Virus record (IMG/VR): IMGVR_UViG_2548876794_000003
Location: 32,001-96,000 of that record
From: a virus
Lineage: Duplodnaviria; Caudoviricetes
Reading direction: 5' to 3' (one strand)
Length of the DNA stretch: 64,000 bases
Part shown: positions 1 through 64,000 of the stretch, in pieces
Layout: each line of letters opens with the position of its first letter
Position numbering within the stretch: the stretch's first letter is position 1
Made by a program: the position numbers and the translations under genes
Notes under the pieces: generated by a model
Seen by the model: only the letters and a program-made list of their open reading frames with translations
Told to the model about the DNA's origin: nothing
Database searches by the model: none

Positions 1-700
1 TCTTAAGCATTCGTGATAGTGAAGATAATGAAGTTGGCTCATACACATATGACGCATACGGAAATATTCTTGATGCTGAAGGGGCTTTAGCAAAAGAAAA
101 TCCAATTCGTTATGCAGGTTACTATTATGATGATGAAACGAAGAATTATTATTTACAAGCACGCTACTACAACCCGGCAAATGGCTCGTTCTTGGCATTA
201 GATCCGTATCCGGGGGATGCCGATGATCCATTATCACAAAATGGCTATAACTATGCGAATGGGAATCCAGTGATGTATGTGGATCCAGATGGAAATAATC
301 CAATTTATGGCCTACTTGCAGCTATTGCTAGGTATGCTGCACCTTTATTAAGGAGCGCAGGTGCAAAAGCAGCCAAGAAAATTAATAAGTATGCGAAGAA
401 ATTATTGAGCCCCTTCAAAAGATATCGAATTACTTCTAGTAAGAATGCTATAATTGTTGTAGTAGATAGAAAATCTAAATTAGGTGATAAACGAATTTTC
501 AGTATAGATAAACATCCTAATATACCTTTCTACAAGAAAACAGACAAGAAAAAAAGACTGTTAGAGATATTAAGGTGTGGCATTATCATCTGGGGCCCAT
601 GTCAGGATACGGAAAAGGGGGGAATGTCCATAGAGTATTTAAATGGGATATCCCTTCTAAGTACAAATTAAAAGTTGGCATTAATTATGTTTATGCTTAA
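1..700 (+). CDS. Rhs/WapA-type polymorphic toxin, 3' end (5'-truncated; apparent 1-nt frameshift at A7 549-555)
   Basis: Frame from nt 3 reads YTYDAYGNIL..NPIRYAGYYYDDETKNYYLQARYYNP..FLALDP..YNYANGNPVMYVDPDG (Rhs-associated core). Adding one A at 549-555 gives a C-terminus ...KVWHYHLG...YVYA* ending at 700, immediately before the RBS of the next gene. Confidence 0.9.
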
Positions 701-714
701 AAAGGAGAAGTAAA

Positions 715-1266
715 ATGGAAAAAGGAGATTATGAACAAAAGAGTGTTTTTGATGATAGAGACTATCAGATTAATAACTTAGAAGAAATGGAAATGGAAGA
801 ATTAACGCTTTATTTTGAAAAACAATTAATTGAATCGAAAAATAGAGAAAAATTCTTAATACCTTTACTAGATTTCCCAATCTATATGCATTTAGAAATA
901 TTTGATTTCGACGTGCAAAAAATAAGTAATTTAATTACTTCTGGTAATGGCACATACACTATCCAAAAGTTAAAAAAGGACACATACTATTTCGAAGCTA
1001 AGATTGATGACCATGAACTGTTTATAAAAACATTGAAGTATACGACTGCTTATGCAGGCTACGGACGATTGAACTTTTATACAAACTGTGATAAGTGTCT
1101 TAAAAAAGAGATTGTAGATGAAGAGATTCAATTCAATTTACTAGATTCCAGTAACTTTATATTAGTTACGATTAAATATGATGGAGATGTTTTGTGTATA
1201 GTAAGTGGAAAAAGTGAATTGAAAGAAATTAGAAAACAACTCAAACACCTAAATGCTTATGAATAG
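715..1266 (+). CDS. Probable cognate immunity protein
   Basis: Acidic 183-aa ORF with AAGGAG RBS directly after the Rhs toxin tip; assignment is positional. Confidence 0.65.
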   Translation: MEKGDYEQKSVFDDRDYQINNLEEMEMEELTLYFEKQLIESKNREKFLIPLLDFPIYMHLEIFDFDVQKISNLITSGNGTYTIQKLKKDTYYFEAKIDDHELFIKTLKYTTAYAGYGRLNFYTNCDKCLKKEIVDEEIQFNLLDSSNFILVTIKYDGDVLCIVSGKSELKEIRKQLKHLNAYE

Positions 1267-1377
1267 CCTATATAATACCATCTCAGTGTTCTAATTTATG
1301 GAAATGTTAGGTAAATTTAATTTTCGCTTTTTCTTTTAGGGTAAACAATTAAAATACTATATAAGAATATGTACAGC

Positions 1378-1419
1378 AAAATAGCTGATTTGTCGATTTT
1401 TTTGACAAATCAGCTATTT
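1378..1419. terminator. Bidirectional terminator between convergent units
   Basis: Perfect 16-bp inverted repeat AAATAGCTGATTTGTC...GACAAATCAGCTATTT. Confidence 0.75.
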
Positions 1420-1446
1420 ATATTTTTATAATATGATTTTGATTCT

Positions 1447-1743
1447 TTAAATAACACCCTTTTGCATTTTAGCGAATGGTAATAGTGAGCTTTCACCGAT
1501 TGGCACACTCGAGACAAAAGTTATATTAGCTCGCATCTCTTCAACCTGTTTACGAAGAGCTGTCTGCGCTTCTACGGTTTCCCCTCTATACTTTGTTATG
1601 TTTATGATGTATTCGTTGTCTCCTGTTCGTTGAGCAATGGCTGTCGCATATGAAAAAAGTGTTTCACCTTGAATTGTAATCGTGTCTGATGAAACAGTTA
1701 ACTTCCCGTCAAGATAGTGTGCAATAGCCTTTTCAGCTTTCAT
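1447..1743 (-). CDS. Hypothetical phage protein
   Basis: 98-aa ORF, GGAGGAG RBS, LFSYATAIA motif. Confidence 0.7.
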   Translation of the reverse strand: MKAEKAIAHYLDGKLTVSSDTITIQGETLFSYATAIAQRTGDNEYIINITKYRGETVEAQTALRKQVEEMRANITFVSSVPIGESSLLPFAKMQKGVI

Positions 1744-1755
1744 GGCAAGCTCCTC

Positions 1756-1983
1756 CTATGCGAATTTTTGAGCTGGTAAAACAACGCTTGCTGTAGGCTC
1801 AAATGTAATAGTTTGTGTTTGTTTATCAATTACTTTAACTACAAATTCACGCACTGATTTACCATCGAGTGTTGCTTGTGAAAAGCTTACAACGTCACCT
1901 ACTGAAACTTGTTCTAATGAATCGATTGCGTTAAACGTTAGTGCTGACCAACCTGTGATACCTTTAGTGTTTACCATTAACAT
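1756..1983 (-). CDS. Hypothetical protein
   Basis: 75-aa ORF with AGGAGG RBS. Confidence 0.7.
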   Translation of the reverse strand: MLMVNTKGITGWSALTFNAIDSLEQVSVGDVVSFSQATLDGKSVREFVVKVIDKQTQTITFEPTASVVLPAQKFA

Positions 1984-2012
1984 AATAAAAATCCTCCTAA
2001 GATTAACTGTAG

Positions 2013-2411
2013 TTATATTTTGTAAGTGTAAAAATCTATATAGATGCTAAGATTTTCTTCGACTGACTGCTCTGGAAATACGGACCAATCCATTCTTTTA
2101 ATAGAGAATGATAATCCATATTCCTCTAAGATATAAAGGAGTGAATCCTCAATCATTCGAAATACGCAGCCCGCCGTATCCCTCTTGAATTTTTTAGATA
2201 GTCTATTGAAGTATTCTGTGGGAACGTTGTACAACCTTACGAAGCAGGAAGCTTTAGTGTCCGTTTCATTAACTTCTAACGTTTCCAATACCGCATGTGC
2301 TATACGCAAAGATTGCGAATATACATAGTCGAAAAATTTATCTGGGAATTCAAGTTCGTCTATTAAGTTCATGCGACACAGCCTAAACGCAAAGCTCTTT
2401 GGCTGCGCCAA
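2013..2411 (-). CDS. Hypothetical protein
   Basis: 132-aa ORF in minus-strand run. Confidence 0.6.
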   Translation of the reverse strand: MAQPKSFAFRLCRMNLIDELEFPDKFFDYVYSQSLRIAHAVLETLEVNETDTKASCFVRLYNVPTEYFNRLSKKFKRDTAGCVFRMIEDSLLYILEEYGLSFSIKRMDWSVFPEQSVEENLSIYIDFYTYKI

Positions 2412-2589
2412 TCATCTTTAAGAAGTTGATTTGTGTGCGCACATAATGTGAATTCTCTAGGCCGCCAGCTTCAAACCAGTCGTGCAAGCGTTTGTTGACA
2501 TCTCTTGCAACGTATACCGGTACTTGCATCATCGCATCGTTCAGTTCTTTTAGAATCATTTCGTTATCTGTTGTTGGTTTAATAGTCAT
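2383..2589 (-). CDS. Hypothetical protein
   Basis: 68-aa ORF with GGGGGA RBS. Confidence 0.65.
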   Translation of the reverse strand: MTIKPTTDNEMILKELNDAMMQVPVYVARDVNKRLHDWFEAGGLENSHYVRTQINFLKMIGAAKELCV

Positions 2590-2736
2590 TAGTAAATCCC
2601 CCTGTTTTTTTGGATAGTAAATGCCCCGCCCGTAAAAGGACGAGGCTTTTTATGTTGTAATTATTTTCTACCGAAATCTTCTGGATTCTCGCCCATGGTA
2701 GATGTGTGATCTTTCAAATGGCTCTTTAGTCAAGCT

Positions 2737-3045
2737 TTATTGAAGTCTTTGTTCAATCCATTTGATTTGTTCTTTTTGTGATTCTACAAGCTCTTCATTT
2801 GATTTCAAACACCATGTAGTTAGGCCGAAAGAGATAGCCCAGATGCATGCATAAAAGAAGTCATATGTAAGCAGGTAGTAAATCAATCCAGTAGCATTAT
2901 AGATATTGATAGCCCACGTAAAGCGTCGAAGTAAGCGTGAGAAGCGGATACTTTTCTTCATCTCTTCTAATCTTCGTGAAAGATGCGTTTTGATAAAATC
3001 GTCGGCATTGTCTAGTAAGTGTGAGCCGTTAGTTGATGTTGTCAT
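2737..3045 (-). CDS. Hypothetical membrane protein (likely start MTTSTN)
   Basis: Two hydrophobic segments; AAGGAG upstream of ATG at 3045, overlapping the upstream gene end. Confidence 0.55.
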   Translation of the reverse strand: MTTSTNGSHLLDNADDFIKTHLSRRLEEMKKSIRFSRLLRRFTWAINIYNATGLIYYLLTYDFFYACIWAISFGLTTWCLKSNEELVESQKEQIKWIEQRLQ

Positions 3046-3424
3046 GCAGGTTCTCCTTGTATGGATTGTAGACAGTATATAGTCCTTCGCTGTCCCAATC
3101 ATTAAAATGTTCAATTGTCTCAAAGATATTATTCCTTCTATGCATCTTAGTATTAAAATGACGTTCATTGAAGAAAAGCAATTCATCCACAATATGAGGT
3201 CGTACTACAACAATTCCAAACTTGTTGAATAGAACTCTACCCTTTACGAGAACGTGAGAGTTAACCCACTTTCGATGCGTAAAATAAACATCGTCCCCTT
3301 TAACTAACTTTTTGTCCATAAGGAAATAGCCTGTCAAAATAGATTCCTCTGTATCGAGTGCATCTATTTCAACAGACTTAGCGTTAGTTGGTATTGAACT
3401 ATCCATGTCATGTGTTGTAATCAT
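3029..3424 (-). CDS. Hypothetical protein
   Basis: 131-aa ORF with AAGGAG RBS. Confidence 0.65.
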   Translation of the reverse strand: MITTHDMDSSIPTNAKSVEIDALDTEESILTGYFLMDKKLVKGDDVYFTHRKWVNSHVLVKGRVLFNKFGIVVVRPHIVDELLFFNERHFNTKMHRRNNIFETIEHFNDWDSEGLYTVYNPYKENLHDNIN

Positions 3425-3458
3425 TTTTAAAATGCTCCTTTAGTCGGGTAAAGAGTAG

Positions 3459-4037
3459 TTACTTTTTAACGCAGCTGTCTATGTACGTTTGTTCGTAATC
3501 CAATAAATTTGCGCACTCGTTGAATATCCTTTCATCTTGCGTAGTGATATTGATAGCTGACAATGATTTATAGATGTCATCAAGGATGCGATATATTTTA
3601 TGTTGTATTACTAACGAGTTTTCTCTATTCATATTAGGCAATTCCTTCAAGACCTTTAAACCAGTATTGATAGGTCCTTCATATTGAATGAGAATTTTTT
3701 GGTAGAACGGGTTAGCGAGTACTTCTTGTGATGGATTGATAAAGCTGTATATAAATGCCCCTTTGGCAGAAAGAGCATCTATAAGTTTTCCATCAAAAAA
3801 AGCTTTTTGAACAGGTTCAAAGGATGGATAGTTAGAAAGCTTCATCAACTCTCTGTAACTGTAAATTATTTCTTTGAAAGAATTCAGTACTTCTTCTTCG
3901 GCTTTCTGTACTTCTAACTCGGCAGTGCAAGAAGAGCAGAATATAGCATAAGCACCATAGCCTACAGAGAGGTTGTGATGAACGCCACGAAGTTTGTTGC
4001 AAGACGAGCATTTTCCAAAATACGGTGGTTTGAGCAT
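3459..4037 (-). CDS. Hypothetical protein with N-terminal CxxC..CxxC zinc finger
   Basis: CSSC...CSSC; AAGGAGG RBS. Confidence 0.7.
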   Translation of the reverse strand: MLKPPYFGKCSSCNKLRGVHHNLSVGYGAYAIFCSSCTAELEVQKAEEEVLNSFKEIIYSYRELMKLSNYPSFEPVQKAFFDGKLIDALSAKGAFIYSFINPSQEVLANPFYQKILIQYEGPINTGLKVLKELPNMNRENSLVIQHKIYRILDDIYKSLSAINITTQDERIFNECANLLDYEQTYIDSCVKK

Positions 4038-4086
4038 AATTTACCCTCCTTTCGTATGAATTAGCCAAATGAAATAAGTGAAAAAT

Positions 4087-4578
4087 TCACTTTAACTGCT
4101 CCATTTGTATCACGACTTGTACTAATTCATTATATACAAAATTGACGTTCTTATAAATGTATTTTTGAGAGTTTTTGGTTACTGAGTTTATTATTTTTTG
4201 AGAGTTTTGTCCTAAATAGTCTGCTCGCCTTGCATCTATCGGTGATAAATCTCCAAAATGATCGCAGTCGAATCTGAGTATGCGCTGCATAGACATGCCA
4301 TCCACACTCTTTGAAAAGCTATCCATAGTGAATCCACCATAAACGTTGATGATTTTATCAAGATTTTCCATGTTATAAAAAGCGGAATCTTGTGCGATAC
4401 TAATTTGACCAATTAGAATTCCACGATAATTACGGATGATTTCGCATGGATACCCTTTGATAAGAAAGCTATAATGATCTTCCTCTTGTGTCCATTCCGG
4501 TTCATGGCCATCGTAGTTTACAGCTATAGCTGTAGATACAATGTCTAGGTGATTGGCTAATGTTGATAATAGATCCAT
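4087..4578 (-). CDS. Hypothetical phage protein
   Basis: 163 aa with GG[FL]T..FDCxH motif; GGAGG RBS. Confidence 0.7.
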   Translation of the reverse strand: MDLLSTLANHLDIVSTAIAVNYDGHEPEWTQEEDHYSFLIKGYPCEIIRNYRGILIGQISIAQDSAFYNMENLDKIINVYGGFTMDSFSKSVDGMSMQRILRFDCDHFGDLSPIDARRADYLGQNSQKIINSVTKNSQKYIYKNVNFVYNELVQVVIQMEQLK

Positions 4579-4598
4579 CTCATGTCCTCCCTGTTTTT

Positions 4599-5012
4599 TT
4601 AGAAAATCGGCTCTGATATTGTGCCGTCATCTTGTGCCAAGATGTCGAATTTTAGATATTCTAATGAAGGTTTTATATACGATTTTGGAACAACTGCTAT
4701 GCGATTGCCTTGTGTGTAGATAATCGAAGCGGGTTCCATGCTGTTTGTTTCTGGATTTTTCACTGTCATGTGGTCCAAAACATAATCGGAAAACTTCAAC
4801 AAATCACGCATTCTAACGAATGAAACAATATCTATTAAGCTGTCATCCTTTGTTTTACTGACAATAGCTTGTGTATAGGAGAAGCGTTCGTTTTCGAGAA
4901 GTCGATATAAAAAATCATCCTCACTAAAAATTCCTAAGTCTACAGCTTTGCGCATCCTTGCACCACAAGGACGTTCCCACTCCTTTATACGGTCAACTAC
5001 TTCTACATACAT
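4599..5012 (-). CDS. Hypothetical protein
   Basis: 137-aa ORF, AGGAG RBS. Confidence 0.7.
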   Translation of the reverse strand: MYVEVVDRIKEWERPCGARMRKAVDLGIFSEDDFLYRLLENERFSYTQAIVSKTKDDSLIDIVSFVRMRDLLKFSDYVLDHMTVKNPETNSMEPASIIYTQGNRIAVVPKSYIKPSLEYLKFDILAQDDGTISEPIF

Positions 5013-5035
5013 TATGCGTCACTCCTGTTCGAATA

Positions 5036-5070
5036 AAATAAAAAAGCGCATCCTTTTCGGACGCGCTTTC
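5036..5070 (-). terminator. Rho-independent terminator of par operon
   Basis: GAAAGCGCGTCC-GAAAA-GGATGCGCTTTTTT on minus strand. Confidence 0.7.
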
Positions 5071-5080
5071 TCTGTAAATG

Positions 5081-5506
5081 TTACTTATGGTTTTGAGTTT
5101 CAATTTCGACAAGCATGTCGAAGATAGCTCTTTTGTCTGCAGGTAGCTTTTTCAGACGTTCATCAATCATGTTATTGATTTGTTGGTCAACAGTCGATGC
5201 TGCGCTATCAATTTTTTGTAATGCCATTACACGATGTCGTGTTTCACGAGCTACACGTAAGCTTGTGTAGTCGATAGCTCCTTTAGGAGCGCTAGATTTA
5301 GCTGGTTCACTTTTAGTAGTTTTTTTAGTAGTAGTAGCTTTTGCTACAGGTGCTACAACTTCTTCTACTGCAGGTGTTACTACAGATGCTTGTTCAGCGT
5401 TCTTTCTTGAATTATTTAAACTTGAAGGATCAAATTTTTTAGTTGGTGCAACGTTCACATTGTTTTTTAACGGATCGTTTTTTTTGCTTTTAATTAAGTC
5501 GCTCAT
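5081..5506 (-). CDS. Type Ib partition centromere-binding protein (RHH, ParG/RepC-like)
   Basis: Starts 1 nt after the parA stop; disordered N-terminus, then C-terminal TSLRVARETRHRVMAL...TVDQQINNMID ribbon-helix-helix pattern. Confidence 0.7.
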   Translation of the reverse strand: MSDLIKSKKNDPLKNNVNVAPTKKFDPSSLNNSRKNAEQASVVTPAVEEVVAPVAKATTTKKTTKSEPAKSSAPKGAIDYTSLRVARETRHRVMALQKIDSAASTVDQQINNMIDERLKKLPADKRAIFDMLVEIETQNHK

Positions 5507-5507
5507 A

Positions 5508-6485
5508 TTATTCTACCCCTGCTTTCTCTTCCGCTTCGATACGGTTTAATAATTCATTTGCAATACCAGCGTATAGCGTATGGATTGCTTTATCATGAGT
5601 GTCTGTTTCATGATGTGAAATACCAACACGAGAGTAACGTTTTAATCGTTCGCGGTAAGGAACAACAGAGTTAAATAAATTGTGTTCTCCAAATGTTTCA
5701 GCAGCATCTTGTAGGATGCGTTCATCAACTTTACTGTCTCGTTTTAGAATTACAGGCAAGATACCAATAATATCTGCTTCGGCATCATATTCGTCAATAA
5801 GCTCTTGTAAGTAGCCAACGAAGTCTTTCGCACCATCTAATGACCAGTCTTGTGTTTGGAGAACAACAAGAAGATAGTTCGATGCATAAAGCGCTGAATC
5901 GGTAATGATAGAAAGTGTTGGTGGAACATCAATGAATACAAAATCATATGCTCCGCTTACTCTATCTAATAAATCTTTTAAGTGAGTAACGCGATCAGTG
6001 TAATCTGGGAAAACACCTTCTAAATATCGAGAATAGTAACGGAAATCACTATAGCTTGGAATAATATCTAAGTTGTCAATAATTGGTGTGATGATACTTT
6101 GTAGATCTTGGTTTTGAATGGCCGTCATTAACGTGCCATCGTATGTAATGCTATCTACAGGTTCTTCAACCGATTCCTTAACTTGATTAATTTCTTTAAG
6201 AGATAGTTTTACACGAGATGCGTCGAAGTCATCTTCGCCTTCATGTTTAGCACGTTCAGCAGCAATCTTCGCATCTAAAACTTGGTCAAGTTTATCTTGA
6301 ATCATAAGCTCATGTTCATGTAAGTGACGAGTTTTCATAAGAAGTGAAGTTGCATTTGCTTGCGGATCCTGGTCAACAATTAAAACTCGTTTGCCCATTT
6401 TCGCTAATTCGTAAGCAATCATAACGGTGTTGGTAGTCTTGCCAACGCCACCTTTGATGTTACCGAATGTGATAGTAGTAGTCAT
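5508..6485 (-). CDS. parA: ParA/Soj-family partition ATPase
   Basis: Deviant Walker A KGGVGKTT, IVDQDPQANAT, YDFVFIDVPP. Confidence 0.95.
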   Translation of the reverse strand: MTTTITFGNIKGGVGKTTNTVMIAYELAKMGKRVLIVDQDPQANATSLLMKTRHLHEHELMIQDKLDQVLDAKIAAERAKHEGEDDFDASRVKLSLKEINQVKESVEEPVDSITYDGTLMTAIQNQDLQSIITPIIDNLDIIPSYSDFRYYSRYLEGVFPDYTDRVTHLKDLLDRVSGAYDFVFIDVPPTLSIITDSALYASNYLLVVLQTQDWSLDGAKDFVGYLQELIDEYDAEADIIGILPVILKRDSKVDERILQDAAETFGEHNLFNSVVPYRERLKRYSRVGISHHETDTHDKAIHTLYAGIANELLNRIEAEEKAGVE

Positions 6486-6526
6486 TTTAAAAGCTCCTTT
6501 GAGTGTGTATTGTATTCAGTTTTCAA

Positions 6527-6613
6527 TGTATGCATGTATGCAAGTATGCGATGTTTTTTGTTTCATCGTATGTGAGCATACATATATAATAATATACTCG
6601 CATACTTACTTGC
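6527..6613. promoter_or_regulatory. GCATAC octamer repeats upstream of parA (putative autoregulatory parS)
   Basis: TGTATGCA-TGTATGCA-AGTATGCG tandem plus inverted GTATGTGAGCATAC; same motif as the 16.9-18.2 kb array. Confidence 0.6.
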
Positions 6614-6709
6614 AATAACTACTTAGTAAATAAATGTATAATCGTACTGAAAAGTAGTAAAAACGTTGAAAATCAGAATAACAGATACAACTCTATAGTC
6701 TATATATGA

Positions 6710-7461
6710 CTAACCAATCGTTAGTAACTCATAGGGTTCTTCCGGATAATCTTCTCCCCTACTAGCATGCAAGTCGTTTATTTGCATCGTATTCGGTAGA
6801 TAATTCTGTTTGAAAATATCGACAACCTGCCGCACAAAAGGCTCATACTCTTTATAGGCGTCATGAGCTATCAATACATCTTTATGACAATTACCTTCAA
6901 TTACTTGGAACAAATCGGTGCAAAGAGAGGTTTTAATAATTACCAATGGATAGATGATTCTATCATGAGAGAACCTTAAGTCGAACATAGAAATAGAATT
7001 TTTTTAACTTGAATATAGATAGAACCATATCCTCTAAAAACGTAGCATGAATGGATGCCTGGTTCGACTTCTTTAGAAGAAACAGAGAGCGTTGATATGT
7101 AATCACCTCGACCTTTGATACGATGAAGGTGCTCGTCCAATGAAGTATAAGTAACGACTTCATTGTCCATATCATCATAATAGGAAATGGCAATTGTCAT
7201 GTCGACAGAGCTAATCTTAGGATTGTTTGAATTAGCGTATATCATATTGCTACTCTTCATGTTCTCATTGTATGGCCATTTTATATCTGCAGCGAGCAAT
7301 GCATCTCTTTCTTTTGCTACATCAAGCTGCCGAAGGTGTTTCATTAATGGAAGGAATTCCTCAACTACATGCATACCAAAATTGCACAATGCTATATCTT
7401 GATTCGATTTTGAAGTAAACGGGTTTGGAAGAATTGGTGCATTTGTTGGTGCATTTCCCAC
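6710..7461 (-). CDS. Hypothetical protein (ORFs 6976-7461 and 6710-6988 joined across a frameshift at T7 6999-7005)
   Basis: One extra A gives ...IQVKKNSISMFDLRF... continuous. Confidence 0.6.
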
Positions 7462-7541
7462 TATATAAGTCCCCCCTTCTACTTAGTGAAAATTAAAAAA
7501 CCTCCGCTAAAAAAGCAGAGGTTGAATAGATCGTCATGCTT

Positions 7542-8177
7542 CTATTTCTGAGTGTTCTTTTCATTGAAATAGAGCTGGCATAATGACAGCAGTATATTAA
7601 ATCGTTCATTTTTATGTGTAAGAACACCATGGTTTCGAAGTAGTTTTACCACATACGATTTGAAGTCCCCTACTAATAAATGAGAATATATCGTAGGGAA
7701 TTTTGCGTAGTGATCTAGTTTAGCAAACTCTTGCGAAAAGTAATTGACAGAAGGAGAAACGATTAAATTGTTGAATGTAATATTAAACAATCTCTTATTG
7801 TTTTCCCACTCTGTTGTAGTATAAGGATTTTTGTGCAAGACATTCATACGTTCGATTGTGTGTGAAAACGATAACGAATGTTCTCTAATCAAACTAGCAA
7901 CATAACTATCCGGTCGATGATTTATTCTATCGTTTAAAAGCTCGATTATTGTGAATGGAGAATAATTAATGCGAAGCTTTGGTAAGTTTTGTACAAATTG
8001 TCGCTCTTTTTTATACCACACATGTAGGTCAATTAATTTTTGAACTCCTGAATCAGTAAGGGTTTCTAATGAATCCAACTCTTCGAACGAATTCATGTAA
8101 AATACCTTAGAGATGTCGTCATTTGTCGCCTTTCTAAATAAAGAATTACTCAATAATAAACGCTCCTTGTATAGCAT
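7542..8177 (-). CDS. Hypothetical protein
   Basis: 211-aa ORF; start uncertain. Confidence 0.55.
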   Translation of the reverse strand: MLYKERLLLSNSLFRKATNDDISKVFYMNSFEELDSLETLTDSGVQKLIDLHVWYKKERQFVQNLPKLRINYSPFTIIELLNDRINHRPDSYVASLIREHSLSFSHTIERMNVLHKNPYTTTEWENNKRLFNITFNNLIVSPSVNYFSQEFAKLDHYAKFPTIYSHLLVGDFKSYVVKLLRNHGVLTHKNERFNILLSLCQLYFNEKNTQK

Positions 8178-8478
8178 CTTCTATCATAAGTAACGGTTAC
8201 AATGTCTCGTCTGAAAATTCAGAATGGTTAGTAGTTGCAACAATAGTCATGAAAAAATGCGAATGTTTGTTTGTACACTGAGAGTGTACAACATTGAAAA
8301 GTATACCAACGTTTTTTAAAGAGTACAATCTAAAGAATTGATGTAAGCGCATACCTGTAAAAAATTGATATATTATCCGCATAAGTAAAAAATTAAATAA
8401 GGACAAATACTTTATATTCTTTTTGAAATGATATTTATTCACTACGACTAAAGTATATATAAACAATGATACATGGTT

Positions 8479-8835
8479 TTACCCATATACCCACTTTCCA
8501 AATAATGCGAATTGAATGACTTCATCGGCACAGTCTGCATCAAATTCACACATGTCGTAAGTACTTAATAAGAAATTATGCTTACTCAAAAATTTTCTAA
8601 AAGCTGTATCAATTTTCTTCTTTGTTAATTCTCCAGCTACAGTGTCGTCATACTGGTCAAGAATTGTGATACTGCCACCTTCTTCTAGGATATGCGACGA
8701 AGCAATAGATAAAGGAATGCTACGGTCCCTATCTTTTAGCCCTTCTTTCGACATATCAATGCCAGCCCAATAGCCGATGCCCCCTTCAAAAGCTGTGACA
8801 ATAATTGATTCTAATTTTTTATAAGTTAATTCCAT
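8479..8835 (-). CDS. Hypothetical phage protein
   Basis: 118 aa, EGGIGYWA...DADCADEVIQFALFG..YG; GGAGG RBS. Confidence 0.75.
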   Translation of the reverse strand: MELTYKKLESIIVTAFEGGIGYWAGIDMSKEGLKDRDRSIPLSIASSHILEEGGSITILDQYDDTVAGELTKKKIDTAFRKFLSKHNFLLSTYDMCEFDADCADEVIQFALFGKWVYG

Positions 8836-8909
8836 AACATATTCCTCCGTTTTTTATGAAAAATAAAAAAAGACAACTCATTAAATGAATTGTCTTTTAG
8901 GTATATATA

Positions 8910-9185
8910 TTAGTTGTGAACTAATGTTTTTTTCTTTTCTTCTTTTTCGAGAAGAGAATACACTTTAACGAAAGCTTCTTCTTGAACTTTCGGATCCGCA
9001 CCCTCTACTCTAGCAATTGTTCGAAGCTCTAGCCCTGTTCTTTCTGCAACATCTCGTTGCGTTAATCGAAGAGCATTACGGCGTTTTGAAATTTCTGAAG
9101 AACGCTTTACTTCCTTACTATCTAAAAAATCTGCAACAGCAGGAATAGTACGTGCTTCTTGTAAAAAGCGTTTGAAATCGTCCAT
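8910..9185 (-). CDS. XRE-family HTH protein, probable HigA-type antitoxin
   Basis: RRNALRLTQRDVAERTGLELRTIARVEG. Confidence 0.8.
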   Translation of the reverse strand: MDDFKRFLQEARTIPAVADFLDSKEVKRSSEISKRRNALRLTQRDVAERTGLELRTIARVEGADPKVQEEAFVKVYSLLEKEEKKKTLVHN

Positions 9186-9315
9186 ATTAATTTCTCCTTT
9201 TAGTGCGGCAGCTTAATACATTAGCGCACCGGTTAATAAATAGGATAATGATTCTACTCTTTGTTGAATAGATTCCCTTTATTATAGCAAACAAAACATT
9301 CAATTGTCACGTTAG

Positions 9316-9885
9316 TTACGATGGGTTGAATTGGCGATTTCGATAATTGGCTCTCTCCCTATACAACCTTTTAATCCTAATTGCTTCTTCAAGGTATATA
9401 TTAGTAGGATCAAAAATTCGTCCGCCGTTATTGATAGTATCTCTAGTTTTAAAGAAAGCTTTAGTGAAAACATAATAGTTCTCACCATTAACAGTGATAG
9501 TAAAAAAAATAGCTCTGAACTGGTGGATTACCGCTATATCGCGGTAAGTGATTCTTAGCTCATATATGTACGAGACTCGCCCATTTTGTCGTAATACCTT
9601 CACAAGCACCATTTCAATTGATTCACCCTCGTTATCGCCTTCTCTTATATTGAGAGTTGTGACATATTCTCCACTCTCCTCTTCTTCTCGCGTTAATGGA
9701 TATGGATAAGGAAAATCTTCTGTGTATTCAAGTTTTTCAAGAGCCATAGCAATATAGGAGACAAGAATTGGTGGTAACTTTTCAGGGTTGTCGGCGGATA
9801 ATTTTGTACGACGAACAATGTCATCTAAAAAATCTGTAACTTGGGCTTGCCCACGTTCACCCCTATGAAAATGGATTTTATTCAT
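9316..9885 (-). CDS. RelE/HigB-like toxin, elongated
   Basis: IYELRI...FRAIFF...YYVFTKAFFKT...EEAIRIK; lies upstream of an XRE HTH gene (HigBA order). Confidence 0.65.
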   Translation of the reverse strand: MNKIHFHRGERGQAQVTDFLDDIVRRTKLSADNPEKLPPILVSYIAMALEKLEYTEDFPYPYPLTREEEESGEYVTTLNIREGDNEGESIEMVLVKVLRQNGRVSYIYELRITYRDIAVIHQFRAIFFTITVNGENYYVFTKAFFKTRDTINNGGRIFDPTNIYLEEAIRIKRLYRERANYRNRQFNPS

Positions 9886-10247
9886 TTATTCCCCTCCTTT
9901 CTAACAAAAGCCTTTATTGTTCAACATGTTAATCTGCATAGTTGTTACTCCCTCTATTATACCCTTTTCTCCATTCCTACTCCCTAATTTAGATACGCAC
10001 AATCATTAGCATTTACATCTATACAATATGCGGCTTATGAATTGCTAGTTCGCATAAGCCCGTAATATCAGCACTTACAAAAACAGTTCGAAGTATATTC
10101 GTTTTATTGATTTTTTGGATTCATTACTAATTTAGTAAACCTAGTTAACTCTATTAATAAATCAATGGTTTACCTAAGATAACTTAAATAAGCGCGATTA
10201 TTGGCTCATTCTGTGATAGAAAGAGGAAGAAAAGGCGGCGCTTTTCA

Positions 10248-10451
10248 CTATTTAGAAGGTTGGTTTAAAACTTGGCAATAGCCTAAGAAGTAATGAGCGA
10301 TTACAACTTCTTCTTCAATTGACATTGAACCTTTCTTTTTCAGGTATGCTTTAAGCAATTGAAGAAGGCTATAGTCCTCTCCCAGCTGCTTTTCAATATC
10401 CGATAGCTCTTGATATTCGTCTGGTTGGAATAAGTAGACAGAGTTATTCAT
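10248..10451 (-). CDS. Hypothetical protein
   Basis: 67 aa, coupled to the upstream ORF. Confidence 0.6.
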   Translation of the reverse strand: MNNSVYLFQPDEYQELSDIEKQLGEDYSLLQLLKAYLKKKGSMSIEEEVVIAHYFLGYCQVLNQPSK

Positions 10452-10695
10452 TCTTATCGCCTCCTATAAGAATGAACCATGTAGATAAACATAACCCATC
10501 TTCATCTGGATCTCGGGTAAAGACAGACGTTGTTCCTTTGTAGTCACTGGATACTTCGTAAACATAATCACCATGATGATCTTTATATTCTGCTATTACT
10601 TTGTAAATATTCCCGCGCTTGAAAAAACCATCAAGATTCTTTGTGCATTTTAATAACATTCCGTAGCTCCTCATACTAGATGGTGTCTGTCCCAT
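10444..10695 (-). CDS. Hypothetical protein
   Basis: ORF in a coupled operon; true start may be internal. Confidence 0.55.
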   Translation of the reverse strand: MGQTPSSMRSYGMLLKCTKNLDGFFKRGNIYKVIAEYKDHHGDYVYEVSSDYKGTTSVFTRDPDEDGLCLSTWFILIGGDKNE

Positions 10696-11191
10696 CCCAT
10701 TGTTTAATGACGCTTAATGGATATTTCTCCATAAAAGCCCGCGTTGTTTCTGGCAGGAAGTACTCCGCTAACTCAATGAGCGATTCAACAGATTTCATAT
10801 GTGCTTTTTTCATGCGCTCTAATTGCGCTGGTTTGTAGTAATCGCATTTGTCATACTCATAGCGATTAAAAGCAACGTCAATATCGTCCTCTTGCAATTG
10901 CTCGGTGTATCTTAATAGTTCTTCTGGTCCTTCTGTTTCAAGGACTTGATTGATTTTAGCTTCTAGTGCATCGTACACTAATACACATAATTCTTCGGAC
11001 CATTCGCGATAACCAAATCCAGCATGAAGAATGGTACTATCCCCTGCTTGATCGTTTACACTCAATTGGATTTCATAACCTTGTTCATCTACTTCCCCTT
11101 GGTCCATCAATAAGTGCAAACTTGTTCTTTCCTCAATTGGTGTATCTTCATAGCATGTTAATACAGTTAATTGGTTGTATACTCTTCCCAT
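10676..11191 (-). CDS. Hypothetical protein
   Basis: 171 aa, GGAGG RBS. Confidence 0.7.
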   Translation of the reverse strand: MGRVYNQLTVLTCYEDTPIEERTSLHLLMDQGEVDEQGYEIQLSVNDQAGDSTILHAGFGYREWSEELCVLVYDALEAKINQVLETEGPEELLRYTEQLQEDDIDVAFNRYEYDKCDYYKPAQLERMKKAHMKSVESLIELAEYFLPETTRAFMEKYPLSVIKQWDGTDTI

Positions 11192-11357
11192 TATAAAACC
11201 TCCATTTATTTTTTTCGTTTAAGTTTAGATAGCGTGTTTTTGCAGACGTCATAAATGAATAAGCAGCAGACGAAGAGAAGTACAAATAGGACAATAATCG
11301 CTGAGATGCCATGGAAAGCAATCGAGATTTCATTTAATTCGTCTAAGAAGGACATGC

Positions 11358-11528
11358 TCATTCATCCTCATCTTCTAATTGATAGTCCGTATGATAAAAC
11401 TCGTGGATACATACGGGAGTCCATCCAGTGATATAGTCTTCGTCATGCGAAATAACGTAATTGTTGTAAGCGACGATTAGGTCCTCTAATTCGTCTTTAT
11501 CTAATGATTCAACAAGCTCTCTTAACAT
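11358..11528 (-). CDS. 56-aa hypothetical protein (below ORF-track cutoff)
   Basis: MLRELVESLDKDELEDLIVAYNNYV...GWTPVCIHEFY; GGAG RBS. Confidence 0.6.
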   Translation of the reverse strand: MLRELVESLDKDELEDLIVAYNNYVISHDEDYITGWTPVCIHEFYHTDYQLEDEDE

Positions 11529-11553
11529 ATAAATTCTCCGTTTCTTTGTAGCT

Positions 11554-11904
11554 CTATGCGTTCACGCAAAAGAGCATGTATTTATTGAAATTTGTCGTAT
11601 TTTTAATCTTTTTGAATACCGTTGCATCTCCTGGAGAATGCCATTCACTTTCAATGCTTGAAATGATTCCCGTAAGTGATGCTTTAGTTAATGGGAAACA
11701 TTTATTCGCAGGGTAATTTCGGCCACCAGTCATTTGCATGATAGTTGAGACAACAGCATCTTCATCGTTCCATGACGCTACCTTTTCAAATGCTTTAAAA
11801 TTTTTATTCGCATATGTAAGAATGTCGTAAGTTGATTTAGTCCATTCAACTAGATTTTTCTCCATCTTATATACATGTAGGCCCATCCTAGTATTCTTCC
11901 TCAC
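11554..11904 (-). CDS. Hypothetical protein
   Basis: 116-aa ORF in operon. Confidence 0.6.
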   Translation of the reverse strand: MRKNTRMGLHVYKMEKNLVEWTKSTYDILTYANKNFKAFEKVASWNDEDAVVSTIMQMTGGRNYPANKCFPLTKASLTGIISSIESEWHSPGDATVFKKIKNTTNFNKYMLFCVNA

Positions 11905-12151
11905 GCATTGTCACATTGCCGCCTAGTGAACAAATTTCTGATTCTAAGCATGAAACGCAAATCCAACGGTGCACGTCTTTCGTGAAGTTCACATTTACAG
12001 AAACTTCTCCTCTTACTGATAAGTATGTTGGTCTAGGTATAAGCACTCCAACTTCTTCGTCACAGAAGTAACAATGGTTTGGTGCGGTGTCTGGACAATT
12101 CTCTACAGCAACAGTTGCTCTTTTTGTAATTTCTTCTGTTGATAATTTCAT
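11888..12151 (-). CDS. Small zinc-finger protein
   Basis: CYFC...CVSC; AGGAG RBS. Confidence 0.65.
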   Translation of the reverse strand: MKLSTEEITKRATVAVENCPDTAPNHCYFCDEEVGVLIPRPTYLSVRGEVSVNVNFTKDVHRWICVSCLESEICSLGGNVTMREEEY

Positions 12152-12163
12152 GGTTAATCTCTC

Positions 12164-13438
12164 CTAAATAATTAATTGCAATCGTTCGTTTACTTCGCTG
12201 ATTACTTTCTTCTCTACTGGGTGTGCATCTATATGTACACCTTTATTATTTTCTTTACGCTCTTTTAAAAATTGCTCATTCGACTTGGCAATCTTTTCAC
12301 GCTTCTCCTTTTCAACGGTGTTCAATTTTACATTAAAAGGCGGGTTAGTCAACAATCTATCAAACGGAATTTCACGAGCTTGTGCTATAACGATTTCACG
12401 TTGAACATCTTCTGGTATGTTCTCCCATGGTTCGTACAAGTAATCATCGTATTGGAATATTTCTCGTTTTGTTAAATCAATTGCCCCAACATATATATCA
12501 ACTACTTGTGACTTTTCTTTAAAGATGTCCACCGGCGCATAGTATTCACCAAGTAATGAGTCCCCGTTGTATATGCGCGTGTTCGTTTTAAACTCATAGT
12601 ATTTGTTGATTGTTAATGTTAATCGGTCCACATGAATACCAACGACAGGTCTAGGCACATATAAAGCCCATGGTTTGTAAATGAAGCACTGAATAGCGGC
12701 CACTTTTGTCATTGTTAGACTTAGATCGGCGCCAACAATATTTAAAGATTCTGATGGAAGAATCATAGCTGCTCCACCGACACATGGTTCGAATTGAGAA
12801 GCGGTTCGATCTTGCATGACATCTTCTTTTGAAGTCATTATGTGCATCAACTTCGTAACTTGTATTGGTGTAGGAAAATAATCCAAATGACCACTTTGAC
12901 CGTTTGCTGAAACAAATTCTGATAGATAATCTGCTGGATAAAGATAGAACAGGTCCAATACGAACTCACGATACAATTCCTCGTAGGCCTTATCGCTTAG
13001 CCTAGGCTTTTCAAACCATGCAATGCCTAAGCTATAACCAATCCATTCAATGAACTCGCCAACATAATGGCCATCTTTGCGAACAATCTCCATACAATGT
13101 TCTAGCATTTTTTTGCATGCTTCATGTTCTTTGTTCTCGAATAGAGTGTGCTGTTTAGGGAAATCAAGAACATTCCCTTCCCCTTTTTCGCAAGCAAGGA
13201 GCCAGTTGTACCAGCTTCCTGTCATAAGAGTATCCATCGTTAAAGCCAATCCACGCATCCATCCAAAGAAATGAGCATTTTTCGCAGAGCTTGGAGGGCA
13301 TGTATATAAAGGATGATTTTGAATTTCTGAAATACGAACCATTGCTTGTAGTTGTTTTTCTCTCGGCATACTTTTAACATATTCCGCCGCCTTCATTTTT
13401 TCTTGCTCCATTAGTTTTTGATACGCAGTCTTTGCCAT
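12164..13438 (-). CDS. Orphan N6-adenine DNA methyltransferase-like protein
   Basis: DYFPTP, motif I-like FEPCVGGAAM, GDSL, motif IV TNPPFN. Confidence 0.75.
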   Translation of the reverse strand: MAKTAYQKLMEQEKMKAAEYVKSMPREKQLQAMVRISEIQNHPLYTCPPSSAKNAHFFGWMRGLALTMDTLMTGSWYNWLLACEKGEGNVLDFPKQHTLFENKEHEACKKMLEHCMEIVRKDGHYVGEFIEWIGYSLGIAWFEKPRLSDKAYEELYREFVLDLFYLYPADYLSEFVSANGQSGHLDYFPTPIQVTKLMHIMTSKEDVMQDRTASQFEPCVGGAAMILPSESLNIVGADLSLTMTKVAAIQCFIYKPWALYVPRPVVGIHVDRLTLTINKYYEFKTNTRIYNGDSLLGEYYAPVDIFKEKSQVVDIYVGAIDLTKREIFQYDDYLYEPWENIPEDVQREIVIAQAREIPFDRLLTNPPFNVKLNTVEKEKREKIAKSNEQFLKERKENNKGVHIDAHPVEKKVISEVNERLQLII

Positions 13439-13456
13439 ATTAGATGCACCCTTTAA

Positions 13457-13939
13457 CTATTTATTTTTTCTTCTTCGTGTTCCTAACACACCTGTTAACA
13501 TTTGATTCGCTGACTCTTCATAATGAAGAACTTTTACTCCACCTTCTGTTAGATACTTTTCATGTTGAAGGTAAAGTTTTTGATCGAAATTAAATCGTGC
13601 TGCTGCAGCTAAGATTTCTTCATTGCTTACAAACACCTCTCCGCACACAGAACCTCTCCCCTCCATGAGTGCATTTTTGATAGCAATGTCTGGTGATTTA
13701 AAGAAATCTCCTCGCTCTATATCAATCGACATATCTGCAGAAACTAGCAAATGAATACGTTCAATTGACAATAAACGCTCTTCATCTTTGTAGAACCCTT
13801 CTTCTACGTATTTTTCGATAGGTGTACATGATGTACCTTCACTGTTATTTGTTTGAATTTCATTAGAATATCCCTCGATAAGACGGATAAGTGCGGCTTT
13901 ATCTAGCTTTCGCAAAGCTAATTTAGTGTTATATTCCAT
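13457..13939 (-). CDS. Hypothetical protein
   Basis: 160 aa, AGGAG RBS. Confidence 0.7.
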   Translation of the reverse strand: MEYNTKLALRKLDKAALIRLIEGYSNEIQTNNSEGTSCTPIEKYVEEGFYKDEERLLSIERIHLLVSADMSIDIERGDFFKSPDIAIKNALMEGRGSVCGEVFVSNEEILAAAARFNFDQKLYLQHEKYLTEGGVKVLHYEESANQMLTGVLGTRRRKNK

Positions 13940-14003
13940 TTTGTAATCTCCTAGAGTTTCTTCCTATTTAATAGGGTTTTATACAAACAAAAAAAGAGAG
14001 CTC

Positions 14004-14435
14004 TTAGGCTCTCTCATTGACTACAATTTTTCCGTTGTAGTAGTTTTCATTTTTCGGACTGACATAAAGGTAAAATCCATTGTCATAGTCGTGTCCTATA
14101 TTAGCATCGCAACATATATATGCTTTCACTTCTTCAATAACCTCTGAAACATCATGTAGAATATAATATCCTATATTGTCATGAACGTAATTCATAAGTG
14201 TTGTATCTAAAGCAGGGTACGTTGATTGTTCCCCATCGAATGCTAATTCCTTAATTGAGATAGTAAGTAGAGAATGTTCCTGCTTTTCGTAAGCATGTAT
14301 CAATGTCTCTGGCGCTAGACCATAAATATCTAAAAGTTGAGTTAAGAATCTGGCAGGATCCTTACCCAACTTGTCCTCCATGAATTGGCAGTCAAGGATA
14401 ATACGGACGTCAGATAAGTCGTGCAATTTATGCAT
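14004..14435 (-). CDS. Hypothetical protein (likely start MHKLHD)
   Basis: ATG overlaps the stop of the upstream gene. Confidence 0.6.
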   Translation of the reverse strand: MHKLHDLSDVRIILDCQFMEDKLGKDPARFLTQLLDIYGLAPETLIHAYEKQEHSLLTISIKELAFDGEQSTYPALDTTLMNYVHDNIGYYILHDVSEVIEEVKAYICCDANIGHDYDNGFYLYVSPKNENYYNGKIVVNERA

Positions 14436-15138
14436 GCATTGCATCTCTTGCTGTGCTTTGACGGTAAGTACCTTCAATTAAATGCACAAGCATATTCATT
14501 TTGCGGTCGTTGCGATAAGATTCGCCCAAGTGCGGTGCGATTGAAATGAAAGCTTCCATTAGGGTTGCGTTCACCAATGCAGAAGTAACGCGAGGATAGT
14601 CTCCTTCTAATACTTCTTGAACAAATTCTTCTGAAAAGATTTGTTGTGAATAAACATCGTCTGTTAAACCTTCATCGAATAAATCAAAATGAGTATGCGT
14701 TGCAAGCTCTTCTAATGGTGAAGCAGATGCACTCGTCATAAAATCAATACCTTCTGTTAAACGTACTAAGTGGTAAGCATTTTGAGAAATAAGCCCGCGA
14801 ATATATTGCGTTGCAAAACCTTCGCGTTCTTTTAGTCGTTCGTAAGAAATCTTGAAGATTGATTCAGAAGATATAACCTGTTGATGAAGTTCTTTAAGTT
14901 CTGAAACCTGTTCGGCAGAAGTTTCAGCGTGTTCGAACAATTCCATCGCATTCATTAAGAGATTCTTTGAATACTCGTGAGCCCATTTGTAATGTTCAAT
15001 CATACGATCTCGCTCTGGAGGTGTCATGCAACCAATGTCTCCTGGGTTGAAGTCGCGCATTTTTTGCAGTTGCGCGAATCGTACCTCCATAGTTTCTTCT
15101 GGGTTGACGGCAGTCATTAATTCTATTGAATTGTTCAT
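14428..15138 (-). CDS. Hypothetical protein
   Basis: 236 aa, GGAGG RBS. Confidence 0.75.
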   Translation of the reverse strand: MNNSIELMTAVNPEETMEVRFAQLQKMRDFNPGDIGCMTPPERDRMIEHYKWAHEYSKNLLMNAMELFEHAETSAEQVSELKELHQQVISSESIFKISYERLKEREGFATQYIRGLISQNAYHLVRLTEGIDFMTSASASPLEELATHTHFDLFDEGLTDDVYSQQIFSEEFVQEVLEGDYPRVTSALVNATLMEAFISIAPHLGESYRNDRKMNMLVHLIEGTYRQSTARDAMHA

Positions 15139-15570
15139 TTAAAATCCTCCATGTTAGATGTTTTTAGTCGGTTTGGGTGTACTTTTTAACGTGAGTACGA
15201 CACAAGTGATAGATTAATGTGGTTATATAGTAAAAATATTGAATAATATACTAAAAAAGAATAGCCAACCGCTAATTGGCTAATAACTACTCAATCTTTT
15301 ATTTCTTGCTCATATGTAACAAGTCTTATAAACCTAGTCAACTACTAAGTATTTCATCATACTCAGGAATCTCCTTTCGTCTAAATGACCTTTCGCGATG
15401 AATATTATATACCGAACGCTATGGAAGGTATATAGGACTTATGTTATCTATAAATATCATATTATTACTTTTATTCTATATTTGTAAATTAAAATGAATC
15501 AAGTTTATTATTTATATCAATTTAACGACAAAAATATAGAATGCTCAGTCATTCTTTCTTCTCACAACTT

Positions 15571-16116
15571 TTATCTAATGCGAAGTTGGTTATTAAACAC
15601 AACGTATTTTGTCGTTTCTTCATGAGAGATGATGTTGTCTAGCGCTTCTTCATAAGAATCAGCGGAATAGCTGCTAATTAAATAAAAGGCGCCGAGTTGA
15701 GTACGCTTGTTTTCTTCCTTATCTATATGTATAGATTTAATAATGAACCCTGTGTACGGATTTTTACCTTTACCATTAACGGTAAAACCCTGGTTTAGAC
15801 TCATAGATTCCACTGTTGTTTCTGACGCTTTAACGATTTCTTCTGGATAGAATTCCATTAGTGATTCTTTAATCTGATCTTCTACTAAATCTTGTGAAGC
15901 GAATTTAACAGAATGTCGCACGTTGTTATAGAATCGTTTGTTAGTCGAAGCTGCGTTATTGTTTCCTACTTGCATAGTTCGAATGAAAGCGACCGTTTCG
16001 TCCATAGAAGCGTTCGCCACTTTCGGAACAGGTATTTCTAATGGAGACATAAAAACTTGCTTTGGTCCGTTAACGACTTCAAAGCCAACTTTTCGTACTT
16101 TTGAACGTTCCATCAT
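15571..16116 (-). CDS. Hypothetical protein
   Basis: 181-aa ORF. Confidence 0.65.
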   Translation of the reverse strand: MMERSKVRKVGFEVVNGPKQVFMSPLEIPVPKVANASMDETVAFIRTMQVGNNNAASTNKRFYNNVRHSVKFASQDLVEDQIKESLMEFYPEEIVKASETTVESMSLNQGFTVNGKGKNPYTGFIIKSIHIDKEENKRTQLGAFYLISSYSADSYEEALDNIISHEETTKYVVFNNQLRIR

Positions 16117-16914
16117 AACAAGACCACTCCATTCTTTGTTAGTTTAATGCGTTTGTTAGTTATTGTTGGTTTCATAATTGTCTTCGCCCCTTATTGAATT
16201 TTGTTTTAAAAACATGTGAAAATTGTTTGGCAAAATATAATGTCAAATTACTGTGTGACTTACGCACACGATTAAGACAGTAACCATTGATCGCTAATGT
16301 CAAAGTTATTCGACTTCGACACCAGTACATTAAATCAACTATCTATTACACATAGTTTTTCCATGCTCAATATGTCAATAAGTGCAATGCGAAGATGATG
16401 TAGCTTCCTTACGAATAGTAAACAGCCTTTCATCTGCATTCGTCTCCCTAAATCTGGTGCGTCAAAAAACTGATGTATAGAGATATACCTGCATATCTAT
16501 AAAATAAGATATTTATATACGAGTATATTTGCATACATATGACACTGCATACTTTTAACATCGTATATGAATATACAAGAAGTATTGCATGTCTTTGATA
16601 TTGATTTGTAATTTAAGCTATTGCCTTTCTGTGATACATCTTTTCTATTATGTATTCAAGCACTGTTAATTGTTCTGGTATTCATATGCGAAATCAGTGT
16701 GATTCAACTCCTTGCACGATAATCTTGATACAAGTAAGTTTTCTCTTAACGCAATGTATTTAACAATTGGATTTTGAACGACCTCTTTGAAAGCATCTAA
16801 AGAACTGTATCCTGTAGTCATTGCTTTACGGTGAATCGTTGAAGCTGCGTCCAGAAGTTGTTGAATGCTCGAATTTGTATTTTTAGTCTTTTGCAGATAA
16901 ATCACCTCCTTTCG

Positions 16915-18185
16915 TTGTATACACATATGCAAATAACATTGTATGCAAGCATACATTGAACACTGTAGCATTGCATACCATTCTATGTGTATACCCATAT
17001 GTCTGCATACTTTGTTGCATGTAGAACAGCATACGGATAAAACAGAATACTCGCATACGAATAACGTAGCATACTATTCTATGTGTATGTACACATGCAA
17101 GCATACAATTCTACTTATATGACGATATACGAGCATACAAGCATACTTTTCTATTTGTATATTTGCATACGAATAATATCGCATACTTATATACCATGTC
17201 GAGCGCATACGAAATTAAATGTATACCTTGTTATTAGCATGCACGTATACTCGCAGACAAGTAACAACGCAACATCGCATAGGAACATACAAATAACATA
17301 TAGACATTGCAACATGGCATGCCTGTATAAGAATAACAATGCAACATCATATGCAGATATACGAATCAAAAGATAACATGGTATATCTGCATACAAGCAT
17401 ACATATATACTTTAGACATCGCATGCACATATATGAATAACATCGTGACATTGTAACATAGCATGTGGATATACGAATATATTCATGACATCGCACACTA
17501 ATATGCTTACATACAAATAACAATGCGACATCGTATATCAACATACATTTTCGGCCGCATATTATGTTATTTGAATACAGATATACTTGCATACTCATAA
17601 AACGGTATACCAATAACATAGCAACAAAGCATACACATATACTCGTATGCAGATAACATTGTATATGAGCGTCATCACATACAAGTAACACAACATACTT
17701 TTAACATGGTATGCGAACAAACATCACATGCATATATACTATGTCACTCACATACCTACATGCAGATATACAAATTACATCGCATATTATGTTGCTGTGT
17801 CTCATTGTTACTTGTTACATCATATACGAATATACTTGCATGCTATGTTACTTGCATATCAGCATACATATATATAGATAACATCATATACTTGTGACGC
17901 AACATACTGATAACATGCCATACTTATGACATTGTATATTTGTGACGTAGCAACATCGCATTCGAATATACCCACATACATATAACAACATGACATCGCA
18001 CACAAACATACAAATATGCCCGCATATAAATATATTCCTAACATCGTATGCTTATATACAAACCAATAGAGTAGGGGAGTCGCATACAAGTAACATTACA
18101 TACACATAACATGGCATACATGACCGTTATATAAGTGAGCGTCTCCAACTTGCATACAAATAACATCGCATACAAAAGTGAACAT
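16915..18185. repeat. Degenerate GCATAC/TAACAT octamer array (putative centromere/iteron region)
   Basis: Many direct and inverted variants of GCATAC and TAACAT(C/T), e.g. TTGCATACAAATAACATCGCATAC; ORFs here are C/Y/M/H-rich artefacts. Confidence 0.8.
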
Positions 18186-18226
18186 ATAAAAAGCGTACCC
18201 GGTAAAAGGTACGCCTGTTGATTAGT

Positions 18227-18472
18227 TTAGAGTACGTTGATTACGCCAAACTCTACACATCCATCTGCTAGAGATTTCTTGTACTGTTTAATCTCGATCA
18301 CTGGAATATCAATATCGCCAGTGTGAATCTCTTCGAAGTCTTTCTCGAATCCATCGGCAATCAGTTTGCTCTCCGCTTCTTCATACGTGTCATAGCTTGT
18401 ATGAGCGACTTGTTTAACCTCTGTACCGTCTTTACTGAATCGAGTAATTGTTACATGCACATTCTTGTCCAT
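18227..18472 (-). CDS. Small hypothetical protein (YxTxxEA..L...G[FY] family)
   Basis: 81 aa, GGAGG RBS, terminator-like hairpin at about 18188-18215. Confidence 0.7.
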   Translation of the reverse strand: MDKNVHVTITRFSKDGTEVKQVAHTSYDTYEEAESKLIADGFEKDFEEIHTGDIDIPVIEIKQYKKSLADGCVEFGVINVL

Positions 18473-18484
18473 GTTACCTTCCTC

Positions 18485-18736
18485 CTAGTTCTCCTTTAAA
18501 TCGTCGATTTTGTGCAGCGTGTAGAGAGAGAAGCTGCCATCTTCATTCGTGGAACGAAGCGTGATAATAGCATCTGGTGGTGTGGCTGCTTTATCTTCTT
18601 CGTAACCCATCTCATGGAGTCGAGTCATTTCTAACCCGTACTCATTGACTGAAAAAGGTGAATCCTCGCCTTTTAAAAGATTGCCACCTTTGTCGTAGTT
18701 TGTTTTTGCTGTTAATACTTTTGTTGCTTTGTCCAT
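18485..18736 (-). CDS. Small hypothetical protein
   Basis: 83 aa, RBS present. Confidence 0.65.
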   Translation of the reverse strand: MDKATKVLTAKTNYDKGGNLLKGEDSPFSVNEYGLEMTRLHEMGYEEDKAATPPDAIITLRSTNEDGSFSLYTLHKIDDLKEN

Positions 18737-18787
18737 ATCATCTTCCCCTTTGCTCGTTTGATAGTTTAATTATAAAGCAAGGGACAA

Positions 18788-18997
18788 CTAAACACCCGTA
18801 GAAAAAGGCCTCACTTCTGCAAGTAGTAATTCTTTAGTGTGCATCTTTATGTATTGATGCCCTCCAGATGAAGCGTAGCCGTTCTCTAAGAGCCAGTTGG
18901 TAGCTTCCGAGTAGGTAGAGTGGTTTGATACTTCTAAACGCTCACCACGTTCATTGAGAGCATTCCACGCTACTACGGTAAATCGTGTGTCGTTCAT
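18788..18997 (-). CDS. Small hypothetical protein (same motif family)
   Basis: 69 aa, HSTYSEATNWLLENGY; AGGAGG RBS. Confidence 0.7.
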   Translation of the reverse strand: MNDTRFTVVAWNALNERGERLEVSNHSTYSEATNWLLENGYASSGGHQYIKMHTKELLLAEVRPFSTGV

Positions 18998-19187
18998 ACG
19001 CTATCCCTCCTACATAGATTATAACCTGCAATCGCGGCCGCAAAACGGATTGATTTTAAATAAACAAACCTACGCATGCTTGCATACAAGTAACATTGCA
19101 TACATATAAAAGAAGAAGGCATACACATATATCTCAGACGAGATAACGCATAGCCTTCTTTACTGTTAAAACATTATGTACGCAATG

Positions 19188-19880
19188 CTAATTTACACTT
19201 GCTGTATGTACTAATTGCTCGTCATTGATTGCATCCGACTCCAAGGGGAAACCGTAGATCTCTACAACGAGCTGGTCCTTACGCCATTCTGTAAAACCAC
19301 ATTCCTCCGCCGTCTTGATAAAGCCCAGTCCAACTAAGCGTTCTTCCGCAGCTTTTAGATTCGTATAGCATCCAATAGGTGAGCCCCACGTATTCACACC
19401 ATTTACTTCTTTGTGCATGACTGGCACATATATTTCCGCAGAAGGAGTAGCAAGACCTTCCGCTTCCCATTCATAAATAACCTGGCAGAATTCGGCGTCA
19501 GAAATATTGTATTTGTTTCTGTATTCCTCTAATTCATTCTCTATCATTTGGTCAGAGATAATCCCAATAGATAGTAACTCACCTTTGTCATTCATTCTAA
19601 TCTCCTCAGCACCATCTTCATGTACATAGCCTAAGCGATTAGCATGCGCTACTGCATCTTCCAACATACTGAACGTTCCAGAGTAGTAGGGTACATGAGC
19701 GTCTACACTTCTATCGGCAAAGAAGTATAGCATATAACGTTGGCTACCTCTGAATAATCCGTATAGTCTTTTGAGCTCCTCATGCGTAGGAGTTCCTATT
19801 TCCTCCATCGTGAAACATCTCATACTAGCTTCTTCTACAATCTTATCTCGTCGTTCATCCATTTCGTTCATGTTTAACAT
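19188..19880 (-). CDS. Hypothetical protein with two copies of the same motif
   Basis: 230 aa, AAGGAG RBS. Confidence 0.7.
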   Translation of the reverse strand: MLNMNEMDERRDKIVEEASMRCFTMEEIGTPTHEELKRLYGLFRGSQRYMLYFFADRSVDAHVPYYSGTFSMLEDAVAHANRLGYVHEDGAEEIRMNDKGELLSIGIISDQMIENELEEYRNKYNISDAEFCQVIYEWEAEGLATPSAEIYVPVMHKEVNGVNTWGSPIGCYTNLKAAEERLVGLGFIKTAEECGFTEWRKDQLVVEIYGFPLESDAINDEQLVHTASVN

Positions 19881-20217
19881 CTCCTTCGTTGGCTGACATT
19901 TTACATGAAACGCTGTGAATTACAACCTTTCTTCTACAACTTGTACAGTACATTGTTGCACAAAATAATCTACAGAATGTGTATAAGATGTAAAATCATA
20001 GGTAACTATAGTTGTCCAACTGTCATGTAAGCCCGAAGCGGCACTCAAAGCCAGTAGATACCCAATACGATGTAAAGAACGCAGAGGGGACAAGGGTTTT
20101 CAAAGGTTAATAGGGGAGAGCAGAACGCTAAAAAGCAGAGAGAACAGGGCAGAAAGTGGCTGTAACATCTCAATATGCGAAAACGACTAGGTAGCCTCGT
20201 AGAAAATGATTGCTTTT

Positions 20218-20643
20218 CTAACGATTGGTGAAGACGTCATAGGGGTTAATACCAGCATGAATCAATTCCATCGCTTCCACGTACATGCTATCTATTGAAT
20301 GGAAGTCGCTTCGTTGCCCACGAACGTTAGATGAACTAAGAGAGCTCGCTGTTTGTTTGTGGATTACTTTGTTGTATAGCGTATCTAAATGCGATGTCAG
20401 TTCATCCAGTGAGCTCCCAGCGTATAAGAAGGACTGTTCTTTGTTAGCGGATAGTAATTGCTCCGCTTCAACCATAGCTGCAAGCGTATCGGATGGATAA
20501 TAAAAAGTCATCCAGTCATACTTGTTTTTGTCTATCTTTAATTGTATGCTCGCATACTTGCATACACGCATACATAGTGGCGTAATGTACCTAGACCGCG
20601 CCGTTGCGCGATTCTTGATGTCTAACTGTTCGAGTAGATTCAT
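20218..20643 (-). CDS. Hypothetical protein (MNLL N-terminus)
   Basis: 141 aa, ATGA overlap with the upstream gene. Confidence 0.65.
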   Translation of the reverse strand: MNLLEQLDIKNRATARSRYITPLCMRVCKYASIQLKIDKNKYDWMTFYYPSDTLAAMVEAEQLLSANKEQSFLYAGSSLDELTSHLDTLYNKVIHKQTASSLSSSNVRGQRSDFHSIDSMYVEAMELIHAGINPYDVFTNR

Positions 20644-21161
20644 TTTGATCGCTCCGATACTTCGTATTTGTCGAATAGGTCGTGCATGAAATCTCGAAGC
20701 GGTGAGTTCTCTATTGTCTCATAATGACTTGAGTACTCGTACGTGAAGTAAGGTTCGTAGTAACAATGATTCCTGAACAGTTTTTGTACGCGACGTTCCA
20801 TAAATGGCCCGCGTACTACACCACGTTTTACTAATTCTTTTGTGGCATATCTTTCTATATCTAAATCATCAGAGAAAACAGCCACTCGCTTTTTTGTGTA
20901 ATGATAGAGCAAGGTATCATGTAGTTTTATCTCACCCTCGGACAAAATATTCGTCCAAGTAGGGGAGGGGAGGAACATACGCATGTAGTCTAGTTTGTGA
21001 TGATTGCTCATGTGAGCGAACAAATCACAGCATGCTTGTACAATTTCTTCGTTCTTTCTGGTGCGTGTAATGTAGTAAAAGGCAGCGTAATATTGCTCTG
21101 ATACAACGTACCCTCTGTCGCGAAAGACTTGTATTTCTTCTAAGCGGTCTAGCAAATTCAT
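20640..21161 (-). CDS. Hypothetical protein (MNLL N-terminus)
   Basis: 173 aa, AAGGAG RBS. Confidence 0.7.
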   Translation of the reverse strand: MNLLDRLEEIQVFRDRGYVVSEQYYAAFYYITRTRKNEEIVQACCDLFAHMSNHHKLDYMRMFLPSPTWTNILSEGEIKLHDTLLYHYTKKRVAVFSDDLDIERYATKELVKRGVVRGPFMERRVQKLFRNHCYYEPYFTYEYSSHYETIENSPLRDFMHDLFDKYEVSERSK

Positions 21162-21186
21162 TTAGTCGGACTCCTTTTTGCATTGC

Positions 21187-21606
21187 TTAGGCAGCAAACA
21201 TATCATCGTCGTCGTCCTTATTTTCTTCCTCTGCTTCTTCGGTTTGGTCCTCTTGGCAGAGAGGTTCTTCCTCTGTTGCGCTCGCTTCGCTCGCGCCGTC
21301 GTCGTCGAATAAGTCATCATTGTCGGTGCTATCTGTAGTTGATTCATTAATAGATTCTTCAAATAAGTCATCGTCATCAGACGGATTTAATGTTGCTTTA
21401 AGCTCTACACGCTTCTCATTGATGTTCTTCATGTAGGCTTTTCGTTCTGCTAGTGGGGTACTTACAAGACCTTCGATGATATGCTTTTGCACTGCCATAC
21501 CTTTATCATAGCTCACTTGTAATGCTAATTCATCATTAGATACGCCATTTTGTAGATGTTTTACTACGTCCGTATGCTCACGTTCCTTACGTTGTTTACG
21601 AATCAT
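21187..21606 (-). CDS. Hypothetical protein with acidic DDLF-repeat tail
   Basis: 139 aa ending DDDDDMFAA. Confidence 0.7.
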   Translation of the reverse strand: MIRKQRKEREHTDVVKHLQNGVSNDELALQVSYDKGMAVQKHIIEGLVSTPLAERKAYMKNINEKRVELKATLNPSDDDDLFEESINESTTDSTDNDDLFDDDGASEASATEEEPLCQEDQTEEAEEENKDDDDDMFAA

Positions 21607-21615
21607 TTGTGCTGT

Positions 21616-21897
21616 TTACATCGGGTTAAGTAAGCTGTCGATGTCGAGGTTTCCTACTTTCGCAAGGAAAGTACACTCCTCTTCGTTGAACTTATCAGCG
21701 AATGCGAGTAGGGCGCCTTCACCTAATTCGGCAATCTTCTCTAAGCTTTGCAGTACAGTTGTCTCTGAAAACTTAGCTACGCTTGGTAGCTGGATTGTCT
21801 TATTCGCTAGTGCGAATAGGTGAGGACGGACACGTTCCGCCTCTTTGTTGATTAACGCTGTCGCTTGTTTTTGGTCCATTGTGTTGAGTAGATTCAT
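21616..21897 (-). CDS. Hypothetical protein (MNLL N-terminus)
   Basis: 93 aa, AAGGAG RBS. Confidence 0.7.
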   Translation of the reverse strand: MNLLNTMDQKQATALINKEAERVRPHLFALANKTIQLPSVAKFSETTVLQSLEKIAELGEGALLAFADKFNEEECTFLAKVGNLDIDSLLNPM

Positions 21898-22486
21898 TTC
21901 ATTCGTCTCCTTTTGTATGTTGTCATGGTGTTACTCGCTCGCTGGCGCTCGCTCGTATTTGTTGTATAGAGTGCGCTCGCAAGGGGGCGCGTACCACATA
22001 GTCCCTCGATAGCATACAGAAAAGGTATACCGTCCCATTAAAAAACACTCTGTTAATCAAAACATGGAGCATCTAATAAATAGGGGAGACTACATAGGTA
22101 AAGCGTAAATATCCCTGTGCGAATGGCACCTCCTCGTTAGCGTATCGAGGCGAAAGGCGTGTTGCCCTCCCTTTGGGATAAGGTTAATGCAGATGCTACA
22201 GCCAGTTCTTAGGCTACGTTGCATCGGATAAAAAAGAAAAAGCTTCTTTTATCTATTCGGTAGACGAAGAAATCATCTACTCAATACATAAAAAAAGAGA
22301 GCCGCCGAAGCGACTCATAGGATGTTACAGTAAATCTAATTTCAAAATGACAAATAAAATAATGAAGGGTAACGCAAAGATACCCCATGCAACCGCTTCG
22401 TAAAGTCGGCTAATAAAGAATGCTTTCCATGTTTTTGGCTCTGCAAAGAATTGTTTCATTGTCGTACCCTCCATTTATATAATCAA

Positions 22487-23143
22487 TTAAGCGAACATTG
22501 TATCGTCGTTTGCTTCTTGTTCTTCTTTAGAGAATTCATCTTTAGGAATCGCATCCCACAGTAACTTCATACCGCGGTGTAGGTACTGAGATTCTTTCGA
22601 TGTACCTGCGTGGAACTTGCCATTCTTGTCTGTGTGTAGGCTAAGGCTTCTCACGCTACGTACATTTAATACATCAAAGAATGTAAGGAACAGTTTAGTG
22701 AAGCGGTCCCATAGAAGCAATTCATCTGTTTCAACTTCCTTGCCTTCTAACGTTTTACCTGTTTGAATCCAGTATTTGAATGCCCCGCCATTGAAGTTCT
22801 GCTCTAAAGGGGTAGTGGTAAAGAAATTTGTGATGGCATACTTCGTATCAGCATCTCGTGAATAAACACCTGCTTCTTCATCGTACGTTGTGTTGAAGTG
22901 CTTCTCTAATGCCCAGATTGATGCTTTCAGAATGCTAATGCGTCCAAACTGTTGCGGCTTAGTTTCAACTTCTTTGATGTCTGTACCATCAAATGATAGG
23001 TACGGTAATAATGTTGGGCGGTCTACGAATTTACAACGTTCGCGATCAAAGATCATGATGCCAGTGTTACGGCCGCGTGATGCTACTACGATTTTCACTT
23101 CTAGTTCTGTTTTTGTGTTAGTTAATAAGTTTTTGTTTGTCAT
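22487..23143 (-). CDS. Hypothetical protein with acidic tail
   Basis: 218 aa ending ANDDTMFA; GGGAG RBS. Confidence 0.75.
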   Translation of the reverse strand: MTNKNLLTNTKTELEVKIVVASRGRNTGIMIFDRERCKFVDRPTLLPYLSFDGTDIKEVETKPQQFGRISILKASIWALEKHFNTTYDEEAGVYSRDADTKYAITNFFTTTPLEQNFNGGAFKYWIQTGKTLEGKEVETDELLLWDRFTKLFLTFFDVLNVRSVRSLSLHTDKNGKFHAGTSKESQYLHRGMKLLWDAIPKDEFSKEEQEANDDTMFA

Positions 23144-23314
23144 GATAAGTTATCTCCCTTTACCTCGGCTACATTGCGACTTATGAGGATCTTATATATT
23201 TGTATTAGTGTGATGACGCCAGAAAGCAATGAACGTATGCCATTCACATACGAGATAGTTTAATGACATATCCAGGTCTATGTATGTGGGAGCCGAAGCC
23301 CCCGATATTACAGG

Positions 23315-24154
23315 TTAGAAGCGGAAGCCGTTACCAGCTTTTCCACTGTTGCCGCCAAAGAATCCCATGACTTTGTTTTTAGCATGTGTCATACGTTGTT
23401 TCGCAACTTGGATGTCACGATCTTCACGCACTTGTTTTGCTAAACGTTGTGCTTCCTCGGTAGTAGAGTTTACGACAGCCCCGCCTAAGTCGGACCCCGC
23501 TTTCGATACCGTAGCGGTAAGATTCGCAGTAATCCCTACAACGGACTTTGACACAGGTGTTACAATGCTATTTACTGCAAAGTTAACTGTGTTATTGATG
23601 CCATGTCCTGTAGCGGTAATACTATTTGCTGTGAAGCGACCAAAACCTTTTACGCGACGGTAGTTCTTCATCTTCGCAAATTCTCGCTCTGATACGTCAG
23701 CCATAACAACGATAGGGTGGCCTGTCTCGTTATCAAAACCAACGCTTGTCACAGTGACACGTAGTTTACGCTCAACAAATTCCTTAAATGAATCACGTTG
23801 TTTGATGTTAGCGAACTCTGCAGTCAGTTCTGGGTGCGTTAATTTACCGGCTTTACGTTGTTCAGCACCGTAATCTAAATAGTCTTCGTCTTGTTGAATC
23901 AATGACTCTACACGATGCTGTTCTTCGATACTTGCTTCTAGTCCGAGCATAGTACGTTCGAATTCATCTGTTTCATCAATAACCTCGATGATTTTCATTT
24001 CAAGCATTTTGTTCATCATTTCGTTTTGCTGTTGTTCAGTGGTATTACCACGTTTAGCTAGGAAGTCGCGTACGTCTTGTACGACGTGACGGTTCCCTCT
24101 GAAAAAGATTGGTTGTGAGTTTAAATAGTCGAATGTTGTGTTAATTAAGGCCAT
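23315..24154 (-). CDS. Hypothetical protein
   Basis: 279 aa, AAGGAG RBS. Confidence 0.75.
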   Translation of the reverse strand: MALINTTFDYLNSQPIFFRGNRHVVQDVRDFLAKRGNTTEQQQNEMMNKMLEMKIIEVIDETDEFERTMLGLEASIEEQHRVESLIQQDEDYLDYGAEQRKAGKLTHPELTAEFANIKQRDSFKEFVERKLRVTVTSVGFDNETGHPIVVMADVSEREFAKMKNYRRVKGFGRFTANSITATGHGINNTVNFAVNSIVTPVSKSVVGITANLTATVSKAGSDLGGAVVNSTTEEAQRLAKQVREDRDIQVAKQRMTHAKNKVMGFFGGNSGKAGNGFRF

Positions 24155-24215
24155 GATAATTGGCTCCTTCCAAAATGTGTTTTACTATACCGAGTTAGTT
24201 GAGTTGTGTTCCGCG

Positions 24216-24629
24216 TTATCGTGCAATAAGTGAACGAGCTGCAATACGGCTCGCATGGTCTGCACCTTCATTGTTTTCGCGTGCAATGTACATGATGTCT
24301 TTTAGATTGCGTACGTTTAAGTCACGAATCTTACACCACAGGTCCTCGCAGAATGCGACACCTTTTATTCCTTTAAAAGTGTTAATCACCTCCTTACAGT
24401 CCGATTGAATTACTGCAGCGCAGCCTTCCTTCTTAATAAACTTGCATGCTTCATAGATGGCATATAGTTCGCAATGTCTTGAAGATACTGGGTTTTTCAC
24501 CTTACCTGTACGGCGAATGACTCCTTGCTCTGTATGGACTTCGATTGCCCATCCACCAGCCATCTCTCCTAAGTATTCTAAGTAGCTGCCGTCTGTTTTA
24601 ATGACGGTACGTTCTTTGGTGCTAGTCAT
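24216..24629 (-). CDS. Ribonuclease HI-like protein
   Basis: IKTDGS, CELYAIYEA, IQSDCKEV, ENNEGADHAS supply the RNase H D-E-D-D catalytic set. Confidence 0.85.
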   Translation of the reverse strand: MTSTKERTVIKTDGSYLEYLGEMAGGWAIEVHTEQGVIRRTGKVKNPVSSRHCELYAIYEACKFIKKEGCAAVIQSDCKEVINTFKGIKGVAFCEDLWCKIRDLNVRNLKDIMYIARENNEGADHASRIAARSLIAR

Positions 24630-24868
24630 TATGCCTGAACCCCCAACTCTAAACCGTAACGTTCGTTGAAGTTAATAGCTTCTGCTACTGTTACGCCACC
24701 GTCAATTGATGCAACGATAGGGCGAAGACGAGTAGGGATACCGCCGTCACGAGTTAATGATGTAGCTGGAACAATTACGCGTACGTGTTGTTTTGCGATG
24801 ATAACTGGTGATACGCTCGCTGAACGATAGAATGCTTCTGTTTTAGGTGCTTTGTTTGAAAATTTCAT
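24629..24868 (-). CDS. Hypothetical protein
   Basis: 79 aa, GGAGGAG RBS, TAATG coupling. Confidence 0.7.
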   Translation of the reverse strand: MKFSNKAPKTEAFYRSASVSPVIIAKQHVRVIVPATSLTRDGGIPTRLRPIVASIDGGVTVAEAINFNERYGLELGVQA

Positions 24869-24986
24869 AGTGGTAAATCTCCTCCGACTACTGGGCTCTC
24901 GTCCCTTAAAAGTCGTACAATGGTGAGCGCTTGGCTCATAATAAAAAAGCGCATACCGCCGTTAGGGGTACACGCTGTATAAATAA

Positions 24987-25607
24987 TTAAACTTTTCTTA
25001 AAGAATCAATAAGGTTTGTAATATCGTTAACTGTTAATGCCTTATCTCCTCCAACTACTTCGTTCATATAATTGAACGCACGATGCGTAACGAATGTTTT
25101 TGCTGCTCCATCCACTTCTACTGTTACAACACTGTTCAGATAGCTCATACGATCCATCTCACGAATAAGCGCGATTGCCACCGGTCTCACATCATCTTGA
25201 TTTGAACCAGCAGAGATTCTACATCTCCAGTTAAGTCCTTCTCTATGGAACGATGCTTTCGCTTCATAAGAAACGTCTGGTTCATGCGTAGCATACTTTT
25301 CTTCTAACACATTGAACTGCTCAACAAGTTGGCTGCCTAATGCGACAATTTGGTCGAATAGCTCTGGGATTTCACTAAGATCTAGTTCGACACCATACTC
25401 TGCGTGGTCCACTTGAATTTGACCTGCTTGGCCATCGTTATCGTCCATTGTGATTGTTGCTCCGTTTAGTTCTGTATTTACTTGTAGTGCTGTACCTTGT
25501 TTCTCAACGATCGTGCGAATGCTATTGATTGTGCCTACTGGTTGGAATACGTCGTTTGCTCCAGCGAATAATACTTTGATACCTGCGATTGATGTAGTTG
25601 TTTTCAT
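24987..25607 (-). CDS. Hypothetical protein (likely start MKTTTS)
   Basis: GGAGG RBS before ATG 25607. Confidence 0.65.
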   Translation of the reverse strand: MKTTTSIAGIKVLFAGANDVFQPVGTINSIRTIVEKQGTALQVNTELNGATITMDDNDGQAGQIQVDHAEYGVELDLSEIPELFDQIVALGSQLVEQFNVLEEKYATHEPDVSYEAKASFHREGLNWRCRISAGSNQDDVRPVAIALIREMDRMSYLNSVVTVEVDGAAKTFVTHRAFNYMNEVVGGDKALTVNDITNLIDSLRKV

Positions 25608-25737
25608 GTTAAAAGCCTCCAAAATAGTTTTATAGTTTTTTGTTTTAAAAGATAATGCAATAAAGAATTGTTCTGATAGGGTGAAGCCGACTAGCTTTAA
25701 TTGAAAGCTACTGATTTGAATATTACCGATTTGAACA

Positions 25738-26106
25738 TTATGCAAATTCATAGCGTTTCCCTTCCTCTGAGTTATTTATTCTTTCACGTACTGCAAGGTC
25801 ACGCGCATGGAAATCTTTAATGGCTAATGTAAGCATGTCGTCGAACGTGCATCCTAACATTCTACGAAGCATTACTAAATCTACGACAATCTCCTTATCC
25901 TCGCCTACTAACTGTAACGAACCATTTTGTAGTCCTGGCGTATTGATTGCTTTAATAACTTGTGCGCATGTAGCATCGACATCTGATTCGGTTACTGAAA
26001 GATTGAATTCGTTTTCTGGTTTGTTTTCGCAGTCAATTGTGAAGAAGTCATCTAGGAAACCGCCGTACGTTGTATCTGGGATTTGATGGTATGTTACTGT
26101 AATCAT
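25738..26106 (-). CDS. Hypothetical protein (likely start MITVTY)
   Basis: GGAGG RBS before ATG 26106. Confidence 0.65.
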   Translation of the reverse strand: MITVTYHQIPDTTYGGFLDDFFTIDCENKPENEFNLSVTESDVDATCAQVIKAINTPGLQNGSLQLVGEDKEIVVDLVMLRRMLGCTFDDMLTLAIKDFHARDLAVRERINNSEEGKRYEFA

Positions 26107-26211
26107 TATTAATTCCTCCAAAGAATAAAGGACGCACACTGTACGCCCTCATAGTTTATTTATATTTAATAGGTAGAAACTTTGTTTTAGGGGGGTGGCC
26201 GTTTTCTCGAC

Positions 26212-26481
26212 CTACCCAAAGAAGGCTTGCATATCTTCAACTGCCTTCATTAACTTACGTGAAGATCGCGCGCGATTTATTACTTCAATACCTGTTGTTA
26301 AATCAATGAAGCGTACATCTTGTTTCGCAAACTTCATCACTTTCTTGATTAGGTCCTTTACTTCGTCTGCGCCTAAGCACACTTGCATTTCTGAATTTGG
26401 TACGCATACGTGATATACGTCTAGCTTTGTACCATGGTTTGAATAGGGGTTAGATGCTTTATAGCCTTTTACTGTAATCAT
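26212..26481 (-). CDS. Hypothetical protein
   Basis: 89 aa, AGGAGG RBS. Confidence 0.7.
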   Translation of the reverse strand: MITVKGYKASNPYSNHGTKLDVYHVCVPNSEMQVCLGADEVKDLIKKVMKFAKQDVRFIDLTTGIEVINRARSSRKLMKAVEDMQAFFG

Positions 26482-26668
26482 TTGATTACCTCCTGTGAGT
26501 TGTGTATTGGTTTGTTGTAGTCAGCAACATGGCCAGTCAGTCACGACCAGCCTAATTAACCGTCCGAAAACGTGTGAGTGCTCCTACCCGCGAAGCGGAG
26601 ATTGTTCCGCAAGCAAAGCACTCGGCAATGTTAGTTCATATAGTGGACTAAGCTATATGCTGTTGATT

Positions 26669-26733
26669 TGGTTTGTCATCATCAGATGCAGGGGAACCAC
26701 CTACTGCATGACTGAGTTGCCCCAGTTTCGACC
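26669..26733 (-). ncRNA. Hammerhead ribozyme (type II), cleavage after C26710
   Basis: GGUC-GAAA-CUGGG gcaa CUCAG-UC^AUGCAG(uagguGGUUccc)CUGCAU-CUGAUGA-U-GAC-aAACCA: intact core, stems I-III, and a loop I/3'-tail pseudoknot UGGUU:AACCA; one extra U before stem II. Confidence 0.85.
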
Positions 26734-26734
26734 A

Positions 26735-26878
26735 TTATTTAAATAGCCCGATGATACGGCGGATTGCACGTTTGGCCATCTTGAAGCGGAACACGTTCCA
26801 CATGATGACGAATGGCATTGCCACAACTCCTAGCATGATTAATTGTTTTTCTTCGCTGTTCATTGGTTGGTTGTTCAT
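26735..26878 (-). CDS. 47-aa single-TM peptide (below ORF-track cutoff)
   Basis: MNNQPMNSEEKQLIMLGVVAMPFVIMWNVFRFKMAKRAIRRIIGLFK; GGAGG RBS. Confidence 0.6.
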   Translation of the reverse strand: MNNQPMNSEEKQLIMLGVVAMPFVIMWNVFRFKMAKRAIRRIIGLFK

Positions 26879-26889
26879 TATATATACCT

Positions 26890-27255
26890 CCAGTCGTCGA
26901 GGGCTCTAGTCCCTAAAAACGACATTCATTTCAATTAGTGCGTTCATCATGGTATGTCGGAGACACACATACGAAAGCACGACAAAGAACCCTAACTTCC
27001 TCGAAGTAGGGCACCGCAGCGTAACACTCCCGCAAGAGTTGTTATTTAAAGTGTGCATTGCACACATCAGCCACATATGAAGTATGGGGAGCTTCGTGCT
27101 TGGAGCCATCGTGGTTTTCGATGGCGACGCGAAGCGGTAACACACCTCTAATGCTTGGGACAAATGTGCTGTGTCCATTAAAGTAACAATCATGTGTGCA
27201 TACGAATGCGATTGTAACCTTAATGCACATAGGGGAGATCCCCTACGCACAATAC
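26890..27255 (-). ncRNA. Candidate structured RNA (about 10 consecutive/nested hairpins)
   Basis: e.g. GUGCGUAGGGG/CCCCUAUGUGC, GCCAUCG/CGAUGGC, AGCACGA/UCGUGCU, GUGUGC/GCACAC; G-U pairs favour the minus strand. Confidence 0.5.
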
Positions 27256-27261
27256 TACTTA

Positions 27262-29541
27262 TTAGAATCCGAATAAATCGTCGTCATCTTCATCTTCATC
27301 ATCTAACTCAGCTAGTAACGCTGCTTTACGATCTTCTAAAGTTTCTGCTGCTTCTACAGTTTCTTCTTCGTTATCAGTTGCATCGTCACCAAATAAATCA
27401 TCATTACTGTCATCAGAAACTTCATCTTCGTCATCTGTAGCGAATAGTTCTTCATCGTCTGCAGAGATTTCGTCAGCTTCTTTTGTTTCTTTCTTGCTAG
27501 ATTTGAAGCGGTCTTTAATCATTGCTTTGTTTTCATCTGATTCAGCGATGATGTCGATGATGTTTTCTTCTGCATCACCTACAACTTGAATCACGATACC
27601 AACGTTTGCGTAACCTTTGTTTTTAGAGAATACTGCTTGTACTAAACGAACTTTCTTCATTGAAGCTGGTTCAGTTGTACCATTGAATACGCCATTACGT
27701 TGTTCATCGTTTGATACATTTGAGCTGTATGTGCTAACAGGTAACACTAATGCTGCTTTATTTTCGTCAGCACTTACATCCCAGATAGCAGGGATTGTTT
27801 GGCGATTCTTGTTATCCATGTTTGTTGTATAAAGCTCTTTGCCAGCTTTGAATGTAGCTAATAATTTAGCAACGTTTTCTGTAGCGTATTTAGTGATGTT
27901 GCCTTCTTCATCTTGTGTGTACATTGAATCTTCTTTGAAGTAAGAGCTATCACCTTGTAAGAATAAGATACCTTCTGGTGCTGTTTCGATAGAGCGTTCA
28001 ATGATTTCTTGTGCTTTATCTTGAATGTTACGTTTTGCTACGATACGGAATTTCTGTTCGCCATCTTCATCTAATTCAATTGATTCTTGAATTTCGAATA
28101 CATATTCACCTTCTGGTAAGAAGTTTACGAAGTATGGGTTGAAGCCTTTTTCGTTGAATGTCACAACGTCACCATTTTGGTATGGTAGTTCCTCAACGTT
28201 TGGCGCGATGAATAGTTCATCTTCTGTTACGAATGAAGCTTTGTAGCCTTCAAGGTCAGTTGATTCGTTGTGGATCATTTCAGCGTATAGTAATTGTTCC
28301 TCTGCGAATAGGGCACTGAAAGCAGATGACATTGTGTTTGATTTGTTATCTTCACCATAACGAAGGTCGCCAATTTGACGAGTGATTAATGCTAATTTCG
28401 CTGCATCTACACCAAGTTGAGTTGCTTTTAAACGTACGGCAGCTTTCATGAATTCAGTTAATGGTTTGTATTTTTTAGATACACGAGCACGTACTTCCAT
28501 TGCTTCGTCAGTATCAGAATCAACTAATTGTAATTCATATTTTGTTTCATCGCGTTGAGCACGTTCAATTGCATCGAATTGAGTTAATGTTGATTGTACA
28601 TATGAAGTGAACTCTGGGTTCTCACTTACTACTGCTGCAGCTTCGATAACCTCTGATTTAATGAATGTTGCTTCACGAGCTGTTTCATCAAGGTCGATTA
28701 ATGCATTGTAGATTTCAGTAAGGCTGTATTTCTTGAACTGTTGTTTCAAGTCAGTGAAGATAGCTTTACCTTTTTTATCGTAGTCTAGTTCATCTCGGTA
28801 GAATAATGATACGCGGCTACCAGCTGTTTCTGCATTATCACTTGCGATAGTTAAGAACTGCTCAGTCATTTTTTCTTTGTATTCCGCTTTCATTTCATCA
28901 GTGAATAGCAGTTGTACTTTTACTGAACCTTTGTTAATAGATGCTACTTTATATGCTTTTGATGGGCTTGCGATTACTGATACTTCGTAAGCTTTTTTGA
29001 ATGCGTCAATGTGACGTTGCATATCAATATCGAATACTAAGTCAACATCTGCTAATAATTCGATGATTGTTTTGTCTGTTGCTGATTTGAAGTCGAAGTG
29101 TTCTAACGTTTTCAAGATAGCTTCACGATCTGCGACGTTAAGTTCTGCTTGCTCTACGATTACACCAGAAGCATTAACGAATGATGTTTTCGTACGTTTG
29201 ATAGCTTTGTATTTAGTGATTGTTGGTACAGTGTTATCTTTGTTGAAGATTTCGCCAAGAACACGACGAGTTTCTTCTGTTGCTACAGTGTATGCTTCTT
29301 CTGTGATGCCACGTAATGCTGCGCCGAATTTTAATGTTTCTGCTGCTGCTTTAAGTGCTTGTGACGCGTTTGCTACGATACCGATACCAGCAACTTTAGC
29401 TGATGTTTGTTTAACCATTGTTAATGCTAAGTTCTCTGCAGCGTAACCGAATTTTGATGCACGTTGAGCTTGAACTTCTTTGATGTTTTTAACGAATGAT
29501 GTAGCTGCGAATTGGTTGAATTTGTTGTTTGTGAATGTCAT
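27262..29541 (-). CDS. Putative C-terminal subunit of split YonO/RdRP-type RNA polymerase, with acidic tail
   Basis: N-terminal GIGIVANASQAL and QRHIDAFKK resemble the post-catalytic 'lG.i.n' and 'avD.pK' motifs of cellular RdRP/YonO; AGGAGG RBS. Confidence 0.6.
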   Translation of the reverse strand: MTFTNNKFNQFAATSFVKNIKEVQAQRASKFGYAAENLALTMVKQTSAKVAGIGIVANASQALKAAAETLKFGAALRGITEEAYTVATEETRRVLGEIFNKDNTVPTITKYKAIKRTKTSFVNASGVIVEQAELNVADREAILKTLEHFDFKSATDKTIIELLADVDLVFDIDMQRHIDAFKKAYEVSVIASPSKAYKVASINKGSVKVQLLFTDEMKAEYKEKMTEQFLTIASDNAETAGSRVSLFYRDELDYDKKGKAIFTDLKQQFKKYSLTEIYNALIDLDETAREATFIKSEVIEAAAVVSENPEFTSYVQSTLTQFDAIERAQRDETKYELQLVDSDTDEAMEVRARVSKKYKPLTEFMKAAVRLKATQLGVDAAKLALITRQIGDLRYGEDNKSNTMSSAFSALFAEEQLLYAEMIHNESTDLEGYKASFVTEDELFIAPNVEELPYQNGDVVTFNEKGFNPYFVNFLPEGEYVFEIQESIELDEDGEQKFRIVAKRNIQDKAQEIIERSIETAPEGILFLQGDSSYFKEDSMYTQDEEGNITKYATENVAKLLATFKAGKELYTTNMDNKNRQTIPAIWDVSADENKAALVLPVSTYSSNVSNDEQRNGVFNGTTEPASMKKVRLVQAVFSKNKGYANVGIVIQVVGDAEENIIDIIAESDENKAMIKDRFKSSKKETKEADEISADDEELFATDDEDEVSDDSNDDLFGDDATDNEEETVEAAETLEDRKAALLAELDDEDEDDDDLFGF

Positions 29542-29700
29542 GATAAATTTCCTCCTATGCTAAACCGTTTTGATTTAGCTCCATAAATAATTTTTTAGTT
29601 TAATGTTTGTTTTATAAATAATAAAAAGCCACACAACTGACAGTCATGCGGCAGGTCCATAATACTGAGTGACAATGAAATGATGTTGCTAAACTTACTA

Positions 29701-32208
29701 TTAAAGTAAATCTGTAGTGCTGTGAGCTTCTGCTTGTGTTGCTGATAATGCTTCGACAATACGTTGGTCAAATACTAATGTAAAACCATCCATATCCCAG
29801 TCAGAACCAGACATGATTAAGTTCAACGTTGGGTGGAATGGAAGCATAACAATACCATCTGATAATGCTTTCATGTACGTTTTAGCGCCTTTCATTAATT
29901 CTTTAACAACTGCTACTGGTAACGTTTTGCCGTCTTTGTTTTTACGACCAAGTAATGCTGCTGCTTTATCTTCGATGCGTGATAAGATTTCATCACGAGA
30001 TACAACGTTTGCAATATGGAAGTCACGAGCACCTGGTTTTGGTGAACGATAGAATACTAATTGCATTGTGATATTTCCTTCTGCATCTACTAGGTCATGC
30101 TTACGAGCATAGCTTTCTGCAGCTGGTGAATACACTTCATCTGTTCCTAATACACCTAGACGGTAAGCCGCTTCTGCGTTACGAAGGTCCTCGAATGCTT
30201 GACGAACAACACGTTTCTTCATTACACCTTTACGAATTTGCATATATGAAGGTTTGATTCCCTCTACTGATTCGTATTTAGCTGTTTGACTTTCAATACC
30301 AGCTTCTACTAAATCGTTGTAATCTTTTAATGCTTTTAAGTGAGCCGCTTCGTGTTGTGTTAAACCTTCTTCATCTGTGTTGAAGTCGATGAATTTAAAA
30401 TTAGCAATATCATCTGGTGTGTTGAATAGTAGAGCAGGTAAGTCGTATAAACCAGACGCATAAGTACCAGCTACAACGTCACGAGATTTGCTATCAAGGT
30501 CACGATTTGTAACGTTGATTACATCTCCTAAAATAGAGTTAACAATAGATGATTCTTTTTCGAATGCGAAACGAGGAGCAGCACTACGCATAATACCTGT
30601 GTAGTAAAGGCTATCTCCTGTTAATTGTGAAGCAGATACTTTAGGATCACGCAATGCTTGATTGCCTTCTTCATCTGTTTCTGTACCGATTGCCGCACTT
30701 AATGCACGACGAGCTGTTTCAGCGCCTAATGTTTCGATTAATAATGGAGCTTGGTCTTGGTTTTCTACAGCCTTAGTTAATGCTTCTTTTTTATCCATAC
30801 CTTCTGCTACGAATTGTTTTGCTAAATCTGCAACACGCATATCTTTCATGTTTTGTACTGCATCTTCTGTTAATAGAGATTGTCCCATTTGACCAGAGTG
30901 ATTCGTTGTTTGTTTAGCAGGGTGAGAAAATGTCATAACTGGCATTGTTGTTTTTGTACCTTCACCGTATGAAACAGGAACTTTCATTTCATCTAGTGTT
31001 GCGATGTAAGTAGGGATAGCTGTTTTATCTACTACTTTTTGAATGATAACTGCGTCATATCCTTTGAAGTATGATTTGATACCATTGAATGCTTTCTTTT
31101 CATTAGCATCTGTTGCACGAGCTTCCATCCATTCTTCACGAGTGATGTATTTAATTTTGTATCCTTGGAATACTAAAGCGTGGATGTATGCTGCAATTGT
31201 TCTAGGCATGAATAGTACGCTTGCTACTTTGTTTACGCCATCGAAACGAGCTTGCATTAATTCACCCACAAAGTGTTGAGGTTTGAACATTGCGCTACCA
31301 CCAATTGAAATTGAAGCATTGTTGATAGATTTCGCTACATATTCAGCACTTACGATTTCGCCACCATCTTTCAGTACGCCATAACGTTTTGTTAAATCAA
31401 TCATTGGAGAAACATCATCTCCATTGAATTTCGCTAAATCTACACCAGCTGTGTGTGTTTGAGATTCACGAGTTGCGATATTGATTAAATCTGCTTTGCT
31501 TGCTTCACGATCTTTGAATTGATCAACGAAGTATTGATTCATGCCGTTTGTTGCAGCATTTGTGATTTCGCGGAATTTTGCTTTACCTTCTTCTGTATCT
31601 GGTAAGGCAATCATTAATAAGCGTTTTACTTTCGCCATACCTGGAGTGTATTGGAATCCGTATAAACGAAGCGCGCCTAATTTATTGAATTCTTCAATTG
31701 TTAATGAAGTGTTGTTTAATAGTGAACGATATGTGTTACGAGAACGAGTGTATAATTCCACTGAACCGTTATCTGCGAATACTACATATAAGCCAGTTTC
31801 TAAAGCGTCTAATGAAGATTTGTCGAATTTAACTTCTAATAAACCGTTAAGGAAGTTCTCAACTTTCATTTCACCAAGATCTGTCATGATTGTTGTTTCT
31901 CTTTGTAATGCTTGACCTTCTAAGCCTTCTACCATTTCGATATAGCGATCTGTAGAAACACCTGTTTTTGTAGATGCTACAGAAGTGCTTACTTGGTGTA
32001 CGTTTTCAAGAACCACCTTGCGAATTGTTACGCCGTCTTTTACTGCGCGGAATACTTCTTCAAGGTACGCTTTGATTTTGTTACCTTTAGCTTTTGGTAA
32101 CAGGTTTACTGCTACAGTTGATAGTTCTGATTTAACGTAGTTTACTTCTGGTAATGCTAATACTGTTGTTGCTGCTTCTGTTACTGTTGCTTGTGTAGAT
32201 GTTTTCAT
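29701..32208 (-). CDS. Two-barrel (DPBB) RNA polymerase, YonO/cellular RdRP-like, catalytic subunit
   Basis: Ordered motifs KDGGEIVS, MQARFDGVNK, NHSGQMGQSL, GLYD, GVLGTDEV, VFYRSP..D, GIVMLP, SGSDWDMDGFTLVFD (DxDxD); start at ATG 32208 after AGGAG. Confidence 0.85.
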   Translation of the reverse strand: MKTSTQATVTEAATTVLALPEVNYVKSELSTVAVNLLPKAKGNKIKAYLEEVFRAVKDGVTIRKVVLENVHQVSTSVASTKTGVSTDRYIEMVEGLEGQALQRETTIMTDLGEMKVENFLNGLLEVKFDKSSLDALETGLYVVFADNGSVELYTRSRNTYRSLLNNTSLTIEEFNKLGALRLYGFQYTPGMAKVKRLLMIALPDTEEGKAKFREITNAATNGMNQYFVDQFKDREASKADLINIATRESQTHTAGVDLAKFNGDDVSPMIDLTKRYGVLKDGGEIVSAEYVAKSINNASISIGGSAMFKPQHFVGELMQARFDGVNKVASVLFMPRTIAAYIHALVFQGYKIKYITREEWMEARATDANEKKAFNGIKSYFKGYDAVIIQKVVDKTAIPTYIATLDEMKVPVSYGEGTKTTMPVMTFSHPAKQTTNHSGQMGQSLLTEDAVQNMKDMRVADLAKQFVAEGMDKKEALTKAVENQDQAPLLIETLGAETARRALSAAIGTETDEEGNQALRDPKVSASQLTGDSLYYTGIMRSAAPRFAFEKESSIVNSILGDVINVTNRDLDSKSRDVVAGTYASGLYDLPALLFNTPDDIANFKFIDFNTDEEGLTQHEAAHLKALKDYNDLVEAGIESQTAKYESVEGIKPSYMQIRKGVMKKRVVRQAFEDLRNAEAAYRLGVLGTDEVYSPAAESYARKHDLVDAEGNITMQLVFYRSPKPGARDFHIANVVSRDEILSRIEDKAAALLGRKNKDGKTLPVAVVKELMKGAKTYMKALSDGIVMLPFHPTLNLIMSGSDWDMDGFTLVFDQRIVEALSATQAEAHSTTDLL

Positions 32209-32493
32209 GATATAATTTCTCCTGTGTAGATGCTTGCCTTGTTGCAAGTCATCTCTGACGCATGCTCAATATGCGTAGATGCTACCTATATGGTTAGTCA
32301 TCGTTTCTCTTATGTAAGTAGTGGTGTTATAACCAGTTACTTACGTTGTAGTCTTCCAAACTACAACTTGTGAGCCTTTTATAAAGACTCGCCATTACAG
32401 AAAAGAGTCCAATCTTTCCTATAATGAATCGTAATAAGTACGTCCAATACTTATTACATAGACGGGTGTTTCCTCACTCGTCTTTTTTTTTAT

Positions 32494-32558
32494 TGCCTTC
32501 CATCTGCGTTTGTACGGGCTTTGGACCGTTATACATTTGTATAGCCGCATTAAAAGCA
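32494..32558 (-). ncRNA. Twister ribozyme (P1 type), cleavage U32552^A32551
   Basis: UGCUUUU^AAUGCGGCUAUAC-aaau-GUAUA-ACGG-UCCAAAGC-CCGU-acaaac-GCA-GAUG-GAAGGCA: P1, P2 (UGC/GCA), P3, P4, pseudoknots GGCU/AGCC and UC/GA. Confidence 0.85.
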
Positions 32559-32585
32559 GGGCTCTATATAGAACCCCTTATATGA

Positions 32586-32819
32586 CTACATGCTCATATA
32601 GTCATTCTTAGCGTATGCAAAGTGTTGTTCAGCAGGGCAGTGGAATAATAACCATTGGTTCTTGCCATCTTTAGATACTGAGATGACACTAGCTACTATG
32701 TCCTTCCCTTGCTTAATCAACTTACATACGACATGATTACCAGCTAATTTGTGTCTGCTGATAATGTTCACCTGTGCTTCTGTGTATTCCTCTTTGCTTA
32801 AATCTACTGACTTTACCAT
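32586..32819 (-). CDS. Hypothetical protein
   Basis: 77 aa, GGGAG RBS. Confidence 0.65.
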   Translation of the reverse strand: MVKSVDLSKEEYTEAQVNIISRHKLAGNHVVCKLIKQGKDIVASVISVSKDGKNQWLLFHCPAEQHFAYAKNDYMSM

Positions 32820-32844
32820 AATGTATCTCTCCCATTCCTATGTG

Positions 32845-33342
32845 TTATTTGTTGTTATGCATGAATAATGGTTTGCGTTTTAATTGATTAATGTAACGTT
32901 CGTTATATGTGATATAGCGATTGCGTAAACGATCTGGAATATAGCGAAGTCCTATACGATACGCTCGCTCTTCTAATTTCAATTGAATCTTTCCTAATGT
33001 TGGCTTGTGCTTATGAACAACCATTGCTGCCATATTGGCTAATTGGTAACGGCATGCTGGATCATTGGCATGTCCTAGTTCATGTGCCATTGCGATAAGG
33101 TAGTTATCTACAATTTCTTTAACGCTAATGACAGCATCATTGCCCATCAAATCAAATAAAAGACGATCACATACATTCATGTAAATGTGACCGCCTTCGA
33201 ATAAACCGATTGCTTTGTAATTGAATAAAGAATCATCTTCTGTAAAGACTACATCTATATCCTTTAATTGCTCTGCGTATACGTTAGTTACATCACGTTG
33301 GATAGCTAAACGCAGGTTGTTCATAATGAATTGCTTGTTCAT
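32845..33342 (-). CDS. HExxH metallopeptidase-like protein (ImmA/IrrE-like)
   Basis: AMAHELGHA...LEERAY; likely start MNKQF after GGGAG. Confidence 0.6.
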   Translation of the reverse strand: MNKQFIMNNLRLAIQRDVTNVYAEQLKDIDVVFTEDDSLFNYKAIGLFEGGHIYMNVCDRLLFDLMGNDAVISVKEIVDNYLIAMAHELGHANDPACRYQLANMAAMVVHKHKPTLGKIQLKLEERAYRIGLRYIPDRLRNRYITYNERYINQLKRKPLFMHNNK

Positions 33343-33682
33343 CTTTAGTCGCTCCCTTTTTATCTTGGGCATAGGTATGCTGTTTCTAGGCAGATTTTGA
33401 TACGTTGTTTAGAAAAGCGAAATGGCATACCCGGGGCTCCAAAATATGTGTTTTTGAGTGTATATATATAATGGGTAGCCACAGGATTTTTTCATTTTTT
33501 CGTTTCCGCATAGGGTTTTTACAATCCGTATATATTTTTTATGTAGTCTTAGTTTCGTTTTAAATTGTCAGACTATTAAAGTCTTTAATGAGGCCTTAAG
33601 AAAAAATTGCGCCATAAGAAAGTTTGTGCAAAAATAGTAGCTGCCTTTCGAGGTACTAATACAAATGAGGGGAGAGATTTTA

Positions 33683-34060
33683 ATGGAAAATGAAAATCAA
33701 GATTATTTCAACGAGGACGACACCACATTCTATGACAATGGTGATGAAATTCTTATTAACAATGAGCAGTCTACATTCGGTGTATGTACAGTAGAGCAAG
33801 TAAAAGTTTCTGAGTCATTCGAAGATGAAGATGGTCGCCAACAATCAATGGAACGATTAGTTGTACAAGGTACTTTGCAAATCAACGACTATCTCGAAGA
33901 TATTGAAGCTATTCAGTTCGGAAATTATTTCGTACGCAACGTGAATGTCATTAGAGAAGTTATTACAAATGCACAAGTATATGTTCACTACGAGTTTGTT
34001 GCTGACGGTGTTACGATTGTTCCACCTCAACCAATCAAGGAAGTGGGGGAAGTAGAATGA
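33683..34060 (+). CDS. Hypothetical acidic protein, first gene of the late arm
   Basis: AGGGGAG RBS before ATG 33683; ATGA overlap with the next gene. Confidence 0.7.
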
Positions 34061-34797
34061 CAAATGTACAAGATGAAGTCGTAGAGGAAGCGGCAGAGGA
34101 AGTTCTACCAGAAGGTTTTGATTTAACCGCCCTGGCAGGAAATGATTCGCCAACTGGTTTAACCCCTGTGGAGCGTAGACTACAGTTTGAAGAAAATGTG
34201 AAGAATATCTGGGGATTTAGCGAGACTGGATGCGAAGCAAAAAGCGCAGCTATGGCCATGCTATCAACCAAAACAGGAATGTATGCACGTATTCCAATTA
34301 CCTGTAAAGGTGAAGGATGTCCGTATGCATCGACTTGTAAGCTGTTGCCGTACGACCTTGCCCCAGTCGGAGAACCTTGTCCTATTGAAGCGGCAGAGAT
34401 TGAGTTACGTTTCAGCGGTTATGCAGAGGACTTCGGCTATCTTGAAAATACAATCAGCTTCACAGACCGCGCCTTAATTAGTGACTTGATTAACCAAGAT
34501 ATTCTACTTGAACGATGTAAGTCGTTGATGGCTGCAGAAGGCGTACCAGTAGTAGATGTCGTAGCTGGAATCAGTGAACAAGGTGAAGAGTTTTATCAAC
34601 CGCAAGTATCAAAACACTGGGAAGCGTACGAGCGAATCATTAAACGCCGTAACGAAATTTACAATTTACTATTAGCTACACGTAAAGACCGTAAAGGCGA
34701 GCAAGATGTTGGTTCAACAGCTATGGATCAAATCATGTCGTTTGTACAAGATGCAGACTACGCAGAAATTGATACACGCCCAGAGAATATTCAATAG
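34057..34797 (+). CDS. Putative terminase small subunit
   Basis: KTGMYA (KHGxYA-like), Cys cluster, helical core ending LLATRKDR; lies upstream of terL. Confidence 0.55.
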
Positions 34798-34809
34798 GAG
34801 GAATACATA

Positions 34810-35154
34810 ATGAAAATTGGACCAACTGGTTCTGATTTAGGAGATTCGATTTTAGCCGCATTTAGTTCTGGCGGTTTTCGAGAAAACATCCTCAATTCAA
34901 ATAAAGCAATTCAAAATGTACATGCTGGCGGTATGCTCGGCGGTATTTCACAATCGGTCAATGCCTATCGAGATACTGGCGACCTTGCAAGATCAATTAA
35001 AGCTGCGCACTCAAATGAAGATGGCGCATTAAACTATGGTCGTATTGCAGGTAGCGTATTGACTGCTGGTGTCGGTTATCGTGCATTAAGTGGTGGTGGT
35101 TTGTATCGTGATAAGGACGGTCAAACAAACATTGCTGGCGTACCGTTTATTTAG
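34810..35154 (+). CDS. Gly-rich hypothetical (putative internal virion/ejection) protein
   Basis: 114 aa, AGGAGG RBS. Confidence 0.65.
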   Translation: MKIGPTGSDLGDSILAAFSSGGFRENILNSNKAIQNVHAGGMLGGISQSVNAYRDTGDLARSIKAAHSNEDGALNYGRIAGSVLTAGVGYRALSGGGLYRDKDGQTNIAGVPFI

Positions 35155-35166
35155 GAGGGGCTGTAA

Positions 35167-36153
35167 ATGGTATTCTCAAACGGTTTCGCAGTAAGCGGAG
35201 CTCTAGCTGGTGGCGCAGTTGGTGGTACGACAGGTATCATCGCCGCCGCCAATAGTGACAACCCAGCAGGCGTCATGGGCTCTGCCGGTGTCGGTTCTGC
35301 AATTGGGGCAACAGTCGGTGGTATCGGAGCAGGTGTATTACCAAACTTCGGTGAAGCTGGCAAGAAAGTCGGTACTGGTTTAGCAAAAGGTTTATTCGTT
35401 CAACCAGCACATGCTTATATGAATAGCTTCAAAACGGTCTCTGGCAACGGGAGTTTGCGAACAGCTGTCGGCAGTTTAGGCATTGGCAGTGGGATGGCAG
35501 GTGCCGGTATTGGTATGTACTTTGGAAACAAATTCACCGGTGGAGATGGTTCTGGTGCCTTGACTGGTGCCGCGATTGGTGGAGCTGCTGGTTTAGCCGC
35601 GCCATTAGCACTTGGAGCAACGTCTGCAGCAGTTGGTTTTGGAGGAATGGCCTTACTAAAAAACTCTGGGCGTATTATGTCTGGAGTTGGTTCAGTAGGG
35701 ATAGGTACAGCGCTAGGTTCAGCCGCAACAGCTGGGCATCTTCTCGCACCAAAAACGTTGAAAGGTACATCTTTCGATCCGCGTACAGGCAACGCGCTTG
35801 CTCGTGGTGTTAAACGCGCGGGCTACTTTGCGACAAATCCAGTACAAAAATATGCAAAGTTCGCAACAGGCGTTGCTGGCAAGATGTTTAAGTATGAGAA
35901 TGCTTCTGCTAAATTGAACAGCAAAGGTAAGATGGTTCATACACCTGGTCGAATGCGCTTGTCCAAATTAGGATTAGGTGTCGGCGCAGTAGGGATGTTA
36001 ATTGCATCTGGTACATCAGCAACAAAAGATTATCTAAATCGTAGTGGTTCTCCAAGTGGGGCATCGACTCCTACACCAAAACCATACAGCTATGTAGATA
36101 ATGGCGGTGCGACAGGTGACTTAGTGTTTGCTATGCACAACAATCGAAATTAA
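35167..36153 (+). CDS. Glycine-zipper hydrophobic protein (putative ejection/membrane protein)
   Basis: Multiple GxxxG segments, 328 aa. Confidence 0.65.
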   Translation: MVFSNGFAVSGALAGGAVGGTTGIIAAANSDNPAGVMGSAGVGSAIGATVGGIGAGVLPNFGEAGKKVGTGLAKGLFVQPAHAYMNSFKTVSGNGSLRTAVGSLGIGSGMAGAGIGMYFGNKFTGGDGSGALTGAAIGGAAGLAAPLALGATSAAVGFGGMALLKNSGRIMSGVGSVGIGTALGSAATAGHLLAPKTLKGTSFDPRTGNALARGVKRAGYFATNPVQKYAKFATGVAGKMFKYENASAKLNSKGKMVHTPGRMRLSKLGLGVGAVGMLIASGTSATKDYLNRSGSPSGASTPTPKPYSYVDNGGATGDLVFAMHNNRN

Positions 36154-36168
36154 CAAGGAGGAGATACG

Positions 36169-36609
36169 ATGCCGGCATTAGGTTCTATCCTTCGATCCGC
36201 TTCTGGGTTCAACAAATTCAAGAACTCAAATAAAGGTCGAATGGTCAGCATAGGTCTTAGTGGATTAGGTTTTGTCCATGAATACAATGAAAATCGCGCA
36301 GAAGGCGATGGTGTTGCAAAGTCTGCCGTAAAAGGTGCGGGTAATGCATTCATTATGGATGCTGTCGGGATGCCTGTGTACTTTGGTGCTATGGCGTTAG
36401 GTGGAGCTGTAAAAGGTGGCGGCGCAATCGCTTCAAGTGTTGCACGAACATCAAGAGAGATGGCGCGTAGCAATCAAGCATTTGCGACGTCAACGTTCGT
36501 TGATACTCAACAAGCCTACACGATGCGACAAGCAGGTATGCAACAAGTGCAATCATCCGAAATGAATACAAAACGGGCATTACTCGGTAATGAAGCGAGG
36601 TATATGTAG
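36169..36609 (+). CDS. Hypothetical protein, paralog A
   Basis: C-terminal NQAF..F.D.QQAYTMRQAGM..LGNEARYM. Confidence 0.75.
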   Translation: MPALGSILRSASGFNKFKNSNKGRMVSIGLSGLGFVHEYNENRAEGDGVAKSAVKGAGNAFIMDAVGMPVYFGAMALGGAVKGGGAIASSVARTSREMARSNQAFATSTFVDTQQAYTMRQAGMQQVQSSEMNTKRALLGNEARYM

Positions 36610-37020
36610 ATGAATATTTCGCCCTCTGTATTACGTTCGTTCAAAAAGACAGGAGCACTAGTAACTGCTGGCGCAACGATATTGGATTATGGCATCAATA
36701 AAGCACAAGGTAAGTCGACAATGGAAGCGGCAGGAAGCGCAGCGGGAACAGCTGTAATGTCTCATTTTTTACCATGGTACGCTACGTTTGCTTTGCAAGC
36801 ACATCCTTTATTAAAAGGGGCAGTAGGAGAAAGTGTAAGAGAAGTAGACATGAAGTCACGCGACTTTGCGCGAAACAATCAAGCATTTTCTAACTCTTAC
36901 TTCTCTGATAACTCTCAAACGTTTACGATGCGACAAGCAGGTATGGCCTCAATTGAGCGAGCGAAATATAATCAGCAGAATGCCATGTTAGGTAGCGAAG
37001 CAAAATATATGAACTATTAA
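36610..37020 (+). CDS. Hypothetical protein, paralog B
   Basis: C-terminal NQAF..F.D.SQTFTMRQAGM..LGSEAKYM. Confidence 0.75.
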   Translation: MNISPSVLRSFKKTGALVTAGATILDYGINKAQGKSTMEAAGSAAGTAVMSHFLPWYATFALQAHPLLKGAVGESVREVDMKSRDFARNNQAFSNSYFSDNSQTFTMRQAGMASIERAKYNQQNAMLGSEAKYMNY

Positions 37021-37035
37021 ATGAGGTGAAAAGAA

Positions 37036-37962
37036 ATGGTTAAAATATCTAGATCAGCACGTAATGCCAAAAACCAGCATCACATCAAACAACACGAAGC
37101 CCTACGAGGGAAATTCGAAAATGATAATATGATGCCTAAGAAGTATGGTTTCGATGAACATGTCGAAGACTATAAAAAACAAGGTGGAGACGTCGGTAAC
37201 TACAAGGATTTTAAAGAATTCGCTCTGCAGAATACAGGACGTAAAACACAAGCTGCAAAAGATATGCAGATGAAAAAAGAAGAAATGCTACGTTTGAATC
37301 GCCACAATACTCAGCAGCGTCAACGAATGCTAGAGGAATCGCGTAAGCCAAATACGAAACCTTCTAGCAACCCTATTGAAATGAGCGCAGCGGAAGAAGC
37401 TCAAATGTTTAGAGAATTGAATCAACCACAAAATGAGAGATCAGTGACTCGACAAGAGCGTAGGCAAGCAGAGAAAGCAAAAGCTCGAACGCAGCGAAGT
37501 GAAGCACCGCCAAAAGGTGTTGACCAATCTTACTACGAAAACGTATATCGAGAAGGAAACTCTCGTCCAGAAAAACGTTTAGCTAAACAACTGGCAAGCA
37601 AGCACATGGGATTACAGAATCATGTAGATACATTCCAAAAAGCAGTGAAGAGTGGAAAGTTAAAGGATGAAGAAGAAATTCGAAGTGAATTACGTGGTAT
37701 CGGTAAACGATTGAATCACAAAGGTGAAGATATGGATGACTGGGTAGATAAAATGAGTTCATCTAAATCATTTGATGGCCTTCAAAAAGAAGTAAAAGAT
37801 CACCGATTCGAAGCAAACTTACATGACAAGATGATAGCGAACAAAGGCTATCAAGCTGGTGTTGGTGCGCTAGGTACAGTCTGGCTTGTGAATAATATGG
37901 CTGCGGGCAAGGGGCAACAATCTAACTCGCAACTTTATGGCCAACAACAGTCCTATTACTAA
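37036..37962 (+). CDS. Hypothetical basic protein
   Basis: 308 aa, GAGGTG RBS, hydrophobic C-terminal patch. Confidence 0.7.
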   Translation: MVKISRSARNAKNQHHIKQHEALRGKFENDNMMPKKYGFDEHVEDYKKQGGDVGNYKDFKEFALQNTGRKTQAAKDMQMKKEEMLRLNRHNTQQRQRMLEESRKPNTKPSSNPIEMSAAEEAQMFRELNQPQNERSVTRQERRQAEKAKARTQRSEAPPKGVDQSYYENVYREGNSRPEKRLAKQLASKHMGLQNHVDTFQKAVKSGKLKDEEEIRSELRGIGKRLNHKGEDMDDWVDKMSSSKSFDGLQKEVKDHRFEANLHDKMIANKGYQAGVGALGTVWLVNNMAAGKGQQSNSQLYGQQQSYY

Positions 37963-38004
37963 TAGTAAAAAAATAAAGGACTAAAAAGGGAGTAATAAAT
38001 ACAT

Positions 38005-41000
38005 ATGCCGAAGAATAAATTATCCGCTATCGAAGTAGAACGATTTAAAGAGATTATGGCAAACCCTGTAATGTGGGCTCGTGCATTCATTCGCACCTTC
38101 AATCCGAAGACGAAAAAGCATGAACCTTGGGTAGCCCGCTGGTATCAAGCAGAAATCTTACTAGATGAATCGGTCAAAAAGGTTGCTAGGTGTGGACGCC
38201 GTACGGGTAAACATTTGCTCTTCATTTGTGAATTGCTGGAAGGTCCAACTCCCTTGGAAGAATCAGCAGCCATGTCCTATAGAAATAGGAAGGGTTCAGA
38301 GACTACGAGCGCAAATGTTTTAATACAACACGAGAGAGGTTATGCCACATGAAATTTGTAGCAGAACGAAAAATCGAAAATCGCGTACTATCAGTAAACA
38401 TTAAATTTGATAGCTACGGTGAAGGCGACTTAACAGATGAACAGGAAAAAGCGTTGGTTAGCGCATTCGGCAATCCTGTCATCTCAGTAGGTGGCGAGTT
38501 TAAAGCGAAGTTTGACGAGAAAGGTCAATTCGTAGAAGATCCAGAAGCAATCGGTGAAGAAGTATCGTTCATTATCGTTAATAAGACGGCAGAGCTTGGC
38601 GAGAATTTCGTAGCGTCATATTCTATTGGGTTAGATAAAGCAGCTGCATACATTAATGAAAAATCTCTATTAAAAGAGGATTACTTACAAGCCGTAGCTC
38701 GCTGTGAGCTTTTCGAAAAAACTATCCAAGATCGCGCGGTTGCCGCAGCTGATAAGTTACAAGCAAAATCAACTGCATTCACAACTGGCTACCCACGCGA
38801 TTTCTTTGCATAAGGAGGACGGATCATGCAACTAAAATACACAAGTAGTATTCGTAAACGCATTATCTGCTTAAATGTAGAGACGACAAACTTCACTACA
38901 AACGAGCGAATCGCCTTAGAAGAATTAGGCGAGCCAGTCATTGAAATGGAGAAAATGTTCAAAGGTAAATATCCTGTGCAATTTTCTAAAACAATTCGTA
39001 CTGGCTTGAAGTTAGCTATCCGCTTCGATGGTCGTGAAAATATTGAAGAAGCATCGCAAGCCGCAAATGAATTTGTAGAGGAATTAGGCGAACTAATCCG
39101 TACAAAAATGAGCGACCTTATGGAAACATACGATGATGTCAATTTTATTTTTGACCGTAAGAATGGATTAACTACCCTATAGATTGTATTAAAAAAGATA
39201 TAGTCCGCCCCTGTTTTTAACAGGGTAGCGAAAACAGAGACCATGTGCGTAAATGGTCTTTACAAGGGGTCCACCCAACCAAACCAACGTATTCTGTATG
39301 TTACGCCATACGAGACGCAAGTACGTTTAATCTTTATGCGTCTAAACGAAATGATTGACGGTAGCCCGCTTCTACAAGAGCAAGTTGCTCGTCGTATCAA
39401 AAACCCATTCATGATTGAATTTAAAAATGGCTCTGCTATCATGGGCTTCACGACAGGTGCTTCGTCTGGTACAGGCGGTGCTTCTATTCGTGGCCAACGT
39501 GCCGATTATATTCACATGGATGAAGTGGATTAACCATATAGTCCACTATAAATAGGGTGAATTGCTGGAAGGTTTGGTGTAAAATCTGCATCAGAATAAT
39601 CAGCAGCCATGCTGTTAGGAGGTTTTATTATGGGAGAACTTATTTTCCTAAATGAACATAATGAAGTAAAAGAAGCGATTGAACACGACAAACAGGACAT
39701 GTTGAATATGCTAGACACAATCCAAAAAGTAGTAGAGGATGGCGAAGCTGTCTCTTTATACATTGGATGTGCGCTAACAGACAATACAAGTATAAGCTGG
39801 TCATCTGGACGTTTTAATTATAACCAACGCGCCAGACTAATTAGTGAATTACATGATGAACAATGTGCTCATGCTTTAGATTTACTTGATGACTAACGGA
39901 GGGTTCAGAGACTATTAATAGCGCCCTACATAGATGATATAGTCCGAAGTGAAAACGTATATGACCGAAGCTGACTTTGATACCGTAACAACAATTGCCG
40001 CTGAACGTAGCGACATCGGTATCTTCTTGTCATCTACTCCAACAGGTGCTCGCTCTAAGTTCTATCAAGCGTGTACCGATAAATCAATGGGCTTCACTGA
40101 ACATTTCCATCCATCAAGCCATAACCCGAACTGGGATGCCACGATGGAAGCTCAATTCAGAGCTCAACTTACGCCGTCTGGTTACACGCATGAAATCGAA
40201 GCAGATTTCGGCGCGCAAGATACCGGTGTATTCAACAAAGATAAGGTCGATAAAGCAATGTCATTCCAAAACTATTACTACAATCCGCTATCTGTTATCC
40301 AGTTGGATCGCGTGAAGCGTGAAGCGGAGAATGGGACCCCGACACCAATTAACAGAGTGTACGATGGTATACCTGTGCCACGAAATACATTCCGTACGAT
40401 GGGCGTCGACTGGGATAAATACCAAGCATCAAGTAGTATATTGATAATGGACTATGACATTGAATCGAAAAAATTCATTGTTGTTAAACGTATTGAAGTA
40501 CCGAAAGCGGAGTATTCATACGATGCAGCAGTTAATTTGATTGTTGAACTAAACGAAATATATAATCCGACATGGATCTACTGTGACCGCGGATCAGGCG
40601 AGTATCAAATAGAACGTCTACATATTATTGGGGAAGAACGTCCAGAGACGGGCCTTAAACATAAAGTGAAGGGCTGGCAGTTTGCTAACAAAATTGACGT
40701 AATGGACCCAGTTACAAAAGAGATGGTTAAAGAGCCAATGAAACCATTCATGGTTAACCAATTGATTATGGCCTTCGAGCGTGAGCAATTGATTCTTTCT
40801 CCATTCGATGAAATCTTACATAAGCAATTAATCGACTATGAAGTAGTGCGCCAGCAACAAAATGGTGCGCCAATTTTCACTTCTGAAAATGAACACTTTG
40901 TCGATACATTAGGTTTGGCTTTCCTTGCATTCGTACTCGAATTTACGGAGCTTACCAATACAATCAAAAAAGTTCGATATGAAATGGCGATGTCATCTAT

Positions 41001-41217
41001 ACAAAAACGCCCTGGTCAAAAACGTGTAGAAACATCGTTACGCCAAGCAGCCGCAAGTGAAACAAGCTTTAGTCAACAAATTGAAGCGGCACACCATGAC
41101 GGCGACCTACCAGGGGATCGTCCTACATGGACGCAAGTACGAAATTCTTCTCGTCGACGCTCTAACGGACGCGGTTGGGGGAGTCGTACAGGCGGCGCAA
41201 CAAGAACTGTTTGGTAA
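38005..41217 (+). CDS. terL: Terminase large subunit, spliced: 38005-38208 + 39231-39530 + 39958-41217 (587 aa)
   Basis: Splicing restores Walker A CGRRTG|KTETM and Walker B IHMDEVD|YM in frame; also WYQ Q-motif, SSTP motif III, nuclease MGVDW and EHFVDTL. Confidence 0.92.
38349..38813 (+). CDS. Intron-encoded hypothetical protein 1 (no homing-endonuclease motif)
   Basis: 154 aa, GAGAGG RBS, inside the P8 loop. Confidence 0.8.
   Translation: MKFVAERKIENRVLSVNIKFDSYGEGDLTDEQEKALVSAFGNPVISVGGEFKAKFDEKGQFVEDPEAIGEEVSFIIVNKTAELGENFVASYSIGLDKAAAYINEKSLLKEDYLQAVARCELFEKTIQDRAVAAADKLQAKSTAFTTGYPRDFFA
38826..39182 (+). CDS. Intron-encoded hypothetical protein 2, paralog of protein 1
   Basis: 118 aa, AAGGAGG RBS, inside the P8 loop. 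Confidence 0.8.
   Translation: MQLKYTSSIRKRIICLNVETTNFTTNERIALEELGEPVIEMEKMFKGKYPVQFSKTIRTGLKLAIRFDGRENIEEASQAANEFVEELGELIRTKMSDLMETYDDVNFIFDRKNGLTTL
39531..39957 (+). ncRNA. Group I intron 2 in terL (427 nt), ORF in the P6 loop
   Basis: P1 GTGGAT|..GTCCAC with U.G at the splice site, P10 CATATA/TATATG, P3 TAGGGTG/CGCCCTA, P/Q/R/S nearly identical to intron 1, terminal G 39957. Confidence 0.92.
39630..39896 (+). CDS. Intron-encoded 88-aa acidic hypothetical protein
   Basis: AGGAGG RBS at 39617-39622, overlapping the P6a stem CTGTTAG/CTAACGG. Confidence 0.75.
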   Translation: MGELIFLNEHNEVKEAIEHDKQDMLNMLDTIQKVVEDGEAVSLYIGCALTDNTSISWSSGRFNYNQRARLISELHDEQCAHALDLLDD

Positions 41218-41286
41218 AAATATAGCCTTTTTATCCTCTTAGCTGTAAAATGCTAAGGGGATTTTTCAATAAGGAGGACTTTTCAC

Positions 41287-43128
41287 ATGGCAGACTACAA
41301 CGAGCAACCGATTAACTACAAACCAAAGATTGAGTATAGTCGTGATTACTATACAGACGGCTATGTTCCATACAGTGACGAACCTGTAGAAACTATACCG
41401 TTAAACCCAGACGGTGATTTGTTCGAAGATGAACGTAAAGAGATTCTTGATAAAATCGAAAAGATTGAAAAGCTGTTAGATATTGCGCCGGAAGATGTAC
41501 GAAAGATATTGACACCTTCCTTGCAATACTATAAAAGAGATTTGTCTAGCGACAAGTGGCACGTTCCAGATGAAAGTGAGTTTGTAAGGAATGATGAAAC
41601 AACGTCAGATGATATGCCAACACCAGATGATGATATGGATGACTACACTCCAAACGCTGACATCTCAGACGACATACCAAAACTTTTTCCAGATGACATC
41701 GAACTGGATAAAGAACTTGGAGATGTAGAGCCTTTCGTTAAAGCGGCCATCAAAAAGCGTTTAGACGACACGAAGGTAATTTATCAAGATTACGTGGACA
41801 GTTTGTATCGTTCATTGTCTCGATTCTGGAAAGATAATATGTCGGTCGCTATTCCAGCTGGCGTTGGTTCTATAAAAGAACTTCAAATGCACTATATACT
41901 TTCTGGCCAAAGCATTCCTAATACACTGAAACATGTATCGGATAGTATCACGCGGAGCCAAATCAAGCGTAAACAAAACACGTTATTCTTTACTAAGATT
42001 TACAACATCGACAAAACGATTGCGCATCTACGACAAAATGATGCAGCGCAAACATTACGTGATGCTTACTACGAAGGTCGTGACAAAGCGAAATCTTACG
42101 GTGATTCAATCTCAGGGGATGACTGGCGTAATTCAAAATACATTACTGCCAACGATTACTTAGACACACATCAAAACCAAGAGCTTGCTAGGGCAAGGCA
42201 TGAATACGACGAGAAGTATTTCAAAGCAACGAAAAATTTCTATAAATATTTAATGAGCTCTTGTACTTTAACAGATGGTATTTTACGTGCTTACACGAAC
42301 GAAGCTACGAGTAAAGCAGTTCTTATGCGAAACGGTATAGACATCAACAAACATGTCGAAGAAGAAGCCAAGCTAAAAGAGCACGAAGCTAAGGCACTAA
42401 AGAAAACGACCGAAGCGCGTATTGAGAAGTCCATCTCAAATGAAGCGGAACGAGTAGAGAAAATTAAGTCCGCTATTAAGAAGAGTGACGAAGATGTCGC
42501 AAAGTTCTTTAGTGACTTTGCAGATCCAGCCGATTTCACAGGTGCAACATCATCATCTGACAACAGCAAGGGTGAAAGCAATAGCTCAGATAATTACGAT
42601 GTTTCATATGAGGATGGCAAACAATCGAAGAAGGCTCAGAAGATAATTGACTTTGCCCTGAAATATTACAAGGAGAACAAATCCAAAATTTATTACAATA
42701 ACAATTCCGCAAAAGGTCGGGGCAAGAAACGTGCCGACGGTAAATTAGGAATGGATTGTACTTTATTTACATACCTAGTAATGAAAGAAGCCCTTGGTAT
42801 CAATACTGGCGAAATAAAATCTGTAGGCCAACAATTAAATATGCCAGGTGGTAAGCGAATTTATGTCGGAGGAAAAATAGATAAAATGATGCCGGGCGAC
42901 ATTTGTTATCAAGTTGCTGGCAAAACTGGTTATCAAGGACATCCAGCAAGTGTCAACATTGACGGGCATAGTATGAGCAAGTCATGGTCGCATGTGTATA
43001 TCTATCTTGGTGATCATAAGTGCGTAGAATGCACGAAGTGGAGTGGAGCAGGTGTGGATGGACTTCATTATCAAGAAAGATTTAAAGACACGTACGCTTC
43101 GACCACCATGTTCGTACGACGCTTTTAA
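41287..43128 (+). CDS. Protein with C-terminal NlpC/P60 peptidase domain
   Basis: GMDCTLFT..MPGDIC..SHVYIYLG..VEC. Confidence 0.75.
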   Translation: MADYNEQPINYKPKIEYSRDYYTDGYVPYSDEPVETIPLNPDGDLFEDERKEILDKIEKIEKLLDIAPEDVRKILTPSLQYYKRDLSSDKWHVPDESEFVRNDETTSDDMPTPDDDMDDYTPNADISDDIPKLFPDDIELDKELGDVEPFVKAAIKKRLDDTKVIYQDYVDSLYRSLSRFWKDNMSVAIPAGVGSIKELQMHYILSGQSIPNTLKHVSDSITRSQIKRKQNTLFFTKIYNIDKTIAHLRQNDAAQTLRDAYYEGRDKAKSYGDSISGDDWRNSKYITANDYLDTHQNQELARARHEYDEKYFKATKNFYKYLMSSCTLTDGILRAYTNEATSKAVLMRNGIDINKHVEEEAKLKEHEAKALKKTTEARIEKSISNEAERVEKIKSAIKKSDEDVAKFFSDFADPADFTGATSSSDNSKGESNSSDNYDVSYEDGKQSKKAQKIIDFALKYYKENKSKIYYNNNSAKGRGKKRADGKLGMDCTLFTYLVMKEALGINTGEIKSVGQQLNMPGGKRIYVGGKIDKMMPGDICYQVAGKTGYQGHPASVNIDGHSMSKSWSHVYIYLGDHKCVECTKWSGAGVDGLHYQERFKDTYASTTMFVRRF

Positions 43129-43154
43129 TACATTAAAAAATAGGGGGACAGTAT

Positions 43155-45325
43155 ATGTTTTCATTTTCTAAGAAAGAAGAAAAGAAATTGAGTAGTACCA
43201 GTATTCATAGTTCTAGTTTACAAAACCTAGTAGCGAAAGCTGTTGGTCTTATCCGTAGACAAGGCGAGGACCGCAATCAATTCGTCTATCCCGAATACGA
43301 CCTTGAAGAAATCAAGACAGCAATCGAGGCAGATTCATACATAAAACAAGCCGTTACAAAATATACATACTTAATTTATAAAGCTGGCGTGAAGCTGGAC
43401 AGCGAAAACAAAGAAGCAATTCAATACGTGAAGAAACGTTTGAAAATTATTAGTTACGCAACAGACAAGCCATTCGAATTGTTGATGCAGGAAATCGCGG
43501 ATGACCTATATCGCTTTAGCAATGCGTTTCTTGTGAAGTCCCGACAAGAGTGGTCCATCGTTTCGTTAAAAGCTGAACCAATTGGTGGTAGCACATTCCA
43601 ACCTGTATCTGGTTACTTCCGTATTGATCCCGCTTCCGTTTCAATAAAGCGCGACGAAAATGGCGTCATCAAAGAATACCGTCAAATCGTTGACGGCAAA
43701 GAGAAAATCTTCAAACCAGAAAACGTTGTACATATGTATTTTGACAGAGGTCCAAATGACGCCTTCGGTATGCCACGTATTGCAGCAGCATTAGAAGATG
43801 TTAAGTTGCTTCGTAAAATCGAGGGGAATGTTATTAGCTTAATCTATCGCTTTTCACTACCAATCTATCATTGGCGTGTGGGGGCGACTGGGGTAGGGCA
43901 GTCTGGTACACAAAGCGAAATTGATAAGCTTCGTATGGAACTAGAACGAATGGCAGACGATGGTTCAATCATTACCAATGAACGTGTTGATGTAGCCACA
44001 ATCGGAGCGGAGGGTTCGGCTATCGACGTCACGAACTATCTAAATTATTTCGAGCGACGCGTGTTCACTGCATTAAGTGTGTCGGATTCACAAATGGGGC
44101 GAGGCACAACCGCTGGAGATGCTGACGCAATGGAGAGTCGAGCACATGATGTCATTAAGTTTGTTCAACGAATCATTTCTATTTTCGTGGAGAACGAAAT
44201 TATCAATGAACTTTTACTAGAAGGTGGCTTTGATCCAATACTGAGCGAAGACGATGCAGTTAATTACATCTTTAATGAAATTGCACTTGATACACGTATC
44301 AAATTAGAAAATCATGAAATGCTTAAATATCAATCTAACTTAACTACACTTGAAGAAGCTCGTCGTGCGATTGGTAAAAAAGAAGAAGTAGATGAAGAAC
44401 GTCTATACGCTCGTCTTATTACAGACCAATCATCTGCGAATACGATTGAAAAACAAACAGAAAGCTCTGTACAAATTCTCCAAGAGCAGGCAAAAGTAGA
44501 TGCAGCTGCAGCAGAGAAGGCTGCTCAAACTGCTGAGAAGATTGCTGATAAAACAGCTAAGGCAGCGGCACAACAAGGAACCGTCCAAAATAACCAAAAT
44601 AAAAATAATGGCAATGGTAAAGTGGCGAGCAATACACCGAACAACGACATTGCTACACGTAACCGCCCAACGAATCAACATGGCACAACTTCTGTAAATG
44701 TGAAAGAAGCGGATGATGGAGAGCTGATTGCCCAAAAAAGATTAGAAAAAATAAAAAAGATTTTCAATCTGTATATAATAAGTTCGATTTAATGCGTACT
44801 GATTTAGTGAAGCATCAAAATAAGGGCTTCGATGATTTCGATGAAATTATTAAAATCAGTAAAGATGCACTCTTAAAAGAAATTAATGCGTTAATTGAAA
44901 ATGCATCGCATACTGGTTCTACTCGTTGCATCAACGACCACAAGCTCAAAGAACGCTACTCGATTAAAGCGTTGACTATGAGTGAAGCTAAGAAGCATGC
45001 ACGAGAAAAGGTTTCAACTTTATTGAACGACATCCAATCGCTTATCAAAAAAGGCGAAGACGTTCAAGCTGTTTTTTCATCTCTGGAATATCGTTTACGT
45101 TTCCTTATGGAATACATCATTCCTAAAACGTATTGGTACAGCTATGCACAAACAGCGAGACAGCTCGGCACTAAAAAGATTTACGTGCAATTCGGTGACA
45201 GTGAAGATCGTGAAGAACACGAAGCAACTATCGACACAGCCCGCGTTGATTTCAATGAAATCCCCGCTTATCACTCGTACTGTAGCTGTCGTTTAAGTTT
45301 AAAAAAGGAAGGAGTAACTGCGTAA
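43155..45325 (+). CDS. Portal protein followed by MuF/gp7-like head morphogenesis domain (frameshift near 44746-44759)
   Basis: Portal motifs (NAFL, VVHM..FGMPRI); the -1 frame runs KKDFQSVYNKFDL into ORF 44792-45325, which ends PAYHSYCSC (HPxCxC-like). Confidence 0.8.
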
Positions 45326-46714
45326 ATGGATTTCAAAGAATATGAAGGATTCAAACCAATTGACAGTACAGTCGTTGGAAAGATGAATTTCACAGAAGCC
45401 GACAAACAAGTAGCGGCAGAAAATGCTATTAAATTACCGAACAAAGGATTAATTGTTGAGATTGAAGCAATTCATGAATCTGTAACGAGTAACTTTACTC
45501 GTTATACAAAAGAAAGCATGAAGCAAGGTCTACCATCATGGACAGCACCGTACGCTAAACCAGTCATCCTACATCACAACGAGAAAGACGGGAAAGTCAT
45601 CGGACGTGTACTGTCTGCAGAATACAGAGAGAATGGTGAAGCGGGACTGCCTTGTGTCGTTATTCAAGCCGTCATCTATGATGAAGATGCGATTGAACAA
45701 GTACTCGATGGCAGATTATTAACAACTTCAATCGGTGTGCGAGTGAACGATGTAAGATGCTCAATTTGTGATCATCACATTATTTCTGAGAAGGATGGCT
45801 GTCCTCACCACGCTCGTGGAACATTCTATAATGGACAGCTTTGCACATGGGATATGAATGACATGTATGTTAAGGAAATTTCATATGTCGTTGTACCTAG
45901 TGATAAGTTCTCAAAAAATACTCGCATTTTGGAAAACAATAGTGTAAAATCTGTGACGTTCTCAGAGAGTGCAAATTTTAACAACCTAGAGGGAGGTTCA
46001 AACATGGTACAAAAAACGTCAGAGGATCTAGGTAATCAACAACCTACGACTTCTACACCAGCTCCAGCGACAAGCGTTGAACCGCAAACATCTGTTAGCT
46101 TCACTGAAAGCGAACAGTATAAAGCGGATCAACAAACAATCATGGAACTGAAAGAAAGTGCGAACAACGAAACTCAACTTCGTCAACGCGCTGAACAACA
46201 AGTTGTGTCAAAAGAAACGGAACTGCGCTCCGTACTTCTTGACTCACTTAACGGCATCTCAATTGCTAACGGCAAAGGGGAACTGAACCGTAGCAAATTT
46301 GAAAACCGTACAATTGAATCTTTAAAAGACCGTCTTGCTGACGAGCTTGAAGAATTAACAATGAACGGTATTCAAAAAGAGGAGCCTGCAGAGCATGAAC
46401 CCGAAACAACTTCGGAAAATCCTGCCGGTGAAAATGTGCAAACATTAGAACCTGTGCAACGTGGTGTATACGCTGAATCTGCCAACGACAATTCGAAAGA
46501 AGATCCAGCAACAAAAACAACACAAGAAGAACCAGTGAACACTAGCGGTATCGCTGTAAAAGAAAGTGCTGCTAACATTTCTAAAGCAGAGAATCCTACT
46601 ATTGCAGTTGAATCAACTAAAACAACTGGTATCAAAATCATGTCTAACATGGAACTTGAAGAAGCGGCAGCTAACATCTTTAGTAACGTTGCATCTCAAC
46701 ATATCAAATACTAA
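45326..46714 (+). CDS. Prohead protease with C-terminal scaffold region
   Basis: PVILHHN..VIGRV..TTSIG..CSIC..EISYVVVPSD; position between portal and capsid. Confidence 0.8.
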   Translation: MDFKEYEGFKPIDSTVVGKMNFTEADKQVAAENAIKLPNKGLIVEIEAIHESVTSNFTRYTKESMKQGLPSWTAPYAKPVILHHNEKDGKVIGRVLSAEYRENGEAGLPCVVIQAVIYDEDAIEQVLDGRLLTTSIGVRVNDVRCSICDHHIISEKDGCPHHARGTFYNGQLCTWDMNDMYVKEISYVVVPSDKFSKNTRILENNSVKSVTFSESANFNNLEGGSNMVQKTSEDLGNQQPTTSTPAPATSVEPQTSVSFTESEQYKADQQTIMELKESANNETQLRQRAEQQVVSKETELRSVLLDSLNGISIANGKGELNRSKFENRTIESLKDRLADELEELTMNGIQKEEPAEHEPETTSENPAGENVQTLEPVQRGVYAESANDNSKEDPATKTTQEEPVNTSGIAVKESAANISKAENPTIAVESTKTTGIKIMSNMELEEAAANIFSNVASQHIKY

Positions 46715-46735
46715 TCACAGGAGTGAAAATTAAAC

Positions 46736-48334
46736 ATGGCTATTAATCCAAGTAATTACACAGGTCAACAATTCCTACAACCAGGGGGCCGCGGCGAAAC
46801 ATTCCAAGCGAATTTACCGGGCTACCGTAACGAAACTGACCGCATCAATCGTACAAATACAAAATTAAATGCATCTGAGCATGACATTTTAAACATCAAA
46901 TATCAAATGGATGACCGCTTACCAGTATTATTCACATATGGTTATGGCTATGGTTACAACCAAATGGTAATGCCGCGTGGTCGTATCGTTGCAATCGATC
47001 CAACAATGGATTTAACAGACTTCGACATGAAGAAACAACACAACACATTAACATTAGCAAACGGTGGTGTTCCTGTTCGTTTACGTCAAATGGGTGATAA
47101 ATACGATACATTCGTAGACGCTAAAGAAACTGATATTATCGAAGTAGCAGCACAAGGCGCTGACATGAGTGGTATCGGTAAAGAATGGACTCCAGTAACA
47201 GCTGGTACATATAATGCTCGTGGCTTCGAAGGATTCAAAGTCGGCGGAGCATTAAAACAATTAACTGATGGCGGATTCAAAGTCGATGCTGACACTGGTC
47301 GAATCGTAAATGGCGCTGGTGTTCCTGTAGCAGTTCGCGCTGGTAACATTCCAGTAGGTATGATTATGCGTAATGAATACACTCGTGATGACGATGCATT
47401 CAACGGTATGATGCCGGGTGCAATCGCAACGGATAAATTAGTTGAGTTACCTTGGTTCGCATACAAGAACAAAGCTGAACTAAACCCATGGTCATCTGTA
47501 TACGGAAACTTATTCCCGGGTGCTTTATTAAAACCAGACGAAAACGGTCGTATCACAATCTCTCCATTATCATATGAAGAAGCAGTAGCGGCTATGACAA
47601 TCTCTGAATACGAAGCTGAACGTCAACAAGTTATCGGTCAAGTATACGAAGCTTCTAACAACTTACTTCCAGAAGGTGCTGCTCGTTTCGCAACTTGGGC
47701 ATTAGAGGACCGCATGAACTTTGCTGAATTCAATCCAGCTGTTTGGTATCAAAATGGTCGTCGTGGTGAAGATGCAATTGCTCGCTCTCCATTCCGTTCT
47801 AACAACGAATACCCTGGTTATCCATATGATCCTGCATTCCGCGAAAATGACTTACACATGAACGGTGGCACAAACACTTTAGATGTTTATAGCACACGCA
47901 TGAACGCAGAGCATCAATTCGAGAACCTTGGCATCCCAGGTCTTACAGATGGTCAAAACGTAGCTGACCGTACATTACCATTAACACACGCTGGCATGAT
48001 TGCTGCAGGTGAAACAGCTGAAACACAAATCGACTTCTTCCTACGTACAGCTGACGTAAATGTTCACGACATCCAAATCAAAGTCGGTGCATTGGATGCT
48101 GTTCCAGCTACAGAAGGCGCATTAATTGGCGACACTGGCTTGAAAATTGTCTATGCTGACGACCTACAAGGTATCGTTCAATTAAAAGTTGTAGACTTCG
48201 AGAAGTTTAAAGTATTTGGTGCTCAACCAACAGAAGTGAAACTTAGCTACTCTAAACGTGGTCTTGCTGGTGTTCCAACATTCCTTGACTGGGACGGCGC
48301 AATCGGTACAATCAAAGTCTTACTTACTAAATAA
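46736..48334 (+). CDS. Head structural/decoration protein
   Basis: 532 aa with strongly biased codons, immediately upstream of the MCP. Confidence 0.6.
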   Translation: MAINPSNYTGQQFLQPGGRGETFQANLPGYRNETDRINRTNTKLNASEHDILNIKYQMDDRLPVLFTYGYGYGYNQMVMPRGRIVAIDPTMDLTDFDMKKQHNTLTLANGGVPVRLRQMGDKYDTFVDAKETDIIEVAAQGADMSGIGKEWTPVTAGTYNARGFEGFKVGGALKQLTDGGFKVDADTGRIVNGAGVPVAVRAGNIPVGMIMRNEYTRDDDAFNGMMPGAIATDKLVELPWFAYKNKAELNPWSSVYGNLFPGALLKPDENGRITISPLSYEEAVAAMTISEYEAERQQVIGQVYEASNNLLPEGAARFATWALEDRMNFAEFNPAVWYQNGRRGEDAIARSPFRSNNEYPGYPYDPAFRENDLHMNGGTNTLDVYSTRMNAEHQFENLGIPGLTDGQNVADRTLPLTHAGMIAAGETAETQIDFFLRTADVNVHDIQIKVGALDAVPATEGALIGDTGLKIVYADDLQGIVQLKVVDFEKFKVFGAQPTEVKLSYSKRGLAGVPTFLDWDGAIGTIKVLLTK

Positions 48335-48374
48335 CATACTCATACATATCTAACTTTACAGGGCTCCTTGTAAA

Positions 48375-48430
48375 GTGTCTTGCATACATTTATCATCGCA
48401 TACTTGTATGCAAGCATACATAACATAACT
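48375..48430. promoter_or_regulatory. GCATAC octamer cluster upstream of the MCP
   Basis: TTGTATGCAAGCATACAT at 48404-48421 is identical to 16939-16956. Confidence 0.55.
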
Positions 48431-48495
48431 TAAAAAACATAAAAACAGGGAAGGGGAATAAAATCCCTTCCTATTATATAGGAGGAAATTCAATC

Positions 48496-49728
48496 ATGAA
48501 TTTAACTGAATCATTACAGCACATTAATGCATTACGTCAAAACGTAACAAATGCTACGGAAGCATACGAACAAGGGAAAACAGCGGAACGTCCATCGGTT
48601 TCATTACAGTCAATCGACTTAATGGAACGTATGGCTCGTAACGTAAACGGTGACTTCTCAATGGGTCGCGCAAACATTCGCGAAACATTACAAACAACAG
48701 ACGTTGTTAAATTAATTCCGAAAGTATTAGAAGGTCAATTACGTGAAGCAGCTGAACCAGAATACTTAGGTACACGCTTTATGAAAACTGTACACGTCGA
48801 AGGCGGTTCATCAACTGTGTTCGTTATCCCAGTAGTAGGCGAATTAGTTGCTAGTGAAGTCGGAGAGGGTACTCGTTACAACGAAGATAACTTAGACCAA
48901 ACTACAATCGAGAACAGCACGTTAGAAATTCGTGTTAAAAAGATCGGCTTAAAAGTCTCTATTACAGAAGAAGCCATCCAAGACAGTTCTTTCGACATCC
49001 TTGGTTTAAACACTCGTAAAATGGGCCGCGCAATGGCACGTTACAAAGAGGAATGGATTTTCAACTCTTTCTCTAGCCATGGTCGTCCAGTATTCAACAA
49101 CGCAATTCGTTCGCAAGCTGCCGAAGCTGGTACAACTGGTCGCGCTGCTGACGGTACTTTCAATGACACAATGAGCTCAGAAGATTTCCTTGAATTAGTA
49201 ATGGCATTAATGGGCCAAGGTATGAACCCAACTGACGTAATTATGCATCCACTTGTTTGGACTGTATTCGCTCGTAACTCAATGGTTGGTAACGGTATGA
49301 CTTGGGGCGCATTAGGCGGCCAAAACGTTCACCCATGGGGCGCTGTACAAGGTACACCAGGACCATTCGGTTTAGCTAACAACGGCGAAGGTCAACAATA
49401 CATCATGGAACCTTCACAAGTTCAAAACCGTATTCCGTTCCCATTAACAATCAACTTCTCACCATTCGTAAACTTCGATAAAGTGAGCAAACGTTTTGAT
49501 ATGTACTGCATCGACCGTAATGAGGTTGGTACAATCGCACAAAAAGAAGCGTTATCTATGGACGAATGGACAAACCCAGAAGTCGATGTACGCTTATTAA
49601 AAACAAAAGAACGCTATGGTGTCGGCATTGACAACAACGGTCGCGGTATCACAACTGCTCTTAACATTGCAGCAGCTCCAACTTACCCAGTACCACCAAC
49701 TGTTACTGTGAACACTAAGTCAGTCTAA
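48496..49728 (+). CDS. Major capsid protein (HK97 fold)
   Basis: ASEVGEG..VKKIGLKVSITEEAIQDS..RKMGRAMARYKEE; AGGAGG RBS. Confidence 0.88.
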   Translation: MNLTESLQHINALRQNVTNATEAYEQGKTAERPSVSLQSIDLMERMARNVNGDFSMGRANIRETLQTTDVVKLIPKVLEGQLREAAEPEYLGTRFMKTVHVEGGSSTVFVIPVVGELVASEVGEGTRYNEDNLDQTTIENSTLEIRVKKIGLKVSITEEAIQDSSFDILGLNTRKMGRAMARYKEEWIFNSFSSHGRPVFNNAIRSQAAEAGTTGRAADGTFNDTMSSEDFLELVMALMGQGMNPTDVIMHPLVWTVFARNSMVGNGMTWGALGGQNVHPWGAVQGTPGPFGLANNGEGQQYIMEPSQVQNRIPFPLTINFSPFVNFDKVSKRFDMYCIDRNEVGTIAQKEALSMDEWTNPEVDVRLLKTKERYGVGIDNNGRGITTALNIAAAPTYPVPPTVTVNTKSV

Positions 49729-49762
49729 CAAAAATGGAAGCCAATTAAGGAGGCATTAACAC

Positions 49763-50221
49763 ATGGATGTAATGGCAACGGTTAAATTGGCACGAGGACA
49801 GGTCGCATTCTTTGACGATCTGACTCGTATCCATTTAACAATCACTCAACCGATGGGACTTGTTGTTCCCGGTATGAACACAACAAACTTACGAATTGCT
49901 GTAGGTAGCGGTCGCTTGGAATTACTAAGCGGCACATTATCTTCGGATGAAGCTATTGAGCAAGAACGTTTAGGCAAGGTGCGCAGTTTAAAAACTACAC
50001 CTATCGCAACACAACCTGTTGCACCAAAGGTAGAAGCGAAAGCTCCTGCTAAAAAAGCTGAACCTAAGACAGAAGTAAAACCTGTTGAAGAAACTCCAGC
50101 TGAACCAGTAGTAGAAGAGGCTGAACCTAAAAAGGTTCCTGCTAAAGCTGCTACTAAAAAAGCTCCTGCTAAGAAAGTAGCTCCTAAAAAAGCTGAACCC
50201 AAAGAAGAAGCTTCAAAATAA
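49763..50221 (+). CDS. Hypothetical virion protein with P/A/K/E-rich tail
   Basis: KAPAKKAEPK repeats. Confidence 0.7.
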   Translation: MDVMATVKLARGQVAFFDDLTRIHLTITQPMGLVVPGMNTTNLRIAVGSGRLELLSGTLSSDEAIEQERLGKVRSLKTTPIATQPVAPKVEAKAPAKKAEPKTEVKPVEETPAEPVVEEAEPKKVPAKAATKKAPAKKVAPKKAEPKEEASK

Positions 50222-50252
50222 TTAAATAATCCATAAAGGAGCGTGTTTAGAC

Positions 50253-51005
50253 ATGTACACACAATTCGGTCTAGTGGGAATGGTCTTTGATCCAGATAAG
50301 GATCACATCGCCATTGAATTCTCACTTGCACTAGAAGCTAGTACGGTAAATCTAAACACGCTTATTTTGTCTGATAAAGAGATTGGTGAAGAAGTTCCCT
50401 TCACTGTTTCTGTAGATAAAAATAGCGTGTATGTTAAACCGACTAGCTCCAATACAAGCGTATATATAGTAACACTACGACGAGGTATCACATCTATTAC
50501 AGGAGATAAGTTGGATCGCACCTTCCGCTACCATGTAGCAACTGGCATCACAATTGAGGACCGACCAACAATTAGCTATCCAGTAGACTTCCAGCGATTG
50601 GACGAACCACGTTTAGAAATCAAACCAGACAAGGCAGATGTATCACATTATGAAGTTGAGGTGAGTTCCGACACAGCATTTCACAAGAAAAGCTTTCGCG
50701 CAATTGTTAGCGGAAAAACGAAACTCAATTATGACTTGCCAGCAGAAGGGCAGTACTACGTGCGCGTCCGTACAATCGACGGTGACGAGCATGGAGTATG
50801 GTCAGATGCCGTTTCATTTATTTACGAAGCAGACTCCTGCGATAAGAAAGGCGATGAAGCAAATGAAGGTCCTTCTATCGAAACAGACCTTATCTGTACA
50901 AGCCAACCAGAATCGGGCACGAAACCAAAGTCGTTCATATTTGAATTCGATGAAGATATTGACGAATTTATTGGACGAATCAAAGTTGAAAAGAGGTTGA
51001 TCTAA
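50253..51005 (+). CDS. Ig-like/FN3 domain virion protein
   Basis: YEVEVSSDTAF..GQYYVRVR..GVWS FN3 pattern. Confidence 0.65.
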   Translation: MYTQFGLVGMVFDPDKDHIAIEFSLALEASTVNLNTLILSDKEIGEEVPFTVSVDKNSVYVKPTSSNTSVYIVTLRRGITSITGDKLDRTFRYHVATGITIEDRPTISYPVDFQRLDEPRLEIKPDKADVSHYEVEVSSDTAFHKKSFRAIVSGKTKLNYDLPAEGQYYVRVRTIDGDEHGVWSDAVSFIYEADSCDKKGDEANEGPSIETDLICTSQPESGTKPKSFIFEFDEDIDEFIGRIKVEKRLI

Positions 51006-51628
51006 TGCGTAAATCAGTCGAGTTCGATGTGAAGATTTATGATAACAAAATTGAAATCATTCCATTGGAAGAAGTAGACGGTAATCATAACTATGAAATA
51101 ACAATCGAAGATATACAGGCTAAGAATTCTAATCGTTCACTAGAGCGAATTAAATACAATTTCACAACAGAAATGTACCCATGTTTCGTATCGCTTGAAT
51201 CAGTGAAGTCGCTAGTAGAGGATCTTGGTTTAGACGACAACCTATTGCTTTATTACATTCGCGAAGCATCTGAGGAAGCAGAGTACCGTTCGAGCTGCCC
51301 AATTGATTACGACAAGTTGCCATTTTGGGTACGACAGTATGTACGGTACAAAGCAGCCTACGATGCATTGTTCCGTACGATGTTATCGAATGTGCCAGAA
51401 GCAGGGTACAGCGGTACGTTGGCAGACATCACATTCAACAACCCATCATCGCAAGCGTCTGCTAAATCAGTATTAAATGAGTTAAAAGGTGAACTTGATA
51501 AATGGAAGCAAGAAGTTGAAAACTGTGGGCAGTATGGCTACGCTGAACCACGTCGCACAATTCACCATATTAGAAATCGTAACCATGGCCATCACGTTAA
51601 TTTAACTACCATTGGAAGGTTGCGATAA
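51005..51628 (+). CDS. Putative head-tail adaptor
   Basis: Position after capsid genes; helical composition. Confidence 0.5.
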   Translation: MRKSVEFDVKIYDNKIEIIPLEEVDGNHNYEITIEDIQAKNSNRSLERIKYNFTTEMYPCFVSLESVKSLVEDLGLDDNLLLYYIREASEEAEYRSSCPIDYDKLPFWVRQYVRYKAAYDALFRTMLSNVPEAGYSGTLADITFNNPSSQASAKSVLNELKGELDKWKQEVENCGQYGYAEPRRTIHHIRNRNHGHHVNLTTIGRLR

Positions 51629-51631
51629 ACA

Positions 51632-52078
51632 ATGAATCATTTTGACAAAGGCATTGAACGTATCATCAATAAGCTACAAACCGATTCGTATGCAATTATT
51701 CGTGGGGACATTATTTGTTCCTGCGTCGATTATGCAACGAAGCAAGCTAATCCCGACTGTCCTAAATGCTTGGGACTAGGGCGCAACCTGCGCATCAAAT
51801 CTATTAAGGCAGCCATTCGCACGAGTGAAGGTAGCTTTCAAAACATGGCGGTCGATGAAAAATCCGTTGTTTACAAAGGCTATATGACAGAGCGATACAG
51901 TCGCTTACTCAGTAAAGATGACGTTGTGGTTGAAGGAATGAATGCTTATCACGTTACTAAGAAATCTGACAAACGTTCGGATAGTATTACACCTGTTTAC
52001 AGTGTTGTGTTCTTGGCACCAAAGAAAAAGAATCCCGAGAAATTCGTTCGGAAGTTCTATGAGGTGATGAATAAATGA
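51632..52078 (+). CDS. Putative head-closure/neck protein
   Basis: CSC..CPKCLGLG motif; position. Confidence 0.5.
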   Translation: MNHFDKGIERIINKLQTDSYAIIRGDIICSCVDYATKQANPDCPKCLGLGRNLRIKSIKAAIRTSEGSFQNMAVDEKSVVYKGYMTERYSRLLSKDDVVVEGMNAYHVTKKSDKRSDSITPVYSVVFLAPKKKNPEKFVRKFYEVMNK

Positions 52079-53060
52079 CCAGCATTTTATTTTCTGGAAA
52101 GGCGAAAACACTAGCATCTATCTGCGAGCCACAAACATTTAATACATACGAAGAAGCGTACGAATACTTCGGGGACTGCGAGCTTGTAGATGCTTATAAA
52201 ACTGCAAAGGTGTTTGGAGTAGAAGATGTGTACCTTGTAAATATGCAGGAGAAAACAGACCATATTGATTTTGTTGAATTGGTAGAGAATGTACCGGTCG
52301 ATTACTTTGTGCCATTGGATATTCATATCAATGATCGCTTCTATGATTTGGTAGACGGCGCATATCTTCACTATGCAGTCGACTACATGAATAGAATGAG
52401 CCCCATGAGTAAAGTGACCGTACTGTTCACTGACGAGCATGCATCGCTGTATGAAGATATTGATGAATACCTTGAAGCAGTACGAAAGGGTAGAGATGCA
52501 ATCTACAAACAAACAGCAACTCAAAACGGTGGTTCACGAATCGCTTATGTAGCAAATAACTTGCTTAATTATCCATTTGCGAATGTAGCACTAGGGTGCC
52601 TTCTCGAAACGACAGGGGTACTCGATGCAATTAAATATGTAGGTCTAGGGAATTCGGTATTCGATTTATCCATTGAAGATATGGGAGACATGGAAGTTGC
52701 ATACTTTCGTACAGATGTAGATGGTATCGCTCATGGTGAAAACCTATTGAATTTCGCTCCAAACAGTTCGGTCGTTAAATCTATTTTAGTAGATCGACTA
52801 TTAAAATACATAGATGCCTACATTAACGTAGATCAATACATAGGACGACTAAATCGTCCATACATACAAAACTTAATTCGTAATGCTATCGACAAAGCGT
52901 TTGAAGCATTAAAAAATCACGATACGTGAAGGATTATGAAATCTTAAATGTGGAGTTTGTAAGACAAACGAATTACACATACAGCGTTATCGTTAACGCA
53001 GCTATTTCTATTCCATTCTCGACCGAACGTATTCGTGTGGAATTTGAAGGAGATAACTAA
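52075..53060 (+). CDS. Sheath-like tail protein (frameshift at A6 52911-52916)
   Basis: +1 A extends to RYVKDYEILNV..ERIRVEFEGDN*, a sheath-like C-terminus ending next to the following ATG. Confidence 0.55.
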
Positions 53061-53061
53061 C

Positions 53062-53897
53062 ATGAAAAGCAGAAGTGGAATAAACTCTACAGCATCTTTC
53101 GAATGCTTACTTGCTGACCATACGGAGCGATTAGCACCTCTATCTGTGAGCAAGCCTCGAAAAAAATCAGAGGTGCAAAAGCCCACAGATCCCAATAAAG
53201 ACAAGGAGTTAGAGGATTACTTAGAAAAAATAAAGATAAAATACAAGATATTTTACAAGAATCGAATAAAGACGCTTCTACAGACGGTACTAATAATGGT
53301 GACGAGGATAAAACCGAAGTCATCAATCCAAACGCAAGTAAATCACTCAAAGCAGATGGCAACGCTTCTATCGAAGATTTCATTGAGATGGTCGGTATGG
53401 TGATTGCAAAAACAACAGATGAAGATATTGAATTCTGTTTCAACGAAGGAGACCGCATCAAGCGGGACCCAGACGTAGACATCAATAAGACCTTTATCCG
53501 TTACAACATTTTAAGTCGAACACCGGAGAGAGAATTGAAGCCTGTACCGCGTGAAGAATACATTGCAGAGAAAGGCGTTCCCAAAAGCGAACGTCGTGTT
53601 CTCAGTGTAAGAGCGCAACGGTTCCGTTCAATCATTCAATTCGACGTCTTTGCAGCTGATTACAAGCAAGCAACTAAAGCTATGAATGAATTAGAAGACG
53701 CCATCTTCTCATATATGCATTACTTCAAACGTAATGGCGTCGGGGAGATCATCTTTAAGCAGCAACTAACCGATACGGCACTAGACACATATCGAGAGAA
53801 TTTTTCGATTAAAAGTCTGCAATATCAAGTGGTTACAGAAAAGCAATTTGTTATTTTCGATGGCATCATTGATGACCTTGAAATAGCGACAACTTAA
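53062..53897 (+). CDS. Putative tail completion/terminator protein (frameshift at A6 53225-53230)
   Basis: +1 A joins MKSRSG..LEKNKDKIQD.. to ORF 53388-53897. Confidence 0.55.
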
Positions 53898-53913
53898 AGG
53901 AGGATTCCTACCA

Positions 53914-56900
53914 ATGGGACTTATTGAAAACGAAGCATTACTGCCAGGTACATTAACGGAAGTAACAAGCGAATATAGCTACGGCTACGACACATCACAA
54001 TTCGGTACAACTGAATCAATCGTGATTGTTGGTACTGCCTTCCATGGACCAACTGGCGCAGCAATTGCAATCTACTCACCAGAACACGCTGAATACATGT
54101 TTGGTAAAGGGTACGATTCAAACACGAAGAAAGAAGCTACTTTAGTTCCAGCAATTAAAGATGCTTACGAAAAAGGCTGTCGCACAATTTACGCAGTACG
54201 CGTATCTGGTGAAAACGCCGAGAAGGATTACGAGTTCGCAGTAGATTCTAGCTTACGTCTACGTATGAAAGCAGCGTTCCCTACGAATGATGCGAAAGAG
54301 TACTTCTTAGTATATGACAATACAGCTGGCGCAGAAAAATTAAAATTCTACAAACCAGCCAACCGCGCAACAATCGTCGAGAAACGTTTGGGCCTAGTTG
54401 AAGCGGAAAACGCAGTACTTGTTAATACAATTGAGCTTGCAAATGATTATTCGTTAGATAGTAACTCTGAATTATCAGAAGTAATTGATCTATTAAACGA
54501 TCACCAATACAACAACGTTCTTCGCTTATCTATCGTAGATGAATCGGGCGTTGAGGTTACAACTAGCAGTGAAGAAGCTCGACGTTTAACACTAGGCGCT
54601 TTACTACCAGGCCTATATACAATCGGTCGTTCAAATTCTATCTGTACACCAGTCACTACACTAGATTATAAACTTTGCATTGAAGATGAAGATAAACCAT
54701 TCAAATCGTTTGATGGTGTTGTTTACAAACAAATCATCTTGAATACAGATGTTTCATCTGACTATCCAGTGTTCTCTGCATCACATGCGCCATTAAAAGA
54801 AATCTTAAATGAAGTGGCCATCTTCACATCGGCACCATTCGATTTCTTAGAAACGCAAGGTCTAGTTGACCGCGCATTCGAAAAAGACAACACAGACTAC
54901 GAAGAAGTAGCTATTTCAAACTTCGAGCTTTATAAAAAATTAGGCTCTGGTTATGCGACTACAGCATACGCTGAACGTCGTGTTAAAAAAGATGCAACAG
55001 GTAAAGTGATTAAAGAATTAGCGCCACGCGTTAAAGAAACGCCACTTACTGATGCAAACCGCGTACAAGAAATTCCTGACGGTATCTATTCTGTAATTCA
55101 AAACTTATCTACAGATTACCGCGTATTAGCTGGCGTTGGCGCAGATGAAGAAATCAAAGACCGCGTTCCTCGTGCGAAAGATTTCCAAGTTGTTTCTCCA
55201 ATCAGTGCGAATGTATTCAGTAGCATGATTAAAGCAACACCGATCGTCAATGAAGATGCAATCGACAATGATTTTGTTAAATCGTACAAATTCGAAATTC
55301 ATGAAGTTGAAGAAGAAGATACGATGACCGCTTCAATTGATTCTGTTTACACAGATGAAGTGATGGAAGTTCTTCCATTATTATCTTATACAACACAAGA
55401 TGAATTAGACAAAATCAAAAAAATGAATATCGAAAACGGCACACGTACTTTAGTTAAAGACAATGGTACTGGCAAAGTAAACTTATTCATTTATGACGAA
55501 AACAACGGCTACCGTAAATTCTCTAACGCATTACTTGAAAACAAACTGGTTATCTCTGACGGCAAAATCTACAAAGGTATTGCAACAGATGGTGTAGTTG
55601 ATTTCCAAGAAGTAGCGGTAGGGGACGACGGTTTCGAAGTACAAACAGGTGAAACAACTTCTGTTAAATACCAATTCGTATTAGGTGAAAATAATGCGCA
55701 TGTTTATGTATTTGAAGTATTAGCTGCTAACTTAACACAAACTGTCTACGCTGATCCTGCTGCATTAGCTGCTGGTAAAGTGGTTACACCATTAGGTGAC
55801 GCAGAAACAATGTTCTCTGAAAATGAAGAGAAAACAGTTATCTACGCACAATCAAACTACTTCGAGATGAACCCAGTTATCGTTCGTAGTGCTTACATGG
55901 ATAACCTTACAATCGAAGAATTAGTTGAAATGCTAAATGGTCACTCTGCATTAAATCATATCTTCACATTCGACATGACAGAAGCGGGCATGAAAGAAAA
56001 AGATTCATACCTATCTGAGATTGCTGAGATCACTGCGCCAGACGTAGAGAACCCAGCAACAGGCGAAATTGCAGTCGTGTTATTCCATGAGTCAGTTGAA
56101 TTAAAAGAGGACCGCGAGATTGTTTATAACTACTCTCAATACATCCCTTATAAAACATCTGACAACTTTGCTCGTCAATTAGCGCAACACGCTACATACA
56201 CAACGCTGAAAACTGGTACTACTCATGGTGTTATCGGTCTTAAATTGCAAGGCGATAAATCGTTAAAAGGCGTAAAGGCTCGTGAAGAACGTCTAATGGA
56301 ACTTGACTTCGATTTACACGCTAAAACAAAACAAGGTAAACCAATGATTGGCCGTAACAGCGAGCCTTATCCAATTGGCGATAACGTATCAATCACAGAA
56401 TTCCAAAGCGACTTCATTGATGAAGACAACTCTAAATTCACAATGAACGGTGCCGCTGCATACGCTGGTATGGTAACTGTATTGTCGAAAGACCAAAGCT
56501 CTACAAACCAACCAATCGCTTTACGCTCTGTGAACTATACATACTCTAACTACCAACTATCACGCTTAACACAAGCTGGTTTCGTTACAGTGAAAGATAC
56601 AGTTACAAACGGCCTTGTTATTACTGATGGTGTAACAATGGCACAAGCTGACGATCCAATGCGTCGTTTATCTGTTAAACGTGTGCTTAGTGAAGTAACG
56701 AAAATCATTCGTGCTGCTGGTGATCCATTCATTGGTAAACCAAACAACGACTCGAACCGTAACTCACTTCAAACTGCAATCAAGTCTGGTCTTGAATCAA
56801 TCAAAGGCGTGTTAATCGACGGCTACCGTTTCACACTGAATACGGACCGTAACACTCAGAAGTATTCATACATCGACATTGATTATGCAATTCGTCCAGT

Positions 56901-56952
56901 ATACGAAATCCGAGAAATCCGCAACCGCATTACTGTACAAGACGAAATCTAA
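53914..56952 (+). CDS. Contractile tail sheath protein
   Basis: LPGT N-terminus, IVGTAFHGP, C-terminal RRLSVKRV..FIGKPN..IRPVYEIREI. Confidence 0.88.
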   Translation: MGLIENEALLPGTLTEVTSEYSYGYDTSQFGTTESIVIVGTAFHGPTGAAIAIYSPEHAEYMFGKGYDSNTKKEATLVPAIKDAYEKGCRTIYAVRVSGENAEKDYEFAVDSSLRLRMKAAFPTNDAKEYFLVYDNTAGAEKLKFYKPANRATIVEKRLGLVEAENAVLVNTIELANDYSLDSNSELSEVIDLLNDHQYNNVLRLSIVDESGVEVTTSSEEARRLTLGALLPGLYTIGRSNSICTPVTTLDYKLCIEDEDKPFKSFDGVVYKQIILNTDVSSDYPVFSASHAPLKEILNEVAIFTSAPFDFLETQGLVDRAFEKDNTDYEEVAISNFELYKKLGSGYATTAYAERRVKKDATGKVIKELAPRVKETPLTDANRVQEIPDGIYSVIQNLSTDYRVLAGVGADEEIKDRVPRAKDFQVVSPISANVFSSMIKATPIVNEDAIDNDFVKSYKFEIHEVEEEDTMTASIDSVYTDEVMEVLPLLSYTTQDELDKIKKMNIENGTRTLVKDNGTGKVNLFIYDENNGYRKFSNALLENKLVISDGKIYKGIATDGVVDFQEVAVGDDGFEVQTGETTSVKYQFVLGENNAHVYVFEVLAANLTQTVYADPAALAAGKVVTPLGDAETMFSENEEKTVIYAQSNYFEMNPVIVRSAYMDNLTIEELVEMLNGHSALNHIFTFDMTEAGMKEKDSYLSEIAEITAPDVENPATGEIAVVLFHESVELKEDREIVYNYSQYIPYKTSDNFARQLAQHATYTTLKTGTTHGVIGLKLQGDKSLKGVKAREERLMELDFDLHAKTKQGKPMIGRNSEPYPIGDNVSITEFQSDFIDEDNSKFTMNGAAAYAGMVTVLSKDQSSTNQPIALRSVNYTYSNYQLSRLTQAGFVTVKDTVTNGLVITDGVTMAQADDPMRRLSVKRVLSEVTKIIRAAGDPFIGKPNNDSNRNSLQTAIKSGLESIKGVLIDGYRFTLNTDRNTQKYSYIDIDYAIRPVYEIREIRNRITVQDEI

Positions 56953-57013
56953 TAGGTCGCGGCGATGCCGCTTCCTTCTATATTAATACATACATAATAA
57001 GGAGTGTCTCTCA

Positions 57014-57649
57014 ATGACAGCATATAACAACTCAATGACTTCTGAGTATACTCAAACGTATACTACATTCTCTGGTTGCGATATTGTATGTAGCTTTGGT
57101 GCCGTAGTAATCGGTTCATTACAAGCTATTACATACTCTATTTCTCGTGAGAAAGCGCCTAACTATACTTTCGGGAGTGCCGAAGTAAGAAGTTTCAGTC
57201 GTGGTAAACGCGGGATTGCCGGTTCAATGGTGTTCTCAGTATTTGACCAAGATGCTTTACTACAAGCGCTGAAAAAACAATCTGGTACAATTAACAAAAT
57301 CGGTAATGTAAATGGTGACATTTCAACAGACTCTCCATTATCAATTGATGAATGGGATGACTTAATGACAGGTAAAATTGCTTCATCTACAAATGCGGTA
57401 GAACGTACAAACGCTATCGTTGATGAAGTAGAACCACATTATGCCGATGAAATTCCACCATTCGATGTAACAATTTCATTCGCCAACGAATACGGCCAAA
57501 AATCTGTAATCGTTATCTATGGTCTTGAAATTATCAATGAAGGTACTGGTTTCTCAACCGACACTGTAACTTCTGAACGTGCTTGCACATTCGTAGCTCG
57601 CCGCGTCGATCCGATGAAAACTGTTGATAGCGACACAGTTTCAGGCTAA
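57014..57649 (+). CDS. Tail tube protein
   Basis: Follows sheath; FSGCDI..LQAITYS..RGIAGSMVF..DEIPPFDVTISFANEYG. Confidence 0.75.
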   Translation: MTAYNNSMTSEYTQTYTTFSGCDIVCSFGAVVIGSLQAITYSISREKAPNYTFGSAEVRSFSRGKRGIAGSMVFSVFDQDALLQALKKQSGTINKIGNVNGDISTDSPLSIDEWDDLMTGKIASSTNAVERTNAIVDEVEPHYADEIPPFDVTISFANEYGQKSVIVIYGLEIINEGTGFSTDTVTSERACTFVARRVDPMKTVDSDTVSG

Positions 57650-57660
57650 AATGGGCTACT

Positions 57661-57696
57661 GAAAAGCGAAGGGCAAAACGCCTTTCGCTTTTTTTA
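57661..57696 (+). terminator. Rho-independent terminator
   Basis: AAAAGCGAAGGGC-AAAAC-GCCTTTCGCTTTTTTT. Confidence 0.75.
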
Positions 57697-57716
57697 TTAG
57701 AGAGGAGGAGTAATAC

Positions 57717-58517
57717 ATGGTAAAAACAATTACAAAATCAGCAGATGGTGCTTACAATAAGCGTGTAAGTAATGATAAAATCGTGACGTTTCAAAAGAAG
57801 ATAGACGATAAGTACAAGAGCAAAAATCGCTTTAGTGACTTTAAGCGAACAAACACTTCTTTCTCCGGATGCGACATGGTGGCTTCGGTTCATATCGAAC
57901 TCCCCAGCAAGAACGATCCGAGCAAGGTGAGCTCACATACGCTGGTCATCGGTGAAATGCAGACGTTCACCTATTCTGTACATATGGATAAATACCCTGT
58001 GCGTTCGCTTGGCAACGTGAATGCAAAAGCTTTTACAGAAGGGCCACGTACAATTGCAGGGACACTAATCTTCTCTGTGTTCGACCGCCATTTTTATCAA
58101 CGTATTCTAAGTCTTGCGGAATCAACTGGTAACTATGTAGATTCAAAGCACAGTTTGATGGATGAACTTCCACCATTCGACATCACAATCAGCTTCACGA
58201 ATGAGTATGGCTCGAAAGCACATTTAACAGTCTATGGTATTAGCATCATTGATGAAGGACAAGTTATGAGTATGAATGACATTTATACAGAAAACACGTA
58301 TCAGTATATGGCCAACGACATTGAATACATGACAACAGAAGATGTCGTCTATCGTGATTCGGAAAAAACGTACAATTTAATCGGTGTAAATGACACCAAA
58401 ACCAAAGCGTCTTCTTATAAGCCTGTCGCATCTAGCTTACACAGTTCTGACAAAGAGGGTGCGGAGGATGCAGATGTATCAGAAGATAAGAAAAATAATA
58501 GCGTTTCTGCTAAATAA
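57717..58517 (+). CDS. Tail tube paralog
   Basis: FSGCDM..RTIAGTLIF..DELPPFDITISFTNEYG. Confidence 0.7.
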   Translation: MVKTITKSADGAYNKRVSNDKIVTFQKKIDDKYKSKNRFSDFKRTNTSFSGCDMVASVHIELPSKNDPSKVSSHTLVIGEMQTFTYSVHMDKYPVRSLGNVNAKAFTEGPRTIAGTLIFSVFDRHFYQRILSLAESTGNYVDSKHSLMDELPPFDITISFTNEYGSKAHLTVYGISIIDEGQVMSMNDIYTENTYQYMANDIEYMTTEDVVYRDSEKTYNLIGVNDTKTKASSYKPVASSLHSSDKEGAEDADVSEDKKNNSVSAK

Positions 58518-58534
58518 ACTAGGGAGGGGAATAA

Positions 58535-60205
58535 ATGAATTTTAATATTCGAGATAAGAACGGATACGTTGTTAAGCATGGACCGTTCCATAGCAAATAC
58601 GATATACCAGTAGAGCAAGACGATTACGCTATCGACATTCTAGACGAAGCGGGTGATGTTGTTAAAACGCAGCTACTTACCTATCACGATGAATCACATC
58701 AACATAACATTTCCATTTGCTACATCTTAGGTAACGAAATGCTAGTCGCTTCGAATGAGAGCGTTGACGTAACAATTACTTCTTCGGAAGGGGAAAAGTC
58801 AACGATGATTGCAACATCAACACCACAGCCGTTGTACGCGCATGACGGGGTGAACATCCTTTCAATCAACAACCACGAGAAAACATTTGAAGTTAAAAAC
58901 GATTCGAATGTAATGAGTGCTTTCTTTGGCACAGACGAATTGTCGCCGCTTCGTTATTTTGAAACATTGACAGATGCCGTAGATAAATATGACGCTGTTC
59001 AAAAAATGAATCGTATCTTAGTAACACAGTATGAGAATACAGGCATTCGATACATGAACAATCGCATCTATTTAAATAACCAGGACATCGCTAAATGTAT
59101 TGTGCGCGACGCTACTACACAACGAGTTATTTGCACGTTATTTGACGAAGGGGCATTACCAACTGGACAAAATGAATTATGCCGAGTAGATGCCTATGAT
59201 GAAAAAGGGGACTACTTATGTAGCCAGTTCTGCGTTTGCTTTGAACAGGAGAGCTTACAAACGGTCCTTAGCAATAAAAAGGCATGGATGAATGACTATC
59301 GTTTGTATATTGAACGCAACAGTTACCTATACGAAACGGAGCCAGAAGATGTGACTCAATTTAATTTACTTAGAGGGTTCCATAAAGAACGCTATGAATT
59401 TGCGCCACCGTCGTTAGTTGAAGCTAATGATGAAGGGTTGCTATATGAATTAGGTATTGACGAGGAAGTAATCGGTGAGCTATTTACAGACCTCACATTA
59501 GCTGTTGCTTCTATAGATCAGTACGATCCAAATGCAACCTATCGTATGGCAATTGATAAATCAGAGTTTACAATCGAATGGACTTTGATTAAAATGTTAG
59601 GCGATCCTGCTTGCTACTGGATTGAATCAGATGGTAATGCCATTACGCCTATCGTTTTCATCAGTGAAGAAGTAGAGCGTATGCAAACAATGGCCGCTTA
59701 CGACAGCAATACATACATAACGAAATATCTACCAGCTATCCGACAAGTAGAGACATCTGACACGATTGCTATGTTCAATTCGTTCAATGGTTCGGAAGCA
59801 ACGACAACATACGAAATACCATATAGCTTCGCATCGCTACTTGTTCAGCACTCATATGCCAACGAGGACGCACTACCAGTAAGCTTCTTTCTATTAAAAG
59901 AGCAGTTTGGTTACATGAGCGAAGATGCTTTCCCGAATGTGTTCACACTTGATCGCACATTAAAACGTTTAATTGTGGATAACGACAATACATACTTACT
60001 ACATATCACTGCATATAATGCAGAGAATCAAAACATCGAATCATTTGTATATGACGACATTTCTCTATTAATGCGTAAATACTACTTGGTTATCGTGACG
60101 GTTTACCACCGTCCATCAAAAACACCAGTTGGGCTGCTTGTTATTCAACCGAATGGCAAGCACATCGAGTATCAGGCTGAACGCTGTAACGTGGAGGTGA
60201 GATAG
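58535..60205 (+). CDS. Hypothetical tail-region protein
   Basis: 556 aa, GGGAGG RBS. Confidence 0.7.
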   Translation: MNFNIRDKNGYVVKHGPFHSKYDIPVEQDDYAIDILDEAGDVVKTQLLTYHDESHQHNISICYILGNEMLVASNESVDVTITSSEGEKSTMIATSTPQPLYAHDGVNILSINNHEKTFEVKNDSNVMSAFFGTDELSPLRYFETLTDAVDKYDAVQKMNRILVTQYENTGIRYMNNRIYLNNQDIAKCIVRDATTQRVICTLFDEGALPTGQNELCRVDAYDEKGDYLCSQFCVCFEQESLQTVLSNKKAWMNDYRLYIERNSYLYETEPEDVTQFNLLRGFHKERYEFAPPSLVEANDEGLLYELGIDEEVIGELFTDLTLAVASIDQYDPNATYRMAIDKSEFTIEWTLIKMLGDPACYWIESDGNAITPIVFISEEVERMQTMAAYDSNTYITKYLPAIRQVETSDTIAMFNSFNGSEATTTYEIPYSFASLLVQHSYANEDALPVSFFLLKEQFGYMSEDAFPNVFTLDRTLKRLIVDNDNTYLLHITAYNAENQNIESFVYDDISLLMRKYYLVIVTVYHRPSKTPVGLLVIQPNGKHIEYQAERCNVEVR

Positions 60206-60206
60206 C

Positions 60207-60818
60207 ATGTATTCAATTAATACAACGTCACCATTCGTCAATTACGTTCCGACTGGCACCGCTTCAAAGAAAAATGACGCAGGCAAGGTTGCGACAACGT
60301 GGGATTCATCCATTGGCCGCAAACGATACTATTCGTCATTGAATGCGGAAATCTACATAGGCAGTTACTTTATTGATGAAATTATTTCAATTCAATATAG
60401 TGTACAGCAAAACAGTATGCCGCTATCTGGCTACAATTCATACACATACGATGAAGTAGCTAATGGTAGTCGTATCGTTCAAGGTCAATTCGTCATCAAC
60501 TTAACACGTCCTAACTATTTGTTCGACCTAATGAAAAAGGTCAACTTAAACAAAGATGTGGTTGTAGAGAAGAAAAATGGCGAGACCGTTACATACAAAC
60601 AAAAATACACGTCGCTCGAACGAGATAAACGACCATTGTTCTACTCTGAATTCAACATCGAAGTGATGTTCGGCAAGCAGAATTCGCAAGGTGATGCTGC
60701 GTTTCATGTACTTGAAAACGTATCAATCACAGGTAGTCAAATCGCATTAGATACAACTGGGCAACCTGTCGGTGAAGTGTATAGCTTCATGGCAAAAGAC
60801 ATTGTACCAATCGGATAA
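60207..60818 (+). CDS. Third tube-like protein
   Basis: IQYSV..PLSGY..GSRIVQGQFVI..YSFMAKDI parallels the tube paralogs. Confidence 0.6.
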   Translation: MYSINTTSPFVNYVPTGTASKKNDAGKVATTWDSSIGRKRYYSSLNAEIYIGSYFIDEIISIQYSVQQNSMPLSGYNSYTYDEVANGSRIVQGQFVINLTRPNYLFDLMKKVNLNKDVVVEKKNGETVTYKQKYTSLERDKRPLFYSEFNIEVMFGKQNSQGDAAFHVLENVSITGSQIALDTTGQPVGEVYSFMAKDIVPIG

Positions 60819-60836
60819 AGAAGGGGAGAACCATTC

Positions 60837-61451
60837 ATGAAAATTAAAGACTTTACTAACGCTGGACTAGCTGACAATTCAGTGGTCGCACCTAGCGAGC
60901 CAGTAGCTCCAGTAGCTATGACAACAGAGAAACAAAATGTTACAGAGGAAATTGAAATCCAAGCAGAAAATGCAACAGAAGAAGTGATGGTTGCACCAAC
61001 AAATGCTATTCAATCAGATACTCCAACGTTTGATTATGCAGATTCAAAAGACTTGTATAAAGGATTAGGAAAACGACCGAAACGCAAGTATGAAAAATTC
61101 GAAGATATTCCAGCCGAAGTCATCGAATCATTTAAACGTAAATACGGTCGCATCTTCTCATTAACATTCCAGAGCGATAAGTTTATTGTACGAACAGTTC
61201 CTCGTGATATTTATACACAAGGTATGCTAAATTCAACTGCAGAATTAACACAAGAAGATTTAGCAAAAGAACACGTTGACTCTCGTAACCAACGCATCTA
61301 TACGCGACAAGAATTCTTCGCATCACAAATTGTTTTATGGCCAGAAGATGCAGAATGGCTATTACGTGAAAACGCAGGTTATGCAGCATCTATTACGGAT
61401 GAAGCGATTTTACGTTCTGGTTTTGAAATCCCTACATCGGAAGAGCTGTAG
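60837..61451 (+). CDS. Putative tail assembly chaperone 1
   Basis: Position before TMP; KRKYGRIF..FIVR..SGF. Confidence 0.55.
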   Translation: MKIKDFTNAGLADNSVVAPSEPVAPVAMTTEKQNVTEEIEIQAENATEEVMVAPTNAIQSDTPTFDYADSKDLYKGLGKRPKRKYEKFEDIPAEVIESFKRKYGRIFSLTFQSDKFIVRTVPRDIYTQGMLNSTAELTQEDLAKEHVDSRNQRIYTRQEFFASQIVLWPEDAEWLLRENAGYAASITDEAILRSGFEIPTSEEL

Positions 61452-61463
61452 GGGGTAACATTT

Positions 61464-62255
61464 ATGCGAGTAGAGGGGCAAGTTACAACAGAAGCGGAGA
61501 CTCTTCCTGTACCAGAAGTTGATTTAACAGAGCTGTTTATCAATCTGTCAGAAGAACACCGCAATGTATTCATCACAACAATTGGTCAACAGCTATTCAT
61601 CTATCGTTCGCTTGGGCGCAAAGAATATAGCGACATCTTAGAGAACCCAGACCTAACTGATTTTTCAAGAGAAGAAGTTATCTGCGATGTTTGCACATTA
61701 TACCCACGCAACTTTAATTTCAAAAAATGTTCAGCTGGCACACCAACTATCCTGCGCAAGAAAATCTTAAAAGATTCTTTACTGGATAGTTTAGAAGCCC
61801 GTCGAAACATTCTTATCTACTATCGCTCTGAAATGTACACTCTCGAAAATCAAATTACGTGCATTATCAATGAAGCATTTCCGAACCTTGATATTGAAGA
61901 AATCGAAGCGTGGGACATTGAAAAAACGACGAAATACTTAACGCGCGCTGAATGGAAACTTCAAAATTTACGTGGTGTTCCATTTGCTGATTACTTGGAC
62001 ATGTTAGTAGATGAAGACGCGGTGTCAGATGAAGCTGGAACAGATGCAATGCCAGAGAATTCTACAACAGTATCTAAGAAGAAATCAGAACCAGCTAAGA
62101 AAGGTGTCCCGTTGACAACAGAGCAGAAGCAAGAGTTGGCACGACTAAAAGCGAAGTACCCAGAAATTGATTGGGATAAAGAATCCGTTTTAACTGGGAA
62201 CATTCGAAAAGAAGGCGTGGACGACGTAGCACCAGCGCTACGCACACCTAAATAA
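61464..62255 (+). CDS. Putative tail assembly chaperone 2
   Basis: NVFIT..FIYRSLGRKEY, similar to chaperone 1. Confidence 0.55.
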   Translation: MRVEGQVTTEAETLPVPEVDLTELFINLSEEHRNVFITTIGQQLFIYRSLGRKEYSDILENPDLTDFSREEVICDVCTLYPRNFNFKKCSAGTPTILRKKILKDSLLDSLEARRNILIYYRSEMYTLENQITCIINEAFPNLDIEEIEAWDIEKTTKYLTRAEWKLQNLRGVPFADYLDMLVDEDAVSDEAGTDAMPENSTTVSKKKSEPAKKGVPLTTEQKQELARLKAKYPEIDWDKESVLTGNIRKEGVDDVAPALRTPK

Positions 62256-62282
62256 TAATTACATACGAAGGAGTGATATTGT

Positions 62283-64000
62283 ATGGAGGATAAACTGCGT
62301 GAAGAAAAGCAGCAGTCCCCATTCGACCACATCGTCTCCTATGGGACAGCAGCTCTATCTTTAGGATTTGGAGCTGCTGTTTTTAATAAAGAAGGCGGAT
62401 TGAAAATGGTGGCGAATGCGAGTACCGTATTAAAGCGCGCAACTGGTGATCTGCAGGAACAATTTGCACAGGTAGACCGCAGTAATTTTACAACGAAAGA
62501 TTTGAAGAATCTCTACAATCGTGCCTTCCACGATCAAACAGGTGGATTTAAAGGCGCTAAAAAATATATAGACGAGGGACACAACGCCCCCTCACTGCGA
62601 GTCGATGGTTCTAGTGGCGTATTGAACTCTTTACGACAAGTCGAGAACAAACTGGCCACGTTCGAAAACGACGCAAAGAATGGCTTCATCGAGCGTACTG
62701 TACTTCGACCACTTGCAAATAAACATAATGACCGTTACAAATTCGAAGCCGTTGAAGATAAGAAACGTTTGGACCAACTAATCTACTTCATGAATAAAAA
62801 CATCTCGAACAAAATGGCTATCTACAAGAAAGCCGACTCGTTAAAAATTGCGAATAAGATGGGCGGCCGTAGCCAAATTGATTCTATTTATGAAGAATTA
62901 AAATCAATCAAAACTGCGAAGGAGAAAAGTTATACTGTCGATAAAGAATTCGACCAAAAAATCCTGAGTGACCTTCGCGAAAAAGCCTACGACATTAATG
63001 CACTAGAACGTACGCATGGCACGATACGAAAGCCAGACAAGATGCTGTCACCAGAGCAAATGGTTACAGTTAAAGACGTCTTAGATAATCCAGAGCTCTA
63101 TCGTGAATCTATGTTGAGTAGGCGAGTGAAAGGCAGTAAAGAACCGCAAGTCATGCCAGCCATTCAATACCTGCAGGAAAAAATGCAAGATTTTACGAAT
63201 AGGGGAGAAGGAGAGCGTTTCGGACAATTGCTTATGGACCGCAGTGTTTTACGTCGTGATATAAAGACTAACGAGGTATATTCTCTGAAAGACTTCCACG
63301 ACTTGGTTGCAAACCCGATTGATGAATTTGGTACAACAATGATTGGTAAAATTTTAAAAGTATTCGATGTTAAGAAGCGATTCGAGCAACCATCATTCTT
63401 ACGGATAAATCCAGGCCCACAAACAATGGACGCCCTACTCGCTTCGAGCGAAGGAAGTAAAACCGCATCTATTAATAATACATATTTCCGTTTGTACGAC
63501 AGAACATATCGTCAAACAAATGATGGTTTAGAAGAAGTTGAAGCACTGAGAGATTCCTACTTGGTTTCTAAAAACGGTACTGTACGTTCATTGTATGGTG
63601 ATATGATTGGCGATCGTGGCCATCGTACGACAGATAGCAAGTGGCGAAACGCATTAGATATTGGCAAGACTTCGGGTATTACGTTCTTCGATATGATTGG
63701 CAACATCTCTGAATATGGTGGTTCAAATACAAACCCACGCGTTGCTATTGAATCTTTAGTGAAGAACGGACTCGATAATTTAAGCGAGCTTGCCACAGCA
63801 AAACAAACATACAAAGATGCTGCTGAAAGGTTAAAAGTCGTGAACGCTTCGACAACTGTGACTGACGAAGAGAAGGCAGCTTTATACGCAATGCGTGATG
63901 CAGGATTTGAAACGATTGATAAGTATGTAGAGCAATCACGTACTGTTTACCGATTTTATGATAAGAATGCACAGGCATCTAATAACGACACAATTAGACG
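62283..64000 (+). CDS. Probable tape measure/large tail protein (runs off window)
   Basis: AAGGAGTGA RBS, ATG 62283, apparently open to the window end, after the chaperones. Confidence 0.6.
   Translation, partial: MEDKLREEKQQSPFDHIVSYGTAALSLGFGAAVFNKEGGLKMVANASTVLKRATGDLQEQFAQVDRSNFTTKDLKNLYNRAFHDQTGGFKGAKKYIDEGHNAPSLRVDGSSGVLNSLRQVENKLATFENDAKNGFIERTVLRPLANKHNDRYKFEAVEDKKRLDQLIYFMNKNISNKMAIYKKADSLKIANKMGGRSQIDSIYEELKSIKTAKEKSYTVDKEFDQKILSDLREKAYDINALERTHGTIRKPDKMLSPEQMVTVKDVLDNPELYRESMLSRRVKGSKEPQVMPAIQYLQEKMQDFTNRGEGERFGQLLMDRSVLRRDIKTNEVYSLKDFHDLVANPIDEFGTTMIGKILKVFDVKKRFEQPSFLRINPGPQTMDALLASSEGSKTASINNTYFRLYDRTYRQTNDGLEEVEALRDSYLVSKNGTVRSLYGDMIGDRGHRTTDSKWRNALDIGKTSGITFFDMIGNISEYGGSNTNPRVAIESLVKNGLDNLSELATAKQTYKDAAERLKVVNASTTVTDEEKAALYAMRDAGFETIDKYVEQSRTVYRFYDKNAQASNNDTIR

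Follow-up and report, generated by a model that had tools for sequence, protein, structure and literature searches.

Organization of the polymerase locus

We analysed a 64,000-nt stretch of DNA, hereafter the window, from a 179-kb record, 78% complete, of an uncultured jumbo phage that is present in runs such as SRR26830840-44 and ERZ4239746. On its minus strand, two small genes of 175 and 77 aa, separated by 25 nt, form one unit with two polymerase genes, A and B. These are followed by a 47-aa gene, the product of which is predicted to be a small membrane protein. Judged from the sequence, the polymerase pair, a split gene of the QDE-1/YonO type, sits between two self-cleaving ribozymes, a genuine twister and, very probably, a type II hammerhead. 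Both are located on the coding (minus) strand in intergenic DNA, directly past stop codons. A first-pass annotation of the DNA had proposed such a bracket around the polymerase unit, and in this study it was confirmed by a match to a twister model and a match to a hammerhead descriptor. The coordinates are given in Table 1. Searches of the 179-kb record for pistol, hammerhead I and III, hatchet and twister-sister ribozymes found no further self-cleaving ribozyme. A pistol-like match of 16.5 bits inside a 254-aa ORF, at window 25059-25116, was dismissed as noise.

Table 1. Features of the polymerase locus in window coordinates, in the order of the minus strand.
Feature	Position	Strand	Description and basis
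175-aa gene	32845-33372	-	ORF list; called in close relatives
77-aa gene	32586-32819	-	ORF list; called in close relatives
Hairpin directly ahead of twister	32558-32577	-	8 bp; terminator-like scan and sequence
Twister ribozyme, type P1	32496-32556	-	RF03160 match over full model length
Leader	32209-32495	-	287 nt; about nine near-perfect hairpins
Polymerase gene A	29701-32208	-	835 aa from ATG at 32208
A-B intergenic hairpin	29618-29652	-	11 bp, then UUUUUAUUAU
Polymerase gene B	27262-29541	-	759 aa; acidic tail
Non-coding trailer	26879-27261	-	383 nt; structured
47-aa gene	26735-26878	-	GGAGG ribosome-binding site; called in relatives L005, L028 and L033
Type II hammerhead candidate	26669-26732	-	Sequence reading and descriptor; downstream of 47-aa gene
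Hammerhead stem II, 3' strand	26732-26730	-	
Hammerhead GAAA	26729-26726	-	
Hammerhead stem III	26725-26712	-	5 bp; GCAA loop
Hammerhead U and C before predicted cut	26711, 26710	-	
Hammerhead stem I	26709-26686	-	6 bp; 12-nt loop
Hammerhead CUGAUGA	26685-26679	-	
Hammerhead extra U	26678	-	Between A9 and G10.1
Hammerhead stem II, 5' strand	26677-26675	-	GAC; 3 bp with GUC
Hammerhead pseudoknot tail	26673-26669	-	AACCA; pairs with loop I UGGUU, 26699-26695

The polymerase is split between two genes

The catalytic loop of protein A reads SGSDWDMDG. Its residues D803, D805 and D807 are invariant across the family, and fused relatives show DFDID. Comparison of gene A with the fused relatives using hhalign gave a probability of 99.4% (E 7e-22), and its Atlas feature matches were to PF05183 phage clusters. 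An AlphaFold model of gene A built on a 4-sequence alignment had a pLDDT of 36. A model of the fused homologue from locus L014, built on a deeper alignment, succeeded in the barrel region, with a pLDDT of 70-95 at residues 13-390 of the segment modelled. A Foldseek search with this model placed QDE-1 on top (E 2e-8), with RDR2 following at about 1e-4. By these sequence comparisons and this model, gene A represents the N-terminal half of a two-barrel polymerase of the QDE-1/RdRP type, in line with the polymerase assignment made earlier. In relatives, gene B invariably comes after gene A, and fused forms of 1380-1670 aa exist. Residues 152-191 of B aligned with positions 915-953 of the fused profile in the expected register, with a weak E value of 0.021. 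These observations make gene B the probable C-terminal half of the enzyme.

Sequence searches recovered few relatives. The Pfam family PF05183 (RdRP) had no match in A, B or the whole genome, and its match in the homologue from L016 was sub-threshold (E 0.024). Eight proteins from this region were without a match in Pfam and PHROGs, and there was no match for profiles A1 and A4 against PDB sequences or for blastn against deposited phages. Viral and metagenome contigs yielded no related loci when searched with gene A as a single sequence or as a profile. The query itself was the sole match in word-indexed protein searches with A, and an exhaustive HMMER search found three other clusters and no more. 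The polymerase shares the DxDxD catalytic loop, followed by an RdRP-signature-like pattern, with the QDE-1/RDR cellular RdRPs and the single-chain, two-barrel phage RNA polymerases of the YonO type, and the predicted structure of the fused relative is closest to QDE-1 and RDR2. In contrast to these enzymes, it is encoded by two genes, protein A stopping 28 residues past the catalytic loop, and the window proteins lack a PF05183 match and have very few sequence relatives.

The spacers around the polymerase genes are highly structured, in agreement with the earlier description of them as packed with hairpins. The minimum free energy of the leader was -93.3 kcal/mol compared to -52.7 in shuffles (z = -8.65), and that of the trailer was -136 kcal/mol compared to -106 (z = -5.09). 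The first leader hairpin, at 32460-32483 beside an A9 run, scans as an intrinsic terminator when read on the plus strand. A terminator-like hairpin had also been reported between the two polymerase genes, and we found it at 29652-29628. It occurs in all four lineages, with 28 of 30 nt matching in L007, and probably serves as a leaky terminator or a site of regulation. The conservation of this hairpin and its U-run argues that much of the transcript stops after A. The string ATTAAAC past the hairpin was considered as a recurrent phage promoter and dropped, as it showed no enrichment in intergenic DNA.

A twister ribozyme precedes polymerase gene A

The twister-P1 model (RF03160) matched with 55.5 bits, at E values of 1e-10 in a 6.7-kb search, 1e-09 in the whole window and 6.8e-13 in the genome. 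The score is below the Rfam gathering cut-off of 67.2 bits, so that a default Rfam scan is blank. In the cmscan alignment, which spans positions 1-68 of the model and covers P1, P2, P4 and the conserved loop nucleotides, no pair is marked as non-canonical. The partners of the T1 and T2 pseudoknots, which link the P4 loop to the internal loops, are those that we take to correspond to the published twister structures. T1 is CCA/UGG where the consensus is CCC/GGG, both sides having changed with the pairing kept, and T2 retains GC/GC. The match shares with twister-P1 its full length, the helices P1, P2, P3 and P4, both pseudoknots and the U-A cleavage site, whereas P3 is short, T1 has an A-U pair in place of the consensus C-G pair, and the score is sub-cut-off. 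The twister call is statistically secure.

The twister starts 29 nt past the 77-aa gene, and it lies 288 nt before the start codon of gene A, closer than the roughly 340 nt estimated previously. It is identical across 11 close-relative loci; as these relatives are 98-99% identical, the identity of either ribozyme motif among them carries little weight. Cleavage is predicted between U32552 and A32551. The upstream RNA, once cleaved, would end in the hairpin that directly precedes the twister, followed by GCUUUU and a cyclic phosphate, and would thus resemble the end made by a terminator. The length of the G-run in this hairpin differs among close relatives.

A very probable type II hammerhead follows the 47-aa gene

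Past the 47-aa gene, the minus strand reads GUC-GAAA-(CUGGG GCAA CUCAG)-UC/(AUGCAG, 12 nt, CUGCAU)-CUGAUGA-U-GAC-A-AACCA, where the slash marks the predicted cut between C26710 and A26709. The hammerhead core is complete, with C3 U4 G5 A6 N7 G8 A9, G12 A13 A14, the A15.1-U16.1 pair and C at H17. Its topology is a three-way junction in which stems I and III are capped and stem II is open, and loop I forms a 5-bp pseudoknot with a tail starting one nucleotide beyond stem II. As in the type II hammerheads of RF02276, CUGAUGA, GAAA and the GUC of the cleavage site are intact and the pseudoknot joins loop I to bases 3' of a short stem II; unlike them, the candidate carries a single additional U between A9 and G10.1, and the model assigns it no score. 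A type II descriptor matched this site and no other on either strand of the 179-kb genome. In Markov shuffles the descriptor matched 0.015 times per genome by chance, a figure that excludes stem II and the 5-bp pseudoknot.

Rfam models had been named by the first-pass annotation as a check. The twister-P1 model matched at its sub-cut-off score, but no Rfam hammerhead family, including RF02276, matched at 26732-26669, even with E values of up to 10 allowed over 201 nt. In the minimum-energy fold, which competes with the ribozyme structure, the CUGAUGA box is sequestered by pairing to the end of the 47-aa gene. Together with the extra U and the stem II of only 3 bp, these results speak for a reading in which only the twister is active, the hammerhead-like site is decayed or due to chance, and the 3' end is set by a terminator or by RNases, so that there would be no true bracket. 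We consider this reading unlikely. The same Rfam searches also skip a textbook type II hammerhead in the related locus L009 (7807-7862), and therefore the miss says little about the site. The chance expectation stands against it as well, before stem II and the pseudoknot are considered. Moreover, type II hammerheads normally have a very short stem II and a pseudoknot between loop I and the 3' tail, and in most members loop I forms a pseudoknot of at least 4 bp with nucleotides just 3' of stem II (PMC3088659). An extra nucleotide after A9 is known from the CChMVd plus hammerhead, where a U at this position sped trans-cleavage 3-4 fold (PMC3705267). These results make the site a very probable hammerhead, and they show that the Rfam type II model, as run here, overlooks real-looking phage examples. 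Across the motif, 10 close-relative loci do not differ from the window, and none of the intermediate relatives has it.

Ribozymes and terminators occupy the same slots in related phages

We compared the two flanks of the polymerase genes among relatives. The first-pass annotation had suggested asking whether related elements keep ribozymes at both flanks, and this held in one distant lineage and not in general. It held in L008 and L009, the distant lineage, which are syntenic with the window and have a protein A of 25% identity. On their 5' flank, the textbook type II hammerhead lies between a small gene and gene A. On their 3' flank, a pistol ribozyme with a score of 61.5 bits, above the cut-off, lies about 750 nt past gene B and is followed by a type III hammerhead. 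Type III hammerheads were also found in L014 and L013, one to two genes before and after the fused polymerase gene.

It did not hold in L010, which has intrinsic terminators in both slots. The terminators at both positions suggest that the slots are transcript boundaries. It did not hold in L007 either, where the sequence upstream of the polymerase contained no recognisable ribozyme; a decayed twister proposed there from the common UAAUGCGG..CUAUAC string was rejected, with an unconvincing alignment and nothing in Rfam. No ribozyme adjoining the polymerase was detected in most of 15 more distant relatives, and the bracket is thus dispensable.

Self-cleaving ribozymes on either side of one gene or of a short gene block are established in phages and prophages, from a report that proposed processing of the transcripts into gene-length mRNAs (Perreault et al. 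2011, PMC3088659). The locus in the window is a clear example of these ribozyme-flanked gene blocks, a kind known since 2011. As in that report, two intergenic ribozymes on the coding strand bracket a short phage gene block, one of them is a type II hammerhead with a pseudoknot between loop I and the 3' tail, and differing ribozyme classes fill equivalent slots in relatives. The present locus differs in its cargo of about 5.8 kb, the phage's own split QDE-1-like RNA polymerase, and in its long hairpin-array leader and trailer. It also differs in that a twister and a hammerhead form the bracket here, whereas a hammerhead and a pistol form it around the orthologous genes of the relative with 25% identity.

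Proposed processing of the polymerase transcript

Cleavage at the two predicted sites would release an RNA of 5842 nt, the same cut positions and length as calculated before. Among the readings considered, simple mRNA processing, which the first-pass annotation had given as its conservative explanation, is the best fit, and we consider it likely that the ribozymes set the ends of the polymerase mRNA in this way. Transcription of the minus-strand cluster would begin in the divergent region around 33.4-33.6 kb and pass through the two small genes, A, B, the 47-aa gene and beyond. The twister would cut itself while being transcribed and thereby detach the small-gene mRNA, the end of which would carry a hairpin and a 2',3'-cyclic phosphate. 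At the start of the polymerase mRNA there would be a 5'-OH and the folded twister, followed by the hairpin array of the leader. Transcripts may stop at the conserved hairpin and U-run past A, giving an A-only species with its end near 29620, or they may extend across B and the 47-aa gene. In the latter case they would be cut by the type II hammerhead, leaving a 3' end made of the stem III hairpin and a cyclic phosphate. The ribozymes would thus act as transcript-boundary elements, and the polymerase message may acquire its own ends, stability and translation, independent of its neighbours. A promoter between the twister and A, or between A and B, would alter this transcript map.

Twister and hammerhead ribozymes both leave 5'-OH and 2',3'-cyclic phosphate ends, which are substrates of RtcB. 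A host RtcB-type ligase could therefore join the two ends of an excised 5842-nt RNA, which would yield a circular mRNA for the polymerase, as the first-pass annotation had raised, and circular products were considered possible for ribozyme-flanked phage genes by Perreault et al. (PMC3088659). This idea gained nothing in the present analysis, and we regard it as very improbable. Religation of the excised RNA by either ribozyme is precluded, since they belong to different classes. No ligase family of the RtcB, Rnl2 or T4 Rnl1 type was found in the 179-kb phage record, which is 78% complete. Complementarity between the first and last 120 nt did not exceed their complementarity to internal windows, and no end-bridging helix was found. 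The conserved terminator-like hairpin between A and B and the ordinary terminators in the equivalent slots of L010 also argue against a circle.

A further suggestion, that the excised RNA serves as template for the polymerase encoded on it in an RNA-copying cycle, draws on the fold that the enzyme shares with the cellular RdRPs QDE-1 and RDR2. It fared no better, and we give it hardly any credence. YonO, the characterised phage member of this lineage, is reported by Forrest et al. (2017) to be a DNA-dependent RNA polymerase. In most relatives the polymerase gene has no ribozymes, and the sequence holds no sign of an antisense product. We found no support for a circular or self-copied RNA. It is highly unlikely that an RNA of about 5.8 kb is circularised by host RtcB as the mRNA of an RdRP-fold polymerase and, more remotely, copied by that polymerase. 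If it existed, such a circular polymerase mRNA would be the first case of a DNA phage making a natural circular RNA that codes for protein.

Returning to transcript processing as the likely role of the bracket, we note that the purpose served by self-cleaving ribozymes within phage operons has been in question since 2011 and that this locus gives a clean comparison. Among related phages, one and the same gene pair has four kinds of boundaries: a twister and a hammerhead in this phage, a hammerhead and a pistol in the relative with 25% identity, terminators in another, and nothing detectable in others. This argues for the ribozymes as transcript-boundary devices that can replace one another, and against a role as sequence-specific regulators. 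With its polymerase mRNA headed by a long array of hairpins, the locus also offers a defined system for the effects of 5'-OH and cyclic-phosphate ends on mRNA lifetime or timing.

Twister and type II hammerhead motifs around the split polymerase genes

The first-pass annotation placed the two genes of a split polymerase, A and B, between a twister and a hammerhead, and our searches confirmed this arrangement. An Rfam scan of the window at default thresholds gave no match. When an E-value threshold was used, twister-P1 (RF03160) matched over its full model with 55.5 bits, short of the gathering score of 67.2 (E = 1e-10 in a 6.7-kb search, 1e-09 in the window, 6.8e-13 in the genome). No pairs were flagged as non-canonical. 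The P4 loop reads CCA against the consensus CCC and the 3' internal loop UGG against GGG, a two-sided change that retains pairing; the pseudoknot partners are assigned after twister structures. Cleavage is predicted between U32552 and A32551. A hairpin abuts the twister, so that the upstream product would end in hairpin-GCUUUU with a cyclic phosphate. Immediately 3' of the twister, an A9 run and a hairpin read on the plus strand as a perfect intrinsic terminator (hairpin and T9), antisense to the polymerase genes in a stretch where the plus strand is gene-free. The A-run varies from 7 to 9 nt among close relatives.

The candidate hammerhead reads GUC / GAAA / CUGGG-GCAA-CUCAG / U C^ / AUGCAG-UAGGUGGUUCCC-CUGCAU / CUGAUGA / U / GAC / A / AACCA, where ^ marks the predicted cut, 3' of C26710. 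All core nucleotides are present in type II topology, with stem III of 5 bp and a GNRA loop, stem I of 6 bp and stem II of 3 bp. Loop I (UGGUU) and the tail AACCA, 1 nt beyond stem II, form a 5-bp pseudoknot. According to Perreault et al. (PMC3088659), type II ribozymes normally carry this loop I/tail pseudoknot, and their stem II has just 1-2 bp. The site departs from the type in one point only, a U inserted between A9 and G10.1. An additional residue also occupies this place in the CChMVd plus hammerhead, and U in this position sped trans-cleavage up 3-4 fold (PMC3705267). The site received no score from the Rfam hammerhead families, even when a 201-nt slice was searched at E<=10, nor from RF02276 against the genome. 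This negative carries little weight, because the same searches fail to report the textbook type II hammerhead of a relative, L009. A type II descriptor (GAAA, hairpin, UH, hairpin, CUGANGA) matched this site and no other on either strand of the 179-kb genome. With the stem lengths of the site, 200 Markov shuffles gave a chance expectation of 0.015 matches per genome, a figure that leaves stem II and the pseudoknot out of account. The suggested Rfam check returned the twister, below the gathering score, and not the hammerhead. As a caveat for the hammerhead, the CUGAUGA box is paired in the minimum-energy fold, its partner being the end of a 47-aa gene. This gene lies between the trailer and the hammerhead and carries a strong GGAGG site; the hydrophobic core of its product (LIMLGVVAMPFVIMWNVF) makes a small membrane protein probable. 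L009 showed no counterpart.

In the 179-kb record, no credible match was obtained for pistol, hammerhead I and III, hatchet or twister-sister; thus the two self-cleaving motifs found in the record both flank the polymerase genes. The 287-nt leader from the twister to A holds about nine near-perfect hairpins (-93.3 versus -52.7 kcal/mol for shuffles, z = -8.65), and the 383-nt trailer 3' of B has z = -5.09.

Features of the polymerase locus and related loci
Feature	Locus	Position	Strand	Remark
Gene A	window	29701-32208	-	
Gene B	window	27262-29541	-	
Twister	window	32496-32556	-	
8-bp hairpin	window	32577-32558	-	directly before twister; 8 nt past stop codon of 77-aa gene
A9 run and hairpin	window	32460-32492	-	
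Type II hammerhead	window	26669-26732	-	
47-aa gene	window	26735-26878	-	
A-B hairpin and U-run	window	29618-29652	-	
A-B hairpin and U-run	L007	3322-3351		
Type II hammerhead	L008/L009	7807-7862		between 108-aa gene and A
22-nt direct repeat	L009	12499-12520, 12729-12750		230 nt apart
139-aa ORF	L008	12882-13301		
Fused polymerase ORF	L013	2631-7640	-	
Fused polymerase ORF	L014	1689-6014	-	
Fused polymerase ORF	L015	135-5153	-	
Fused polymerase ORF	L020	69-4208	-	
Three successive ORFs	L018	1483-7507		600-700 aa each
Twister-like match	L019	6166-6230	-	23.6 bits, weak
Partial group I intron	window	38223-38317	+	34 bits
Partial group I intron	L008	2105-2201	-	47 bits
Partial group I intron	L009	2092-2188	-	47 bits

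The polymerase and its genome

Translated from its ATG at 32208, A has 835 aa and ends 28 residues past SGSDWDMDG; B (759 aa) starts 159 nt after A. Pfam, PHROGs and PDB sequence searches gave no match to the polymerase proteins, and an exhaustive HMMER search with A found only three other clusters, each again with B downstream of A. A conserved 246-aa neighbour gene led to more distant relatives, in which one ORF of 1380-1670 aa, with a DFDID loop, encodes the polymerase. A aligned with the N-terminal half of this fused family as far as the catalytic loop and including it (probability 99.4%, E 7e-22), and B aligned weakly (E 0.021) in the expected register. The modelled fused protein of L014, confident over the barrel region (pLDDT 70-95), best matched QDE-1 (E 2e-8) and RDR2 in the PDB, with crAss-like gp66 and other two-barrel polymerases ranking below. 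Atlas features link the polymerase to phage clusters bearing PF05183, which itself matched one homologue below threshold. Because of these alignments, structure matches and links, the earlier label of a split RdRP/YonO-like polymerase stands. At its N-terminus the L014 protein has a Rho_N/SAP-like motif (E 7e-8), and L018 has three ORFs in succession.

The window spans bases 32001-96000 of the IMG/VR record, which has 178,960 bp and is an estimated 78% complete. A 248,626-bp contig at NCBI encodes proteins identical to those of the record, and related phages measure about 245 kb, which makes the source an uncultured jumbo phage. Between about 2 kb and 33.4 kb every gene is on the minus strand, and a plus-strand module begins at 33665. 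Partial group I intron matches lie in this neighbouring module, both in the window and in L008 and L009.

Boundary elements in related loci

Among twelve close-relative loci (98-99% identical), the twister is identical in 11 and the hammerhead in 10, in each case all loci covering it, and the flanks vary. This fits constraint on both motifs, as weak evidence. In L008/L009, a split lineage with synteny on both sides and 25% identity in protein A, a type II hammerhead precedes A (stem III of at least 6 bp, stem I 7 bp, stem II GA/UC, pseudoknot UUAACCA with UGGUUGG). B is followed by a 750-nt structured trailer, a terminator-like hairpin and a pistol (61.5 bits, above cut-off), then a 193-aa gene and a type III hammerhead. 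Thus, judged by these motifs, this pair is also bracketed, by ribozyme classes unlike the window's. The non-coding L009 trailer between B and the pistol contains a direct repeat (AAAACCGCACGCCTTTRGTTCT), and L008 has just upstream of the pistol an extra ORF that is missing in the otherwise near-identical L009.

The split lineage L010 has clean intrinsic terminators in both boundary slots, and the 484-nt structured upstream region of L007 showed no recognisable ribozyme. Among 15 distant relatives, two small genes separate the fused polymerase of L014 from a type III hammerhead upstream of it, and in L013 another lies downstream, beyond the polymerase and one more gene. L019 has a weak twister-like match, G012 has a pistol distant from the polymerase, and no ribozyme was found in the rest. 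Under table 11, L019 has very few ORFs of at least 80 aa in positions 1-8000, in contrast to the dense coding of the other relatives; an alternative genetic code or poor assembly may be the cause. The test first proposed, whether relatives keep ribozymes at both flanks, came out positive in L008/L009 and negative in L010, upstream in L007 and in most distant relatives. Ribozymes thus recur around the polymerase gene without being obligatory.

Fate of the polymerase transcript

The first-pass caveat of a terminator-like hairpin between the genes was well placed, as a strong hairpin followed by a U-run occupies the A-B gap in all four split lineages. The window and L007 hairpins share 28/30 nt, whereas their A proteins are 27% identical, and the hairpin sequence occurs once in the genome. 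It resembles a sequence-specific site (attenuator or protein-binding), not a generic terminator. Given this conserved element, transcription may in good part stop after A, in which case the 5.8-kb species would represent the transcripts that read through.

Cuts at both ribozymes would yield a 5842-nt RNA, the size first proposed, for which a processed mRNA, a circle or a template for its own polymerase had been considered. Neither a circle nor a self-template gained support: neither ribozyme can religate the ends left by the other, RtcB, Rnl2-type and T4 Rnl1-type ligase families were not found in the 78%-complete record, and complementarity between the first and last 120 nt is not unusual. 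Processing of the mRNA by both ribozymes is the best-supported reading. Its layout places the locus among the ribozyme-flanked gene blocks of phages reported in 2011 (Perreault et al., PMC3088659). It differs from them in its cargo, the phage's own split QDE-1-like polymerase, in its hairpin-array leader and trailer, and in orthologous boundaries that swap ribozyme class, or ribozyme for terminator.

Follow-up and report, generated by a model that had tools for sequence, protein, structure and literature searches.

Two adjacent phage genes that probably encode an RdRP/YonO-type RNA polymerase divided just past its catalytic barrel

YonO, a single-chain RNA polymerase encoded by the Bacillus subtilis prophage SPbeta, transcribes the late genes of SPbeta (PMC5467207). 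Enzymes of this type are discussed as models for how a single-chain ancestor of the cellular RNA polymerases may have looked. In all of the solved single-chain two-barrel polymerases the catalytic barrel is followed by the bridge helix and the base of the trigger loop (Chaban 2024), and both elements are conserved across all two-barrel RNA polymerase structures that have been compared (PMC10770324). Thermus phage P23-45 encodes gp96, a virion RNA polymerase fused to the tape measure, and gp64, a non-virion RNA polymerase (PMC10770324). In cyanobacteria and in jumbo phages such as phiKZ and AR9, the latter in both their virion (vRNAP) and non-virion (nvRNAP) enzymes, the beta' subunit is split directly after the catalytic barrel, DPBB-A (PMC7598289). 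Here we describe a pair of genes, ORF1 and ORF2, from a 64,000-nt stretch of a caudoviricete genome (hereafter the window; positions 32,001 to 96,000 of IMG/VR record IMGVR_UViG_2548876794_000003). The phage is related to Bacillus phage 0305phi8-36, with which its major capsid protein shares 36% identity. Both genes and all features described below lie on the minus strand and are given in window coordinates.

ORF1 (29701..32208, 835 aa), the proposed large subunit, would comprise an N-terminal domain, a DPBB-B-like region, a connector and the catalytic DPBB-A. The open frame extends from a TTG (29701-32247, 848 aa), and the ATG at 32208 is the start that is backed by a ribosome-binding site (AGGAG, 32219..32223, 10 nt upstream); the gene closes with a triple stop, TAA-TAG-TAA. 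Residues 800-808 read SGSDWDMDG, after which 27 residues remain before the C-terminus at 835, and this early end, already pointed out in the initial annotation, proved to be conserved in four lineages. When ORF1 was used as a phmmer query against approximately 1.84 billion cluster representatives of all lengths, the only relatives found were P0004, P0005 and P0007, and no fused ORF1-ORF2 form was present among those representatives with ORF1 as the sole query. Each of the three proteins ends 25-45 aa past SGSDWDxD and each of their genes is then followed by a gene of 658-739 aa that is homologous to ORF2. The two gene types therefore co-occur, side by side, in 4/4 known lineages, which share 20-30% mutual identity and whose flanking genes are 30-58% identical; in the window both frames are intact and each has its own ribosome-binding site. 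The cut just past the catalytic barrel, together with the partner gene, is thus real and conserved in the four known lineages. Since the cut is common to such distant lineages, these sequences suggest that the polymerase probably functions as a two-subunit enzyme. No additional relatives came up in pattern scans of IMG/VR, JGI metagenomes and GTDB genomes, word-index protein searches returned the query itself only, and tblastn against 50,697 phage records gave no match for ORF1, ORF2 or P0007. A tblastn match of P0005 in Thermus phage phiLo was rejected as chance, the motif being absent. HMMs built from A1, the alignment of the ORF1 proteins of the four lineages, and from A2 matched nothing in five related cultured phages, nor any of the ORFs of Moorella phage MTATph1.

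Two independent lines of evidence support the placing of ORF1 in the RdRP/YonO superfamily of two-barrel polymerases, a kinship that the initial annotation had proposed from the order of its motifs. Of the 30 protein-language-model neighbours of ORF1 in the ESM Atlas, 24 are RdRP clusters of PF05183 (score 0.92, 180/256 features shared). Moreover, when ORF1 residues 675-835 were compared by hhalign with residues 455-560 of the YonO family, the score was 32.6 and the probability 67%, with P=5.4e-5, a value for regions picked under the hypothesis, which becomes approximately 0.04 after correction for 750 windows, so that the profile similarity is modest. The alignment runs from EVY through RSP and the D.D.D triad to the last strand and covers the barrel region from end to end, this pair was the best of the 750 window pairs, and the top window pairs listed (12 and 15 in two runs) fell on one colinear band. 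Unrestricted hhalign ranked the same ORF1-YonO register first at a non-significant level, and when A1 or A2 was compared by hhalign over its whole length with YonO, a YonO alignment, 21 representatives or gp99 of 0305phi8-36, the result was likewise non-significant. PF05183 matched none of the four ORF1 family members at E<=10 and nothing in the six-frame translation of the genome, a YonO-family HMM run against all genome ORFs did not rank ORF1, and searches of Pfam, PHROGs and PDB sequences with both proteins and with profiles A1, A2 and A5 returned nothing relevant. A conserved-block colinearity test was non-significant; its automatically chosen blocks were mainly YonO-clade-specific motifs. 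AlphaFold2 reached a pLDDT of 35.8 from one sequence and 38.5 from an alignment of four; with both runs below 40 these models provide no fold evidence, and Foldseek on the low-confidence model gave no meaningful match. ORF1 would be a very divergent member of the YonO type.

Conservation within the ORF1 family peaks at the triad block, and residues 801-835 have a mean pairwise identity of 47%. The block S800-Q815 (SGSDWDMDGFTLVFDQ, 29764..29811) would hold the Mg-binding Asp triad D803/D805/D807 and the last barrel strand. In A1, S800, G801, S802, D803, W804, D805, D807, F809, F813, D814 and Q815 are invariant, and the three Asp, present in 4/4 lineages, are aligned by hhalign with D535/D537/D539 of YonO. 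DWDMD had been called deviant, which overstates the case: with all three Asp kept, and with DFDYD in the YonO relative of Bacillus phage BUCT082, the motif is only mildly so. The putative entry strand of the catalytic barrel (30022..30138) is made up of E691-V-Y and R721-S-P-K-P-G...D729, which correspond to GLL..EVY and R492-S-P494 of YonO; R721, P723, K724, P725, G726 and D729 are invariant, and hhalign aligns the block to the YonO RSP. Further upstream, counterparts of YonO are candidates. The pattern a-R-x-x-Q-T/S at R247..Q250 (31459..31470), invariant in A1, was matched by eye to the YonO-family K..aY..L..SAS block, with which hhalign co-aligned it non-significantly (P=0.31). The block D281-G282-x-x-I285...A292 (31333..31368), also invariant in A1, may correspond to the YonO-family DG.G block (D249-G250 in YonO); the two were co-aligned by hhalign, again non-significantly, and in one of three block scans, the one with a window length of 8, the D281 site was the top-scoring place for DGQG of YonO. 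The motif Q319-x-R321...K327 (31228..31254) may provide the basic residues of the second barrel, DPBB-B (cf. R266...K271-G272 in YonO; hhalign P=0.31, non-significant), Q319 and R321 being invariant and the Lys aligned in 3/4 sequences and off by one in the fourth. At the extreme C-terminus, D833-L-L (29704..29712; DKL, DLI and DLLK in relatives), in which D833 is invariant in A1, is possibly a docking tail.

ORF2 (27262..29541, 759 aa, start ATG 29541), the proposed second subunit, has a positional homologue after every ORF1 homologue. It is preceded by a ribosome-binding site, AGGAGG (29551..29556), 9 nt upstream of the ATG. Pairwise homology was detected between the window and lineage L002 (E=2e-4 over 750 aa), between the window and L005 (E=2e-6) and between L003 and L005 (E=2e-12), and G54, A57, D171, Q175, I178, D179 and K182 are invariant across the four lineages. 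Among the well-aligned windows, conservation is highest in residues 151-200 (30%), and the best-conserved block, D171-K183 (DIDMQRHIDAFKK, 28993..29031), is the candidate counterpart of I-D625-F-A-K628 in YonO. A by-eye comparison suggests that G52-N58 (GIGIVAN, 29368..29388), in which G54 and A57 are invariant, may likewise correspond to iG.isN of YonO (G593, N597). The initial annotation took GIGIVAN and HIDAFKK for displaced polymerase motifs. Both are indeed found, at residues 52-58 and 177-183, but when the ORF2 N-terminus was aligned to the YonO family by hhalign, the two candidates fell out of register with the YonO motifs (P=0.13), and in window-pair hhalign against that family no ORF2 window did better than P=0.03. 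The two are 125 aa apart, compared with 32 in YonO. No significant profile match of ORF2 to the C-terminal half of YonO was found by hhalign, and ORF2 had no usable neighbour in the ESM Atlas. From the conserved adjacency and the two weak motifs we infer that ORF2 is the missing part of the enzyme, i.e. the bridge helix and C-terminal region. The protein ends in an acidic tail (27265..27534; Asp and Glu make up 43% of the last 90 aa) that closes with DDDDLFGF, and in L003 and L005 the ORF2-type proteins have similar tails, 39-42% acidic and with aromatic end residues. Acidic tails with aromatic end residues resemble partner-binding or DNA-mimic tails.

The gap between the two genes (29542..29700) is 159 nt long, contains 7 in-frame stops and carries no intron signal, with no intron match in Rfam at E<=1 between 26000 and 34000; the absence of an intron and the separate ribosome-binding sites had both been read correctly from the sequence at the outset. 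In the relatives the corresponding gaps are 125, 150 and 100 nt, and the frame relation is not conserved. An intron, read-through, frameshift or bypass joining ORF1 to ORF2 was rejected on the same features, the gaps holding 3-7 in-frame stops and no intron model giving a match. Within the gap, an 11-bp hairpin followed by a U-run (29616..29652) resembles an intrinsic terminator. A hairpin with a U-rich tail occurs at this place in all four lineages, and those of the window and L002 are near-identical in sequence; a second copy is absent from the genome, and a hairpin pattern scan gave no match elsewhere. Such a terminator-like element between the genes would be unexpected if the subunits were obligate and equimolar. 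The only 9-mers repeated upstream of genes were T-rich words, which offer no candidate promoter motif, and a search for a hammerhead ribozyme 3' of ORF2 gave no Rfam match at E<=1. An RNase H is encoded in the same operon.

We favour, with a probability of roughly 0.6, the reading that ORF1 and ORF2 together make up an RdRP/YonO-type two-barrel RNA polymerase in two subunits, where enzymes of this type normally consist of one chain. ORF1 would supply both barrels, one with the basic residues and the other, catalytic one with D803/D805/D807, together with the N-terminal domain and the connector. Only 27 aa remain past that barrel, so that a bridge helix and trigger-loop base cannot fit in ORF1, and these would probably come from the N-terminal ~200 residues of ORF2; the other ~500 residues, acidic tail included, would be lineage-specific. 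A physical heterodimer of ORF1 and ORF2, with the contribution of ORF2 just outlined, is what we infer from this arrangement. By analogy with YonO, from which the transcriptase role, the DNA template and the timing are all borrowed, the enzyme may be the non-virion DNA-dependent RNA polymerase of the phage, made early for the transcription of later genes. A bolder version, which we hold only tentatively and consider doubtful as a whole, is that the pair stands for a so far overlooked family of YonO-type RNA polymerases, too divergent for Pfam, HMMER and AlphaFold, whose members are obligate two-subunit enzymes and whose second subunit combines the bridge helix with a ~500-aa, acidic-tailed module acting as a built-in specificity or regulatory factor; this enzyme would work beside a tail-fused virion polymerase and make phage transcription wholly independent of the host, with self-cleaving ribozymes and the sequence-conserved hairpin punctuating the operon.

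Other explanations have to be weighed against the two-subunit polymerase. ORF1 could be a complete minimal two-barrel polymerase that does without a bridge helix and trigger loop, or has an unrecognised one upstream, and ORF2 a non-homologous accessory protein for promoter specificity, DNA binding or host interaction. This would fit the lack of significant similarity between ORF2 and any polymerase part, the terminator-like hairpin that divides the genes in all four lineages and the likeness of the aromatic-ended acidic tail to partner-binding or DNA-mimic tails. However, we regard it as unlikely, given that ORF1 has just 27 post-barrel residues for elements that are conserved in the structures compared (PMC10770324), that the invariant G54, A57, D179 and K182 of ORF2 follow the order of the YonO-family invariants G593, N597, D625 and K628, and that a partner gene is present in every lineage. 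There is a lesser chance that neither protein is a polymerase and that an unrelated, fast-evolving pair carries D.D.D and R.P by coincidence. Curated profile and sequence searches were all negative, no fold was obtained and, by our own rough estimate, D.D.D occurs by chance in ~1/7 proteins of this size, yet two independent methods point to one rare family, the triad block is the best-conserved part of the ORF1 family, and the genome position matches that of gp99 in 0305phi8-36.

Even less probable, in our judgement, is a two-barrel polymerase that serves not gene transcription but RNA-templated RNA synthesis, replication priming, or defence or counter-defence. The name of the nearest Pfam family refers to RNA-dependent enzymes of eukaryotes, the operon includes an RNase H, and transcription could be covered by a candidate polymerase in the giant tail protein of the window genome, which has DADGD and R-H-P motifs (this region had no Pfam or PDB sequence match); against this, YonO, the only phage member that has been characterised, is a DNA-dependent enzyme that transcribes late genes (PMC5467207). 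Finally, the idea that a once single-chain gene decayed into a pseudogene, or that the split is an artefact of assembly or of a frameshift, has nothing in its favour beyond the interruption itself and is effectively refuted. The same cut recurs in four assemblies, independent of each other and with 20-30% identity among them, the frames are open with their own starts and ribosome-binding sites across gaps of 100-159 nt with many stops and no conserved frame relation, and the cluster of P0003, the database protein identical to the 835-aa ORF1, comprises 7 member sequences from 12 contigs.

If ORF1 and ORF2 do form a two-subunit polymerase, they would offer a minimal system for studying what the bridge-helix and clamp region adds when provided in trans, and the case illustrates that phage polymerases can escape standard annotation. 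The pair would be, like YonO, a phage two-barrel polymerase of the RdRP clade and a probable non-virion transcriptase, and the order of blocks (EVY, RSP, D.D.D, G..(S/A)N, ID..K) is shared, the last two being candidate counterparts in ORF2. However, YonO is one chain of 839 aa, whereas here the chain ends 27 aa past the triad and a separate 759-aa gene comes next; the triad reads DNDGD in YonO and DWDMD in ORF1, and the similarity between the two is too low for Pfam or HMMER. The gp99 protein of 0305phi8-36 (ABS83659.1, 1218 aa; PMC7824862) heads the leftward gene block, as does ORF1, and carries at its C-terminus a long extension that includes an acidic stretch, recalling ORF2. Unlike them it is a single chain that matches PF05183 (E=1e-20), and neither HMM searches nor hhalign detected any similarity of gp99 to ORF1 or ORF2. 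Phage P23-45 would be a parallel for two distinct two-barrel polymerases in one phage, if the candidate in the giant tail protein is indeed one; its non-virion enzyme, gp64, is also a single chain, unlike ORF1/ORF2. Two-piece yonO genes do exist in GenBank, namely CST179/CST177 of Clostridium phage c-st and yonO_1/yonO_2 of phi3T and Goe11. In contrast to the present locus, these are interrupted by insertions of 0.4-1.4 kb, some with an ORF, which lie within the catalytic loop in c-st and within IDFAKT, after residue 625, in phi3T and Goe11, and probably represent mobile introns or insertions, not a gene cleanly divided in two. A parallel in the place of the cut is the split beta' of cyanobacteria and jumbo phages, which, like ORF1, is cut directly after DPBB-A; if our reading is correct, a natural and conserved fission coincides with that split, and the junction behind DPBB-A would be a recurrent, tolerated break point. 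Those enzymes are of the multisubunit type with the barrels on different subunits, whereas here both barrels would be on ORF1 and only the part that follows them would be separate.

ORF1 (window 29701-32208, minus strand) starts at an ATG at position 32208, with AGGAG 10 nt upstream, and encodes 835 aa identical to database protein P0003. SGSDWDMDG occupies residues 800-808, and the chain ends at residue 835 with a triple stop, only 27 residues past this motif of the predicted catalytic double-psi barrel (DPBB-A). The following gap of 159 nt contains seven in-frame stops and an 11-bp hairpin succeeded by a U-run; an Rfam search of the gap revealed no intron signal. ORF2 (window 27262-29541, minus strand), whose ATG is preceded by AGGAGG 9 nt upstream, encodes 759 aa; GIGIVAN lies at residues 52-58 and HIDAFKK at 177-183, and the tail is strongly acidic. 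The initial annotation, which described a chain stopping just after SGSDWDMDG, two further motifs near the start of the next gene, a ribosome-binding site for each gene and a gap free of an intron core, was therefore borne out as a description of this locus.

A phmmer search with exhaustive coverage of 1.84 billion cluster representatives returned only three true relatives of ORF1, P0004 (877 aa), P0005 (645 aa) and P0007 (618 aa), and no longer fused form. Their C-termini all lie 25-45 residues past SGSDWDxD, and each gene is succeeded on its own contig by a gap of 100-150 nt and a gene for a 658-739-aa protein homologous to ORF2 (window versus related contig L002, E=2e-4 across 750 aa; window versus L005, E=2e-6; L003 versus L005, E=2e-12). 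The split is conserved and not accidental. Gap lengths across the four lineages are 159, 125, 150 and 100 nt, with no common frame relation, and joining of ORF1 and ORF2 by read-through or frameshift is therefore excluded. A hairpin with a U-rich tail is present in 4/4 gaps. The relatives' loci share synteny with the window. Flanking genes show 30-58% identity, whereas the polymerase pair (27262-32208, minus strand) reaches only about 25% over parts of its length, and the pair therefore evolves much faster than its neighbours. The genes with 30-58% identity, compared with L003, L004 and L005, lie just across the divergent junction (window 33665-36609, plus strand).

Sequence searches of Pfam, PHROGs and PDB gave no match for ORF1, the RdRP family model PF05183 found nothing in the genome, and ORF1 was unranked when a YonO-family HMM was run against the genome's ORFs. 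Whole-length hhalign of the ORF1 family was not significant. Two AlphaFold2 models of ORF1 had pLDDT values of 35.8 and 38.5, and Foldseek with so poor a model was uninformative. Two other lines point to a specific family. Among the ESM-Atlas feature neighbours of ORF1, 24/30 were PF05183 clusters, mostly viral, with a score of 0.92 and 180/256 features shared; on calibration, scores around 0.92 are typical for true family members. Moreover, a YonO-family alignment of 22 sequences (SPbeta, Perkons, PMBT24, BUCT082, TR-TP1, IMG/VR relatives and gp99) was compared with the ORF1 family by hhalign. YonO-family positions 455-560 aligned end to end with ORF1-family positions 675-835 (score 32.6, P=5.4e-5), covering G.L..EVY, RSP, G.D.D.D and the hydrophobic strand after it. 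Because these regions had been picked under the hypothesis, 750 window-by-window comparisons of the two families were run as a control. The catalytic pair was the maximum (32.6 and 32.2); other pairs scored ≤24.6, the higher among them being overlapping windows of the catalytic regions. The best 12 and 15 pairs of two runs form a single colinear band (ORF1 316-580 with YonO 255-435; ORF1 561-756 with YonO 380-535). A Bonferroni-style correction brings the P value to about 0.04. Each line is modest alone; since two independent lines converge on one rare family, the same that the initial annotation had reached from motifs, we consider kinship of ORF1 with the RdRP/YonO clade likely (about 85%). 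The profile comparison with YonO suggested there was positive for region-restricted hhalign and negative for the family HMM and whole-length hhalign. Invariant blocks further upstream in ORF1 (a-R247-x-x-Q250, D281-G282-x-x-I285 and Q319-x-R321...K327) resemble K..aY..L..SAS, DG.G and R....KG of the YonO family in equal order, a likeness without statistical support (hhalign P=0.31).

The DWDMD motif had been called deviant. Its glycine is absent, but all three aspartates are retained, and position two is always tryptophan in the ORF1 family. Bacillus phage BUCT082 (L009:2231-5005), with a YonO relative, carries DFDYD in place of DxDGD, so the fourth-position glycine is not universal in the clade; the published signature of the two-barrel RNAP motif is DxDxD (PMC7824862).

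Single-chain two-barrel RNAPs run in the order N-terminal domain, second barrel (DPBB-B), connector, DPBB-A and helix or loop, followed by bridge helix, trigger-loop base and C-terminal clamp element; of these parts, the bridge helix and the trigger-loop base are retained in every enzyme compared (PMC10770324). Since only 27 residues follow DPBB-A in ORF1, these two elements must be either absent or supplied in trans, and ORF2, always adjacent, is the obvious candidate for the missing bridge-helix part. ORF2 invariants G54/A57 and D179/K182 do occur in the order of the YonO-family invariants G593/N597 and D625/K628. This register was without hhalign support (the best ORF2 window in the scan reached only P=0.03), an ESM-Atlas search with ORF2 gave no usable neighbour, and the two candidate motifs are spaced at four times the YonO distance. 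The proposal that GIGIVAN and HIDAFKK are YonO-type post-barrel motifs was thus not supported statistically, and because of these three results we infer with only moderate confidence that ORF2 is the second polymerase subunit.

ORF1 and ORF2 would be expressed early from the leftward block and would assemble through the C-terminal region of ORF1, with the conserved D-L-L tail, and the N-terminus of ORF2, forming one active centre. The enzyme would then transcribe later phage genes from a DNA template, and the inter-gene hairpin may determine the relative amounts of the two mRNAs or may define a 3′ end. The observation of a split locus is confirmed, and its interpretation as a split, extremely divergent YonO-type polymerase is partly supported.

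The hairpin (window 29616-29652, minus strand) is almost identical to that at L002:3320-3360, between flanking proteins only about 26% identical; the remainder of the gap does not align. No second copy was found in the genome or IMG/VR. Such constraint exceeds the need of a generic terminator. At window 32496-32556 (minus strand), with a 77-aa ORF on one side and ORF1 on the other, is a full-length match to a type-P1 twister ribozyme. It scores 55.5 bits (E about 1e-10 to 1e-9), short of the 67.2-bit gathering score, and is located some 290 nt upstream of the start of ORF1. Cleavage by this predicted ribozyme could free the polymerase mRNA from upstream RNA. Downstream of the ORF2 homologue, intergenic gaps in the related phage contigs L003 and L004 contain Pistol matches (L004:10912-10983 and L003:11357-11428; 60-61 bits, exceeding the 34.5-bit gathering score) and type III hammerhead matches (L004:11734-11790 and L003:12179-12235; 43 bits, just under the gathering score of 48.5); in the window itself, Rfam gave no hammerhead match. 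Several different predicted self-cleaving ribozymes punctuate the polymerase operon across this phage group.

The virus record is 178,960 bp, an estimated 78% complete, and the window covers its bases 32001-96000. For the major capsid protein, identity is 45% with Moorella phage MTATph1 and 36-41% with Bacillus phages KLEB27-3 and 0305phi8-36, which places the phage among the large myoviruses of the 0305phi8-36-like group. ORF1 and ORF2 sit near the head of a minus-strand block, from which a plus-strand block starting near 33.6 kb diverges. Their neighbours are mostly ORFans, with an RNase H gene downstream. The same leftward block encodes a ParA/MinD-type ATPase (AAA_31, E=3.5e-39; window 5508-6485, minus strand), which suggests plasmid-like partitioning. 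In the terL region, window 38223-38317 (plus strand) partially matches a group I intron (34 bits, E=5e-5).

Elsewhere in the record, beyond the window, a tail-module protein of 2890 aa (G000:C1:100757-109429) carries DADGD at residue 2322, and Q-R-H-P stands some 35 residues upstream of it; an 801-aa slice around DADGD had no Pfam or PDB sequence match. If this protein were a two-barrel polymerase, the phage would parallel P23-45 in pairing a virion RNAP fused to the tail with a non-virion one. YonO itself, a DNA-dependent RNAP made of a single chain, transcribes the late genes of SPbeta (PMC5467207). The 0305phi8-36 protein gp99 (PMC7824862), noted previously by Iyer et al., is a 1218-aa PF05183 enzyme encoded at the corresponding end of the leftward block; its C-terminal extension is long and contains an acidic stretch, like ORF2, but gp99 is a single chain whereas ORF1 and ORF2 are separate. 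No homologues of ORF1 or ORF2 were detectable in five related cultured phages tested. GenBank yonO genes in two pieces carry insertions of 0.4-1.4 kb and, being insertion-interrupted, are a different case from ORF1/ORF2. The YonO homologue of Clostridium phage c-st, CST179 (L011:2326-4002), has its insertion in the catalytic loop and stops there, after NGMDMDK, and phi3T and Goe11 yonO (L112, L113) are interrupted after residue 625, inside IDFAKT, by insertions of 0.4 kb and 1.3 kb, the longer with an ORF. The catalytic motifs of yonO seem to be a target for mobile insertions. Insertions have been proposed as a route to RNAP fission in jumbo phages (PMC7598289), a plausible route that for the ORF1/ORF2 family is speculation. 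The beta′ subunit of cyanobacteria, like that of both jumbo-phage RNAPs, is split directly after DPBB-A (PMC7598289); the position at which ORF1 is cut matches that split point, and this would be the same break within the single-chain clade.

Follow-up and report, generated by a model that had tools for sequence, protein, structure and literature searches.

The large terminase gene (terL) of a 178,960 bp (~179 kb) phage is divided into three exons within the window, the 64,000-nucleotide stretch of phage DNA analysed here, and the two interruptions have the anatomy of group I introns (Table 1). Each exon comprises whole codons, and joining the three in silico, with no codon gained or lost, gives a stop-free product of 587 amino acids in which Walker A and Walker B are both intact. 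This product aligns end to end with the TerL of Moorella phage MTATph1 and is also colinear with those of WH1 and 0305phi8-36, and exon 3 matches annotated large terminases by tblastn. Intron 1 breaks the Walker A motif between GRRTG and KT, and intron 2 falls directly after Walker B, between MDEVD and Y. At both introns T is the last base of the 5' exon and G that of the intron, in keeping with the rule of U before the intron and G at its end, and a guide sequence pairs with the exon end. Together with the whole-codon exons and the MTATph1-colinear product, these features show the originally predicted junctions, 38208/39231 and 39530/39958, to be right. The exons are the most conserved sequence of the region, with 80% amino acid identity and a dN/dS of 0.05 against the related locus L004, and near-identical copies occur in many samples. 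No terminator-like site stands out between exon 1 and position 41233; the sole such site, a hairpin with a T-run, lies after terL, and from its sequence the stretch from exon 1 to the end of terL reads as a single putative transcription unit. Gene callers cut terL into three "hypothetical" fragments, and genes nested between them would go unrecognised as such.

Table 1. Features of the split terL locus, in window coordinates.
Feature	Position	Strand	Description
terL exon 1	38005..38208	+	68 codons, ends ...GRRTG within Walker A; last base T; homologous to relatives' TerL N-termini
group I intron 1	38209..39230	+	1022 nt; RF00028 local match, helices, covariation
intron 1 IGS	38214-38220	+	pairs with exon 1 end (P1)
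intron 1 P3	38223-38230 with 38310-38317	+	encloses P4-P6 core
intron 1 P7 5'	38293-38305	+	in GGTTCAGAGACTA box
intron 1 P8	38318-38328 with 39184-39194	+	11-bp stem closing around gene cassette
iORF1	38349..38813	+	154 aa, pI 4.7, no His; longer paralog, P8 loop
iORF2	38826..39182	+	118 aa, pI 5.1, no His; shorter paralog
intron 1 P7' box	39197-39206	+	GATATAGTCC
intron 1 P9 hairpin	39207-39230	+	omega-G 39230
terL exon 2	39231..39530	+	100 codons, KTETM... to Walker B ...HMDEVD; last base T; phrog_675
group I intron 2	39531..39957	+	427 nt; core boxes identical to intron 1
intron 2 IGS	39539-39547	+	pairs AGUGGAUU/AGUCCACU with exon 2 end
intron 2 P6	39612-39618 with 39893-39899	+	7-bp stem closing around iORF3
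iORF3	39630..39896	+	88 aa (95 aa from upstream ATG), pI 4.4, P6 loop of intron 2
intron 2 omega-G	39957	+
terL exon 3	39958..41217	+	419 codons plus stop; remaining ATPase domain and nuclease domain; phrog_2
terminator-like hairpin and T-run	41233..41262	+	3' of terL

In intron 1 the Rfam group I model RF00028 has a local match at 38223-38317 (34.3 bits, E 1.9e-6, against a gathering score of 50), with an additional weak match in the 3' part. Both terL introns score below the gathering cut-off, probably because the model is broken up by their ORFs; introns that share these core boxes and have no ORF exceed it (L004 6550-6739, 56.3 bits; L066, 54.9 bits), and introns of L016/L022 with these boxes reach up to 101 bits. 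The guide of intron 1 pairs with the exon end as GGGU/GCUC plus an extension, and the intron has no P2. Comparison among relatives indicates that its helices are maintained: RNAalifold recovered P1 and P3-P6 from six intron-1 5' halves, with changes on both sides in 15 of the 34 pairs, duplexes for P1, P3, P8 and P9 were found in seven loci with differing sequences, and in L075 the guide sequence has changed in step with a synonymous exon substitution (ACG to ACA). Given that the stem closing around the two-gene cassette follows P3' and precedes the GATATAGTCC P7' box, it is P8, and in the eight full loci examined it closes exactly around the cassette, differing in sequence and keeping its complementarity. 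Intron 2 has a vestigial P8 and shows compensatory changes relative to L004 in P3, P5 and P6; its ORF-closing stem, which lies between P4' and J6/7, is therefore P6. The original prediction had put two genes in the P8 loop of intron 1 and one in the P6 loop of intron 2, and the 11-bp and 7-bp closing stems agree with both placements.

The three ORFs lie at the positions first assigned to them, each with a Shine-Dalgarno-like site 8-9 nt upstream (GAGAGAGG for iORF1, AGGAGG for both iORF2 and iORF3). The stop codon of iORF2 ends 1 nt before the 3' strand of P8, and the TAA stop of iORF3 sits within the 3' strand of P6. iORF1 and iORF2 are paralogs (hhalign 90.7%), and no paralogs of the ORFs were found elsewhere in the 178,960-bp genome. 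Against L004, iORF1 and iORF2 are 65% and 60% identical (neighbouring genes 34-63%) and their dN/dS values of 0.15 and 0.21, for which dS is saturated, indicate purifying selection. All three frames are unbroken and have been kept in a divergent relative, so that they are not chance ORFs, in the case of iORF3 probably not. An in-frame read-through from exon 1 into intron 1, with an ATGA overlap on iORF1, was considered and rejected, as it is not conserved in L004.

Searches of the three ORFs against Pfam, PHROG and NCBIfam gave no family match, and neither the ORFs nor the 50-member and 9-member family alignments gave a match in Pfam, PHROG, NCBIfam or PDB sequences. In the ORFs of related introns LAGLIDADG_1/2/3 and Endonuclease_7 are picked up by this Pfam search, and with these controls detected the empty searches support the claim that none of the three ORFs shows a homing-endonuclease motif. 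iORF2 matches 56 clusters at 50% identity, and a single acidic residue is invariant across 50 family members. Its predicted structure is confident (pLDDT 94.6) and has a beta-beta-alpha-beta-beta-beta topology plus one long helix. With this model Foldseek found no match at E <= 0.001 in the PDB or BFVD, a wide VIA-align search gave mitoribosomal proteins as its best match (Z 5.6) and no nuclease among its leading ones, and the ESM Atlas returned no convincing fold; the structural check that had been proposed thus matched iORF2 to neither a nuclease nor any other known fold. Assignment of the fold as CapZ, Rpb11, a type III secretion chaperone or a mitoribosomal protein was rejected, the resemblances being weak only. 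The AlphaFold model of iORF1, built from a 2-sequence alignment, has a pLDDT of about 37 (36.8), and Atlas feature searches with iORF3 and iORF1 returned unnamed clusters or nothing. The only family match of iORF3 is below threshold (Pfam PF09356, 18.9 bits against a cutoff of 22.9).

Related loci in IMG/VR were retrieved with a 7-sequence alignment; profile searches of IMG/VR with 2-sequence alignments of iORF1 and iORF2 returned no loci, and neither the region, queried by megablast, nor any of the ORFs, queried by tblastn, gave anything useful in 50,697 phage records. The pair is found in the same intron in about 10 lineages, including L004, L062, L064, L065, L066, L071, L075, L078 and L081. 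In L060, L061 (iORF2 alone), L063/L076 and L080 it is free-standing immediately 5' of terL, a TerS-like position, and the terL that it adjoins bears an intein in L060 and is completely uninterrupted in L063/L076 and L080. The proposed search for free-standing homologs therefore gave a positive answer for both ORFs, directly 5' of intron-less terL. In L079 the pair occurs in an unrelated context, far from any terL. Every ingroup phage has the pair; profile searches of the entire WH1, MTATph1 and 0305phi8-36 records did not find it, leaving these outgroups without the pair, and profile comparison showed no relation between the pair and the genes 5' of terL in WH1 (gp117, gp118) and 0305phi8-36 (gp115, gp116). 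The tree of the pair tracks the TerL tree; on each of them, loci with the pair in the intron are mixed with loci that have it upstream, which indicates that intron 1 is not strictly immobile. No intron remnants were found flanking the pair in the upstream-type loci. Every lineage with an intron-borne pair has intron 1, and the other terL introns of the relatives, which carry ordinary LAGLIDADG genes or are ORF-less (e.g. L004 intron 3, L066), come and go. These neighbouring LAGLIDADG introns could bring intron 1 along by co-conversion.

The best explanation of the locus as a whole, to which we assign a probability of roughly 0.75, is that terL contains two self-splicing introns, of which intron 1 houses a selected pair of non-endonuclease genes and intron 2 a young gene. 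As far as sequence can tell, the description of the genes as cargo rather than endonucleases appears to hold for intron 1. The pair probably consists of ordinary phage genes whose products act together in the head or packaging module, to which the pair is linked by position. No TerS family was matched by the pair in Pfam or PHROGs and no TerS chain appeared among the fold matches of iORF2; a new kind of DNA-acting protein is conceivable. The pair constitutes a new protein family, with 56 clusters and a confident model. Intron 2 is proposed to carry a young, lineage-restricted gene for an acidic protein of 88 aa in its P6 loop. The idea of introns as gene containers is supported for intron 1, by free-standing homologs and purifying selection, and not for intron 2, whose ORF is an orphan that occurs in this lineage and one relative only and for which no free-standing homolog was found.

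That the insertions are never spliced, leaving terL broken or expressed as separate polypeptides, is extremely unlikely, given that the breaks lie inside Walker A and right after Walker B, the pieces join with no codon lost or gained, compensatory change keeps the ribozyme helices, the exons are the most conserved sequence of the region, and near-identical copies occur in many samples. A role for the pair or iORF3 as an intron-specific splicing cofactor (maturase), helping minimal ribozyme cores to fold, would suit the small cores, with no P2 in intron 1 and a vestigial P8 in intron 2, and the observation that some phage introns splice in vivo and not in vitro (PMC11878797). Nevertheless, it is very improbable: the pair is kept beside uninterrupted terL (L063/L076, L080) and in the non-terL context of L079, its proteins are acidic and so poorly suited to binding RNA, and ORF-less siblings with the same core exist in the same gene, e.g. 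L004 intron 3 and L066. The pair might instead be a mobility factor of a new kind, perhaps heterodimeric and for instance a homing nuclease or nickase, that targets terL, whether from within the intron or free-standing beside its target. It is inside or next to terL everywhere except in L079, the trees show at least three switches between its placement in the intron and upstream of terL, the fold of iORF2 matches nothing known and, the outgroups being without the pair, it may have arrived with the intron. We consider this unlikely, though less so than a maturase, as both proteins are acidic (pI 4.7 and 5.1) and have no His, only one acidic residue is invariant among the 50 family members, and neither profile nor fold searches gave a nuclease match when LAGLIDADG and Endonuclease_7 controls were detected. 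Furthermore, homing endonuclease genes are patchy and decaying, whereas the pair has a dN/dS of 0.15-0.21, is present in every ingroup phage and tracks TerL, and one member lies far from any terL. The suggestion that the ORFs represent a new class of splicing or mobility factor is disfavoured in that phages with an intron-less terL have kept the pair.

For iORF3 the main alternative is that it is non-functional, being either what is left of a decaying gene or a frame open by chance in the P6 loop. Its presence in only two lineages, the 35% identity between them with saturated substitutions and an indel-rich C-terminal half, and the lack of family or fold information beyond the sub-threshold PF09356 match are consistent with this. 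Against it, both lineages have an open frame of 87-88 codons in DNA that is for the most part unalignable by blastn, and the start, a strong AGGAGG/AAGGAG site, the position of the stop inside the 3' strand of P6 and blocks of the protein (N-terminal MGE..FLNEH, KQxML, VEDGE) have been kept. In addition, iORF3 shows no similarity to the iORF1/iORF2 pair, or to the LAGLIDADG ORF found at its terL site in L071. On balance a non-functional iORF3 is not probable, although it is the most credible of the alternatives considered here, and a young gene in intron 2 is preferred.

Under the preferred explanation of two self-splicing introns with a selected pair in the first, the sibling introns at the Walker A and Walker B codons would both have to be spliced out in vivo before TerL could be made. 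Intron 1 would be old and vertically kept, with the terminal loop of P8 housing two paralogous, conserved phage genes that would be neither homing endonucleases nor maturases. The pair would be co-transcribed with terL and its own ribosome-binding sites may be used on the precursor, on the excised intron RNA or on both. With the cargo under selection, exact loss of intron 1 would delete the pair, and we infer that intron 1 persists throughout the clade while the other terL introns turn over because the selected cargo would go with it; endonuclease-bearing and ORF-less introns at other terL sites would be free to come and go. This is the sense in which the predicted "undeletable" intron fits the data, intron 1 being found wherever the pair is intron-borne and the other introns variable. 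More tentatively, and with rather less than even odds, a group I intron may have turned into a lasting container for ordinary, conserved genes of the phage and perhaps a means of moving them, with the cargo locking the intron into terL and the unit having switched between the inside and upstream positions several times among close relatives. One possible route for such a switch is that a loaded intron homes or co-converts into an intron-less terL, after which the redundant upstream copy is lost. Self-splicing introns would in that case relocate and rewire phage genes that are not selfish, here placing expression of the pair under the transcription and splicing of terL. The sister phages with the pair outside the intron provide a natural before and after series for the entry of cargo into an intron, the system lends itself to testing if cargo renders an intron irreversible, and it poses the question of how a 0.85-kb insert is translated alongside the folding of a ribozyme needed by an essential late gene.

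Group I introns of phages (T4 td/nrdB/sunY, Twort, SPO1, Bastillevirinae) occur in terL, DNA polymerase and nrd genes, and their ORFs encode HNH, GIY-YIG, LAGLIDADG or VSR-like endonucleases or are absent (PMC11878797, PMC3984707), so that a phage intron ORF is treated almost by default as a homing endonuclease. The terL introns described here resemble them in having a group I core, in interrupting an essential gene of DNA metabolism at its most conserved catalytic codons, in looping their ORFs out of P6 or P8 and in occurring several to a gene. They differ in that their ORFs have no nuclease signature and that the intron-1 pair is conserved clade-wide, with free-standing orthologs beside intron-less terL. 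In the literature searched on phage group I introns none with conserved non-mobility genes was found, the precedents being mitochondrial only. The closest precedent for intron 1 is organellar, the ND5 intron of corals and mushroom corals, which holds up to 15 mitochondrial genes in P8, and a fungal mt-LSU intron houses rps3 (PMC3073962). As in these, non-mobility, non-splicing genes lie in a peripheral loop (P8 in both ND5 and intron 1), are inherited vertically with the intron, such that intron loss is gene loss, and, for the intron-1 pair as for ND5 and rps3 cargo, have free-standing orthologs elsewhere. The organellar hosts are mitochondrial genomes under weak size constraint, whereas here the host is a tightly packed phage genome of lytic type. 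Unlike the organellar case, the phage cargo is found in and out of the intron among close relatives, and the transition is therefore recent enough to study.

Residence of one gene family either in an intron or immediately beside the interrupted gene is also known from free-standing and intron-encoded homing endonucleases and from collaborative or trans homing, as for F-CphI/psbA and mobE/I-TevIII (PMC3984707, PMC2790892). A location within an intron or adjoining the target gene is thus the distribution of homing endonuclease families too, which calls for caution in reading the pair as cargo. In contrast to F-CphI and mobE/I-TevIII, the pair is acidic, has no nuclease motif or profile and, in the iORF2 model, no nuclease-like fold match, is under purifying selection and is present throughout the clade. 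Finally, an intein occupies the same Walker A point of TerL (after GRRxGK) in gp116 of Bacillus phage WH1 and in the metagenomic locus L060, and the presence of both an intein and an intron at this point marks the site as a hot spot for self-splicing elements. The WH1 and L060 inteins are protein-splicing elements with a LAGLIDADG domain and no cargo genes, whereas intron 1 is an RNA intron with cargo.

The large terminase gene terL is interrupted at 38208|39231 and 39530|39958 by group I introns, as proposed in the original prediction: all three of its pieces, identified from the ORF listing and by direct reading, are whole codons, and once joined in frame they yield a stop-free product of 587 aa that aligns end to end with the uninterrupted TerL of MTATph1 and 0305phi8-36. 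The first junction falls within Walker A (GRRTG|KT) and the second directly after Walker B (HMDEVD|Y). Exons 2 and 3 match the large terminase families phrog_675 and phrog_2, respectively. Introns 1 and 2 are regarded as real, putatively catalytic group I introns. T is the last base of both 5' exons and G the last base of both insertions, and four core boxes, GAATTGCTGGAAGG, AATCAGCAGCCATG, GGTTCAGAGACTA and GATATAGTCC, are identical in the two introns, with no other mismatch-free occurrence in the genome. The Rfam group I intron model RF00028 (gathering score 50) matches 38223-38317 locally, from P3 to P3' (34.3 bits, E 1.9e-6), with a weak match to the 3' part. No RNA family reaches its gathering threshold anywhere in window 1-64000, which is expected for introns with a loop that contains 0.85 or 0.27 kb of coding sequence; at 26669-32558, twister and hammerhead ribozymes likewise gave no Rfam match at gathering thresholds.

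Comparison of intron 1 with eight full relatives, and with the 3' portion from two short contigs, shows an identical insertion codon position in all those collected. RNAalifold of six 5' halves recovered P1, P3, P4, P5 and P6, with both sides changed in 15 of 34 pairs, and duplex folding placed P1, P3, P8 and P9 in each locus tested. The P8 stem that closes around both iORF1 and iORF2 is perfectly complementary over 8-16 bp and differs in sequence between lineages, and in L075, a related locus, the guide sequence has changed along with a synonymous substitution at the exon end (ACG to ACA). Between the window and the divergent relative L004, intron 2 shows compensated changes in P3 and P6 and a P5 that is entirely different yet still paired; iORF3 lies between the paired P6 strands. 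The proposed placement of the gene pair in a P8 loop and of the third gene in a P6 loop is thereby borne out.

Positions of terL, its introns and their genes in the window, with comparison to L004
Feature	Position	Amino acid identity	dN/dS	Remark
terL pieces (TerL)	38005-38208, 39231-39530, 39958-41217	80%	0.05	
Intron 1	38209-39230			
P8 stem, intron 1	38318-38328 with 39184-39194			
iORF1	38349-38813	65%	0.15	154 aa
iORF2	38826-39182	60%	0.21	118 aa
Intron 2	39531-39957			
P6 strands, intron 2	39612-39618 and 39893-39899			iORF3 between; its stop inside the 3' strand
iORF3	39630-39896	35%	not computable (saturated)	88 aa
Flanking phage genes		34-63%		

The intron-1 genes had been described as free of degradation and of homing-endonuclease motifs, and both descriptions hold. 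Their frames are open and the dN/dS values in the table were obtained against L004, in which synonymous sites are saturated (dS ~1.7-2.0 for iORF1 and iORF2). For iORF3, the 87-88-codon open frame, start block, strong ribosome-binding site and stop position are all kept in the two lineages. All three products are acidic (pI 4.4-5.1), and iORF1 and iORF2 align as paralogs along their whole lengths, iORF1 having an insertion (hhalign probability 90.7%, E 1.2e-6). Neither the three ORFs nor their family alignments matched Pfam, PHROG, NCBIfam or PDB sequences, and the same Pfam search detected LAGLIDADG, LAGLIDADG_2 and Endonuclease_7 ORFs in related introns as positive controls. An AlphaFold model of iORF2 with 50 relatives (pLDDT 94.6, pTM 0.82), from a family of 56 clusters found by exhaustive profile search, consists of two beta-hairpin strands, a helix, three further strands and a 35-residue C-terminal helix. 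It has no significant match in Foldseek (PDB, BFVD) or exhaustive VIA-align (best Z 5.6), with nucleases absent near the top of either list, and in the ESM Atlas its best match (TM 0.72) is to an unnamed viral cluster (158 aa). Each of the two families has just a single invariant acidic residue, and histidine is absent from the iORF1 and iORF2 of the window. The position of the pair in the head and packaging module, its paralogy and its long C-terminal helices suggest a heteromer that may serve as an accessory in assembly or packaging. Position alone points to a small-terminase role, which profile and fold searches do not support.

Homologs were sought free-standing near an intron-less terL and were found: the pair lies in the same order directly 5' of terL in L060, L063/L076 and L080, where terL is uninterrupted or, in L060, intein-bearing, and L061 has iORF2 alone in this position. 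A terminator-like hairpin separates cargo from terL in L061 and L063, and a search for intron remnants flanking upstream-type cargo found none. The pair is within intron 1 in the window, L004, L062, L064, L065/L077, L066-L070, L071-L074, L075, L078 and L081; L079 has a distant family member remote from any terL, flanked by the two halves of a split-intein dnaE, and neither homolog was detected in three outgroup phages (WH1, MTATph1 and 0305phi8-36). The pair therefore behaves as ordinary clade-specific phage genes, and relatives differ in where it lies with respect to the first 68 terL codons. In the TerL and iORF2 trees the in-intron and upstream arrangements are interspersed and cargo tracks TerL, which requires three or more switches, or exchanges of the cassette through the homologous sequence on its two sides (the 308-aa upstream gene; exons 2-3), in either direction. 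Known processes would suffice: a loaded intron would be copied into an intron-less terL, possibly drawn along by co-conversion from LAGLIDADG introns at a distance of a few hundred bases, and the redundant upstream copy would then be lost, while allelic replacement could return the cargo upstream.

Phage intron ORFs in reviews and recent surveys belong to the usual endonuclease families or are absent (PMC11878797). Organellar precedents for cargo-bearing group I introns are fungal rps3, housed in an mt-LSU intron, and the mushroom-coral ND5 intron, with 15 genes in P8 (PMC3073962), the same loop as in terL intron 1, which is a phage counterpart of these organellar introns and has living relatives in both states. 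Introns containing the P4-P5-P4' box occur in 47 IMG/VR contigs and are mostly ORF-less, examples reaching 101 bits against RF00028, and the ORFs in IMG/VR introns of this core type are LAGLIDADG_2 or Endonuclease_7. One contig, L016, has seven RF00028 matches above the gathering score (51.7-101.5 bits) in ~2.2 kb (L016:3637-5845).

Each cargo gene has its own ribosome-binding site, as predicted for the intron-1 pair, so that cargo could be translated from both the precursor and the excised intron, and TerL production would require both splicing reactions. Between exon 1 and the terL stop no convincing internal promoter or terminator was found, and a terminator is located after the gene. iORF2 has its stop codon 1 nt ahead of the P8 3' strand and iORF3 has its own inside P6, so that terminating ribosomes and ribozyme folding would have to compete locally. 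The exon 1 frame reads 47 codons into intron 1 and its stop codon overlaps the iORF1 start in an ATGA (38005-38352); in L004 this overlap is not kept, the read-through ending earlier, with 62 nt left to the ORF. Intron 1 occurs in every lineage with the pair inside, whereas other terL introns are sporadic, which fits selected cargo preventing loss of the intron. LAGLIDADG ORFs occur in other terL introns of L071 (Walker B site), L064, L065 and L072 (exon 3 residue 154) and L066 (residue 215).

The terL of L004 (Logan SRR17422362 contig; L004:4158-7849), TerL 80% identical, contains four group I introns, namely both cargo introns and two in exon 3, at sites that are empty in the window: one of 171 nt at DWD|KYQ (6560-6730), which lacks an ORF, has the same core and passes the Rfam threshold at 56.3 bits, and a second, 333 nt long and different in type, at GAG|EYQ (6914-7246). 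Where the window has intron 2, at the Walker B site, L071:5732-6984 is a different, 1253-nt group I intron (core 53.6 bits at Rfam) with a 341-aa LAGLIDADG ORF near its 5' end. The Walker A insertion point of intron 1 is the intein site in the TerL of Bacillus phage WH1 and of L060; these inteins, at GRRxGK|C...HN| (L001:1312-4236, WH1; L060:6390-9305), each have a LAGLIDADG domain. L079:1846-8357 is a phage contig with a DnaE-type polymerase apparently split by a split intein: the first dnaE ORF ends in a Cys-initiated N-intein-like piece, a 90-aa ORF ends ...VHN|S, and the five genes between the halves encode a metallophosphatase, the distant iORF2-family member, two unknowns and an HU-like protein.

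The window covers bases 32001-96000 of one 178,960-bp contig. Its TerL most resembles those of Moorella phage MTATph1 (46%) and, among Bacillus jumbo phages, of WH1, Edson, KLEB27-3 and 0305phi8-36; the phage collection searched holds no near-identical record, and several metagenomes yield assemblies of this phage. Gly-rich proteins are encoded 5' of terL at 35167-37020, where the 146-aa and 136-aa products are paralogs with a common C-terminal block (...NQAF..S.F.D....TMRQAGM...); relatives of the 146-aa protein are 0305phi8-36 gp115 and the C-terminus of WH1 gp117.
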